Below, one piece after another: positions 1 through 50,682 of a stretch of DNA of 50,682 bases. The notes under the pieces were generated by a model that was not told where the DNA came from, made no database searches, and was given only the letters and a program-made list of their open reading frames with translations. Numbering within the stretch: the first letter of the stretch is position 1; the number at the start of each line of letters is the position of its first letter. A program made the translations under genes and the position numbers. The DNA comes from Coraliomargaritaceae bacterium. GTDB taxonomy: Bacteria; Verrucomicrobiota; Verrucomicrobiia; Opitutales; Coraliomargaritaceae. The DNA lies in contig CBFHKU010000001.1 of assembly GCA_965656495.1 (NCBI GenBank), forward strand, positions 1-50,682, written 5' to 3'.

Positions 1-279
1 CAGGCCGAGTTCTCGGCGCAGGCGTTGCACCATGCGTGTGCCAACCTTCCAGCCTTCATCTTTGAGTAACTTCGTCACCTTGGGATACCCCATCTCGGGA
101 TGCTGGTTGGAGACGCGTCGCAGGGCTGCCTTGAGCCTGGCCAGCCATGCATCCGGTTGCTTCGCTTCATAGGCAAAAGTGCTGCGGTGCAGCCCAAAGT
201 GACGACAGGCCGCACGGGCCGTGCAACGTCCCCCGGAAACAAACTCTTCAGCGACCTGACGCTTGTGTCCGGGGCTCAT
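1..279 (-). CDS. IS3-family transposase OrfB (partial, continues beyond window)
   Basis: Manual translation MSPGHKRQVAEEFVSGGRCTARAACRHFGLHRSTFAY...HPEMGYPKVTKLLKDEGWKVG; ATGA overlap with orfA; A-AAA-AAG slippery site at 282-288. Confidence 0.88.
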   Translation of the reverse strand, partial: MSPGHKRQVAEEFVSGGRCTARAACRHFGLHRSTFAYEAKQPDAWLARLKAALRRVSNQHPEMGYPKVTKLLKDEGWKVGTRMVQRLRRELGL

Positions 280-545
280 AACTTTTTTTCAAGTGCCTCC
301 TTCAGCAGCTCTTTGCCGAGCATCTCATCGGCCAACATCCGCTTGAGCCGGGCGTTCTCACGCTGGAGTTCTTTCAATTGCTTTGCCTGATCAACTTCAA
401 GCATCCCCATCTCACGCTTCCAGCGGTGGAAGGTCTGCTCGCTGATCTGACGCTCACGACAGACGTCTTGGATCGTCTTGTCACTGCTCTCCGCCTCCCG
501 GAGGATGCGGATCTTCTGTTCGGTTGTGTATCTTTTGCCTTTCAT
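276..545 (-). CDS. IS3-family transposase OrfA (HTH)
   Basis: KRYTTEQKIRILREAE...ISEQTFHRWK...LKELQRENARLKRMLAD, typical IS407-group OrfA. Confidence 0.92.
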   Translation of the reverse strand: MKGKRYTTEQKIRILREAESSDKTIQDVCRERQISEQTFHRWKREMGMLEVDQAKQLKELQRENARLKRMLADEMLGKELLKEALEKKL

Positions 546-611
546 TGTCTGGTTCCTTTCTAGGGTTCTAGACTAACTTTTCAAGTGGACCAGTTTAAGT
601 CACCTCGACCA

Positions 612-1191
612 GAATCAAGCCATCCGGCAACTGACCTCCCCGTGTTAATGCGGCAGCCTGCAGAGCCTTGCAGCAGAGGGTGGCATCGTTATGGTCGGAA
701 ACGCTCCACCCGATGATCCGCCGACTGAACAAATCCATGACAGTGGCCAGGTAGCTCCAGCCGTCCTCAGTGCGCAAATAGGTCGTGTCGGCCACCCAGA
801 CCTGGTCGCAGCACTCGGGAGCACCCAATTCGCGCAGCAGGTTCGGGCTGTAGCCAAAGTTGTGCGCACTGTCGGTGCCAAGAGGCTTGAAGCCCTTCTT
901 CTGCATGCCCTCTATGCCCATCTCATTCATCAGGCGCAGGGTCCGGTCGCGACCGCAATCCACTTCCTCATCCTTGAGATGATGGTAGATCGGACGGTAG
1001 CCGTAGCGGCGTTTTGACTTCTTGTGCAGCGCGTCGATACGTTCCTTGAAGCCTTCGTCCTCAAGCGAACGTTCGCTGGGACCGCGCCCACGCCATGCAT
1101 AGTAGCCGCTCCGACTCACTTCCAGACACTCGCACATCTCATCGACCGGGTAGGCCGACTTGTTCGATTCTATGAAACGGAAACGCATCAC
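612..1191 (-). pseudogene. IS3 transposase OrfB (rve/DDE), truncated by insertion of element A
   Basis: VSRSGYYAW, YGYRPI, VWVADTTY, YLATVMDLFSRRIIGW; breaks at PDGLI just before the expected HxSD motif; the LVEVT* tail derives from the end of element A. Confidence 0.88.
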
Positions 1192-1478
1192 TCGGGATTG
1201 CTGAAAAAGCCCACCGTTTTTTTTAGAATCTCATTCATCCGCTTCTGCTTGGCCAGTTCCTTGCGCAGCTGCGCCAGTTCTTCCGCCATCGCCTTGGGGC
1301 TCTGGACACCCTCCGGAACGTTTTCCTCGAGTTCCTTGAGGTGCTTCTGTTTCCAGCTGTAAAGAACGCCCTCGGGCACTCCCAGTTGCTCGGAGACCTC
1401 CTTGACCGGGGTCCCGTCGATTATGATCATCTTAGCCGCTTCTTTTTTAAACTCGGCAGTGTAACGTCGTTTCTTCAT
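1188..1478 (-). CDS. IS3-family transposase OrfA
   Basis: KRRYTAEFKKEAAKM...LGVPEGVLYSWK...NEILKKTVGFF. Confidence 0.92.
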   Translation of the reverse strand: MKKRRYTAEFKKEAAKMIIIDGTPVKEVSEQLGVPEGVLYSWKQKHLKELEENVPEGVQSPKAMAEELAQLRKELAKQKRMNEILKKTVGFFSNPE

Positions 1479-1532
1479 GGTTGGATCCTCTCGTTAAGAG
1501 AATCCCGTGTCCACTTTTCTCAGGCCAGATCA

Positions 1533-1879
1533 GTGTCTGAAGATACGATTGAACGAATGGAATCAGATAAGCTCCTCAATTTAACTGTATTGTTGGAGTA
1601 TAGTTTCCACACTACCTCCTCATCTTTTCCACCTCCTTTGAGACCTTTTCCTTTATAGTCTGGGTCAAATCTCAAAAAATTCATTATCTTCATGTAAACA
1701 CCGTTTACATTACGAAACTTATCGTATGTTTCACCTCCTAGCTTCTCTTGAAGTCGGTTTAGAAAATCACTAAGTTCGTGTATCTCTTTAGAGTTCCTAT
1801 TTGGAATTTTCGGTTTGTGACGGAGGTAAAAATCGAGTGTAACTATAAGTTCATCTCGTGACCAAGTTGGGTTTTTCAT
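1533..1879 (-). pseudogene. McrA-like HNH endonuclease, N-terminal part, truncated by IS element B
   Basis: NPTWSRDELIVTLDFY...FRNVNGVYMKIMNFLRFDP resembles the N-terminal domain of HNH proteins annotated as 5mC-specific restriction protein A; the ORF runs straight into the IS end at 1532. Confidence 0.7.
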
Positions 1880-1968
1880 TGATTTTGTGTAGTCGATTCT
1901 AACCCTCAGAATTATTTGAAGATCAGAGTGAGAAAAGTAATAGAGGATACATTTTTTATTTTATAAAA

Positions 1969-2706
1969 TTAAGAAGAGAATTCAAATGTAGATGCTCCGA
2001 TTTGACCTAATGACCGAGGTATCATTTTGTCACTATAACAATCGTAGCCCATCTCGAATAGGTTTCTTTGTCTTAAAATCTTATATACCTTCCTTTCGTC
2101 TGACCCTCCCTTTTCTGAATATATTCCATCCGGACTCTCAATTACGACTCTGATTCCTATACGGTCATTTCTTAGCAACGTCTTTTTTGTCTCGTCGTAC
2201 TCGGACGGATCTAAAATGAGCAATATGCTTAACGTATTAATCGTTCGATGGTCTCTCTTTTCGACATCATATTTCCTTCCGGTACTTAATTTGATTTCAG
2301 TCTTACAAAAGTTCTTTCCGTCACCTCTATAGATCATTAATTTGTAAGATTCGATCTTCCAATTCTGTTCGTAGGCATCTTTGCATTTAAATAATTCAAA
2401 TTCTGGAACTCTTTTATCAATCTCTGGAAATGTTGGAGAAGGGTCTAATTCTATTTCCAATGAATTAGAATAGGTATTTTCATATGGTATTCCTTCCCAT
2501 TTTCTCTTCATCCATTTTTTCCGACTTTTGATTTTTTTGCTGTAGGGGTTGATCCAGAAATTTAATTTTGATAAACATTTCACAGATTTGTTTACAAAAG
2601 TAAGACGTTCATCGTGATTGGACACCCATTCATGGATCACTCCATCGATATCTTCAGATATTTCAGCTGAATACCCGTTGTCATCACTAGTGAATTTTAA
2701 GCTCAT
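1969..2706 (-). CDS. hypothetical protein (245 aa, AT-rich)
   Basis: Long ORF in AT-rich DNA, co-oriented with neighbours; no motif recognised. Confidence 0.7.
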   Translation of the reverse strand: MSLKFTSDDNGYSAEISEDIDGVIHEWVSNHDERLTFVNKSVKCLSKLNFWINPYSKKIKSRKKWMKRKWEGIPYENTYSNSLEIELDPSPTFPEIDKRVPEFELFKCKDAYEQNWKIESYKLMIYRGDGKNFCKTEIKLSTGRKYDVEKRDHRTINTLSILLILDPSEYDETKKTLLRNDRIGIRVVIESPDGIYSEKGGSDERKVYKILRQRNLFEMGYDCYSDKMIPRSLGQIGASTFEFSS

Positions 2707-2739
2707 CTTTGGACACGTTTGAATTTTTAACCCTTTGGA

Positions 2740-3237
2740 TTAATTTAAGTATAGGTTTCGACGAATTTCTGGAAAATCTCTTAAATCAGTTTTGGACTTA
2801 CCTGACCATTTTCCCGTTATAGGTATATACTTTAATAATGGAATTCTCTCCCATTTATTATTCTTCCAGGTTCCTATTACGGAAAGTCCATCAATAGATA
2901 ATATTCCTCTTAAATTGATAAGTTCATCGTTAAATGATATGTATAGGTTTTCGTTATATACTCTCCATCTATCTTTTTCGTCATTATAGGTATATCCTTT
3001 ATTAGATCCGTTGATCACAGAGTAACTGACTTTTTGATTAGGTTTCAAGAAAACCTTCAATATCAGTTTTTCTTTCTCTAAACCTTCGATGTAAATTTCC
3101 CAGACTGTATTAGAAATTCGGTCTATATATTTTCCGTAATTATCTCCGTAAACTGGATTGGTTAACTGTACACAAGATGTAAGTCCCAACACTAATATTA
3201 TAAGTAGTAAAAGTTGGGTGAGTTTAGTTTTCATCAA
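2740..3237 (-). CDS. putative lipoprotein, hypothetical
   Basis: Basic N-terminus, hydrophobic stretch and LTSC lipobox. Confidence 0.65.
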   Translation of the reverse strand: MMKTKLTQLLLLIILVLGLTSCVQLTNPVYGDNYGKYIDRISNTVWEIYIEGLEKEKLILKVFLKPNQKVSYSVINGSNKGYTYNDEKDRWRVYNENLYISFNDELINLRGILSIDGLSVIGTWKNNKWERIPLLKYIPITGKWSGKSKTDLRDFPEIRRNLYLN

Positions 3238-3287
3238 TCTATCGTGATTTCAGGAAGATTTTATATGTTTATTTTATATATTTTACC

Positions 3288-4250
3288 TTATCCATTTACT
3301 ATGTTCAGATATTTTTGTTTGATGAGGTAAATGAGGTAATCGATATCGGTATTTTGAGTCACCGGAATCTTATACTTACCACCCTGAACTCCGGACTTAA
3401 ACGTCCAAGTCTGTTCCTTTGAAATGTTCTTTGGATCATCCAAGGTAAAAAAGTTCTTTTGTTTGGAACCATCAAGTCGGATATTCCCACGGTTGAGTTC
3501 AATAACCAGTTTAGATTTTTGAACATTAATGAAACAAACCTTCTTTTGATTGTATCCAAGTGAAATGTATCTGGGGATGGACTCGAAGTAGGTCTCTTCA
3601 AATTCTAGAAGTCGTTCAGAAAGTTGGTTCCAAAATTCAACTAAACCGGGATTAGATCCCTCAAAATGATCCTCGACATTTACAGTCTTCACTTCTTTTG
3701 AGATATCACTCATGACTCCTTGTGTCTCTGGATTCGAAACAGTCTCGATACTTTCTTTGGAGGTGGAGTGATGTTGATCCAAAATCACCACTCCATTTGA
3801 GAACCTCTTAATCTCCCACAGTTCAAAAGGAAGGTTTTTGAAATTTACACTATCCTTCTGGTAGGAGTTAAAAGAAGGGGAAATGAATACGACACGAGAT
3901 TGAGACCAATCAATGTCTTCGACCTTAAGGACACGGTTGAAATACTGAGATAACGTCAGGAGGAATTCTGACTTATTGTTCAGAAGAAGTTGTAGGTAGG
4001 TATATCCTTGATCAATAACTGAATAACTACTCCCTTTTTTGTATTCGATGATTACAAAAGAGTTAGTCTCTTCGTCGAAACACAGGGTATCCAATCTGTA
4101 TTTCTGGATAGTTAACTCAGACGAAATGAATAGGTATCCGAATATCGTATCGAGGTTCTTTTCAACCAACTTTTGGATGTCTCTTTCTAGCTTGAAAGGT
4201 TCACTTAAAACCTCCAGGAGAAGAAGTTCTCTTGTCTTAAATAATTTCAT
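3288..4250 (-). CDS. PD-(D/E)xK (NucS/DUF91-like) nuclease domain plus DUF5655-like C-terminal domain protein
   Basis: LERDIQKLVEKNL...RLDTLCFD...VIIEYKK...SVIDQGYTY nuclease-like motif; C-terminal TDIDYLIYLIKQKY. Confidence 0.72.
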   Translation of the reverse strand: MKLFKTRELLLLEVLSEPFKLERDIQKLVEKNLDTIFGYLFISSELTIQKYRLDTLCFDEETNSFVIIEYKKGSSYSVIDQGYTYLQLLLNNKSEFLLTLSQYFNRVLKVEDIDWSQSRVVFISPSFNSYQKDSVNFKNLPFELWEIKRFSNGVVILDQHHSTSKESIETVSNPETQGVMSDISKEVKTVNVEDHFEGSNPGLVEFWNQLSERLLEFEETYFESIPRYISLGYNQKKVCFINVQKSKLVIELNRGNIRLDGSKQKNFFTLDDPKNISKEQTWTFKSGVQGGKYKIPVTQNTDIDYLIYLIKQKYLNIVNG

Positions 4251-4501
4251 CTCAGTTCAGGGTGATCTTCTTCTCGTTTGATTTTGATTATTTTTAAGTA
4301 ATTCTAAATTCGATCCGTATTCAAGTGATTTATCGTACTATCAGGTCTAGGGTTAAATTGGTCCGGTTCTTTAAAGGTTTGATTGGATACGTCGGTCGTC
4401 TAATGAGAACCCAAAATCCTATCCCAAAAGGATAACCATCTAAACTAAAGAAATCTATAAAATACTATTATATAATGATTTATGAAAATATAAATAAAAG
4501 A

Positions 4502-4524
4502 TTCGAATCCCTCTCTCTCCGCCA
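4502..4524 (+). other. 3' fragment of tRNA-Ser (T-loop to CCA); probable att site of an island lying to the left
   Basis: TTCGAAT CCCTC TCTCTCC G CCA = T-loop, T-stem, acceptor strand, G discriminator, CCA; the 5' part of the tRNA is absent; abrupt AT-to-GC shift here. Confidence 0.8.
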
Positions 4525-4673
4525 TTTGGCACAGCCAAATCAACACACTCGCGCAGCGAGCAGGGATGAGAACCCGGTTCGACGGAAGGAGCGAATGCGA
4601 CTGGAGATGGGGCGCCGTAGGCGATCGCGCTGCGATGAGGCCTAGCCTCACCAATCCCTCTCTCTCCGCCATT
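4506..4673 (+). repeat. tRNA-linked direct repeat: two identical 21-bp copies AATCCCTCTCTCTCCGCCATT (4506-4526, 4653-4673) with a hairpin-rich spacer
   Basis: Read directly; 147-bp period; spacer hairpins ATTTGGC-ACA-GCCAAAT, CTCGC-GCA-GCGAG, TGAGGC-CTA-GCCTCA. Confidence 0.9.
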
Positions 4674-4979
4674 GCTTCGCCCTCTCCATTTCATTCCGTC
4701 GACGCGTTCCGCTTGCTCATGGCAGGCCACAAAGCATCAGAGACTTTAGAATTACCCGAGGGGCTACAACGCGCCGGATGCCCTGAGCAACTCCATTCCG
4801 CCTACAAAGCCAACGCATCCTAAACCTCAAGCCGGTTTTGAAATAGTCTACTCCAATGAGGCGCAACGCCCTGCAAACGACCTAAGCGAATACGCTTTCA
4901 GGTCCTTGAGATCAATCAGGCTCAATTGATCCTGCTCAATTTGGGGAATTTTGGAGATGAGCTATCTCAAGTTTCTTTA

Positions 4980-6173
4980 TTAGCCCCTTAATTGATATTC
5001 TCTAGGGGCGCCCAAAAACAATTCATTTAGTGAAGACCCTCTAATTTTGAAGAGAGGCCCTTTCTCTGTGACCCTTCCTTTAGGCGTTTTCTTTATCAAA
5101 TGATCAACTGTTATCTCACCACTTCCAATCATTCGGTCAAATTGGTTACTAGACGGTCTGCGTGTATGCTTAACATTCTCTAGCTCAAAGAATTTGTTAG
5201 CTCCTCTCTTTAGCTCTTTGGCTTTGATCCAGAAGGTTTCAGCATGCTTCTCATGAAGGCGATCATGCAATTTTTCAAGCTGCCACATGCACACAGCGTG
5301 ACGTTGGTTATCTATTTTTTGCAGTTCATCCAAGCGCTTCTTGTCTAGGTCAAGGTCGAGCAGTAGTCCCTGACTGTTTATGTTCGATGTGCTGACAGTG
5401 CAATAGAGTTTTCGAATCTCGCCATCGACGTCGTAACCTATGCGTTCAACCATTTCGCGTGCGCTACCAAACTGGCTAAGATTCCAGTTCGGAACCTGCG
5501 CAAATAGGTTAGAGCGTGTGCTTGAGCGTGAGCGTTTGGCTTTAATCTCGATGCCTTTGTAGTCGGGGTTTTTGCTCGAATTAATGGCTATGCCTAGAGC
5601 AGTTTCAATAGTTCGGCCGATTGCTGTGTCGCCCTCGCAAACGGCTTCGATAGGGCCGCTTGCAGCAAGGTTTCGTAGCTTGGAGAGTAATTCATTAGCC
5701 ACCCGATCATAGTCACCTTTGAGTGAGCTCAACAATGTCTCAAGATCGTTGGTGCTATCTTTGAGATCAACCACTGGATCGACTGATAAGTTTTGTAAAT
5801 ATATACGCTGATTTTGAACAAAGATCGCAAGCACATCATTTGGGTTTGCGAATTGTTGCAGCCTGTATGGCCAGATCCTTGGATCTCCCTTTTTAGTTTT
5901 AGGGCGGTAGAGTGATATGTTGGCGTTAACCGCAGTTCCAAGCTCATCAAAGAGCGTGTAGTTGAGTATGACCTTGCTTGAGTCGCCTTGCGCTTGCTGG
6001 CTGTAGTCGTGGATGCCGTTCTCTTTCAGTAATTCGCGGACGGGTGTCGTGGCGTCGAGGATGGATTTCTTCAAGCCGGTCTCCGTTAGATAAATTAGGG
6101 CGCATTCAAGGCCAGCCTCTGAGAGTCTGCCGAGCTTTATTGACTCCGATTTGCCTAAAGGGCGAGAGTTCAT
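4980..6173 (-). CDS. MvaI/BcnI-family restriction endonuclease
   Basis: GDTAIGRTIETALGIAINSSKNPDYKGIEIKAKR signature; KHAETFWI; ITVDHLI; ATGA-coupled to the methyltransferase. Confidence 0.85.
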   Translation of the reverse strand: MNSRPLGKSESIKLGRLSEAGLECALIYLTETGLKKSILDATTPVRELLKENGIHDYSQQAQGDSSKVILNYTLFDELGTAVNANISLYRPKTKKGDPRIWPYRLQQFANPNDVLAIFVQNQRIYLQNLSVDPVVDLKDSTNDLETLLSSLKGDYDRVANELLSKLRNLAASGPIEAVCEGDTAIGRTIETALGIAINSSKNPDYKGIEIKAKRSRSSTRSNLFAQVPNWNLSQFGSAREMVERIGYDVDGEIRKLYCTVSTSNINSQGLLLDLDLDKKRLDELQKIDNQRHAVCMWQLEKLHDRLHEKHAETFWIKAKELKRGANKFFELENVKHTRRPSSNQFDRMIGSGEITVDHLIKKTPKGRVTEKGPLFKIRGSSLNELFLGAPREYQLRG

Positions 6174-7444
6174 AAACTCTTTTCTAGTATGCTTCGCACG
6201 TGCTTGGCTACCTTATTTGCAAGTAATACAGGAACAGCATTTCCAATCTGGGTATATTTAGGGACTTCGCGATCCCACAAGCCTGCATCTGGGTCACCGG
6301 CTCGTCGGCGACCTCCTGTGGTACGTGGTCCTGCAAATTGATACCAGTCCGGGAAGGTCTGGATGCGTGCCCATTCTCTTACGGTCGGAACGCGAGGTTG
6401 GCTAAAATGCACATAGTCGTCAGGCAGTGAGGTGGCCGTGATGTTTGGTCCGGTGCCGTTCCATTCCTTGGGGAGGACCCGTTGAGCAAACTTCTTGGTT
6501 TTCATGTGCTCAGGGATTTCTCCGCCCGAGTGCAGCATGTATTCGAATTTCTCCACAATCTTGGCTGAGTGGGCGCTGTATTCCTGCTCAGTAACTATAG
6601 CGCCCCTACGTGCAAGTTTTCCACTCTTAGAGGTGCGAAGCCACTTCTGAATTTCTGTGTCCGGAGATGCAGGGTAGTGTGTTGTTGTGCTGCCTCCAAT
6701 GTAGTCTGGATCGACCAAGTCACTAAGTAATTCTTTTAGGCTAGGTGGCGCAGTGCTTTTATTGGGCAAAAGACCATTCTTTACTGCACTACCGCCTTTT
6801 GCGTAGGGCGAGCTGTCCTCAGCTGCAAATTCAAGCTGTCGCTGTGTATAGTTTTCCCAAATATCTTTTCGGTAGCCAATGATCAAAACGCGTGGCCTGT
6901 TTTGGGGCACTCCATAGTCTTTTGCATGAACAAGGTCCCACTCACAGTAGTAGCCTGTAATTGCCTGAAAGGCTTTTAAAATGTCGGTGAATATCTCGCC
7001 CTTCTTGCCACTCTTCGTCCAACGTCCTGAGAGTAGGCCTTTGACATTTTCAAAGAGAAAGACTTTTGGTTTCACGAACTCCACCACGCGAACCATCTCC
7101 TGATAGAGCTTGTTCGAGGGAATTTCATTCTTGTGGAGATCAAAGGTTCGGCGGTGGCCGATGCCACTATAACCCTGACAAGGTGGGCCGCCGCAAACGA
7201 TATCTATATCTTTGATCCCTTGGAGTTTCCAGTTCTCCATGAACAGGCGGAGATTGTCGTTGGTCAGTGAGTAGATGTCGCCGACTGGGATCGTGTTTTC
7301 CGACATGCGGTTAATCATATAGGTCTGTGCCGCATTGAGGTTGATCTCACTAAATAGAAGCGGGTGGAAGCCCTCCATCTCAAAGCCAAGTGAGAGTCCA
7401 CCGCATCCAGCGAACAGGTCGATCATACTAAAATTTCCGCTCAT
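6170..7444 (-). CDS. DNA (cytosine-5)-methyltransferase
   Basis: Motifs DLFAGCGG (I), GGPPCQG (IV), FENVKG (VI), PQNRPR (VIII), TVREWARIQTFPD (IX), QIGNAVP (X). Confidence 0.96.
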   Translation of the reverse strand: MSGNFSMIDLFAGCGGLSLGFEMEGFHPLLFSEINLNAAQTYMINRMSENTIPVGDIYSLTNDNLRLFMENWKLQGIKDIDIVCGGPPCQGYSGIGHRRTFDLHKNEIPSNKLYQEMVRVVEFVKPKVFLFENVKGLLSGRWTKSGKKGEIFTDILKAFQAITGYYCEWDLVHAKDYGVPQNRPRVLIIGYRKDIWENYTQRQLEFAAEDSSPYAKGGSAVKNGLLPNKSTAPPSLKELLSDLVDPDYIGGSTTTHYPASPDTEIQKWLRTSKSGKLARRGAIVTEQEYSAHSAKIVEKFEYMLHSGGEIPEHMKTKKFAQRVLPKEWNGTGPNITATSLPDDYVHFSQPRVPTVREWARIQTFPDWYQFAGPRTTGGRRRAGDPDAGLWDREVPKYTQIGNAVPVLLANKVAKHVRSILEKSL

Positions 7445-7867
7445 TTATAAGTATCATAGCTAAGTATTTTTATTTTTACTTATCAAGGCTCTTGTGAACT
7501 TTAACCCGTAGGGTTATTCGCCATTAACTTTTTTCAGGGGGAGGTGCGGTGTTGCTTGGAAGTTGAATTTTATCAATCAGATCACTCGGGAGAGAAAACG
7601 GTTTTGAAGGGAAGTGAGCGACGCTTTATATCAGGCCTGTTGGTAGATCCTGACGCGCATCTGCTCGCGATTGATTGGGTTTTAGCGAGTAAGGGTCGGA
7701 TTGGAATCGCATGGCGGCGACTTCACCGGGAAGACAGTGCATTGTGCCTCTGGTTTTAGGCCGGGACATGATCATAAAGCTTAGCTTGCAAAGGGTGGCG
7801 GGAATCGTGAATAGTCTCCGTGAGTAATCAAAGAGTTTGATGTAATTTATGAAGCGACCGTTACAGC

Positions 7868-8836
7868 ATGAAAAAAAATCGTATAAGCATACATGCATTG
7901 GCAAAACATTTAGGGGTTTCGCCCGGCACCGTTAGTCGCGTCATTAATAATCGGGATCGTGTGAAAGCTGAAACCCGTGAGCGTGTTTTATCAGCAGCCA
8001 AGGAACTGGGGTTCGCGCCACAGGCAGCTGCCCGCAGGCCTGAAATTTCAATTGTCACGGAGGAGGATTATCTGGATCGAATTACCGGTTATTCCGCTAG
8101 CTTGGTTCAACATTTGTCCTTCAAATTGACGCGCAAGGGAATGAATATTCAACTGCCGGAACAGATTGATGAGGGCACTGAAACTGCATACATCAATGGT
8201 GCGATTGTCGTGACACACGGTGCGCACGTTAATCCTATAATGAAGCGCCTGGAACGCAGGGTGCCGACCGTTCACTTTGATCTCTTTGAAAATGAGGAGA
8301 CACGTTATGTTGTGCGATCGGACCACGAACAGGCGGGCTTTTTAGCAGCGTCACATTTTATTGAAACGGGTCGCAAAAAACCGGCCATTCTGTGTCCGGA
8401 TGGGCAACCGCCAAACCGTCAGCGAGTAGCAGGCTTTAAGCGTGCACTTGAAGGAGCAGGGCATAAAGCCAATGACTCGCAATGTGTATGTATTATTAGT
8501 TCCGGGGAACAGTTTTTCTCAAGTATCGATCGTTTGATCAAATCCGGGGTGGATGCAATTTATGTGCCGGGGGCGAGCCTGGAAGCCTTGGAGGCGCTTC
8601 ATATCCTGACCTATGTCATGAAACTGAAAGTCCCGGAAGAAGTTGCGCTTATTGGTGGTGAAAATAGTCGAATCTCCAGTTTGCTGAATCCACCACTGAC
8701 GACGATTGAGGAACCGCTGGAGCAGCTGAGTGCAGAGGCGGTTAATATGTTGGAACAACTCCTAAGCGGACAGACCCCTGAGCAGCGACACATAACCCTG
8801 CCGGTACGTTTAATTCGACGTGTTACCGGTGGTTAG
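7868..8836 (+). CDS. LacI-family transcriptional regulator
   Basis: HTH SIHALAKHLGVSPGTVSRVIN; C-terminal VPEEVALIG, PPLTTIEEP sugar-binding domain. Confidence 0.95.
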   Translation: MKKNRISIHALAKHLGVSPGTVSRVINNRDRVKAETRERVLSAAKELGFAPQAAARRPEISIVTEEDYLDRITGYSASLVQHLSFKLTRKGMNIQLPEQIDEGTETAYINGAIVVTHGAHVNPIMKRLERRVPTVHFDLFENEETRYVVRSDHEQAGFLAASHFIETGRKKPAILCPDGQPPNRQRVAGFKRALEGAGHKANDSQCVCIISSGEQFFSSIDRLIKSGVDAIYVPGASLEALEALHILTYVMKLKVPEEVALIGGENSRISSLLNPPLTTIEEPLEQLSAEAVNMLEQLLSGQTPEQRHITLPVRLIRRVTGG

Positions 8837-8931
8837 AGTGGTGTAATACGGTTGCTAGTTTCTGATTGCGCATAAAAAAAGGTACTGGTAAATTTAGGAG
8901 ATAAGGAAAAAATTAAAATTTTTCTTGACTA

Positions 8932-8950
8932 AAGTAAAACTGTTTTACTT
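8932..8950. promoter_or_regulatory. perfect 19-bp palindrome AAGTAAAAC-T-GTTTTACTT, putative LacI operator
   Basis: Lies just downstream of TTGACT (8925-8930) and 32 bp upstream of the first PEP-CTERM gene; related copies at 15053 and 32367. Confidence 0.8.
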
Positions 8951-8982
8951 GATTATTGAATAATATTAGATAAGAGTATGTC

Positions 8983-9693
8983 ATGAAAATAAAACTACCC
9001 CTTGTTTTGATAATCTTTGTTTCTGTTACGTCTGTTCAGGCACAGGAGCTACTTGCTGGTTGGGATTTTTCTCAACAAGATGCAAATCGAGATCGTCCTT
9101 CAGTTGCTGCAACAGGTGTTCATGTCTTTCAAAGTTCTTTATCAAATTTTACTTTTAATGGTAATAAATACTCTAGTAATGGTCTTTGGGGAACAGCAGC
9201 ATTAAATCCTCAGTCTTCAAAAACCACAACGGTAAGTACTTCCTTGAAGCAAGGCGTTACTGCAATTCAGGATCTTACCTTAATCCTTGATGCGGGAAGT
9301 CCAGACTACCTTTTATCCTCTTTGAATTTTCAATTCTTAATACCTTTTAATAATAGTGCCCGTGATTTAAAGGTGTCTTATTTAAGTGGACTGGACGGTG
9401 CCACAAATGCCGTAACTCTTTTTTCTTTGAGCAACTCCGTCATAGTTGATGACTGGGCGGGTCAAGATATTGATTTAACAAATTTTTTCTCAGAGTCTCA
9501 ATTAACCATTTCTGCTGGTGACAGTATCGTTTTTAGATTTGATTTTACTGATCTGGATAAAAGCGGTTCTTCATTTTTGGATAATATTGCCATTGTAGGT
9601 TCTGTTGTTCCTGAAGCTCATAGTTATAGCCTAATATGCGCTTGTATAGGTTTGATTACAGTCATGGTCAGAAGGGCAAAACTGTTTCTGTAA
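8983..9693 (+). CDS. PEP-CTERM-type surface protein 1
   Basis: Signal peptide ending VQA; C-terminal VPEAHSYSLICACIGLITVMVRRAK (variant PEP motif, TM helix, basic tail). Confidence 0.85.
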   Translation: MKIKLPLVLIIFVSVTSVQAQELLAGWDFSQQDANRDRPSVAATGVHVFQSSLSNFTFNGNKYSSNGLWGTAALNPQSSKTTTVSTSLKQGVTAIQDLTLILDAGSPDYLLSSLNFQFLIPFNNSARDLKVSYLSGLDGATNAVTLFSLSNSVIVDDWAGQDIDLTNFFSESQLTISAGDSIVFRFDFTDLDKSGSSFLDNIAIVGSVVPEAHSYSLICACIGLITVMVRRAKLFL

Positions 9694-9763
9694 AGTATCA
9701 ACATTCAAAACCAATTCATACTTTTTGAATAATAAAACAATATTAACTAAAAATAGAAATGCC

Positions 9764-10516
9764 ATGAAAATAAAGCTACCCCTTACTTTGATAATCCTTG
9801 CTTCAATAGCGTCCGTTCAGGCACAAGAGTTATTAATAGGATGGGATCGCTTTAATAATCCTACTGGCGGAACAACTACAAATACCCCTGGATATAGTCT
9901 AACAGATATCGCTGGTACAATTACGTATAGTGGTACGACTGTAGCTCCCGAGTGGAAGCGCTCGAGCAATGGTTCCAATGATGGCACGTTTGGTGGCTTT
10001 GCGGGACCACCCAATGCCGACAACACCAATACGGATGGGTTTTTTGGCACGCTAGAGCCTGCCAATGCGGATGCGGATGGAATTACCCTTAGTTTTACGA
10101 TAGAAAATAACACGAGTGTGGATTACTCGCTGGCATCGTTTGAGTTTGATGTTTGGAGAGCCTTTGGAGGTTCACCCAGTACCATAACGCTCAGTGTTGC
10201 ATCGGGTTCCATCAGCACCGGACTCATTGAAACTACCGGAAATTTTAACCAACTAGGCGCAGCTACATTGGGGAACGCGAATAATTTCGACGATCATTCC
10301 ATAGACCTTACAGGGCTTACAGACAGTATTTTGGAGGCGGGAACGAGTGCCACTTTCACTTTTACGGTAAATGATCAAGCCCCAACCAAAACCGCGGGGG
10401 TGTATTACGATAATTTTGGAATCGTGGGCGCAGCAGTGCCGGAACCCGGTAGGTATGCTTTGCTTGCGGGTTTACTGGGACTTGCAGTTGTTCTTATTCG
10501 TCGAAAAACAAATTAG
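9764..10516 (+). CDS. PEP-CTERM surface protein 2
   Basis: Start re-called to ATG 9764 because the leader matches protein 1; C-terminal VPEPGRYALLAGLLGLAVVLIRRK. Confidence 0.9.
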   Translation: MKIKLPLTLIILASIASVQAQELLIGWDRFNNPTGGTTTNTPGYSLTDIAGTITYSGTTVAPEWKRSSNGSNDGTFGGFAGPPNADNTNTDGFFGTLEPANADADGITLSFTIENNTSVDYSLASFEFDVWRAFGGSPSTITLSVASGSISTGLIETTGNFNQLGAATLGNANNFDDHSIDLTGLTDSILEAGTSATFTFTVNDQAPTKTAGVYYDNFGIVGAAVPEPGRYALLAGLLGLAVVLIRRKTN

Positions 10517-10577
10517 AGTGCCTCGATCAGGGAAGGAAGTAAGCAGTTTTCATTACAATTGATATAAATACACCATT

Positions 10578-13340
10578 GTGGATAAAAATTTCAGATGCAT
10601 AATTTGTTTTCTATTCATTGGATTATCACAGGCGATTGCGCTGGATGATGCGGAAGGTGTGAAAAATGATCCGGCGGTGCTGGATGCCCCTGAGATAACT
10701 GAGAAAGAAAAAGAAGCGGAGACAAAGGGGAAGCAGGCCAGTGCAGAAGCGCTTACAACGGATGAGGAAATTTATATTTTAAATGACTTTGAGGTTAGTG
10801 CGGAGCAGGACAGGGGCTACCACTCTGCTCACACGCTCTCCGGTTCACGAACCAGTGCCTTGATAAAGGACACGCCGATGACGGTCACTGTTGTGAACGA
10901 AGAATTGATTGAGGATCTTAATTTAACGGGACTTTCTGATCTAAGCAAGGTTGTCGCTGGTATGGAGCGGGACTCCGATCCATTTCAGTTGGGCAGTGCC
11001 CAGAGTTCCAAAATACGAGGCATACCCTCTTCGCGACCACTCTTTGATTTTTTCAAGCGTGACTTGAATATGAACCGCTACAATATGGGGCGTACCGAGG
11101 TGGCGATTGGGACGAACTCGCTCGTGTTTGGCCAGGCAGAACCCGGAGGGAAAGTGAATGTTTTGCCCAAGCGGGCAGTATTTATAAACGACAAGACGAG
11201 CGCAAATCTGACTTCCGGAGATCATCGGTTTGAGGGCAGGTTTGATTTAAATAAACAACTCAACGATGCATTTGCGGTTCGTGTAATGGGCGTTAGCACG
11301 ACCAAGGACAGCCAGAATTCATACGGGGAGTCGAATTATGATGGCAGTACGGTGGCGCTAACCTACCGTCCGTCTCCAAAAACGTCCGTTCAGTTACATT
11401 GGGAGGCTGCCAGACAAAAGAATAAACTGGATGTACAGAAGTATCTGGATAATTCGGCATCTGGAGGAACTTTGAGGAAAACAATAGAAACCCCTGATAG
11501 GTCCAGTTCTTCAGGTCTCTTTCCCGGCAAGGTAATTATCCACGATCCCAATTTCGTTCAATATCTTCCTCAGGCATACGTTGATGCCATCTCGGGCTTG
11601 GGTGGTGACAACGCGACTATTACATTTAACAGTCGTCAGGATATTTATGACTATATGCTGAAGAGCGGTGTCACTTATCAGAATCTGGGTGATTTTGCGG
11701 AGGGGCAAAAAGCACAGGAAAAAGGCTATCTGGGCATTGTAAACTTGATGCATGTTTTTACCAATAACATTCAGGGTAAAGTTTCATTCATGCATGAAAA
11801 AACCAAGACGGACTATACTCGTCAGACAAGTGGAAGTATTATACTGCATGACGTTAAGGAGGACAGCAAAGGCTTCGATATCCTCACGCCCGAGATGGAG
11901 GCAGCAGACGAAACCCATATTAGTCATGGCTGGCAAGAGGAAGATCTGGAGTTTCAATCCAGTGCAATTCGTGCAACTTTGAGTTGTGATTTCGAATTAG
12001 AGAAATCGAAGCATCAACTTCTTTTTGGTTTTGATTATGATTATACGAATCGGGATAAGGATTTGTATAAATTAGTACGTTTTCAGGATGCAACTTTTGC
12101 TGCTAATTATTCATTTGGAGATTTTTATAGCATCAATAATAATCTTACCAAAGCCGACGGTTCTCAGGTTTATGATTACTACTCGTTGAGTGCGGCGCGG
12201 GGTCGTGTGCCAGGGTTTAACATGAGTAGTGATGTGGTTCTCAGTTCGGGAACAAGGTATGGTGTGGGCGATCCCGGTCAATGGGCATTGCAATCGAGCG
12301 AGTCACAGAAAGTGGATATTTTAGCGGGATGGATGGCAGTCCAGAGTAAGTTCTTGAGTGGACGCCTCAATACGATGGTAGGTCTGCGACTTGATTTAAC
12401 GGAAATCGACATCGACAAGACCGTTTATCAAAGAACAAACAAGAATGATAATCCGGCAGATAGCCGCTTTAATATTGATGAATCGCGAACCTATCGTTCG
12501 GCGAGTCCAACCGCGGGGGCAGTCTATTGGTTCACTCCAAGCTTTGGCGTTTATGGCAGCTACTCGCGATCTATTATGTCGCCAGATGGTGTTCAGGTCG
12601 ATGCCTTGGGCAATACACTGCCGCTTACAATTGGAAAGGGCGTGGATTTGGGCTTTCGTTTTGAGCTATTGGACGGGAAGCTTTATGGTGACATAACGGG
12701 GTATCATATTATTAAGGAAAATGACAAAGGCAGGACGCTTGCCTCGGATCAGGACGTGATAGATTACTATGCTGCCCAGAGCATAATAGTCGATGTTAAT
12801 GACCTAGCAAATAAAATCCTGCCCGGTACGACATTGCGCGCACAGGGAATTGAAACAAATTTGAATTATAATCCGAATAGCGAAATTTCGCTGCGATTTA
12901 GCTACCAAACGGGGATCTCTGACTATAAGGAAACCCCACTGGATCTGGCGACCGGTGAATGGGTGCCCGGCACTTCACGGCACAACTTGCGCTTTACCGG
13001 AAAATACACTTTTAGAGATGGAAAGCTGCGGGGAACCTATGTTGGTCTTAACCAGAGCTACGCATCCAAAAGCTTTTATGATGCCTTTCGCCTCAGTAAC
13101 AAATCAGAGGATATTGAAGACTTTGACCTTGAAAAGTATACAATCTGGTTACCGGAAACCTATAGCACGGAGATTTTCTGCGGATGGAAGGGGAAAATGC
13201 CCTGGGCGAAGGGACGAAACGCAGCACTGTATAATATTCGTTTGAATGTTGAGAATGTATTCAACCAAATACGTTTAAATCGACGCGGCAGCTACACCAG
13301 CGGGCGCGAATTTGCCTTACAGTTTGGTGCTGAATGGTAA
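10578..13340 (+). CDS. TonB-dependent receptor (Opitutae type)
   Basis: Signal peptide; LNDFEVSAEQDRGYHSAHTLSGSRT...DTPMTVTVVNEELIEDL plug; amphipathic beta strands; terminal W. Confidence 0.92.
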   Translation: MDKNFRCIICFLFIGLSQAIALDDAEGVKNDPAVLDAPEITEKEKEAETKGKQASAEALTTDEEIYILNDFEVSAEQDRGYHSAHTLSGSRTSALIKDTPMTVTVVNEELIEDLNLTGLSDLSKVVAGMERDSDPFQLGSAQSSKIRGIPSSRPLFDFFKRDLNMNRYNMGRTEVAIGTNSLVFGQAEPGGKVNVLPKRAVFINDKTSANLTSGDHRFEGRFDLNKQLNDAFAVRVMGVSTTKDSQNSYGESNYDGSTVALTYRPSPKTSVQLHWEAARQKNKLDVQKYLDNSASGGTLRKTIETPDRSSSSGLFPGKVIIHDPNFVQYLPQAYVDAISGLGGDNATITFNSRQDIYDYMLKSGVTYQNLGDFAEGQKAQEKGYLGIVNLMHVFTNNIQGKVSFMHEKTKTDYTRQTSGSIILHDVKEDSKGFDILTPEMEAADETHISHGWQEEDLEFQSSAIRATLSCDFELEKSKHQLLFGFDYDYTNRDKDLYKLVRFQDATFAANYSFGDFYSINNNLTKADGSQVYDYYSLSAARGRVPGFNMSSDVVLSSGTRYGVGDPGQWALQSSESQKVDILAGWMAVQSKFLSGRLNTMVGLRLDLTEIDIDKTVYQRTNKNDNPADSRFNIDESRTYRSASPTAGAVYWFTPSFGVYGSYSRSIMSPDGVQVDALGNTLPLTIGKGVDLGFRFELLDGKLYGDITGYHIIKENDKGRTLASDQDVIDYYAAQSIIVDVNDLANKILPGTTLRAQGIETNLNYNPNSEISLRFSYQTGISDYKETPLDLATGEWVPGTSRHNLRFTGKYTFRDGKLRGTYVGLNQSYASKSFYDAFRLSNKSEDIEDFDLEKYTIWLPETYSTEIFCGWKGKMPWAKGRNAALYNIRLNVENVFNQIRLNRRGSYTSGREFALQFGAEW

Positions 13341-13364
13341 GCGGCAGATTGATCTGGCTGCTCC

Positions 13365-15014
13365 TTATTTGATTTTATCTGTTGTGAGCGTAGTACGTGG
13401 TTTGCTGCGATGGGCGATGTAGGCGGCTTTAAGGGTAGCCACTGTTTGCTTATGATTCGGGTCGTGTAGCAGATTCCGGTTTTCGTTCTCGAGGGGATTC
13501 TCATTTAAGTTGAAAAGCGCAATAGGGATGAATTCTTTCGGACGCCATGCCTCGGCGCGCTTTAGCCAGTCGCTCCGGCTCATGTAGTGCCCGGAGCCTG
13601 TTTCAACTCTGGCTTTTAAAACTAATTTCCAGGGACCCCGGTAGTAAGCCAAGTGGAACTTGCCGTTACTTTGTCCCGTTATCGTGTATTCACGGCGTGC
13701 AGTTGTTTCCTCCTTGCCAAAAAGGGCAGGCAGGAGATTGTGTGAATCGAGGCCAATGTCCTTAGCAGGTGAAGTTCCTGCCAGGGCGGATGCGGTGGCA
13801 ACGATGTCGTGTGTCAATGTGGGCTCGGTCGCTACGGATTGGGGTTTGATTTTCCCTGGCCAGTATGCGATGAAGGGTACGCGGTGGCCTCCCTCCCAGA
13901 TGTCGCCTTTTTCGCCACGCAGTCCCATGGTCGGGTCGTGTCCGGATTGCTCGGTACTTGGCACTTGTTTGAGCATGCCACCGTTGTCGGATGTGAAAAT
14001 GATAAGGGTATTCTTAGCCTCGCCGGATGCTTCGACCGCTTCTAGGATGGTTCTAACCTGAAGATCGAGTTCATAAATCATATCAAGGTGCGGGGTTTTC
14101 CCGTTGGTGGTGGTACCTTTAACGGGCGTACCCATAAACTTTGCTGGAGGGTTGTGAGGGTGATGGACCGCTTGAGTGAAATAGAGGAGAAAGTAGGGTG
14201 CCCCTGAGCTGTGATCTTCAATGAACTTTTTGGCTTTACCTGCGAGCAGGGGGCCAATTTGCCTCGCATCCCAATGACTGTCTCCAATCCCTTCTTTTTT
14301 GCCAAGCTCGGCGCCTGCTGGCATGTCGCTCCATTTCAAGGGCTTCAATGTTGAATCATTGGCCAATGGTAGCCATTGGGCGTTTTCGTAAACTGCATAT
14401 GGAATATTTTGAATGCCGGCAGGAAGACACAGGGAATAATCAAAGCCGAGTGCCCGCGGATAGCCACCGGCCAGTTGGCGTGCATCAAACGCTCCATCGG
14501 TGCCATAAATATTGTGGGTATAAATTTCATGCGAGTTGTTTTGATAGAAATCACCCCCAAGATGCCACTTTCCTATAAACCCCGTCGTATAACCGGATTC
14601 TTTAAGGGCTGTTGCAACGGTATTGCCATTTTGAAAGGGCGAAGTGTTGAAGCTGGCCCAGACGCCCCACTCATCATAACTGCGATGCGAGTAGTTACCG
14701 CTCAGGACGCAATAGCGAGTAGGGGAGCACAGTGCCGTAGAAGAATGGGCACGTTCAAACCGCATTCCATTTTCAATTAGTCGATCAAGGGTGGGGGTCT
14801 CTACGTAGGTCTTTCCTTTATTGAATTGCTTTTGATAAAAACTGAGATCCCCAATTCCGATGTCATCTGCCATAATAAATATAATATTAGGGCGTGGATC
14901 CGTTTTCTGCCTTAATGGGTTTTGCGGCAGCATAGCAGCAATACTGACTAATGGGAATATGGAATAGATCCATGTTGCGGAAAATAGGGTTCGCCATTGC
15001 AATGTAAAATTCAT
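13365..15014 (-). CDS. S1 (formylglycine-dependent) arylsulfatase
   Basis: PNIIFIMADDIG, CSPTR, GKWHLG, FTSDNG, GEKGDIWEGGHRVP; start re-called to ATG 15014. Confidence 0.93.
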   Translation of the reverse strand: MNFTLQWRTLFSATWIYSIFPLVSIAAMLPQNPLRQKTDPRPNIIFIMADDIGIGDLSFYQKQFNKGKTYVETPTLDRLIENGMRFERAHSSTALCSPTRYCVLSGNYSHRSYDEWGVWASFNTSPFQNGNTVATALKESGYTTGFIGKWHLGGDFYQNNSHEIYTHNIYGTDGAFDARQLAGGYPRALGFDYSLCLPAGIQNIPYAVYENAQWLPLANDSTLKPLKWSDMPAGAELGKKEGIGDSHWDARQIGPLLAGKAKKFIEDHSSGAPYFLLYFTQAVHHPHNPPAKFMGTPVKGTTTNGKTPHLDMIYELDLQVRTILEAVEASGEAKNTLIIFTSDNGGMLKQVPSTEQSGHDPTMGLRGEKGDIWEGGHRVPFIAYWPGKIKPQSVATEPTLTHDIVATASALAGTSPAKDIGLDSHNLLPALFGKEETTARREYTITGQSNGKFHLAYYRGPWKLVLKARVETGSGHYMSRSDWLKRAEAWRPKEFIPIALFNLNENPLENENRNLLHDPNHKQTVATLKAAYIAHRSKPRTTLTTDKIK

Positions 15015-15052
15015 ATAATTAGAGGTGAAGTAAATAAAATAATTTTTTATAT

Positions 15053-15094
15053 TAATAAAACTGTTTGACAAATAAAGTCCAGCATTGTTTTAAT
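15053..15094 (+). promoter_or_regulatory. operator copy TAATAAAAC-T-GTTTGACAA (15053-15071) overlapping a sigma70-like promoter for the catabolic operon
   Basis: TTGACA 15065-15070, 18-bp spacer, TG-n-TTTAAT 15086-15094; lies in the divergent intergenic region. Confidence 0.7.
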
Positions 15095-15139
15095 TATTGA
15101 ACCACCTCGCTCTGTTTCAGCACAAGAATTCCATTGTTT

Positions 15140-16603
15140 ATGCTAGTCCCGAAAGCTATAAGTTCAAACACAGTGCCCTTGTGGGAAAAGTGTGCGCTGG
15201 GCTTGGGCACCTTATCAGGGTTCTTTGGCTTTGCTGGCATTAGTATTCTGGCGTATCCAGTTTATAACATGGTGCTTGGTCTAGAACCGGCATTGGTGGG
15301 TTTGGCTTTAATGATACCCCGCCTATGGGATGCGGTAACAGACCCCATTATGGGTCGAATCACGGACAATTATCGCTCCAAGTGGGGACGCCGTCGACCT
15401 TTCATTATCGGCGGTTCAGTCTTGATGGGCATTGTTTTTGCGCTGACTTGGATGGTGCCGGAGGAGTGGAGTAGCACCTGGAAAATTAGCTATCTTATCG
15501 GGATGCAATTGATTTTCTTCAGTTGCTATACTGTTTTTGCGGTTCCCTATACAGCACTCACCTATGAAATGACGCCGGACTACAATGAGCGCACGACAGT
15601 AATGTCCTTTTGTGCTTTCTTTCATAAGTTGGGAGAACTTGCCTCGGGTTGGATGCTACCGCTTGCGGGTTTTCTTAGCGTCGCATTGGTGGCGGGTGCC
15701 AGTGATCTGAATCGCAGCGGCATTATAACGATGGGTGTTTTTGTAGGCGTCTTTTTGCTTGCACTACCCGGTAGTCTTTCGGGGTTCTTTGTAAAGGAGC
15801 GTTTCAAACACAATGTCGTCGAGGGCGAAAAGATAGAGATAATCCAGGGAATTAAGGACGCGGTCAAAAATCGGGCATTCGTAATTCTGGTTGGTATTAT
15901 TATTCTCAATACATTGTCGGGGATAATTGCCTCGGGTATCGACCAATACCTGCTGGTCTACTACATGCATGGTGGTGAGAAGGCGGTAGGCTTGATGCAG
16001 AAGGGCCTTCTTACGACCGGCTATGCGGTGGTTGGCTTTCTTTCCATTCCAGTCATCTCATGGTTGGCTTCGCGTTTCGACAAGAAGGGTGCATTGGTTT
16101 TTGTGTATACGCTGATGATGGTGGGAGCGGTGGCAAAGTGGTATATTTTTCAGCCCGGACATCCCTTAATTGAGATCGGACTGATTCAGGTTTCTCCGAT
16201 ACTCTTAATTGATCCCTTGCTCTGTGGACCCATGTGGGTGGCGGTTAAGATTTTACTGGCTTCGATGATGGCGGACATCTGTGACTCGGATGAACTGAAG
16301 AATAGGAGTCGCCGGGAAGGCATGTTCGGTGCGGTGTTTTCCTGGCTGGAAAAGATGATCGTTTCGTTGGCGTTCTTTGGAACCGGCATTGCTTTGAGCT
16401 TATCTGGTTTTGCCGCTGATCTCGGAGCAAATCAATCACCTGAAACTTTCCTCAGTATGCGTCTCTTTTTGAGTGTTGCGTCTGGGGTTACCGCACTGGC
16501 GGCTTTGATTGTTCTGTATTGGTATCCAATAAATCAGGGAGTTGCAGCGCGTACACGCATGGAATTGGAAGCACGCCGTGGAAAGGTGAGTGCCCTGAAT
16601 TAA
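15140..16603 (+). CDS. glycoside-pentoside-hexuronide (MelB-like) MFS sugar:cation symporter
   Basis: PRLWDAVTDPIMGRITD, SKWGRRRPFI, VPYTALTYEMTPDYNERT, MMADICD...RREGMF; many TM segments. Confidence 0.93.
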   Translation: MLVPKAISSNTVPLWEKCALGLGTLSGFFGFAGISILAYPVYNMVLGLEPALVGLALMIPRLWDAVTDPIMGRITDNYRSKWGRRRPFIIGGSVLMGIVFALTWMVPEEWSSTWKISYLIGMQLIFFSCYTVFAVPYTALTYEMTPDYNERTTVMSFCAFFHKLGELASGWMLPLAGFLSVALVAGASDLNRSGIITMGVFVGVFLLALPGSLSGFFVKERFKHNVVEGEKIEIIQGIKDAVKNRAFVILVGIIILNTLSGIIASGIDQYLLVYYMHGGEKAVGLMQKGLLTTGYAVVGFLSIPVISWLASRFDKKGALVFVYTLMMVGAVAKWYIFQPGHPLIEIGLIQVSPILLIDPLLCGPMWVAVKILLASMMADICDSDELKNRSRREGMFGAVFSWLEKMIVSLAFFGTGIALSLSGFAADLGANQSPETFLSMRLFLSVASGVTALAALIVLYWYPINQGVAARTRMELEARRGKVSALN

Positions 16604-16614
16604 CTTTTGAATTT

Positions 16615-19254
16615 ATGAATTTTAAGTCTCTAAAAAGGATCATCTCGACTGGCGTTATATTGGGTGCGCTCACACTCACTGAAGCTTTTGCAGTGGCGCA
16701 GTCCATGCGGGACGGATTTGTGGTGGGAGCCGATTTGTCCGCACTGTCGGAAATGCAGCGGGCGCAGGCGGTTTATACGGTAGAGGGTGTTGAGCGTCCG
16801 CTACTGGAGATTTTTAAGGATGCCGGTTATGAAGTGGTGCGGCTCCGCCTGTTTTTGGAGGCTGACGGACGTTGGGGAGCGGTGAACGATTTGGAGACGA
16901 CCCTGGCGATTGCAGCACAGGTTGTCGAAGCCGGTTTTGGTTTCATGCTTGATTTTCATTATTCGGATACCTGGGCGGATCCCGGGCATCAGACCAAGCC
17001 CAAGGCATGGGCGGGATTATCTTACAAGGAACTGGTAAAGCAGGTTTATGATTACACTTACGAGACCTTAAAGATTTTTGAAGCGCGCGGATTGACACCT
17101 CAATACGTGCAAATTGGCAATGAAGTCACGCCGGGGATGCTCTGGCCGGATGGGCGTGTTTCGGGGGATAGTTTTAATACTCCGGAGCAGTGGGCTAAAT
17201 TCGCAGAGCTTTTGCAGTCGGGGTGCAATGCAGTGGATGCCGCACTTCCGGAAAACACGCCCAAGAAAATCGTACATATTGATCGGGGCGGAAGCCTGCA
17301 TGTCGTGAAATATTTTTTTGAGAATCTGGATAAGCATCAAGTCGATTACGATATCATCGGTCTCAGTCATTACCCATTCTATCACAATACAATGGATGAG
17401 CTACGTGAGTCGCTGACTTACATTGATACGGTCTTGCAAAAGTCTTTTATGCTTGTCGAAACAGGCCACCCACATGCCAAGTTGAGTAAGGCAGATGCTA
17501 GAAATCCCACAGGCTACCCGCATACGCCTGCCGGGCAGTATGCGTACCTTTATGAATTGACCGAGTTGGTCGCTGGATTCGATCATAGCTTGGGCATCTT
17601 TTATTGGTACCCTGAAGGTATACCAACGAAGCTGGAGCCGAAGCCCTGGTGTTATGGTGCAAATGCCCTTTTCTCAAAAGAAGGCGCGGCCTTGCCAGCC
17701 CTATCTGCAATGGCGGATGCGCTCAAAGATATACAGGAGAAGCAACTCACTGAAGATGCGCCATTGAATATCCTGCTGATTTTTGCGGAGGATCTTGGGC
17801 TACAAATTGGACCTTATGGCGATAAAACTGCGCCTACGCCAGCTTTGGATGCGCTTGCTTTCAGTGGAACTGTTTTTGAAAATGCCTACGCCACTGCTGC
17901 AACATGCAGTCCCTCGCGTTCAAGTCTGTTCACCGGACGCTATCCATTTCAGACCGGTCATCTTGGCTTGGCATCCTCGTATGGGTATTCAATTGGTTCC
18001 GGCGATGTGCTCTACACCGAGTTGCTCAAACAGGCGGGGTATACCCTCGGATTGAGTTACAAGATTCATGTCAATCCCGAGGAGCGCTTGAAGGCACCTT
18101 TTGATTTTCTTTACGATCATTCCCGTATTAGGAAGGATGATACCGATACAAAAGACTGGCAACAGCACCTCGCATACTTCAGCGAGTTTCTGGATGCGCG
18201 CGACCCAGCGAAGCCATTTTACTATCAAGCGCAAACGCATGATACTCATGAGCCTTTCGGGCGCGGGGTATTCAAGAATGCGCCAGCGCAGTCGCCTTAT
18301 CGAACCCTTGGCCCCGGTGAGGCTGCAACGCTTCCGGCTTTTGGCAATGACATCCGGCGAACAGATTGGCTGAATCGACAACTTGCGGCCTATTACAACT
18401 CGATCCAAAGGGTGGATGCTTTTGTCGGGGGTCTGATGGAAGAGCTTGAGCGTCGCGGATTGCGCGAGTCCACCTTGGTCGTTTTTTCATCTGACCATGG
18501 CCCATCCTTTACGCGGGGTAAACTCTCCGTGCATGAGTTGGGGATCAAGGTACCGCTGATTGTAAATTGGCCGAAGAGCGAACTGGCTGGCCAGCGTATC
18601 GCTAGGCTTACATCGCTGCTGGATTTGGCGCCAACATTTTTAGAGGCGGCAAGCTTGCCTCAACGCAATGACTTTATGGGCTATTCGTTGCGACCGATGC
18701 TGCAGAAAGGGGTCGCTCCGCGCGACTGGCGCGATACTTATGTCGCGGAATATGACTCGCATACCTCGGTGGATTGGTGGCCGATGCGCTCTTTGCGCGA
18801 TGATCGTTATAAATTGATTATGAACCTGCTAGCGGAGACCGAGCATGCGGCATTTCTCATAAAGGGCGGGCGCATTCAAAGTGAAGGCATGAAGGCGGAC
18901 CGCTTGGCGAGCCAGGAATCACCGCTTAATGGTCAAACTGCTGCCATTTATAAGCGCGCGAAGAACCCACCACGGTTTGAGCTGTATGATTTGCAGGAGG
19001 ATCCGATTGAAGCGGTCAACCTAGCCAGTCAACCCGAGCATAAAGCACGGGTAGAGGCGATGGCTTTAAAGTTGCAATCGTTTTTGCAGCGGCACGGCGA
19101 TCCGCTAGCGGACTCTGGATTTCTGGATCGGTTTACTCGCGCCCAGATCAAAAAACAAAAGGAGATTCGCGCATATGAGGCGAGGCACGGGGAAGGGAGC
19201 TTTTGGGGTAAGGCGGTGACCCATGCGGATTGGTCGGACTGGCTAAACGATTAA
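16615..19254 (+). CDS. GH53 endo-beta-1,4-galactanase fused to an S1 sulfatase
   Basis: GH53: GADLS, VRLRLF, LDFHYSDTWADPGHQ, VQIGNE, GLSHYP, VETG, GIFYW. Sulfatase from ~17761: NILLIFAEDLG, CSPSR, SSDHG. Start re-called to ATG 16615 (signal peptide). Confidence 0.93.
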   Translation: MNFKSLKRIISTGVILGALTLTEAFAVAQSMRDGFVVGADLSALSEMQRAQAVYTVEGVERPLLEIFKDAGYEVVRLRLFLEADGRWGAVNDLETTLAIAAQVVEAGFGFMLDFHYSDTWADPGHQTKPKAWAGLSYKELVKQVYDYTYETLKIFEARGLTPQYVQIGNEVTPGMLWPDGRVSGDSFNTPEQWAKFAELLQSGCNAVDAALPENTPKKIVHIDRGGSLHVVKYFFENLDKHQVDYDIIGLSHYPFYHNTMDELRESLTYIDTVLQKSFMLVETGHPHAKLSKADARNPTGYPHTPAGQYAYLYELTELVAGFDHSLGIFYWYPEGIPTKLEPKPWCYGANALFSKEGAALPALSAMADALKDIQEKQLTEDAPLNILLIFAEDLGLQIGPYGDKTAPTPALDALAFSGTVFENAYATAATCSPSRSSLFTGRYPFQTGHLGLASSYGYSIGSGDVLYTELLKQAGYTLGLSYKIHVNPEERLKAPFDFLYDHSRIRKDDTDTKDWQQHLAYFSEFLDARDPAKPFYYQAQTHDTHEPFGRGVFKNAPAQSPYRTLGPGEAATLPAFGNDIRRTDWLNRQLAAYYNSIQRVDAFVGGLMEELERRGLRESTLVVFSSDHGPSFTRGKLSVHELGIKVPLIVNWPKSELAGQRIARLTSLLDLAPTFLEAASLPQRNDFMGYSLRPMLQKGVAPRDWRDTYVAEYDSHTSVDWWPMRSLRDDRYKLIMNLLAETEHAAFLIKGGRIQSEGMKADRLASQESPLNGQTAAIYKRAKNPPRFELYDLQEDPIEAVNLASQPEHKARVEAMALKLQSFLQRHGDPLADSGFLDRFTRAQIKKQKEIRAYEARHGEGSFWGKAVTHADWSDWLND

Positions 19255-19271
19255 ACTAAAAGAATTTTGAA

Positions 19272-20438
19272 ATGATATATACTTTAATTAAAATTTATAT
19301 GCTCTCTGTTCTTTTGTTGTCATGTGCCTATGCCGGCAAGGGAAGTTGGGAAGCGCAGCAGTTGCGCGCGGAAGCAATTTCGGCTGACTATCAGCAACGT
19401 TATCCGAATCTTTGCTCGGATCGTCATGTCTTTAAGGTTGTTGAGTTGGCGGATGGTTCAAAACTGGAGCTGGACTTACGTTTGGTTCGCCCCAAGGAAG
19501 GTGGCCCTTTCCCGGTGGTTTTCTTTGTGCATGGGGGTGCATGGGCGACTGGAAGCAAGGCGCAATTTACCCATGAGTCCTATGTGCTCGCCGATCATGG
19601 TATTGCGGGAGTACGAATGGAGTATCGATGGAAAAGCCATGGCGCAAAGTATCAGGAGGCATTTAGTGATCTGATGGATTCGATTGATTATATTCGGAAA
19701 CGAGCGGATGCGCTGAAGATTGATTTTTCCAGAGTGGGTCTTGCGGGTGGCTCGGCTGGCGGACATCTTTCTGCGATAGCAGCGCAACTGACCCCCGAAT
19801 GTATTTCTTATGATGGTTATAATGGACTCTATGATGCCTTTGACCGGGGTCATAGTTCTTTTGGCGGTGGCGATTATACAGGAGAAACAGAAGCAGAAAA
19901 AAAGAAAGCTTCTGCAATTTATAACATTAAAGAAAATCCGCCTCATACCTTTCTTTATCACGGCACCGAGGATTTAACGGTGTCTATCGAGGTGGCGCGC
20001 CGATTTAGAGATGCTATTCGTGATCAGGGCGGTCATGCAGAGCTCCTTGCCTACGAGGGAGCCGGCCATGCCTTTTTCAATAAAAACCCCTATCAAGCGG
20101 CGACCACAAGCGCACTTCTTGCGCATACCCGCTATGTTTTTGGGTTAACTAATTTGGAGCCGAATCTTCCTGATTTTCAGCTGCCTCCAGCGATTGCTAA
20201 AGGTATGAAAGGTTTCGACTTAATTGGGGAGTGGAGGCTCGAGGGAGACTCGGCCAAGATGTTAAATTTTAACGCGGACTACAGCTTGAAATCAACCGCG
20301 CGAAAGGCAGAGAGATGGGAGCGTCGTTATGGAGCGTATTACATTATTTGGGACAGTGGGCATCAAAGTTTGATTGAGCCAGTTGACCCTACCGCATTCC
20401 AAATCAAGGGAACATTATATAAAAAGATCGATGAATGA
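19272..20438 (+). CDS. secreted alpha/beta-hydrolase (HSL/BD-FAE-like esterase)
   Basis: HGGAW, GGSAGG nucleophile elbow, HGTED, GAGHAF; signal peptide. Confidence 0.9.
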   Translation: MIYTLIKIYMLSVLLLSCAYAGKGSWEAQQLRAEAISADYQQRYPNLCSDRHVFKVVELADGSKLELDLRLVRPKEGGPFPVVFFVHGGAWATGSKAQFTHESYVLADHGIAGVRMEYRWKSHGAKYQEAFSDLMDSIDYIRKRADALKIDFSRVGLAGGSAGGHLSAIAAQLTPECISYDGYNGLYDAFDRGHSSFGGGDYTGETEAEKKKASAIYNIKENPPHTFLYHGTEDLTVSIEVARRFRDAIRDQGGHAELLAYEGAGHAFFNKNPYQAATTSALLAHTRYVFGLTNLEPNLPDFQLPPAIAKGMKGFDLIGEWRLEGDSAKMLNFNADYSLKSTARKAERWERRYGAYYIIWDSGHQSLIEPVDPTAFQIKGTLYKKIDE

Positions 20439-22005
20439 TTTAATAAAACACCAAATTCTTTTCTGTATTCTTATGATGGCGATTTCGGTTAATGGAGATC
20501 GACCGAATATTCTGTTCATCCACATGGAGGACATGGGCTGTGAAATACCTGCCTATGGCGACCATACGCAGGAAACACCTGCGCTGACTAAGTTGTCAGA
20601 GGAAGGGATGGTTTTTGAGCGGGCGCATGTCACTGCCGCTTCCTGCGCGCCGTCGCGGGGGAGTTTGTTCACGGGTCTCTATCCGCACCAAAATGGAATA
20701 TGGGCTTTTGATAAGACGCATGGTTTTCACTTCCGTGAAGGCGTACCGACTTTTGTGCAGTTATTAAAGGATGCCGGCTATGCTACGGGGGTTTCCTACA
20801 AGACCGGTGTGAGTCCACAAAGTGCTGTGCCTTTTGATCGAAAATATAATTATAATAAAAACGCACTCGGCAAGGATCCCGGCAAGTTCCAGGTTTCCAA
20901 CTGTATCGATGGCTTTGAGCATTTTCTGAAAAACCTGCCCAAAGGCAAGCGGTTCTATTTCCAGGCGCAGACCAACGACAGCCATGTGGACTGGTCGCCC
21001 TCATTCGAGCCCATCCGTGGGGAAAAATCGAAGCTTGGCTTTGATCCGGTTGATCCTCAAAGCGTGCGACCATTGCCCCACTGGGGTAAGGTGGAGATGA
21101 CTGCCCAAGCTCGGGAATGGTTGGCCAGTTATTATGGAGCAATTCAACGCGTGGATTATTTTGTCGAAAAAGTGCTCACGCTTCTTGAAGCATATGGTCA
21201 TGCGGAGGATACTCTGGTAATCTTTTCTGCTGACCACGGGCCGTCCGATTTGCATCGGGGCAAAACGACTTCCTATGAATTCGGCATACGCGTGCCGTTC
21301 ATCGTAAAGTGGCCGGGCGTTGTGAAGCCGGGGTCACGCTCGGAGGCATTGGTTTCGTTTGTTGATCTCATGCCGACCTTTCTGGAGGCAGCGGGACTGG
21401 CGAAACCAACTTATCTACCCGGGAAATCCATTTTACCTGCGCTGACCGGCGAACGACCCAAGGGGGATCGCAAATTACTTTACTCGGCCTATAACAGTCA
21501 CACCACCGGAATGAAAAATTTCTGGCCTGCACGGACCGTTACGGATGGGCGCTTTAAATTGATCCACAACCTGCTTGGCGACGGAAAAACCACGCGTCCG
21601 GGTGAAAACGGATCCAGCTTTTCAATCATCAAAATGATGGAAGCAACGGACGCAGGCCGTACCTTGATTCAACGTACCGCTACGCCGCCCGCCTATGAAC
21701 TATATGATTTAACTCGCGATCCGGGCGAGCTGATCGATCTGGCGGGTAATCCGAAATACAAAGGCATCGAAGAAGATTTAAAAGCATCACTGACTCACTG
21801 GCGTAAGGATATCGTAGCGGATCCGCTATCGAATCCGGCTACCTTGAAGGAATTTACCGAAGAGTATATGGCTCACTGCGAGCAATGGGAGGCTAAGTCC
21901 GAAGCAATGGGAGGTAGCAAAGCGATGCAAAAAAAAGGATGGGCCCTGAATAAATCACGCTGGATTCCTGTCTGGGATGCTGCGCCCTATAAATCTGAGC
22001 CATGA
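20431..22005 (+). CDS. S1 sulfatase (sulfamidase-like group)
   Basis: PNILFIHMEDMG, CAPSR, SADHG, RGKT; similar to the sulfatase half of the GH53 fusion; start re-called to ATG 20431. Confidence 0.92.
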   Translation: MNDLIKHQILFCILMMAISVNGDRPNILFIHMEDMGCEIPAYGDHTQETPALTKLSEEGMVFERAHVTAASCAPSRGSLFTGLYPHQNGIWAFDKTHGFHFREGVPTFVQLLKDAGYATGVSYKTGVSPQSAVPFDRKYNYNKNALGKDPGKFQVSNCIDGFEHFLKNLPKGKRFYFQAQTNDSHVDWSPSFEPIRGEKSKLGFDPVDPQSVRPLPHWGKVEMTAQAREWLASYYGAIQRVDYFVEKVLTLLEAYGHAEDTLVIFSADHGPSDLHRGKTTSYEFGIRVPFIVKWPGVVKPGSRSEALVSFVDLMPTFLEAAGLAKPTYLPGKSILPALTGERPKGDRKLLYSAYNSHTTGMKNFWPARTVTDGRFKLIHNLLGDGKTTRPGENGSSFSIIKMMEATDAGRTLIQRTATPPAYELYDLTRDPGELIDLAGNPKYKGIEEDLKASLTHWRKDIVADPLSNPATLKEFTEEYMAHCEQWEAKSEAMGGSKAMQKKGWALNKSRWIPVWDAAPYKSEP

Positions 22006-23558
22006 GAATATTCAAAATGAAGCTACGAACCTTTTTGTTTACAGCGTTACTGATCGCGGGCATCGCATCCGCGGAAAAACCGAACGTATTATTTATTGCG
22101 ATCGATGACCTGCGTAATTTTGTCAATTGCTTTGGTTATGATCAGGTGCATACGCCTAATATGGACCGGCTCGCGGAGCGTTCGACAATCTTTACCAATG
22201 CCCATAATCAAGCGCCGATGTGCGGGCCATCGCGTGCCTCGGTGATGACGGGCATCCAGCCGTACAATTCGGGAGCCTACGGGTTTGTCGACTGGCGCGC
22301 TGTTCCAGTGCTTCAGGCAGCGACGACCTTGAACCGACACTTTAAGGATAATGGCTACCATACTATGTCAGGCGGGAAAATCTATCACGGCAATGCCGGT
22401 GACACAGACTGGGATGAAGTCTATTGTAAGGCGAATCATAAGAATGGAACGTGGGGTGAAAAAGAGATACGAAATGAAGATCTGGCGCTCAAAGCCTACG
22501 GCGGGATGAAGCGCAACGGGCCGGTCGATCTGCCGGATGAAGCCTTTCATGATACTCTTACTGCGAACTTGGCGATCGAGCGTTTACAGCGCGATTATGA
22601 CAAGCCCTTCTTTTTGGCTGTGGGATTTACGAAACCGCATTTATCGTGGATTGCGCCGCGAAAGTATTTCGACCTATATGATGCGGAAAAGCTGAAGTTG
22701 CCGATTGTGTTGAAGGATGATGTCATGGATACGCCGGAAGCTGCTCAATTTCCGTCTTCTCCGGTTGAGGCCCTCACGATTGATCTAGAAGCGGAGGCGG
22801 CGAGACGCTTGTTACATGCGTACCTGGCAACTATCAGCTATATGGATGCGCAGCTCGGGCGAGTGCTGGATGCCCTCGATAAACGCGATGATGCCGAGAA
22901 CACAATCATTGTTTTGTGGTCGGATCATGGCTGGCATCTGGGGGAGAAACAGTGTTGGAAAAAATTCACCTTATGGAATGAGGCCACCCGCAACCCATTG
23001 ATGATTTCAGCTCCCGGGCTAAAGGCAAAAAAGCAGTGCGCCAAGCCGGCTCAGCTGGTGGATATTTATCCAACACTGGTTCAATTGTGTGCTCTGCCAA
23101 TGCCGCAGAGTCAGTTAGACGGACGCAGTTTGGTGCCACTCATGAAAAACCCTGCCGCTGAATGGAAGTGGCCAGCTATTACCTGTAACGGACGCGACTC
23201 GTATTCGCTGACGTTTGAGCACTGGAAATATAACCGCTTCTTTGACGGTTCTGAGGAGCTCTATAATCATTCTGTAGACCCGCATGAGCACACTAATCTT
23301 GCTCGCGAGGCGGAATATAATGAATTAAAAAGAAGCTTTGGTGAATATTTGCCAAAGCAAAGCCATCCCAATGTCAGTGATGGTAAGGAGTGGATGCTTT
23401 GGTTGGTGGATTACCCACCTTTGGATCTATGGCGGAAGGAATTGGCGGATATACGCAAAGAGCTTTCCCAAACGGGCAAGGTAAATAACAAAATTTTTCG
23501 ACGCTACTGTCGCAAGTCGATTCTAGGTTATGCGGAAAATCCCCCGCGCAATAAGTAA
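22002..23558 (+). CDS. S1 sulfatase (iduronate-2-sulfatase-like)
   Basis: PNVLFIAIDDLR, CGPSR, GKIYH, GFTKPH, WSDHGWHLGEK. Confidence 0.93.
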   Translation: MRIFKMKLRTFLFTALLIAGIASAEKPNVLFIAIDDLRNFVNCFGYDQVHTPNMDRLAERSTIFTNAHNQAPMCGPSRASVMTGIQPYNSGAYGFVDWRAVPVLQAATTLNRHFKDNGYHTMSGGKIYHGNAGDTDWDEVYCKANHKNGTWGEKEIRNEDLALKAYGGMKRNGPVDLPDEAFHDTLTANLAIERLQRDYDKPFFLAVGFTKPHLSWIAPRKYFDLYDAEKLKLPIVLKDDVMDTPEAAQFPSSPVEALTIDLEAEAARRLLHAYLATISYMDAQLGRVLDALDKRDDAENTIIVLWSDHGWHLGEKQCWKKFTLWNEATRNPLMISAPGLKAKKQCAKPAQLVDIYPTLVQLCALPMPQSQLDGRSLVPLMKNPAAEWKWPAITCNGRDSYSLTFEHWKYNRFFDGSEELYNHSVDPHEHTNLAREAEYNELKRSFGEYLPKQSHPNVSDGKEWMLWLVDYPPLDLWRKELADIRKELSQTGKVNNKIFRRYCRKSILGYAENPPRNK

Positions 23559-23575
23559 GTTTAAAATATATAGAT

Positions 23576-25018
23576 ATGAACTACGCATTATTAAAGAACT
23601 TTTGGTGTTTCATGGCAGTCAGCCTTTTACTTTTTGGGAAGTGCGTTGCAGGCGATGTAGAGAAGCGAAATATTCTCCTGCTTTGTATTGATGATTTGCG
23701 TCCGGTAATGGGTTGCTATGGGGGTGCTGCAAAGAGTCCGCATATGGATGCCTTTGGAGAGCAGGCCGTGATCTTTACGCGGCACTATGTGCAATGGCCT
23801 GTTTGCGGTCCCTCACGCGCTTCGCTTCTTGGAGGACTTCGACCCGATTCGAGCGGGATTTACGAGATTGGGGATTCCTGGCAAATCACCAAGCGACCGG
23901 AGACGCACCCAACCTTACCTTTGTATTTTAAGAAGCATGGTTATACAACCTTGTCCTACGGGAAAGTCTATCACGGGTCGGGTAATGGCAAGGGTTATGG
24001 CTGGAGTGAAGCTCCATGGAAGCTGAATTGGGACTGCTATGTGAACTTTGAGCAACTAAAGGAAAAGAACGCCTTTCGACCTGCCTATGAGATATATGAC
24101 GGACCAGATTCCCGACACAATGATTATCAGACTGCTGACCGGGTGATTGCAGCCTTACGAAAGAACAAGGATCGACCCTTCTTTATTGCGGGCGGCTTCT
24201 ACAAACCGCACCTTCCTTTTGTCGCTCCAAAGCGTTACTGGGATTGGTACACCCCTGATGAAATTGAACGCATTCAGCCGGATACATTGCCTTTAGGGGC
24301 AGCGGATTATATGTATCATTGGAACGAAATTAGCGCTTATGGAGATCCTCAAGGCAAGGAACTGTATGAATCCGATGTTGCTGTTGGGAAAGACCAGACT
24401 TTGCGCATGATTCATGCCTACTACGCCTGCGTTTCATTTATCGATGCTCAGGTTGGTCGTATTCTCGACGCCTTGGAAACTGAAGGATTGGCAGATAGCA
24501 CTGCAGTGGTCCTCTGGGGGGATCATGGTTTTCATTTAGGCGATCAAGGACGTTGGGCTAAGCATACTCAATTTGAAGGGGCGATGCGAGCCCCTTTAAT
24601 GGTACGCCTACCCGGCCAACAAAAAATATCCGGGGTAACTCAGGCTATAGTGGAATCTTTGGACCTTTACCCAACCTTGTGCGATTTTGCGGGATTACCC
24701 ATTCCAGAATTTGTTGAAGGAGAAAGCCTAATTCCATTCATAAGAGGCACCAGTAAAGGTAAGCAGGCGGCTTACAGTCAAATTCGTCCAGTGGGAGGAG
24801 CGAAAAAGTTTAGACCGATGGCATACAGCGTGCGCACAAAAGATTTTCGTTACGTAGAGTGGCGATTATCCGCAGAGGGAAGCGAAATTGTTAAGCAGGA
24901 GCTCTACGATTTAAGTCAAGACGGTGTTGAGACCGTTAATCTTGCCGATGATTCAGATATGATAACGGTTCTTCAATCGCATCAAAAGCTGCTTGCCAAA
25001 GTGCACCCGCATGAGTGA
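23576..25018 (+). CDS. S1 sulfatase (iduronate-2-sulfatase-like)
   Basis: NILLLCIDDLR, CGPSR, GKVYH, GFYKPHLPF, WGDHGFHLG. Confidence 0.93.
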   Translation: MNYALLKNFWCFMAVSLLLFGKCVAGDVEKRNILLLCIDDLRPVMGCYGGAAKSPHMDAFGEQAVIFTRHYVQWPVCGPSRASLLGGLRPDSSGIYEIGDSWQITKRPETHPTLPLYFKKHGYTTLSYGKVYHGSGNGKGYGWSEAPWKLNWDCYVNFEQLKEKNAFRPAYEIYDGPDSRHNDYQTADRVIAALRKNKDRPFFIAGGFYKPHLPFVAPKRYWDWYTPDEIERIQPDTLPLGAADYMYHWNEISAYGDPQGKELYESDVAVGKDQTLRMIHAYYACVSFIDAQVGRILDALETEGLADSTAVVLWGDHGFHLGDQGRWAKHTQFEGAMRAPLMVRLPGQQKISGVTQAIVESLDLYPTLCDFAGLPIPEFVEGESLIPFIRGTSKGKQAAYSQIRPVGGAKKFRPMAYSVRTKDFRYVEWRLSAEGSEIVKQELYDLSQDGVETVNLADDSDMITVLQSHQKLLAKVHPHE

Positions 25019-25065
25019 GCCCCTTGATTTTTCTTTCTATAACCCTCTCTAATTAAATCAAAAGT

Positions 25066-25383
25066 ATGATGAATCCATTTGTTAAAAAACACCTTATCTT
25101 TACTGCCGTATTCTTATTCAGTGCTAGAAGTATAATCGGGGTAGAAGAAGCAGGCAAAACGGAACCTGTTCCCAAATGGGTTCAAAAGATGGATGCGAAT
25201 AAGGACGCATATGTCTCGAAAGAAGAATGGTTGAGTAATCGCAAGGCGAATGCCTCTAAGGAGGGTCGGCCGTTTGATGAAAAAAAACTCTCAAGGATCT
25301 TTTCGCAAATGGATCTTGATGGAGACGAAAAGGTCTCGTTTGTCGAATTCAGCACCTACATCGCAAAGAAAAAATCAAAGTAA
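25066..25383 (+). CDS. small secreted EF-hand protein
   Basis: Signal-like N-terminus; two EF loops DANKDAYVSKEE and DLDGDEKVSFVE. Confidence 0.85.
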   Translation: MMNPFVKKHLIFTAVFLFSARSIIGVEEAGKTEPVPKWVQKMDANKDAYVSKEEWLSNRKANASKEGRPFDEKKLSRIFSQMDLDGDEKVSFVEFSTYIAKKKSK

Positions 25384-25420
25384 ATATAGTCAACCTTGGA
25401 AGGTTTGGAGGGCAAGAGTT

Positions 25421-27685
25421 ATGCATTTTATTAAGTCCAATTCTTTTATTATTATCGTATGGTTTGCAGCCTTCCTGCAGCATGTTACAGCTGATTACTT
25501 ATCGGTCACAATAAATTCCGATATTTCTCAGTGGACGATTAGTCCCTATTTGGTTGGCCTGCATCAGGTTTATTTTAACGTGCCGGATGCCGAGTTTGTG
25601 GATGGGGAAATCAGCGCCTGGGCTAAACGCGTGGGAGTCTCAACATCCCGATACCCCGGAGGCAGTGTGGTTAAGACCTGGGATTGGGAAAATCCGAGCG
25701 GTTTCTTTGGTAATGACCCCTATGCTCCCGACTACGATCCAAGTAAGAATGTAGACGAATCAGAATGGATGAGCCTCGATGAATATCTGGATTTTGTGGA
25801 GGAATCGGGCATCATGCCGATGTTTGGGGTCAACTCACTCTCTGGAACCCTCTACGACCGGGAGGCTGACAGCATTGCGCGGGCGGTTCGTATGGTGCAG
25901 TACGTTAAGGATCGCGGGCACGGGGGTGCACTTTGGTATATTGGTAATGAGGAGGCTTACCAGCATGGAGGGATGGCTGAATACGCAGGTGTTTTAGCGC
26001 GGCATGCGGAAGCGATGAAGGGAGTGGATTCGGATATCCGAATATTTTGGAACCAGAATGACGCACTAGAAGCGAACATAGATGAATTTCTTGCGAACGA
26101 TGGCGGATGGATTGACGGACTTGAGACGCATGGAAAGTGGCCTTTTGGCGGGGATCCCGGGTTGCCGGTAGCTACCTTTGAGGAATGGGGGGTTGAGGTG
26201 CCCTTGCGCGATCGGAAAAACGGGACGGCTGCCGAGATTGCTGCGGGAGGTCGGGCGTGGCGCGAGGTGGCAGACAAATACCGGGCTATCGCAACCTTGG
26301 AGGGCCGTGAAATCCTTGTAGCAAATAATGAATACGGAATGGGGCCGAGTAAGTACTACACAGGATTTACCCGTTACACCAAGGGGCTTGTTCTCACGGA
26401 AATGTTGATGGAACACTTTATTGGAAATTGGTTTTCCGCCTGCCTGTGGGATCTGGAAAACGGAACCGATCGGGGCGTATTGGACAAGGCAAACGATTAC
26501 CGCTTCAATCCGGTTCACTATGGCATGAATATGCTGGCAGATTGTCAGGGTGGGGAATATATATCTACTGTCTCAACCGAAATTCCCTCCGTGCATGGAT
26601 TTGCCGCACGGAAGGATGACATCATTTTCATCTATCTCCTGAACAAGACCCTTGAGAATCATCAAGTGAACATCAGCCTGACCGGAGGAGGGGATCTCGC
26701 TGGATTTGGTCGCCGTATGCAAGATAGTGCCGATGGTTACGGTGAGCTTGTTCCAGTGGCGATGGGGCATGGAGATGTCCTTCTCGCCGCATGGGACTTT
26801 GAACAGAATGGCAACCGCGACTTGCCAAACTACACGGCTTCTGGAGTGGATATAGCAACGTATGATTCATCGTCGAACGAGCTTACTAGCAAAAATAGTA
26901 TGCTGCAAAACTTTGTCTTTAGCAGTTCGAAATCGTCCTCAGATGTCACGTGGGGCAACCTAAGCCTTACCCCAGCACCGTTAAGTCGGGATGATAATAT
27001 CTCTGAAGGCATTAGCACTAAGTTCCGCGACAGTGACGGGTCGATCATACAGGACCTAGTCGTGAAGTTGCTTCCCGGTGCAGAGTACACCTTGCAAAGC
27101 CTACACTTCGACTTCATAACACCCTTTAACAACAGTCCGAAGAATTTTACGGTCAGTCTTGTCGGTGGACTTGATGGTGGACCGAAAATCTTGTGGACCC
27201 GCAGCGTGGCTGGCACTAATACAGCTGACACTATGGACGCATTTGAGGGAGTAGATATCGATCTCTCGACCGTTCTTACAGACCTTGTTTTGTCAGGAGA
27301 AGAGACCCTCACGATACGGTTTGATATGAGTGTCGACGTAGCTAGTGGGAAGACAGGGGCCTCCTTTGTCGACAATGTTGCGCTGGTAGCTTCTGCTTTA
27401 CAAACTTCCCTTCCGCCACTGACCTTTACTCAGATGGCTTTTGTCGATCTGAACAAAGGCACATATCCAGCCTTAAAAGATATTTCCGCGAAAGCGGATG
27501 AAAGCTTCAATTTTCGGTGGTCCTCTATCCCGGGAGCACGCTTTGAGTTGGAGCGGTCCACAAATCTGCAGAACTGGACACCTACCGGCGAGTTTATCTA
27601 TCCAGACAATACCTGGACTGAAAGTTGTGTACCGATTGATCCGCAAAACAATACCTTCTATAGAGTTTTGTTTAGGAACGAATAA
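25421..27685 (+). CDS. secreted clan GH-A-like glycoside hydrolase (GH51/GH79-like fold) with an inserted PEP-CTERM-body domain
   Basis: RYPGG, MSLDEYLDF, WYIGNE (acid/base), NNEYG (nucleophile), YLLNK...LPPLT beta-sandwich; C-terminal RSTNLQNW...FYRV; start re-called to ATG 25421. Confidence 0.8.
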   Translation: MHFIKSNSFIIIVWFAAFLQHVTADYLSVTINSDISQWTISPYLVGLHQVYFNVPDAEFVDGEISAWAKRVGVSTSRYPGGSVVKTWDWENPSGFFGNDPYAPDYDPSKNVDESEWMSLDEYLDFVEESGIMPMFGVNSLSGTLYDREADSIARAVRMVQYVKDRGHGGALWYIGNEEAYQHGGMAEYAGVLARHAEAMKGVDSDIRIFWNQNDALEANIDEFLANDGGWIDGLETHGKWPFGGDPGLPVATFEEWGVEVPLRDRKNGTAAEIAAGGRAWREVADKYRAIATLEGREILVANNEYGMGPSKYYTGFTRYTKGLVLTEMLMEHFIGNWFSACLWDLENGTDRGVLDKANDYRFNPVHYGMNMLADCQGGEYISTVSTEIPSVHGFAARKDDIIFIYLLNKTLENHQVNISLTGGGDLAGFGRRMQDSADGYGELVPVAMGHGDVLLAAWDFEQNGNRDLPNYTASGVDIATYDSSSNELTSKNSMLQNFVFSSSKSSSDVTWGNLSLTPAPLSRDDNISEGISTKFRDSDGSIIQDLVVKLLPGAEYTLQSLHFDFITPFNNSPKNFTVSLVGGLDGGPKILWTRSVAGTNTADTMDAFEGVDIDLSTVLTDLVLSGEETLTIRFDMSVDVASGKTGASFVDNVALVASALQTSLPPLTFTQMAFVDLNKGTYPALKDISAKADESFNFRWSSIPGARFELERSTNLQNWTPTGEFIYPDNTWTESCVPIDPQNNTFYRVLFRNE

Positions 27686-27709
27686 ATAGAATCTGCTTTT
27701 GTTGCGCTT

Positions 27710-30184
27710 ATGAAAGTATTTTCCTTGCATTTTAAGGTTAAAATATCTGCTGTTTTTTTATTACTTAACCAAGCTGGCTCAGCTGATTCTGCATCAGAAT
27801 ATTTCGTAGACTTGAGCGATAATCTTCGGGTTATTTCCCAAGGTGTGGCAGGAATAGGTATGCTGGATCGTGCCAGTTCTTCTGCTTTTGCAAAGAGTTC
27901 GGATTACAAAGAGGCGATACAAGCTTATGGCGCTGGCTCACTTCGATGGCCAAATGCGGGTCATGATAATTTACTCATTACGCATTGGGATAATGATCAT
28001 ACCTTCTACTACAGTAATGGGCCGTTCTCAACGCTTGAAGCCGGCAATATTTGGGATCCTCACTATAATTTGGAGTCGGCCGCAGATCACAGTGAGGTAA
28101 TTGATCTTGAATCATTTGTAAACGTCCTGAACGGCACGGGTGCCGACCCTATCATGATGTTTACATGGCGTTCCGCAGAGCTATGGAGGAATATTAATGG
28201 GCAGAATGTCTTTTACCGAGACCCGGAGCCGCTGCGCCTTGACGATTCCCCCATGCCGCAGGAAGAGGCGGACCGCCTCAGTAGTCGGGAGTTGCAGTTC
28301 CTGGAAAACAACCGCCAGTTGAGAACATATTTTGATTACGGAGGAACTGATTATCCTGTCTGTCAGGTGGGTGGAGAGGTATTTATTGGTTGGGAGGAAG
28401 GCCAAAAGCCATGGGAGCTTTACGGCGTGGATAGGGGAGTATGGATAGGAGAGACACTCCATGATTATTTGGAAGATTTGCAGAAATTTGCCCGGCATTC
28501 AGGGTATGGCATTAGGCTCATGGCCCAATTCAAGGAAGCCAATAGTGGCGGAAATGAAATTCCTACACCCGTTACCCACCTCCAGGGTGAACTAGAAAAA
28601 CTTATTAATGCAACAGGTGATTTGGTGTCCTTTTATGGATGTTCAATGCATTATCGCCACAGTTTTGAGACCTGGCTCGATCAAGCGAATATGACCTGGG
28701 GATTTATTGTTGATGACGGCGAGGGTACCGCTGAAGAAATACGGACCTGGTTTGAAAACTTTACAGCCGCAAAGGGGTATCCGGGTATAAAGTTGATTCC
28801 CCATGCGAATGGAATCGGAAGCAGTCAGACAGACCTCATTCCAAATGACTACAATCGATTTAAAATGGGGCTCGTCAACACCCAGTTCATTATGGAGCTT
28901 ATCGAGGCCGGTTACCCATATGCCTGCCACTATGGAGGTATCAAGGGAGAGTACACCGATAATGTGGGCCTAAAAAATAGTAATTCCATCGCTTTTATGT
29001 CTAATAATGGCGAGTATACCTATAATCCAGTTTTGCATGCAACCGGCCTAATTGGCCGTGCCGTAATGGAAGAAGATGACCGTCCCGCCCGCTTGGTTGC
29101 CCATTCTTTGGTAAGTGGCAACGAAACCGGAAAGACTCAGTTTATGGTCATCGAGTCATCCAGTGGGCAGGCCGATCTGGCAGCAAATGGAGGCAATCTT
29201 GATTCAGCCATTACGCAGGTTCTGGATGTTTACGTGCTTAACAAGCGCAACCTAAGTCATGAGGTGAGCGTCGATTTTTCTGCTGAAGTGCAGAATTCAT
29301 TTGAGGTCAGGCGTTATTCGGAAGGCTCCGAGGAGACCGCTCCCATGATTTCAGATACCGCTGGTGTCGTCTGGATTGATGCCCTGAATAACTCGCGACT
29401 TAATGTTAGCGCTCCTCCCTTGAGTATCACTCGGGTCAAGGTTCATATTTTGGGCGATACCGGAACGTCCACAAGCAATCGGCCTCCACGCTTCAATTCA
29501 CATCTACTTATTATGCCGGAAGTGGAGCAGGGCTTGGCTTACTCGGGAAGCCTTCAAGGCAGCGCAGTGGATAGAGATACAGGAGATGAATCAAATTATA
29601 CTAAAGTGGACGGCCCCGATTGGCTTAGTATTGCTTCTGATGGCTCATTCAGTGGCACCCCAACCAGTGAGCATCTTGGGCTGAACTCTTTTACCGTTGA
29701 GGTAAGCGACGGCAAGGAAGTCGATCAGGCGACGCTTCGCATTACAGTCATAGAGGAACGGTCGGATATAGAGCGTTGGCGTCATCTGAACTTTAGTGCT
29801 TATGAAATTTCCAGGAGTCAGGCTGAATGGACAAAGGATTTGGATAATGACGGTTTGAGTAATTTTGAGGAGTACGTGTTTTGTGCGAATCCACGCAGTG
29901 GGAACATGGACAATGTCATACGCCTTGAAAAAGTGAATGTAAATGGGCAGGCTTTTGCCGAAATAGCTTATGCCCGTCGCGAAGCTTATTCAGGGCTGAG
30001 CTATTCTCTTCGTCAAAGTGCCGACCTTAGCGCATGGGAAACCGTTCCCGTTGAAGCGTACATGATGCTCCCGGATTATCCCCAGAGCCTTGGTGATGGA
30101 AAAGAACTCGTACGTCTTCGTATAACACCTTCGCTCACAGAGCCGGGCCAAAGTAAAATTTTTTTCCGGGTAGATGTTCAGTGA
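27710..30184 (+). CDS. secreted GH-A-like paralog with degenerate catalytic motifs, putative Ig/cadherin-like domain and C-terminal tail
   Basis: LRWPNAG, QVGGE, GLVNTQFIME, YNPV, YVLNK, APPLSIT align to the preceding gene; GPDWLSIASDGSFSGTP Ig-like; DLDNDGLSNFEEY; QSADLSAW...FFRV. Confidence 0.72.
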   Translation: MKVFSLHFKVKISAVFLLLNQAGSADSASEYFVDLSDNLRVISQGVAGIGMLDRASSSAFAKSSDYKEAIQAYGAGSLRWPNAGHDNLLITHWDNDHTFYYSNGPFSTLEAGNIWDPHYNLESAADHSEVIDLESFVNVLNGTGADPIMMFTWRSAELWRNINGQNVFYRDPEPLRLDDSPMPQEEADRLSSRELQFLENNRQLRTYFDYGGTDYPVCQVGGEVFIGWEEGQKPWELYGVDRGVWIGETLHDYLEDLQKFARHSGYGIRLMAQFKEANSGGNEIPTPVTHLQGELEKLINATGDLVSFYGCSMHYRHSFETWLDQANMTWGFIVDDGEGTAEEIRTWFENFTAAKGYPGIKLIPHANGIGSSQTDLIPNDYNRFKMGLVNTQFIMELIEAGYPYACHYGGIKGEYTDNVGLKNSNSIAFMSNNGEYTYNPVLHATGLIGRAVMEEDDRPARLVAHSLVSGNETGKTQFMVIESSSGQADLAANGGNLDSAITQVLDVYVLNKRNLSHEVSVDFSAEVQNSFEVRRYSEGSEETAPMISDTAGVVWIDALNNSRLNVSAPPLSITRVKVHILGDTGTSTSNRPPRFNSHLLIMPEVEQGLAYSGSLQGSAVDRDTGDESNYTKVDGPDWLSIASDGSFSGTPTSEHLGLNSFTVEVSDGKEVDQATLRITVIEERSDIERWRHLNFSAYEISRSQAEWTKDLDNDGLSNFEEYVFCANPRSGNMDNVIRLEKVNVNGQAFAEIAYARREAYSGLSYSLRQSADLSAWETVPVEAYMMLPDYPQSLGDGKELVRLRITPSLTEPGQSKIFFRVDVQ

Positions 30185-30222
30185 AGTCTCTGGTAGGGGT
30201 TAGTCTACAGCCAAAAGAGCGA

Positions 30223-32337
30223 TTATGTTAAAATAACCTTTTTCTTGCTTATTGCTTTTGATCCAATCTCCAGTCGCTCTAAGTGAACCTCGTAGGGTTT
30301 CAATTCAATGCTCTTTTGATTGCCCTCTGAACTTTCAAGGCGGACCGTTTGTTTTTGATCTGAATAATTAATTAGAAATTGGTACTTCTTATTCTCATTT
30401 ATGCGAACAGTTGCATGAACTCCTGTTGGCATCGGTGTCGCAACAACACATTCAAGTGATAATTCTTGTACTAAATAGCGTACAAAATCTTTATGAAAGG
30501 CATCACAGAAATTGGCAGCTAGTTGAAAAACATGTCCCTTGCCAAACTTGCAGTGCGAGGCGATTGAGCTTCCTGCCCAGTGACCTTCAGTTAAGGTCAC
30601 TACACTTTGAGCACCTTCCAAATGTAGAAGTCCATAAGAATGGGTAATCTGGTAGTTGCCCTCTAGCTTTTTCAGAATTCCAGAAGTTTCTATCCTTCGA
30701 CTCTCCTTTTCAAAAAGAGCGTCGATTTCTTCAACTTTAGCTCCAGCAATTTTCCATAAACCCTGTCCGGGCAGGCCGTCCCGCAGCACACGGTTGCACT
30801 CATCAACAACCCCACTTAGGTGGCTCAGAATGAGACAGCCGCCAGTCTCTACGAAATCTATCAGGATTTTCGCGACCGTCTCGGGTAACATGTAAAGCGC
30901 GGGAGCCAACACTACCTTACGACCTCTTAGGTCGACCTCAAGGGTTTTAGGGTCTGGGCATATGATGTCGGTCGCGACACTGGCTTGCCACCAGCCGCGG
31001 TGATGCTCCTTTAATAGCTCGTGATAGGCATCTTCCGGGTGTGTTTCGATCCCCTTTGGAACCGGCTGGCGGATGCCTTCGGAGCTATTGAGTGCCCATT
31101 GGCTTTCCCAGTCGTGGATGATCGCGACCTCTGCCCTGGGTGAGGTAGATGCGGCTAGGTCATTGCAAGACGCGAGCCAACTGCCGACTTGTGCTACTTC
31201 CTTAAATATACGAGTATCAGTGCGACTATCGTGATCAAGAATCGCACCATGGAATTTTTCGGCTCCGCCACGGCTTTTTCGAAACTGAAAATAATGAAGC
31301 CCATTTCCGCCATGCGCAATGACTTGCGCTGATTCTGCCATATGCATGCCTCGAGGTTTAAGTTTGTTAATTGGTTTCCAATTAATAGCCGAGGGGGAGC
31401 ATTCAATTTGCATCCATGGCTTTCCTTTGCCCAGGCCGCGCATTAGGTCATGGGTCAGGGAGGTCGATGCTGCGGATCGCCACATGTCGGGTGCCCCATC
31501 GTAGGATGGGTAGGAATCATTTGTCACAACATCTAAAACTTTGGACCAGCGCCAATAATCCAGATCCGGATGAAAGCACATAAAATTCGTGGTAATGGGT
31601 ATGCTTGGTGTGTGCTTTTTTAAGGGGGCAATTTCATTTTCAATAAATTCCACGTGTAGATCGTTGTTAAAGCGTTTCCAGTCAATGATTAATCCATCAA
31701 TGCTTGAATCTCTCGGATCAATCTGGTGCCATTCCGTGAAGGTATGATTCCAGAAACGTGTCCACCACGCTTCATTCAGTCGTTCCAATGACTGGTAGCG
31801 CTGTTCGAGCCATTCGTGAAAGCGAGTCAAGCAATGCTTGCAGTAACACTCACCTTGCAACTCATTTCCAACATGCCACATCGCTAAAGCTGGATGATTT
31901 TTATATCGCACTGCAAGTTGCTCATTTATTAGAGCGACTTTCTCACGGTAAAATTTTGAAGAGGGGCAGTGATTGTGACGCAACCCAGACTGTTCCAATA
32001 CGCCATCTTTGTTGACGCGACGAATTTCCGGATATTTCGCGGACATCCACATTGGCTTACTGCCGGATACGGTTCCCAGAAAAGCCATAACGCCTTCACT
32101 GGCGAGACGATCCATTAATTGGTCCATCCACTCAAACTGAAATACGCCTTCTTGAGGTTCATACAGTGTCCATGAAAAAATTCCTATTGATACGCTGGTA
32201 ATCCCAGCGAGGCGCATCGATTCAAAGTCTTCATCTAATATGGATGTAGCGAGATTCCATTGCTCAGGATTGTAATCTGCACCATGTAGGAGGCGCGGAT
32301 TGCAGTTATTGAATTCAGAATGAAGCGGTGCTTTCAT
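30223..32337 (-). CDS. GH42 beta-galactosidase
   Basis: GADYNPEQW, GIFSWTLYEP, WHVGNE, ECYCKHC, PITTNFM, EKFHGA; no signal peptide. Confidence 0.95.
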   Translation of the reverse strand: MKAPLHSEFNNCNPRLLHGADYNPEQWNLATSILDEDFESMRLAGITSVSIGIFSWTLYEPQEGVFQFEWMDQLMDRLASEGVMAFLGTVSGSKPMWMSAKYPEIRRVNKDGVLEQSGLRHNHCPSSKFYREKVALINEQLAVRYKNHPALAMWHVGNELQGECYCKHCLTRFHEWLEQRYQSLERLNEAWWTRFWNHTFTEWHQIDPRDSSIDGLIIDWKRFNNDLHVEFIENEIAPLKKHTPSIPITTNFMCFHPDLDYWRWSKVLDVVTNDSYPSYDGAPDMWRSAASTSLTHDLMRGLGKGKPWMQIECSPSAINWKPINKLKPRGMHMAESAQVIAHGGNGLHYFQFRKSRGGAEKFHGAILDHDSRTDTRIFKEVAQVGSWLASCNDLAASTSPRAEVAIIHDWESQWALNSSEGIRQPVPKGIETHPEDAYHELLKEHHRGWWQASVATDIICPDPKTLEVDLRGRKVVLAPALYMLPETVAKILIDFVETGGCLILSHLSGVVDECNRVLRDGLPGQGLWKIAGAKVEEIDALFEKESRRIETSGILKKLEGNYQITHSYGLLHLEGAQSVVTLTEGHWAGSSIASHCKFGKGHVFQLAANFCDAFHKDFVRYLVQELSLECVVATPMPTGVHATVRINENKKYQFLINYSDQKQTVRLESSEGNQKSIELKPYEVHLERLEIGSKAISKKKVILT

Positions 32338-32366
32338 TCATCCTGATTAAATTATGTTTTATAAAT

Positions 32367-32385
32367 AAGTAAAACAGTTTTTCGT
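32367..32385. promoter_or_regulatory. operator copy AAGTAAAAC-A-GTTTTTCGT upstream of GH42
   Basis: Left half identical to the 8932 palindrome; about 30 bp upstream of the GH42 start. Confidence 0.75.
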
Positions 32386-32577
32386 GTGGGTTTCCGAAAA
32401 TTTTTAGATCAGTGAACTCAATTTTGATTCCATAGCTGGATCTATTGCGAAGCTTGGATGTGGTGACATTGATTTTGTGACTTGTAGTATTTGATCGCTG
32501 ATCCTCAGTGGAACTTTCGGGTGGGAATTTTGACTTATTTAGGGTAACTTTAATGGAAATTTCACGATAGGTTTATT

Positions 32578-33099
32578 ATGAAAAAATTATCTACGCTTAC
32601 TTCGTTGCCGCTTTCGCTGCTTTTAATTTTGAGTTTTACCGGTTGCGAGAGCACGGGTCCGAATACGGGTGAGAAGGCGGCCGCGGGTGCGGTGCTGGGC
32701 GGTATCGCGGGTGCGGTGATCGGGAATCAGTCGGGTAATGCGGGCGAGGGCGCGGCAGTTGGCGCGGCAACGGGCGCAATTCTCGGCGGGGCTGTGGGTC
32801 GTTCGCAGGATAAACGCGAGGCGGAATACCGGGCGGAGCAGGCGCGGATTCGGGCGGAACGCCGGGCTCAGGATGCGGCCGTGCTTGAGGCGGAAACCGA
32901 GCGCGATATCGCACGGGGTTACAATGTGACGGATCAGGAGGTTTTGGAAGCGGAACAACGTGCCATCGCGGCGGAGAATGAATTGCGTCGCAAGCAAAAG
33001 GAACGGGCGGAGGCGATTGAGCGTCAGCGTCGGATCGAGGAAGCGGAAGCCCGGGCGCGTGCCGCTCAGCAAGAGGCGGAGGCGTTGAAGACGTATTAG
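32578..33099 (+). CDS. glycine-zipper lipoprotein with coiled-coil tail
   Basis: FTGC lipobox; GAVLGGIAGAVIG and GAAVGAATGAILGGAVG; E/R/A-rich C-terminus. Confidence 0.85.
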   Translation: MKKLSTLTSLPLSLLLILSFTGCESTGPNTGEKAAAGAVLGGIAGAVIGNQSGNAGEGAAVGAATGAILGGAVGRSQDKREAEYRAEQARIRAERRAQDAAVLEAETERDIARGYNVTDQEVLEAEQRAIAAENELRRKQKERAEAIERQRRIEEAEARARAAQQEAEALKTY

Positions 33100-33146
33100 T
33101 TTTTTGAAGGGGAAAGTTTGATGGTGGGAAAGTTTGAAGGTTGAAG

Positions 33147-33181
33147 AACTTCGAACATTGAACATCGAACATTGAACGTTG
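33147..33181. repeat. heptamer tandem repeat, 5 units (AACTTCG AACATTG AACATCG AACATTG AACGTTG); further partial runs up to ~33550
   Basis: Read directly. Confidence 0.85.
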
Positions 33182-33252
33182 AAGGGGGGGGAGAACTTCC
33201 AACATTCAACTCCTCACTCTAACTCTTAGAAACGTCGACTAGGTTGTATCAC

Positions 33253-33314
33253 GTGGAAGCGGCAATCCTGCCGCTTTGCTTGTTGCTGGAAAGCGACAGG
33301 AGTGTCGCTTCTAC
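33253..33314. repeat. REP doublet (REPIN-like): GTGG/GTAG-led 24-bp palindromes in inverted orientation
   Basis: GTGG-AAGCGGCA-ATCC-TGCCGCTT (33253-33276) and, on the minus strand, GTAG-AAGCGACA-CTCC-TGTCGCTT (33291-33314). Confidence 0.85.
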
Positions 33315-33428
33315 GGCTGGTGGTCGAACTTTGAACACTGAAGAGGGGAGAACTTCGAACATTGAAAGGAGTTGTTCGTTGAACGTTGTTGGTTGTTAGT
33401 TGGGATTACTCTTAATAAGAGGGAATAT

Positions 33429-33516
33429 TCACCACGGAGACTCGGAGAGCACGGAGTGAAGCTTGGACATTGAATCTTTATTGAAAATCTCCGTGTCCTT
33501 TCTGTCTTTGTGGTGA
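33429..33516. repeat. imperfect 28-bp inverted repeat of TCACCAC(G/A)(G/A)AGAC...CACGGAG type
   Basis: 33429-33456 versus the reverse complement of 33489-33516. Confidence 0.75.
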
Positions 33517-33633
33517 GTTGAAAGGGGGTATGAACATCGAACATCGAAGGTTGAAGGGGTTGGGCTGGGGTGTGTTTTGGCTTGTCTTCCTGTGATGCTG
33601 TGGCAATTTACGCGATCAGGTTTTTAAACATTT

Positions 33634-34038
33634 ATGGAAGAAACACTTATAATTCTGAAGCCCGACTGCATGGAAAAGGGTTTGGCTGGCGATGTAATCG
33701 GGCGTTTTGAACGCGCGGGATTTGAAATTGTAGCGTCGAAGGTGATGCTGCTGGATGCGGCGCTCCTGCGGGAGCATTACGCGCATGTGGCGGATTTGCC
33801 GTTTTTCCCGGAGATTGAGGCTTTCATGAGCAGCCGTCCGGTGATGCCGATGATTCTGCGGGGTGAGAATGTCATTGCGGCGGTGCGGGATTTGCTGGGT
33901 CCGACGAATTCGAAGGAGGCTCCGGCGGGTACGATTCGGGGGGATTTGGGCACGGATATGATGCGCAATGTGGTGCATGCTTCGGATGGACCCGAGACCG
34001 CGGCGCTTGAAAAAAAGCGTTTTTTCCCTGAACTTTAG
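33634..34038 (+). CDS. ndk: nucleoside-diphosphate kinase
   Basis: TLIILKPD, GTIRGD, RNVVHASD. Confidence 0.98.
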   Translation: MEETLIILKPDCMEKGLAGDVIGRFERAGFEIVASKVMLLDAALLREHYAHVADLPFFPEIEAFMSSRPVMPMILRGENVIAAVRDLLGPTNSKEAPAGTIRGDLGTDMMRNVVHASDGPETAALEKKRFFPEL

Positions 34039-34041
34039 GGT

Positions 34042-34521
34042 GTGAAAGCTAAAACCGGACTTGGAGTCGACAGTCATCGTTTTGTAGAGGGCGAAACGGA
34101 TCGCCCTTTGATGTTGGGTGGTTTGCGCTTTGAGGATGCGCCGGCGCTGGCGGGCAATAGTGATGCGGATGTGATTCTGCATGCTCTGACGGATGCGATC
34201 AGCGGGGTGACGGGGGTCACTATAATCGGGGCGGTGGCGGATGAACTCTGCAAAAGGGGCATCACCGACAGTGCGGAATATTTAAAGTTGGCGCTGGAAC
34301 ATCTGGGCGAATGGCGTCTGACGCATGTTTCCATTGCGCTGGAATGTCTGCGTCCGAAGATCGATCCGAAGGTGCCGGCCTTGCGTGAACACCTGGCGGG
34401 TTTGCTGGGCTTGACGGTGTCGGAGGTGTGCATCACCGCGACGACCGGCGAAGGTCTGACGGGGATGGGTCGCGGAGAGGGAATCCACGCATCGGTCGTC
34501 GTGACGGCGGTTTCGGGCTAG
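34042..34521 (+). CDS. ispF: 2-C-methyl-D-erythritol 2,4-cyclodiphosphate synthase
   Basis: GLGVDSHRF, SDADVILHALTDA, ATTGEGL...GRGEGI. Confidence 0.95.
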   Translation: MKAKTGLGVDSHRFVEGETDRPLMLGGLRFEDAPALAGNSDADVILHALTDAISGVTGVTIIGAVADELCKRGITDSAEYLKLALEHLGEWRLTHVSIALECLRPKIDPKVPALREHLAGLLGLTVSEVCITATTGEGLTGMGRGEGIHASVVVTAVSG

Positions 34522-34539
34522 GTTTTTGGAAAGGGGCAG

Positions 34540-34569
34540 AAAAAAGGGCCGCACCCCCCAGCGCGACCC
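34540..34569 (-). terminator. intrinsic terminator (minus strand)
   Basis: GGGTCGCGC-TGGGGG-GTGCGGCCC followed by T6 on the minus strand (stem needs G-U pairs). Confidence 0.7.
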
Positions 34570-34758
34570 TTTAACTTGAACCTAGGTTTCCCTGTTGAAT
34601 AAACTACAAACAGGAAAGTTTTTCTATATTTGGTATAAAAACACTAATTATTGCTGAAGTAAAGCACTTTTTTGAGTTATTTTGCGCTTTAGATGTTAAT
34701 AAACGTTACTATAAAAGCATTCCAAAGTTTATACGTAAAGTTTTTATACCTGCGATCC

Positions 34759-35847
34759 TCAGAGAATGAGCATGGCGTCACCGTAGCTGTAGAAGCGGTA
34801 ATCTTTTTGAATGGCTTCTTGGTAGAGTTGGTGGAGCCATTGAATGCCATCGCTGGAGCCTGGGGTGAGGAAGGCGGAGACCAGGCAGAGGAGGGTTGAT
34901 TTGGGCAGGTGGAAGTTGGTGATGAGATGATCGACGCCCGCAAAGGTGGCGGGCGGGTAGATAAAGATATCGGCCTCCGCCTGAAAGGAACCATCGGGAA
35001 GGCGGGGGGTGCTGGGGTTTTGTTGGAGGCGTTGGAGGGCGTCTTCCATGGAGCGGACGCTGGTGGTTCCGATCGCGACGCGCGGACCGGCGGTAGGATT
35101 TTGAAGGGCGGCGAGGCTTGCGGCGGGGATGGTGTACCATTCGTGGTGGATGGGATGCTCGCGGATGTCCTCGACCTGAATGGGATGAAAGGTGCCAATG
35201 CCGACTTGGAGGGTCAGGTCGTGGAAGGTGGTGCTACCTGTTTCGAGTTGGCGGATGAGCTCGGGGGTAAAATGGAGACCGGCGGTGGGAGCGGCGACTG
35301 CTTGTTGTTTGGAATAGTCGGCGTACACGGTTTGGTAGCGATGGTTGTCGCTTTGCTGGCGCGGGTCGTCGGGGCTGCGTTCGATATAGGGCGGGAGGGG
35401 CATAATGCCGATGCGTTCGGCGAGGGCGGTGACGGGTTCGTCGTTGGCGGTTTGAAAGCGGACGCGGTAGTTGCCGTTTTGTCCGACTTCGAGGACTTGG
35501 GCGGAGAACTGGCCGGCTTGTTCGAAGGAACCGGCGGCGAAGGTTTTTTTGCCGGGCTTGAGGAGGCACCACCAGGTTTGGGGATCTTCGGCGGGGTGCA
35601 GGAGGAGGCATTCGACTTTTCCGCCGGTGGGGCGTTGACCGTAGAGGCGGGCTTTGAGGACGGCGGCATTGTTGCGGAAGCAGCGCGCGCCTTGGGGGAG
35701 GTGTTCGCCGATTTGGTCGAAGGTGGTATGGCTGACGCGGCGGGTGGCGCGGTCGATGACCATGAGGCGGGCGGCGTCGCGCCGGGGCGCGGGTTCTTGC
35801 GCGATGCGTTCAGGCGGGAGGTGATAGTCGAAGCGGGTGGCGTCCAT
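34759..35847 (-). CDS. queA: S-adenosylmethionine:tRNA ribosyltransferase-isomerase
   Basis: FDYHLPPERIAQ, PLPPYI, YQTVYA, AAPTAGLHFT, TNFHLPKS, YRFYSYGDAM. Confidence 0.98.
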   Translation of the reverse strand: MDATRFDYHLPPERIAQEPAPRRDAARLMVIDRATRRVSHTTFDQIGEHLPQGARCFRNNAAVLKARLYGQRPTGGKVECLLLHPAEDPQTWWCLLKPGKKTFAAGSFEQAGQFSAQVLEVGQNGNYRVRFQTANDEPVTALAERIGIMPLPPYIERSPDDPRQQSDNHRYQTVYADYSKQQAVAAPTAGLHFTPELIRQLETGSTTFHDLTLQVGIGTFHPIQVEDIREHPIHHEWYTIPAASLAALQNPTAGPRVAIGTTSVRSMEDALQRLQQNPSTPRLPDGSFQAEADIFIYPPATFAGVDHLITNFHLPKSTLLCLVSAFLTPGSSDGIQWLHQLYQEAIQKDYRFYSYGDAMLIL

Positions 35848-35916
35848 GGTTTAAAATAAACTGGTTCTCTGTGGGCGGGTTGTCATGTTAAAAGACGTTC
35901 AGCATGAAAGGAGAGG

Positions 35917-37377
35917 ATGTCGATTCCGGAAAAAGAAATTGATTGGGAAGCGTTGGCGCAGTCATTGGCTGCGGGGGCGGGGCTGGAGCTATGGGCGCCG
36001 GAGGTGCGCGCTTGGCTGGCGGACGGGTCAGGTGGTCGGGTGCTGGTGGCGTGCTCGGGGGGCGCGGATTCGGTCTTTTTATTGTGTCAATTATGGGGGC
36101 GGCGTGCTGAGTTGGGTTTGGAATTGGTGGTCGCGCATTACAATCACGGCTGGCGAGGGCTCGCCTCGGACGGTGATGCGGTCTTTGTGGAGGGATTGGC
36201 GCGCGGTTTGGGCTGTGAATTTTTGACGGAGCGGCGGGCGGCGGAAACGGATGGCTCAACGGAGACCAGGGCGCGCGCCCTGCGAATGGAATTTTTACGG
36301 GGCGCGGCGAAGGCGCGCGCTTGCGGGGCGATTTTTTTCGGGCATCAACGGGATGACATTCTGGAGACGCAGTTGCAACGGTTGGCGCGTGGAGCGGGCC
36401 TTGAGGGGATGGCGGCGCCGCGACCGGTGCATCGCTTTAAGGACAATGAACCGGTGCACTTGCGGCCGTTGTTGGATCTGAGCGCGGAGGCCCTGCGCAG
36501 GCACTTGGAGGGGGCGGGGATTCCCTGGAGGGAAGACGCCACGAATGCGGACATGGGAATCGCGCGGAATGCCTTGCGGGGTAAATTCATCCCTGAACTG
36601 GAAGGGATGCTGGGCCGGGATGCCTCGGCGGGGGCGGCGCGGACACGTCGTCTACTCGAGGCGGACGCGGTGGCTTTGGTGGAACTGGCGCAGGTGGCGC
36701 TGCCGGAGGCGTTCACCGGTTCGGATTTCTTGGTGCGGGAAACGCTGCAGTTGTTACCGGAGGCCTTGAGTCGGCGTGCTTTGACGGCGTGGCTGGAGGG
36801 TCATGGATTACTGGAATCCTTGAGTGCGGCGGGGTTCGATGGTTTGTTGGCGGCTTTGTGCGGGAGCGAAGCGAAGGGCCGTCAAAGTGTCGGGGCGAGC
36901 TTTGTGGTTTTTGATGGCGAGCGGGTTTGGTTTGAAGGCGCGGAGGGATCGGTTGCGGTTTTGGTGGATTGCGAACTGCGGCCCGGGGCGTTGCTTGAAC
37001 TGAGCACCGGGGCGATTTTGGTAAGCGAAAGGGTCGTGGTGGATGCGGCGCTGCGGTCACGACTGGAGGCTGGGGCGGTCGATCCGGCGGTGGAATGTTA
37101 TGCGGTTTTACCGGAGGGGGCCCGGGTTTTGGCGGTGCGGGCGCTGGCATCCGGCGATCGTTATCAGGCGTTGGGAGCCCCCGGGAGTCGCAAGTTAAAA
37201 GATTGTTTACTGGATCGCGGGATGGGTGAAAAGGAACGGAAGTTGCTCCCGGTGGTCTCTACAACAGGGGGATTGATTCTATGGGTCCCCGGTTTACCGG
37301 TTTCGGAGCGTTGCCGTGTGGGGCCTGATACGAAAGAGGCTCTTAGGTTGACTTACGTGGCAGGTGAAGCACTTTAA
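35917..37377 (+). CDS. tilS: tRNA(Ile)-lysidine synthetase
   Basis: VACSGGADS PP-loop, HYNHG, GHQRDDILET, RPLL, EDATN, RNALR; upstream of ftsH. Confidence 0.95.
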   Translation: MSIPEKEIDWEALAQSLAAGAGLELWAPEVRAWLADGSGGRVLVACSGGADSVFLLCQLWGRRAELGLELVVAHYNHGWRGLASDGDAVFVEGLARGLGCEFLTERRAAETDGSTETRARALRMEFLRGAAKARACGAIFFGHQRDDILETQLQRLARGAGLEGMAAPRPVHRFKDNEPVHLRPLLDLSAEALRRHLEGAGIPWREDATNADMGIARNALRGKFIPELEGMLGRDASAGAARTRRLLEADAVALVELAQVALPEAFTGSDFLVRETLQLLPEALSRRALTAWLEGHGLLESLSAAGFDGLLAALCGSEAKGRQSVGASFVVFDGERVWFEGAEGSVAVLVDCELRPGALLELSTGAILVSERVVVDAALRSRLEAGAVDPAVECYAVLPEGARVLAVRALASGDRYQALGAPGSRKLKDCLLDRGMGEKERKLLPVVSTTGGLILWVPGLPVSERCRVGPDTKEALRLTYVAGEAL

Positions 37378-37390
37378 GTACTCTACATTG

Positions 37391-39409
37391 ATGCCAGAAA
37401 AGACACCAAAACCACAAAAAAATACTCCACCGGAGCGCTTTCAACCGAAGGTGCTGTTGCTTTGGGCAGTCATCATCACCGCCATTGTGGCGTTGTGGTA
37501 TTCGACACCCGGCGTGAGCGGCAACCAGCGGGTGCTGAGTGTGAGCGAATTAATGGAGGCGGTTGAGGCCGGTCAGATCGCCAAGGATTCAGGCGTGATG
37601 AAGCCGGATCCATCCCTCGGGGAGGAAGGTTACATCATCACGGGCGAGATGAGCAGCCTGGTCGAGGCGGGGGAAGATTCCCCGAAGATCCCGTATCGGG
37701 TGGAGGGTCGTTTGACCGAAGCGGATTTCCTGAAATTGCGGGTCTTTTTAAAGGAGGAGCGCAGCAGCACCGCGATGCAGGATTTGCTTTTCAGTTTTCT
37801 GCCGTTTCTGCTGATCATCGGGCTTTTGTATTTTCTCTTTGTACGGCAGCTCCGCAATGCCGGTCGCGGGGCGATGAGTTTTGGCAAGAGTAAAGCCAAG
37901 ATGCTGACGCGCGAAAAAGATGGGGTGACCTTTAAAAACGTGGCGGGTTGCGATGAAGCGAAGGAGGAAGTCGGGGAAGTGGTTGATTTCCTGAAGGACC
38001 CGAAGAAGTTTCAGGCGATTGGCGGTCGGATTCCGAAAGGGGTGCTGATGGTGGGCCCTCCGGGAACGGGTAAGACCTTGCTCGCGAAAGCGGTGGCGGG
38101 GGAGGCGGACGTGCCGTTCTTTTCGATCAGCGGATCGGATTTTGTTGAAATGTTCGTGGGCGTCGGCGCGGCTCGCGTGCGCGATATGTTTGAACAGGGC
38201 CGCAAGAACGCGCCCTGTATTGTGTTTATTGATGAAATCGACGCAGTGGGTCGTCAGCGCGGTGCGGGTCTCGGCGGCGGGAATGACGAGCGCGAGCAAA
38301 CCCTGAATTCTTTGCTGGTTGAAATGGATGGCTTCGACGGTCACGAAGGGGTCATCATCATCGCGGCAACCAACCGCCCTGATGTACTCGATAATGCCCT
38401 CCTGCGTCCCGGACGTTTTGACCGACAGGTCACGATTGATTTGCCGGATTTAAACGGCCGCCATGAGATCCTGCAGGTACACGCCAAGAAAATCGCGCTC
38501 TCGGAGGAAGTGAACCTCGAATACGTGGCACGCAATACGCCCGGTTTCTCCGGCGCGGATTTGGCGAATCTCTTGAATGAGGGCGCCCTCATTGCGGCGC
38601 GTTACAACAAGAAGGTGGTTGAGATGCAGGACCTCGATGAGGCCCGCGACAAGATTTCCTTTGGACGAGAGCGCCGCAAGTTGATGGACGAGGAGGACCG
38701 CAAGATCACCGCTTATCATGAAGCGGGTCACGCCCTGGTGCAGGCGGTAGTGGATGACGGAAACATGCCGGTTCACAAGGTGACGATCATACCGCGCGGG
38801 CAGAGTCTGGGTTCGACGATGTTCATGCCCAAGAAGGATATTTTGAATCACTCCAAGCGCCGATTGCTCAATCAGATTTGCTGTGCGATGGGCGGGCGTT
38901 GCGCGGAGGAAATCGTGATGGGTGACATCACGTCGGGCGCCTCGGGTGATATCCGGATGGCAACCAAGACCGCGCGTCACATGGTTTGCGACTGGGGCAT
39001 GACGGATCTCGGACCGGTGGCCTACGGCGAGAACAAGGACCACATCTTCCTTGGGCAGGAAATCGAGCGATCGCAGAATTACAGCGAGGCGACTGCCCAG
39101 CGTATCGACAAGATGATTCACGACATCGTCGAGGAACAATATCAGCGTTCCCTTGAGATTTTAAAGGAACACCGCACTGCTTTGGATGTGTGCGCGGAGG
39201 CGCTTCTGGAGCATGAAACAATTGACGGCAAGCATGTGCAGGAAATCCTCGAGCATGGGGAAATGCGTTCGCCGATCATTAAACGCGAAACTATTGTAGC
39301 GGATCCGGAGCCCGAGGAACAGGATGCGGAGACAAAGGAACCGGAAACGAAGGAAGCGGAGGATGGCGACCTCGCGGGCGAAAGCACCCCGGCGGGCGCA
39401 CCGGCATAA
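37391..39409 (+). CDS. ftsH: ATP-dependent zinc metalloprotease FtsH
   Basis: Two TM helices, [29 protein letters not shown] 37391 preferred over GTG 37364. Confidence 0.98.
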
Positions 39410-39444
39410 GCCGCGTATCGAATCTTTGAATACAGGAAACGATC

Positions 39445-39819
39445 ATGGAAATCGAAACCTTCCCCAATCCTAGCCCCGGGCGCGACTACACCATTCAGCA
39501 CATTCAGGAGGAGTTCACTTCCACCTGTCCGATGACGGGTCATCCCGATTACGCCACGGTGGTTTTCAGCTATGCGCCCGGTGAGATTTGCCTGGAGTTA
39601 AAATCGATGAAGCTCTACCTGCACAGTTTCCGGAACAAGGGCATTTTCTTTGAAGCGGCGAGCAACAAGATTTTTGATGATTTGTATGCCGCCGCGAAGC
39701 CGCGCTGGGCACGACTGGAAACGATTTGGCGCGGACGCGGCGGGATTCGCTCAAACGTGGTGGTAGAGGCGCAGGCCGAGGATTATCAGGGGCCGAAGAC
39801 CGAAGCCTTCAGGGCTTAG
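39445..39819 (+). CDS. queF: preQ1 synthase (7-cyano-7-deazaguanine reductase, unimodular)
   Basis: EFTSTCPMTGHPDYA, ELKSMKLYL, RGGI. Confidence 0.95.
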   Translation: MEIETFPNPSPGRDYTIQHIQEEFTSTCPMTGHPDYATVVFSYAPGEICLELKSMKLYLHSFRNKGIFFEAASNKIFDDLYAAAKPRWARLETIWRGRGGIRSNVVVEAQAEDYQGPKTEAFRA

Positions 39820-39828
39820 GCTTGAGCA

Positions 39829-41295
39829 TTAGAGTTCTGTCGAGGCGGCGCTGGGAATGCGATACTGTTGCAGGACCCGCTCCGTGGCGGCGTCCAAACT
39901 GGCAGCGTCCAGCACGAGGTGTTTCAGGGTGTCGTCGTGCATGAATTCGATGCGGTGGAATCCGTTGGGCGGGTTGTCGAGGGCATGCGCGACATCCTTG
40001 AGGGTATGGATGGACTGGCCGTTGATGCGGTCGAGCATGAGGGGACCGATGTTCTCATAGCCTAGGTTGTAATCATCCGGCAAAACGGTGGACAAAATGA
40101 CAAGGGAAGGCCGCCCGATGTCCGGCTGCATTTCCCGGTAGTATTGCATCGCGCCGGAATTTTTCTTGGAGAGGGCGCGCATGAGGGGACCGTCGAGGGG
40201 TTGAAAGAGGAGGCCGCCCGCGATGAGGTAGCGCGGCTCGACATCATACTGGCGATCGGGAATGAGCCCGTGGTTGAAATCGGCGCGGGGCAGGGGGTAG
40301 TCGATTTGCAGCCGTTGTTGGTCGCGCCAGATCTCCATGGGGATGGATTCACCTGCGGCGTGTCGGCGGGTTGAGAGCCCTTCAAGGGAGAGGCGTCCGT
40401 ATTGCGGGTCGATGTATTTGCCCTCTTTGTCGAGGGGGAAGCCGTCAATTTCAAGAATGACATCGCCATCACGAAGGGTATTGGAGTGGTCCTCAAAGAC
40501 GCGGGCACGGGTCACGACGACGCCCTCGTTGGCCTCGGGATCGAGACCCTTGGATTCAAGGAGGGCGGGGTTGCTGGCGCGCATCCAGTAGAAATCAAAA
40601 AAGCCGTGCCCCGGGCCGTCGCTGCAGGGGCCGCGTTCGAGGGCGGCGGCGATAAAAGTGGCGGGTAGGATCGTGAGTTGTTTGTTCTTGGAGCCGGAAG
40701 TGGTGAGGCCGACGAGGCGGTCGCCGTCCATCACGATCTCCGCCCAACCGGCGGCGTTGATTTCACTGGAGGCGAGGAGGACGAGATGGCTGAGGTCGCT
40801 CAATTTCGCGGAACCGATGTAGAGGCGGACGATTTCGGCGGCGCGTTCCTCGATGCGACCTGAGCGCCAGCGGTAGATTTGGAGATTGCCGTTTTGTGGT
40901 ATTTCACTGGCAAGTTTGACGGGCTTCATCTCGGGCCAGAAATCCGGATCCTCGACATCGAGCAGGGCAATATTTGCCTGAAAATCAATGGAGCGAAGTT
41001 GGGCCTCATAACGGCGGCTTTCGCCGCCTTTGCGAATGCGGAAGGTGGCGTTTGATCTGAGCCCGTCGGCGGTGGTCAGGATTTGGTTGGGGCCGATGAC
41101 GAGGCCGTTTTTATTGCCGGTCTGGTTATGGCTGAGCCAAGGTTGTTGATAGCTGTGGGTTTTTTTGGTGAGCTCAATTTCAACGAGCGAGTCTTCCGGC
41201 TGAAAGGATTTATCGCTTTGCCAGGGGAGGGCGTCGAGCTGGGTGCCGACGCAGACGAAAAAGAGGAGGCAGCGTATGAATGTATGCTTAGTCAT
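39829..41295 (-). CDS. HtrA/Deg-like trypsin-PDZ protein lacking the catalytic triad (pseudo-protease)
   Basis: Collinear with the upstream protease (GDVILEIDG, PRYLIAGGLLF, INGQSIHTL) but has TTADG, ANIALL and INAAGWA at the triad motifs; start re-called to ATG 41295. Confidence 0.8.
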   Translation of the reverse strand: MTKHTFIRCLLFFVCVGTQLDALPWQSDKSFQPEDSLVEIELTKKTHSYQQPWLSHNQTGNKNGLVIGPNQILTTADGLRSNATFRIRKGGESRRYEAQLRSIDFQANIALLDVEDPDFWPEMKPVKLASEIPQNGNLQIYRWRSGRIEERAAEIVRLYIGSAKLSDLSHLVLLASSEINAAGWAEIVMDGDRLVGLTTSGSKNKQLTILPATFIAAALERGPCSDGPGHGFFDFYWMRASNPALLESKGLDPEANEGVVVTRARVFEDHSNTLRDGDVILEIDGFPLDKEGKYIDPQYGRLSLEGLSTRRHAAGESIPMEIWRDQQRLQIDYPLPRADFNHGLIPDRQYDVEPRYLIAGGLLFQPLDGPLMRALSKKNSGAMQYYREMQPDIGRPSLVILSTVLPDDYNLGYENIGPLMLDRINGQSIHTLKDVAHALDNPPNGFHRIEFMHDDTLKHLVLDAASLDAATERVLQQYRIPSAASTEL

Positions 41296-42778
41296 GGATC
41301 CGGTTGGTGGCGGGGATTTGGTAGGCTTCCATGAGTTCCCGGTCAATGGCGGCAGCCTCTTCTTCGGCGAGCGCTTCGATGCGGTGATTGGAAAATTCAA
41401 AATGGTGGAAACCGTCGGTTGGGTGTTGCAGCGCGGCCTGCAAATCCTGCATGGAATGAATGGGCTGTCCGTTGAGTGCGGTCAGGATGGAGCGCAAGGG
41501 GACGCGGAAATCGATATTGCCCGGATGGTTGATCTGGCTGGCTAGAATGATGGGCTTGGTGCGTGAGCTGTCCTCGTCCTGAAAGTTGCGATAAAAGAGC
41601 TCGTAGAGGGTCTCGGCGTCGGCATTGCGTTTGTCGCGCCCGAGGCTACGGAGGAAATCGAGGCTGAGTTCGGTAAAGACGAGTCCGCCAATCATGAGGT
41701 AGGGCGGGGGCGTATCATATTGGCTGCCGCTGATGCGGTCCTCGGTGTTCACGTAGACCGGCAGGTCGATTTGAAGGGCGGCGCCGTCACGCCAAATTTT
41801 GATGGGGACGCTTGCTCCGTGTTGGGCGGCATCGAACAGGACGCTCGCCTGCACACGGTTGCCCTTGTAGAGAATCATGCCGTCGCTGCCGACGGTGGCG
41901 CCGTCAATCTCGAGGAGGACGTCGTTTTCACGGATTCGTTTTTGCGTTTCGGGAAAGGGTTCAAAGATACGGTCGATACGGGCGCCTTCACCGTTGGGCA
42001 ATTTTAGGAAGGCGCGGAAGGCGGGGTTGTGGAGGGGTACAATGTTAATACCGGCATCGGGGAAGCCGTGGTAATGGCCATCCTCGATATCGCTGAGGAA
42101 ATGTCGGATCACCTCGGGAGGAATGATGAAGCCGGCGTTTTCGAGGTCGGGATTGCCTTGAAAGGAGACCCCCACGACGCGGCCATCCTGAATGGCGGGG
42201 CCGCCGCTATTGCCCGGGTTGAGGGCGGCGTCGGTTTGCAGGGTGAGGAGGGAGCGGTTGTAGATATGGGAATAGCGTTGGATTTCGATGCGCGAGACCA
42301 CCCCGCTGGTGTAGGAGATTTGTTGGCCGCCGGCGGGGTAACCGTAGGTCGTTACAGAGGAGCGGACGGTGGGGAGTTCGCCTATTTCGAGCGGGTTGAG
42401 GCCTTCGAAGAAGGCGGGGTCTTCAACTTGCAGAACCGCGAGGTCGCAGTCGTGCCCGATGTATTCAATGGAGGCGCGATAGGGTTGAGGATCCTGATAA
42501 CGGAAGACGAGGATTTGGCGCGACCAACTGACGACGTGGGCGTTGGTCATGATGCGGTTACCGGCAATGACAAAGCCGCTACCCGCGCCGGGGCGCACCT
42601 GCGAAAATTTCCAGGGTTCCTGCCAGTTGGGTGCCTGGCTGAAGTTGACGATTTTAACAACGGCGCGCTCGGCTTCGTTACCCTGCAGGATGCCCGTTAG
42701 GAACAGGCAGAGGAAAGGAAGGATGTTTCGAATTCGGAGCACGGACGAAATGGAAACGGTTTTGGGAAGGGCAATCAA
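41288..42778 (-). CDS. HtrA/Deg2-like serine protease with PDZ domains
   Basis: GSGF, TNAHVV, DCDLAVL, DAALNPGNSGGP; PPYLMIGGLVFT second PDZ of plant Deg2/Deg9 type; start uncertain. Confidence 0.92.
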   Translation of the reverse strand: MIALPKTVSISSVLRIRNILPFLCLFLTGILQGNEAERAVVKIVNFSQAPNWQEPWKFSQVRPGAGSGFVIAGNRIMTNAHVVSWSRQILVFRYQDPQPYRASIEYIGHDCDLAVLQVEDPAFFEGLNPLEIGELPTVRSSVTTYGYPAGGQQISYTSGVVSRIEIQRYSHIYNRSLLTLQTDAALNPGNSGGPAIQDGRVVGVSFQGNPDLENAGFIIPPEVIRHFLSDIEDGHYHGFPDAGINIVPLHNPAFRAFLKLPNGEGARIDRIFEPFPETQKRIRENDVLLEIDGATVGSDGMILYKGNRVQASVLFDAAQHGASVPIKIWRDGAALQIDLPVYVNTEDRISGSQYDTPPPYLMIGGLVFTELSLDFLRSLGRDKRNADAETLYELFYRNFQDEDSSRTKPIILASQINHPGNIDFRVPLRSILTALNGQPIHSMQDLQAALQHPTDGFHHFEFSNHRIEALAEEEAAAIDRELMEAYQIPATNRIHD

Positions 42779-43335
42779 GTCCGGACCTGCAAAACAGCCT
42801 GCAATTCGACGGTGGAATTAAGGGGAAGTCCGGTGACGGCAAGGGCGGCGCGGGTGTGGCGCCCGGCATCACCGAGGATTTCAACGAGGACATCGGAGGC
42901 GCCGTTGATAACGGCGGGGCTATCAGGGAAACCGGGGACGGCGTTGACGAATCCGTTGAGTTGAAGGACGGCTTCAACCTGATCGAGGGAACCGAGATGG
43001 GCACGGGCGACGGAGAGGAGGTTGAGGGCGCAGACACGGGCGGCGGCCTGCCCATAGGCGATATCACGCTCGTCGCCGACCTTACCGGTATGGGTCATGG
43101 CGCCGTCGACGAGGCAGATCGCGCCGGAAAGGTAGAGTTGGTTGCCGTTTTGGCGGGCGGGCAGGTAATTTCCGGCGGGCGCGGGTGCGTCGGGGAGGGT
43201 GATTCCGAGTTCGGTGAGTCGTGCTTCAATATTCATGGATTTGTTTTTCTTTGAGCATGCGAGTGACATTCCGGCAGTCACAAGGCTAGCGGTGAGGAGG
43301 AATTTTCGACGGGTGTAATCCTTGTTTAAAGGCAC
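42775..43335 (-). CDS. RidA/YjgF-family protein, possibly with a Tat leader (alternative start 43236)
   Basis: IEARLTELGITLP, PAGNY, VINGASD, GRHTRAA, LPLNSTVE. Confidence 0.9.
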   Translation of the reverse strand: MPLNKDYTRRKFLLTASLVTAGMSLACSKKNKSMNIEARLTELGITLPDAPAPAGNYLPARQNGNQLYLSGAICLVDGAMTHTGKVGDERDIAYGQAAARVCALNLLSVARAHLGSLDQVEAVLQLNGFVNAVPGFPDSPAVINGASDVLVEILGDAGRHTRAALAVTGLPLNSTVELQAVLQVRT

Positions 43336-43341
43336 ATGCCT

Positions 43342-44673
43342 TTAGTCATGTGCAACGGTGCTTGGTTCCCGAGGATAGGGTTGTTCGCCTTCACTTTTTG
43401 CGATGACGACCGCCCCGACGGTATCGCTGAAAACGTTGACGGCGGTGCGGCACATATCGAGGAGGCGGTCGGTGATCCAAACCACCCCGATCGCTTCAAC
43501 CGGCAACCCGACTGCGGGGAGAATGACGGCAATCGCAACGAGGCTGGCGGCGGGGATTCCGGCGACCCCGATGCTGGTGGTGAGCGCGAGGATCACCACG
43601 AGTAATTGTTGCCCGAGGTCGAGGGCGACTTGCCCGGTGGCGGCGTAGAGTTGCGCGATAAAGAGGACCACCACGCATTCGTAGAGGGCGGTGCCGTCCA
43701 TGTTGACGGTCGCACCCAGCGGGAGAGTGAAGGCGCAGGTTTTGTTGGAGATTTTGGCGCGCTCTTCAACGGTCTCAATGGTGAGGGGGAGGGTCGCGGA
43801 GGAACTGGCAGTGGAAAAAGCGGTCAGGAGGACGGGCGCCATTTGGCGGAAGTGGGTGATGGGGTTGATCCCCCCGAGGAGGCGCAGGGCGAGCCCCAGG
43901 CTAAAGACGAGGTGAATTGCGAGGGCGAGCAGGACGGTGAGGAAAAAGAGGGCAATGGAACCGAGGAGATCCGCAAAGGGTGCGTGCAGGAGCACCGGGG
44001 TCACGAGTCCAAAGACGCCAATGGGAACGAAGCGGATAATGAAATTGGTGAGGTGCAGCATGACCGCTTGGGCACTGTCCCAGAATTGCGTCTGCGCCTT
44101 GCGCAGTTCGGGCGGGAGCACCCCGATGAAGGCTCCGAAGAGAATGGAAAAGGTAATGACGCCGAGGAGTTGTCCGTTATCGGTGGCGGCCTCTACGATA
44201 TTGGAGGGGAACATCCGCAGGAAGATATCGAGGAGGTCGCCGGAGTCACGGCCCTCGACTTTTTGAAGGAGGCCTTCGCTTTCGGCGGTGGCACTGGCTT
44301 GTCCGAGCAGGGCGGTGGCGGTTTCGCTATCGACCCGCCCGGGGCCGATGAGATTGACGAGGAGCAAGCCCACGAGAATGGCGGCGGCACCGCTGAGGCT
44401 GTAATACATAAAGGTCTTAAGGCTCATGCGACCCACGCCCTTGTTGGCCCCGAGGTGCATCACGCCCGAGATGATGGACGCCACAATGAGCGGCACGATC
44501 AACATCTTGAGGGCGTTCATGAAGAGGCTGCCCATGAAATTGCAGATTTGCTCGATGGTGGCGGCGGTGGCGGGATTGAGATTTGGGAGGAGCCCGCGCC
44601 CGAAGAGGAGGGCGAGGAGGAGGGCGGTCAGGATTTGCCAATGGAGCGACCAGCGAAGGGGATTGGTTTTCAT
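43342..44673 (-). CDS. dicarboxylate/amino acid:cation symporter (DAACS, GltP-like)
   Basis: LKMLIVPLI, AFSTASSSATLP, LPLGATVNMDGTALY, DRLLDMCRTAVNV. Confidence 0.95.
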   Translation of the reverse strand: MKTNPLRWSLHWQILTALLLALLFGRGLLPNLNPATAATIEQICNFMGSLFMNALKMLIVPLIVASIISGVMHLGANKGVGRMSLKTFMYYSLSGAAAILVGLLLVNLIGPGRVDSETATALLGQASATAESEGLLQKVEGRDSGDLLDIFLRMFPSNIVEAATDNGQLLGVITFSILFGAFIGVLPPELRKAQTQFWDSAQAVMLHLTNFIIRFVPIGVFGLVTPVLLHAPFADLLGSIALFFLTVLLALAIHLVFSLGLALRLLGGINPITHFRQMAPVLLTAFSTASSSATLPLTIETVEERAKISNKTCAFTLPLGATVNMDGTALYECVVVLFIAQLYAATGQVALDLGQQLLVVILALTTSIGVAGIPAASLVAIAVILPAVGLPVEAIGVVWITDRLLDMCRTAVNVFSDTVGAVVIAKSEGEQPYPREPSTVAHD

Positions 44674-44694
44674 AAGACGGCGCGGTTTTGAGTT

Positions 44695-45519
44695 TTAGAT
44701 TTTGAGGCGGGACCACGCTTCACCGGGGATGTCCTCGGGACGCGCGGTGGCGGGGTAGCCTTCTTCAAGGAGTGATTCAAACCATTGCTGGAGGGAGGGC
44801 GAGTCCTCTTTGCGGCAGAGGCTCCCCAGTTGTTTGCGGCGTTGCGTAAAGATCCGGCGGATGCATTCGCGGGTTGCTTGGTCAAAGCGGGCCGCATCTT
44901 TTTTGCGGTCGAGGCGCAGCAGGAGGGAATCGACTTTGGGGGCGGGGTGGAAACAGGCACCCGAAACAAGGTGTCGGCCTTCCACCGAATACGCCGCTTG
45001 TAGAAAAATCGAGATTGCGCCGAAATTCTTGGTGCCGTGCGTGGCAGTGTAGCGGTCGCCCGCTTCCTTTTGAAGCATGAGCACCATTCGTTCCGGTAAG
45101 GGACCGGCGAGGAGGGCATCCATCCAGGGGGTCGAGACTGCGTAGGGTAGATTGGCGACGACGTGGAAGCCCGCCTCCGCTTCAGCCTCGGGTAATTGCG
45201 CGGTGGGGAAGTCGAGGCAATCGCCTTGGGTGAGATGGAGCTTTGTTTGCTCGGGGACGAGCTCGCGTTTCAGGTAATCCGCGAGGGTCGGGTCGCGCTC
45301 GACTGCCCAGACGGGCTGCCCGTTTTCGAGGAGGGCGCGGGTGAGGGTGCCGAGACCGGGGCCGATTTCCACCACCGCCTGTCCGGGTTTCAACTCCGCG
45401 AGTTCCAGCGATTTGCGCACGATGTTGCCATCGATCAGGAAATTTTGCCCCAGTTTTTTATTGGGAAGGTGCGCGAGGGTTTCGAGCAGTTGTCGGGTCT
45501 GGCTGGGATTGAGTGGCAC
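44695..45519 (-). CDS. rsmA: 16S rRNA m6,2A1518/1519 dimethyltransferase
   Basis: KKLGQNFLID, EIGPGLGTLT, ANLPY, MLQKE, FHPAPKVDS. Confidence 0.97.
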   Translation of the reverse strand: MPLNPSQTRQLLETLAHLPNKKLGQNFLIDGNIVRKSLELAELKPGQAVVEIGPGLGTLTRALLENGQPVWAVERDPTLADYLKRELVPEQTKLHLTQGDCLDFPTAQLPEAEAEAGFHVVANLPYAVSTPWMDALLAGPLPERMVLMLQKEAGDRYTATHGTKNFGAISIFLQAAYSVEGRHLVSGACFHPAPKVDSLLLRLDRKKDAARFDQATRECIRRIFTQRRKQLGSLCRKEDSPSLQQWFESLLEEGYPATARPEDIPGEAWSRLKI

Positions 45520-45535
45520 GCGGCGTTTGAGGGGA

Positions 45536-46333
45536 TCATGCCTCGTGGAAGGCTTGCATTAAAGCGTCGCAGTCCTCGGCGTTCATGAGCGCTTCGCCCA
45601 CCAGAATGGCGTCGGCCCCGCAATCCCGCGCGCGTTCGGCGTCTTCCGGGGTAAAGATGCCGCTCTCGCTGATACGGACGATGCCATCGGGGATTTGCGG
45701 TATCAGGGATTCCGATACGGCAAGGTCGGTTTTGAATCGCTTGAGATCGCGGTTGTTGACGCCGATGATCTTGGGTTGGAATTGGAGGGCGCGTTCCAGT
45801 TCGGCGGCCTCGTGGATTTCGTAGAGGGCGTCAAGTCCCGCGAGTCGGGCGGCGTGGTCGAGGGCGCGGATTTCGTCATCATTGAGGGCGCGCACGATGA
45901 TAAGAATGCAACGCGCTCCGGCTTCTGCCGCTTCCACTACCTGAACGGGATGCACCATGAAGTCTTTGCGGAGGCAGGGAGTCTTACGGTTGTGGACCTC
46001 AAGGAATTCAACAACATCCCAAAGGTCCTGCATTTTGCCGCCGAAATAATCATAGTCCGTCAGGATGGAAAGGCAATCGGCCTCGGCATTGACGTATTGG
46101 CGCGCCTGATCGACGGCGTTGAGCGTGGGGTCGGCGATCTCGCCGGCGGAGGGAGACTTGCGTTTGATTTCGGCGATGACCGAGAGGCGGTCCGGGCGCG
46201 CGAGGGCGTCATGAAAGGAAGCCCCGGCGTCAATGTTTTGCGCCAAGCGTTCCAGTTCAGAATCGCGCACCGGCCGGATGGAAGTTTTGAGGGCTTCCCG
46301 TTTGGCGGCCATGATCTCGGCAAGTTTATCCAT
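45536..46333 (-). CDS. trpC: indole-3-glycerol phosphate synthase
   Basis: IAEIKRKSPSAG, LRKDF, IGVNNRDL, SESGI, LVGEALM; start re-called to MDKLAEI at 46333. Confidence 0.96.
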   Translation of the reverse strand: MDKLAEIMAAKREALKTSIRPVRDSELERLAQNIDAGASFHDALARPDRLSVIAEIKRKSPSAGEIADPTLNAVDQARQYVNAEADCLSILTDYDYFGGKMQDLWDVVEFLEVHNRKTPCLRKDFMVHPVQVVEAAEAGARCILIIVRALNDDEIRALDHAARLAGLDALYEIHEAAELERALQFQPKIIGVNNRDLKRFKTDLAVSESLIPQIPDGIVRISESGIFTPEDAERARDCGADAILVGEALMNAEDCDALMQAFHEA

Positions 46334-46859
46334 CCGGGTTGTCGCGACGGGCCTCGACCCAATCGATAATTTTATCGGGTTCGTCCTCGTATGCCCAGGC
46401 GACGCGCAGGAACTCGGCGGGGTGGATATTGTGAGCCTTGAAGAAAGCGCGATCCCCGCCGCAGTTATACATGGTGACCGGAGGCAGTTCACCCCGGAGT
46501 TTGGCGATCGCCTTCGGGATGATGCGGGGGAGCCACTCGATGCCCCGCACCGCGTCGGTTTTGGCGGGAAGGGTTTCGGGGTCGAGTTCCTTTTCGGAGG
46601 GCTGCCCCTTTTGCACCGTGATGAAGTAATCACGGCGCGCCTCACTCATCATGAGAAAGGTTTCAAAATCCGGCTCGCCGCGATTGATCCAATCTTCGGC
46701 GGCATCGTAGAGATCCATGATTTTCAGGCCGAAAGCCGCGAGTTGTTCGAGGCCTGCGGCATCAAAGTAGGTTTCCGGTTCCCGGTTCCCGCTTTCGTAT
46801 TTTGCAACCGCTTCAGTCCAAATGGCCTTGAGCGTTTCCTGGTAATTGTAGTGGTTCAT
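46326..46859 (-). CDS. DUF5069-like protein
   Basis: GIEWLPRIIPKAIAKLRGELP...YNCGGDRAFF motif; sits between pyrG and trpC with tight spacing. Confidence 0.75.
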   Translation of the reverse strand: MNHYNYQETLKAIWTEAVAKYESGNREPETYFDAAGLEQLAAFGLKIMDLYDAAEDWINRGEPDFETFLMMSEARRDYFITVQKGQPSEKELDPETLPAKTDAVRGIEWLPRIIPKAIAKLRGELPPVTMYNCGGDRAFFKAHNIHPAEFLRVAWAYEDEPDKIIDWVEARRDNPDG

Positions 46860-46865
46860 GGAGGC

Positions 46866-48596
<1,731 letters not shown>

Positions 48597-48753
48597 TCAC
48601 CGCAGCGAATTAGGCATCCCTTCGCACTTCAATGGTCGACTTAAGCGAAACTTATCGTTCCAATTCTAAAACCTAATAGATAAGGTATTATCTGCTTCTT
48701 GTTTGATAATTTTGACCTGCGCTAATACCACTTATTAATAAATTTCTAACATT

Positions 48754-49551
48754 ATGGTCACATTCTGCAGTTTTTTTAAATCCACGATTGGTCGCAAGAT
48801 TCTGATGGCCTTGACCGGACTGGTTCTCGTCCTGTTTGTGATGGGTCATATGCTGGGGAATCTCCAGATTTTCCTCGGGGCGGACGTCATCAACGCCTAC
48901 GCCTATAAACTGCACCATGTGCTCCCAACTCCCGCGCTTTGGGGCATCCGACTCTTCCTGCTCGCCTGTGTGGCGGTGCACGTATGGATGGCGATTACGC
49001 TCACCCTCGACAACCGCCGCGCCCGCCCGGAACGCTATGCCGTTAACAAGGTCGTGCAGGCCACCTACGCTGCCCGCACCATGCGCATGAGCGGCATCAT
49101 TCTCCTCGCCTTCATCTTTTTTCACCTCGCGCACTTCACGGTTCGGAGCGTCCCGGGTATGGAATACAACGACCCCGCCGTTCTATCGCCCAATGAAGTG
49201 CCGCTCGTGAAGCACGGCGCAGCGGTCATGAAGGACGGCAAAGAGATCATGACCTTCAACGTCAACGATATGATGGTAGCGGGCTTCCAAAACATTTGGG
49301 TTTCGGGCTTCTACCTTCTCGCGACCGGTCTCCTGTGCATGCACCTCGTTCACGGCGTGAGTAGTATGTTTCAAACCCTCGGCCTCCGCAACGCCACCTG
49401 GTTGCCCCGTCTCAATATCATCGCGCGGGCCTACGGCTGGGTGGTCTTCCTCGGCTTCGCCATCATTCCAATCGCGGTGCTCACCGGCGCCCTCGATGTT
49501 GACCCCACCGGCGGGGTAAAGGAAACCCTCGAAGCTCCCGCCGCCCATTAA
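48754..49551 (+). CDS. sdhC: succinate dehydrogenase/fumarate reductase cytochrome b subunit
   Basis: STIGRKILMALTG, HMLGNL, FHLAHF, HLVHGVSSMFQTLG; precedes the flavoprotein. Confidence 0.95.
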   Translation: MVTFCSFFKSTIGRKILMALTGLVLVLFVMGHMLGNLQIFLGADVINAYAYKLHHVLPTPALWGIRLFLLACVAVHVWMAITLTLDNRRARPERYAVNKVVQATYAARTMRMSGIILLAFIFFHLAHFTVRSVPGMEYNDPAVLSPNEVPLVKHGAAVMKDGKEIMTFNVNDMMVAGFQNIWVSGFYLLATGLLCMHLVHGVSSMFQTLGLRNATWLPRLNIIARAYGWVVFLGFAIIPIAVLTGALDVDPTGGVKETLEAPAAH

Positions 49552-49572
49552 TCCGAACGATTTGCCGCTGCC

Positions 49573-50682
49573 ATGAAACTAGACGCCAAGATTCCCGCCG
49601 GACCCCTTTCCGAGAAATGGTCCAGCCACAAATTCAACATGAAGCTGGTCAATCCCGCCAACCGCCGGAAGTATTCCGTGATCGTGGTGGGTTCCGGTCT
49701 CGCCGGGGGTGCCGCCGCCGCCAGCCTCGCCGAGCAAGGCTACAACGTTTCCTGTTTCTGTTATCAGGACAGCCCCCGCCGCGCCCATAGTATCGCCGCG
49801 CAGGGCGGCATTAACGCCGCCAAAAATTACCAGAACGACGGCGACAGCGTGCACCGCCTCTTCTACGATACCGTCAAGGGCGGCGACTACCGATCCCGCG
49901 AAGCCAACGTCTATCGCCTCGCGGAAGTCAGCACCGATATCATCGACCAATGCGTCGCGCAGGGCGTTCCCTTTGCCCGCGAATACGGCGGCCTCCTCGC
50001 GAATCGTTCCTTCGGCGGCGCGCAGGTCTCCCGCACCTTCTACGCCCGCGGTCAGACCGGTCAGCAACTTCTCCTCGGCGCCTATTCCGCCCTCAGTAAA
50101 CAAATCGGCCTCGGCAAGGTTAAGATGTATAACCGCCACGAAATGCTCGACCTCGTCATGGTCGACGGTCGCGCCAAGGGCATTGTCGCGCGCAACATGA
50201 CCACCGGGGAAATCACCCGACACGCCGCCGACTGCGTCGTCCTCGCGACCGGTGGTTACGGCAACGCCTTCTTCCTTTCCACCAATGCGCAGGGTTGCAA
50301 CGTTACCGCCGCATACCGCGCCCACAAACGCGGCGCCGGGTTTGCCAACCCTTGCTTTACCCAGATTCACCCCACCTGTATTCCGGTCCACGGCGAGAAT
50401 CAGTCCAAGCTCACCCTTATGTCGGAGTCCCTCCGCAATGACGGGCGCATCTGGGCACCCAAGGATCCCGCCACCGCCGCCAAAATCCGCGAGGGCCAGC
50501 TCGATCCTAACGCCGTGCCCGAAGACGAGCGCGACTACTACCTCGAGCGCAAATATCCCAGCTTCGGCAATCTCGCTCCCCGCGACATCTCTTCCCGCGC
50601 CGCCAAGGAACTCTGCGACGCCGGTCACGGAGTCGCCTCCACCGGACTCGGGGTCTTCCTCGATTTCCGCGACGCCATCCAA
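49573..50682 (+). CDS. sdhA: succinate dehydrogenase/fumarate reductase flavoprotein subunit (partial, runs off window end)
   Basis: Manual translation [16 protein letters not shown]...IVVGSGLAG...[16 protein letters not shown]...FTQIHPT...[10 protein letters not shown]. Confidence 0.97.

Follow-up and report, generated by a model that had tools for sequence, protein, structure and literature searches.

A mobile, predicted jelly-roll domain shared by small PEP-CTERM proteins and a clan GH-A enzyme: a candidate new carbohydrate-binding module family in Verrucomicrobiota

Verrucomicrobiota are major consumers of sulfated algal glycans. Among the described systems closest to the locus reported here, the GH51 arabinofuranosidases and GH79 beta-glucuronidases have a barrel, a beta-sandwich and two conserved glutamates, and the beta-sandwich CBMs are jelly rolls that are appended to GHs, occur in tandem copies and have a DN motif in their final strand. 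Small secreted bodies with swappable C-terminal tails are found in the named PEP-CTERM families NF038120 (QFxxD), NF038129 and NF038126 (FxDxF) and likewise in 'choice-of-anchor' proteins, a concept that denotes secreted domains with interchangeable tails. Fewer than 10% of the PEP-CTERM proteins treated in PMC1569441 matched Pfam. No SusCD genes were found in the Verrucomicrobiota MAGs discussed in PMC8857213, which raises the question of how these bacteria capture polymer. We analysed a domain that occurs as an optional insert in a secreted enzyme. Because its family also forms small surface-type proteins and an appendage of many sugar-processing enzymes, it is likely a carbohydrate-binding module; probably, it is a candidate new CBM family for a sulfated, galactose-containing glycan, which would serve both as an enzyme appendage and, in its free form, as a surface lectin.

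The window, a stretch of 50,682 nucleotides from a marine Coraliomargaritaceae bacterium (GCA_965656495.1, contig CBFHKU010000001.1), contains a locus headed by a LacI-type regulator (7868..8836, + strand; translation inspected). PEP-CTERM protein 1 (P0003; 8983..9693, +) consists of a signal peptide, the module (9046-9606) and a VPEA-type tail, and PEP-CTERM protein 2 (P0004; 9764..10516, +) belongs to a more distant subfamily of the same family. Both show the PEP-CTERM layout of signal peptide (judged by eye), PEP motif, hydrophobic helix and basic tail: P0004 matched TIGR02595 at 17.3 bits, over the cut-off of 16, and the tail of P0003 is a sub-threshold VPEA variant in which both the helix and the basic residues can be made out. 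Directly downstream of both genes lies a TonB-dependent receptor (10578..13340, +; PF00593, PF07715). The region 13365..25018 holds four sulfatase-type ORFs (recognised by the CxPSR motif in their translations), an MFS sugar transporter (Pfam), a GH53-sulfatase fusion (16519-19254; Pfam) and an esterase (19272-20438; Pfam BD-FAE). It is followed by the enzyme with the insert, by a further GH-A-like protein, only remotely related, which has an Ig domain and lacks the module (27710..30184, +), and by a convergent GH42 beta-galactosidase (30223..32337, -; PF02449, E 1e-132). No tRNA genes were found in the window.

The host enzyme, P0001 (25421..27685, +; 754 aa; precomputed PF22848), is a secreted clan GH-A protein best described as unclassified and GH51/GH79-like. 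Residues 24-450 (25490..26770, +), the high-confidence part of the model and the part covered by 84 homologs, comprise the catalytic (beta/alpha)8 barrel and most of a beta-sandwich. E177 in IGNEE (25949..25951, +) is near-invariant in alignment A5 and aligns with the GH51 NE motif, and E304 in NNEYG (26330..26332, +) is invariant in A5; from clan GH-A knowledge we take them to be the acid/base and the nucleophile, respectively. The predicted clan GH-A fold and the two conserved glutamates are thus traits that P0001 shares with GH51, and the best Foldseek structures were GH51 and GH79 enzymes (TM ~0.6, by target). In contrast, identity to these structures was 14-17%, NF051901 scored 33 bits against a cut-off of 625, and the sequence matches to GH51 were weak (E ~1e-5 to 1e-8) and confined to residues 65-208, with no full-length family-level match. 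The neighbours of the host GH family, namely sulfatases, GH2, GH29, GH95 and GH30, also set it apart from GH51 and GH79. A small all-beta domain at the C-terminus (residues 685-752; 27473..27676, +; defined from the model) had no Pfam match; tails resembling it were found on long carriers of the module, and the type is common to many carriers.

The module occupies residues 452-658 of P0001 (26774..27394, +). The initial annotation held that this segment aligns end to end with the mature part of PEP-CTERM protein 1, and this was confirmed: BLASTP gave 73/213 identities (34%) at E 6e-29 over positions 3-207 of 207, and the alignment contained all of the sequence blocks quoted in that annotation. 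A third copy, in PEP-CTERM protein 2, matched with 28% identity and E 2e-7. Shuffle controls for the two comparisons gave z = 36 and 11.7, the observed score being reached in 0/1000 shuffles, which ruled out chance similarity through low complexity. At the DNA level, no significant similarity was detected between the insert and the gene of PEP-CTERM protein 1 (best blastn E 0.4).

The proposed position inside the C-terminal beta-sandwich was also borne out. The insert lies in the last hairpin of the sandwich, and the last GH strands (SLPPLTFTQMAFV; 27407..27445, +) resume after it, as indicated by the homolog alignment and by confident strands in the full-length AlphaFold model (660-664 and 668-675, pLDDT ~89-95), which extend the GH sandwich. 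In 35 aligned insert-less GH homologs the insert columns hold just 4-11 residues; the nearest insert-less alleles run uninterrupted as YGELV..-(short hairpin)-LP.LTF, and the net insert is 754 - 549 = 205 aa. The protein encoded at 27710, which had been offered as the insert-less comparison, does carry APPLSIT (residue 568) but aligns barely to P0001 (E 8e-4) and is therefore a weak control; P0147, its close homolog, carries the module at its C-terminus. The insert itself was of low confidence in the full-length model and is unreliable there, because A3, the alignment that combined the GH with free domains, put the latter in the wrong place and was excluded from folding, leaving only 2 full insert rows.

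The insert was missing in 7/10 members of the enzyme's 90% cluster, and both alleles were present in 3/4 seawater runs. Contigs of 1129 nt with 0 differences spanned both insert junctions in two runs from different studies (X6, X8), which, together with the cluster alleles, ruled out an assembly chimera. The barrels of the 754-aa and 549-aa alleles are 91-94% identical. A segment of approximately 26600..27440 (+), comprising the insert and flanking sandwich strands and diverged from insert-less alleles, appears to be a recombination cassette: identity to L006 was 61% at 26600-26699 and 99% from 27420 on, and residues 396-451 were identical to those of the insert-bearing P0013 at 51/56 positions, compared with 32-35 of 49-51 for insert-less alleles.

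Direct duplication of PEP-CTERM protein 1 as the source was rejected, as the insert was 39% identical to it and 67-75% identical to P0006-P0011 and the P0013 insert. In a quick tree the insert nested with the free P0006-P0011 and the P0013 insert (SH-aLRT 100), and by these sequence comparisons the local PEP-CTERM protein 1 is a distant paralog and not the donor. No close free gene of the P0006-P0011 type was found in the window's genome. The module has been recruited by this GH family at internal, N-terminal, C-terminal and both-end positions, and a single clade for 11 GH-fused copies was rejected (AU p 2.5e-6), which by sequence phylogeny indicates that it joined this family several times independently. 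A sister relationship of the P0147 and P0167 copies to the window's clade was dropped, since its support of 93 in one tree was lost in the other; both were quick trees. The copy that entered the turn of the last GH beta-hairpin likely came from a free gene resembling P0006-P0011. Homologous recombination then likely carried the insert from lineage to lineage, and it has been maintained as an optional allele. The first and last strands of the module model both contribute to the jelly-roll matches, which is what closely spaced termini would give; with such termini, the GH fold would survive the insertion.

As the initial annotation had suggested, library scans found no Pfam or NCBIfam model over its cut-off for the domain family. 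Pfam CBM families (CBM4_9, CBM6, CBM3 and others) gave 0 matches for P0002, and across 40 domain copies the best CBM model was CBM_3 at E 0.069 in one member, with none <0.05. The named PEP-CTERM families also failed to account for it: NF038120 gave weak matches by E-value in 40/71 members, but the window's proteins scored 13-25 bits against the NF038120, NF038129 and NF038126 cut-offs of 50-80, and the matches overlap the tail that these proteins have in common; the insert, which has no tail, gave none. The 'choice-of-anchor' models had no match in the module family. Atlas searches returned unnamed clusters only (0.83-0.90), with P0002 recognition below threshold. The family comprises 274 clusters and occurs in Verrucomicrobiota and, rarely, Planctomycetota. 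The phylum tally was made with the domain-only A6; one made with A2 (87/301) was discarded because A2 extends over the PEP tail and signal peptide as well. When 60 relatives were searched with a single sequence, there was no match outside the window's genome (G000), and profile searches did find matches; locus scans with P0002 (metagenomes) or P0098 (genomes) found nothing, and a longer-protein search with P0003 gave 0 among 5539 candidates, which is weak evidence.

Members of the family are free PEP-CTERM proteins, tandem repeats (up to 4 copies; 39/163 proteins) and fusions to sulfatases, GH2/5/28/29/39 and esterases, and its tails are of the PEP-CTERM, WAGYPW (P0008, P0010, P0011) and T9SS (P0208) types. 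Among 150 representatives listed of the 274 clusters, 70 were short (53 with a PEP-CTERM-like tail, by pattern) and 80 long. In the long carriers the partner was a sulfatase (7), GH39/28/5 (4), BNR_4 (5) or this GH-A clan (7, including one weak match and one fragment) in 23/80 and another partner in 6/80; 8/80 had other binding-type modules only, and in 43/80 nothing catalytic was recognised. The expectation that a domain HMM would find CAZyme and sulfatase fusions held in that such fusions recur, but of the 29 long carriers in which a catalytic or regulatory partner could be recognised, 6 had one of another kind, namely Exo_endo_phos (P0196, P0228, L040, L042), a metallophosphatase (P0128) or FecR (P0197); these counts have no matched background and are biased by a search profile built from the subfamily of this locus.

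The non-glycan partners would fit a different function, in which the module would attach to surface proteins or exopolysaccharide of the producing cell itself and retain secreted enzymes, serving retention or adhesion and not substrate targeting. The predicted fold, which resembles MAM and gingipain adhesin domains, is compatible with this idea, and PEP-CTERM sorting has been linked to exopolysaccharide systems in the proteins treated in PMC1569441. However, most carriers already have a C-terminal tail of their own, and a general anchor would be expected genome-wide, whereas all 3 copies in the window's genome lie in one locus and 30/30 module matches in the Pontiella MAG G343 lie on 4 contigs. 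We therefore consider this function quite unlikely. In favour of a CBM, the same 4 contigs hold 10/14 GH29 and 11/27 sulfatase matches of G343, and among its long modular sulfatases the module was present in 2/2 on carrier contigs and 0/5 elsewhere; this clustering could result from local duplication.

The neighbourhoods of strong copies agree in part with glycan binding. Among 18 loci (20 fetched minus L032 and L038, which had no core-domain match), 14 had a sulfatase, GH, PL or CE gene within ~10 kb, and the window locus itself totals GH53, GH42 and five sulfatase domains. Against a CBM, 4/18 loci (L029, L031, L039, L047) were not PUL-like and the carrier loci span differing substrates (PL8/GH88, GH106, GH20, GH94, GH29), and no GH29 match was found in the window's genome. 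PEP-CTERM genes of any kind were near sulfatases in that genome in 8/23 cases, compared with 17% of random positions, so that lying in a PUL is in part a general trait of such genes. The two PEP-CTERM genes run in the direction of the receptor gene and immediately upstream of it, and their products might be SusD-like partners that dock on it and pass oligosaccharides, as the missing SusCD genes would also allow. Nevertheless, receptor homologs occurred in 0/20 fetched loci with five receptor queries, and docking would leave the enzyme fusions unexplained, making this role very improbable.

When folded alone, the module reached an AF2 pLDDT of 82.7 and was predicted to be a jelly roll; it is thus a discrete contiguous domain of carbohydrate-active enzymes, as CAZy defines a CBM, that folds alone in prediction. 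VIA-align of the model against 48,161 chains retrieved galactose-binding-like jelly rolls, including CBM22 (4xup; Z 10.1, rmsd 3.6, 144 aligned), CBM8 (7t7z; Z 9.8), the galactan-binding CBM61 (2xom; 9.4), CBM27/29/16 (9.0-9.2) and the porphyran-binding CBM 8xmz (Z 8.9). The last was also the sole PDB sequence match with E < 0.001 (6.8e-5), but misregistered and thus a lead only. The anticipated resemblance to CBM jelly rolls was therefore recovered (Z 8.9-10.1, 127-146 residues), yet not exclusively: the highest matches were reelin (Z 11.4), a C. difficile toxin binding domain (10.4) and MAM (10.3), with a further Z of 10.6 among the reelin and MAM matches and rmsd 3.1-3.5 for these. CBM and non-CBM matches to the model tie, at identities <=17% throughout, which counts against a CBM. 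A viral fold library gave generic matches only. Like beta-sandwich CBMs, the module has a DN motif on its last strand; unlike them it has longer loops, its own GSxDGTxG motif, 8-15% identity and an abundant existence as the sole domain of PEP-CTERM proteins.

The best-matching reelin sub-repeats and MAM domains are likewise repeated in tandem within secreted proteins, and they raise the alternative of a Ca2+-stabilised structural spacer or scaffold, comparable also to Ig/cadherin stalks, that spread by local duplication and recombination, the insert being a tolerated near-neutral passenger. Many carriers alternate the module with He_PIG or Big_9 domains, and the long carriers lacking a recognised catalytic domain and the insert-less allele majority, which itself counts against a CBM, fit such a role. 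However, it is hard to see what purpose a spacer would have within a hairpin or where it makes up the whole body, as in 53 small anchored proteins, and the G343 long sulfatases outside carrier loci (5/5) do without it. The module further differs from reelin and MAM in being bacterial and in its enzyme and PUL context; MAM is a separate domain in some carriers, and neither PF00629 (MAM) nor a reelin profile matched any of 40 module copies. Polar conservation in 210 copies (D200 1.00, N201 0.99, D113 0.97, D57 0.92, S55 0.84) extends past the DN motif to D57 and D113, and a spacer accordingly seems unlikely to us. Aromatic residues are also conserved (W60 0.95, F157 0.75, F118 0.64), and these polar and aromatic positions speak for a CBM; the acidic residues common in the family at D156 and D159 are missing in the window's subfamily, which speaks against one.

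The module presumably has a Ca2+ site. As Asp and Asn are the most conserved residues and metal-dependent sulfatases and phosphatases are among the carriers, the module might mainly bind Ca2+ or another cation via its acidic motifs and provide secreted hydrolases with metal or stability. The DN-type site in galactose-binding-like jelly rolls is normally structural, however, and metal binding would not account for a module that is restricted to certain glycan loci; we regard this as extremely improbable.

Homology, topology, allelic polymorphism, repeated fusions and locus context show a mobile domain. In its probable role as a CBM, the module on enzymes would tether the catalytic domain to the polymer to the enzyme's benefit, and the free PEP-CTERM form would catch that polymer on the surface of the cell. 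A broader proposal, possible but doubtful, is that marine Verrucomicrobiota use small PEP-CTERM proteins as their own surface glycan binders in place of the missing SusD/SGBP layer, that these proteins form a reservoir of sorted, free CBMs that is grafted onto GHs and sulfatases, and that the in-fold graft segregates in wild plankton as a +/-CBM allele by which the enzyme is adjusted to sulfated galactan in soluble or in particle-bound form. The suggestion that otherwise anonymous PEP-CTERM proteins would thereby gain a function extends to one family only, 2 genes compared with 27 loose-cut-off PEP-CTERM matches in the genome, and since new and inserted CBMs are in themselves not rare, the surprise is limited. 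Nevertheless, the 754-aa and 549-aa alleles are a natural plus/minus experiment, a clear domain insertion seen as a polymorphism, and the family connects the body of free PEP-CTERM proteins with glycan enzymes, so that the question of polymer capture can be put to a binding assay with a protein of 200 residues. If the CBM reading is true, one group of anonymous surface proteins gains a testable function, and a binder of sulfated galactan or galactofucan would serve as a probe.

The initial annotation held that the segment at 26774-27394 aligns end to end with the mature part of PEP-CTERM protein 1 (8983-9693), and our comparison bears this out. The segment forms residues 452-658 of a secreted 754-aa protein (ORF 25421-27685) and aligned over nearly its full length with mature PEP-CTERM protein 1 (34% identity, E 6e-29; shuffle control, z 36). 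PEP-CTERM protein 2 (9764-10516) matched more weakly, though significantly (28%, E 2e-7; z 11.7). A 210-sequence profile detected only these three copies of the module in the 2.06-Mb genome, which also gave 70 sulfatase matches and, at a loose cut-off, 27 PEP-CTERM matches. Its gene content and named homologs suggest a Verrucomicrobiota-like lineage.

The claim that the module is spliced into the enzyme's beta-sandwich also stood: in an alignment with 35 insert-less rows, only 4-11 residues occupied the insert columns, and in the structure model the strands C-terminal of the insert resume and complete the host sandwich. The insert is real, lies within a hairpin and is optional. In the enzyme's 90% cluster, three of ten members carried the insert and seven did not (549 aa in six cases, 597 aa in one). 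Locus L006, which lacks the insert, showed an identity of 99% with the window at 27420-30295 and of 87.5% at 25503-26753. The region was compared with contigs of four seawater sequencing runs from four studies (X6, X8, X17 and X18; no run marked as a potential source), whose contig depths are no measure of allele frequency. Both insert junctions were bridged by 1129-nt contigs in X6 and X8 with zero differences, and the left junction was bridged in X17 too. The insert-less form was found in X6, X8 and X17, where contigs omitted 861 bases but placed 246 others in the gap, so that the net difference is 615 nt (205 codons); X18 covered the region patchily, with no joint visible.

Residues 396-451 matched the insert-bearing enzyme P0013 at 51/56 positions and the window's own insert-less alleles at 32-35 of 49-51, whereas in the barrel the insert-less alleles matched better (336-350 of 371) than P0013 (321 of 371). 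Because the flank tracks P0013 while the barrel tracks the insert-less alleles, the module was probably inserted once and then spread as a recombination cassette. Identity between 25500-27440 and L006 4018-5340 swings from 61% to 99% per 100 bp, making the gene a mosaic, and further allele bubbles occur in reads at about 26122-26560; these swings and bubbles suggest that intragenic recombination is frequent. The closest relatives of the insert were six free proteins (62-66% by BLAST); three of these end in a PEP-CTERM tail, the other three in a tail of another type. In quick trees the insert grouped inside them (SH-aLRT 100). PEP-CTERM protein 1 was rejected as donor, being 39% identical and outside this clade in the quick trees. 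The P0013 insert was 93% identical to the free relative P0010 across its second half, and both entries list 30,473 bp as longest contig, which suggests that the two genes may adjoin. Two C-terminal tails without a library name recur on carriers, a WAGYPW-type tail (P0008, P0010, P0011) and a small all-beta one (window 27473-27676); they are possible sorting domains.

The host enzyme gave a confident barrel-plus-sandwich model for residues 25-450. Its nearest solved folds were GH51 and GH79, yet identity was only 14-17%; E177 and E304, conserved in the family, would form the clan GH-A catalytic pair. Its 84 homologs span several phyla of marine bacteria, with one eukaryote transcript (P0090) among them. 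Two carried the internal insert (P0012, from the window's own cluster, and P0013) and five bore the same module family N-terminally (P0023, P0025, P0085-87); the rest showed no match to module profile A1. Further members of this GH family had the module C-terminally (Pelagicoccus mobilis L017, Pontiella L026 and P0195) or at both ends (P0158, Tichowtungia aerotolerans). An unrelated, unnamed second module of about 190 aa, matching neither Pfam nor the present module's profile, precedes the family elsewhere (P0016, P0017, P0024, P0028, L007 2-4522). Neighbours in other genomes were mainly sulfatases, GH2, GH29, GH95 and GH30 (70 selected ORFs, 16/20 loci). The second GH-A-like protein of the window (27710-30184) had no Pfam catalytic match, and a close homolog, P0147 (E 1.6e-237), bears the module. 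Neither GH-A-like protein seems to fall in a classified family; both are candidate new GH families, with sulfated glycans as the predicted target.

An AlphaFold model of the module from 71 sequences was nearly all-beta (pLDDT 82.7, pTM 0.84). Foldseek returned CBM8, CBM27 and CBM28, with gingipain adhesin and MAM alongside. VIA-align placed reelin (Z 11.4), a toxin receptor-binding domain (10.4), MAM (10.3), CBM22 (10.1), CBM8 (9.8), CBM61 (9.4) and a porphyran-binding CBM (8.9) in one tie band at ≤17% identity, reelin and MAM being as near in predicted fold as the CBMs. Because of this tie, the modelled fold superfamily is clear and the family within it ambiguous. A role as mere structural spacer seems unlikely. 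No Pfam or NCBIfam model exceeded its cut-off wherever scores were displayed. Conserved motifs were GW[D], GSxDGTxG, L..[H]FD, DxDxL, L.D..L..GE and DN. We take the N-terminal acid and DN to be a putative structural Ca2+ site, as in such folds. Metal binding as the module's main function is hardly credible. Residues that may contact a ligand are D57, D113 and the aromatics at 60, 118 and 157.

A 6-sequence profile searched against 1.84 billion representatives gave 274 clusters at E ≤ 0.001, the best 150 of which were examined. Seventy of these were short (≤330 aa), 53 with a PEP-CTERM-like tail by our own pattern, and 80 were long (>330 aa). Among the long members, 23 carried a sulfatase, GH, BNR_4 or host-type GH-A clan domain (we count BNR_4, a domain known from ulvan lyases, as glycan-active), six had other partners (metallophosphatase, Exo_endo_phos twice, esterase, FecR and an FGE-sulfatase-like domain), eight had other binding-type modules only, and 43 had no recognised catalytic domain. 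The FecR-like anti-sigma fusion (P0197) is a possible glycan sensor, and Exo_endo_phos proteins with both MAM and the module occur at L040 9615-12251 and L042 7775-10324. Tandem copies were present among 163 proteins (two in 31, three in 6, four in 2), and one representative, P0208, had a T9SS tail. A single clade for 11 GH-fused copies among 33 rows was rejected (p-AU 2.5e-6, quick tree), the group being set by architecture and chosen after inspection of the first tree. The domain-only alignment A6 matched 19/301 Verrucomicrobiota genomes, among them 11/20 of the window's family, counts that are partly circular because A6 was built from these genomes; it matched 4/201 genomes in the phylum of the Planctomycetota MAG and 0/201 of Bacteroidota, Tamlana's phylum.

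Of 18 further loci that have a strong module copy, 11 had a sulfatase gene and 14 a sulfatase, GH, PL or CE gene, with none recognised in four. In the window's genome, however, 8/23 PEP-CTERM genes (two of the module family) lay near sulfatases, versus 17% of random positions; unrelated PEP-CTERM genes are thus drawn to sulfatase loci as well, which weakens the locus-context argument. No receptor was found near the 20 fetched loci, and it is very unlikely that the free copies are SusD-like receptor partners. The sharpest context test was a Pontiella MAG (G343), in which all 30 module matches lay on four contigs. The carriers comprised two sulfatases, GH2+GDSL and GH29 enzymes, esterases of the GDSL and SASA types, a host-type GH, proteins resembling FGE-sulfatases, repeats of a non-catalytic kind and four PEP-CTERM proteins of the free type. 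Five further sulfatases >1000 aa in this genome lay on contigs without a match. The pattern speaks for a role in one particular glycan system rather than as a general anchor, although local duplication could also produce it. Retention at the cell's own surface is a rather improbable function.

The window's module copies lie where GC is lower (35-51% in 2-kb bins versus 56-63% from 34 kb onward), in a stretch holding a LacI-type regulator, TonB receptor, MFS transporter, five sulfatase domains, GH53, esterase and GH42 (30223-32337, minus strand). The established activities of these families point to sulfated beta-galactan as the target. The locus (1-33000) is a lower-GC island; by inspection, a DNA methyltransferase and its endonuclease-like partner lie at the left end (595-7444), together with low-GC hypotheticals and part of an IS-like transposase. 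The locus includes a fusion of a GH53 endo-galactanase with a sulfatase (16519-19254) and, directly 5' of the GH, a small secreted EF-hand protein (25066-25383), where L006 has a TonB receptor. Elsewhere in the genome (L004 7079-14869; G000:C1, about 199-207 kb), a receptor-like 1359-aa gene precedes two PEP-CTERM proteins that belong to another family. These also end in a DN strand and match PEP-CTERM protein 1 weakly (E 1e-6 to 2e-8), but gave no match to the module's core profile.

Full-text searches of the open literature gave no paper whose title or abstract start describes the module, which may yet match a recently numbered CBM family in CAZy or in subscription journals; papers' supplements could annotate carriers. 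Neither PEP nor CBM occurs in bioRxiv 10.64898/2026.10.06.756941. It is well supported that the module is mobile, unnamed and of predicted jelly-roll fold, and that its insertion into the enzyme fold is optional; the proposed function is likely. The module is probably a new CBM family that would bind its substrate in two settings, appended to enzymes and as a surface lectin sorted by exosortase.
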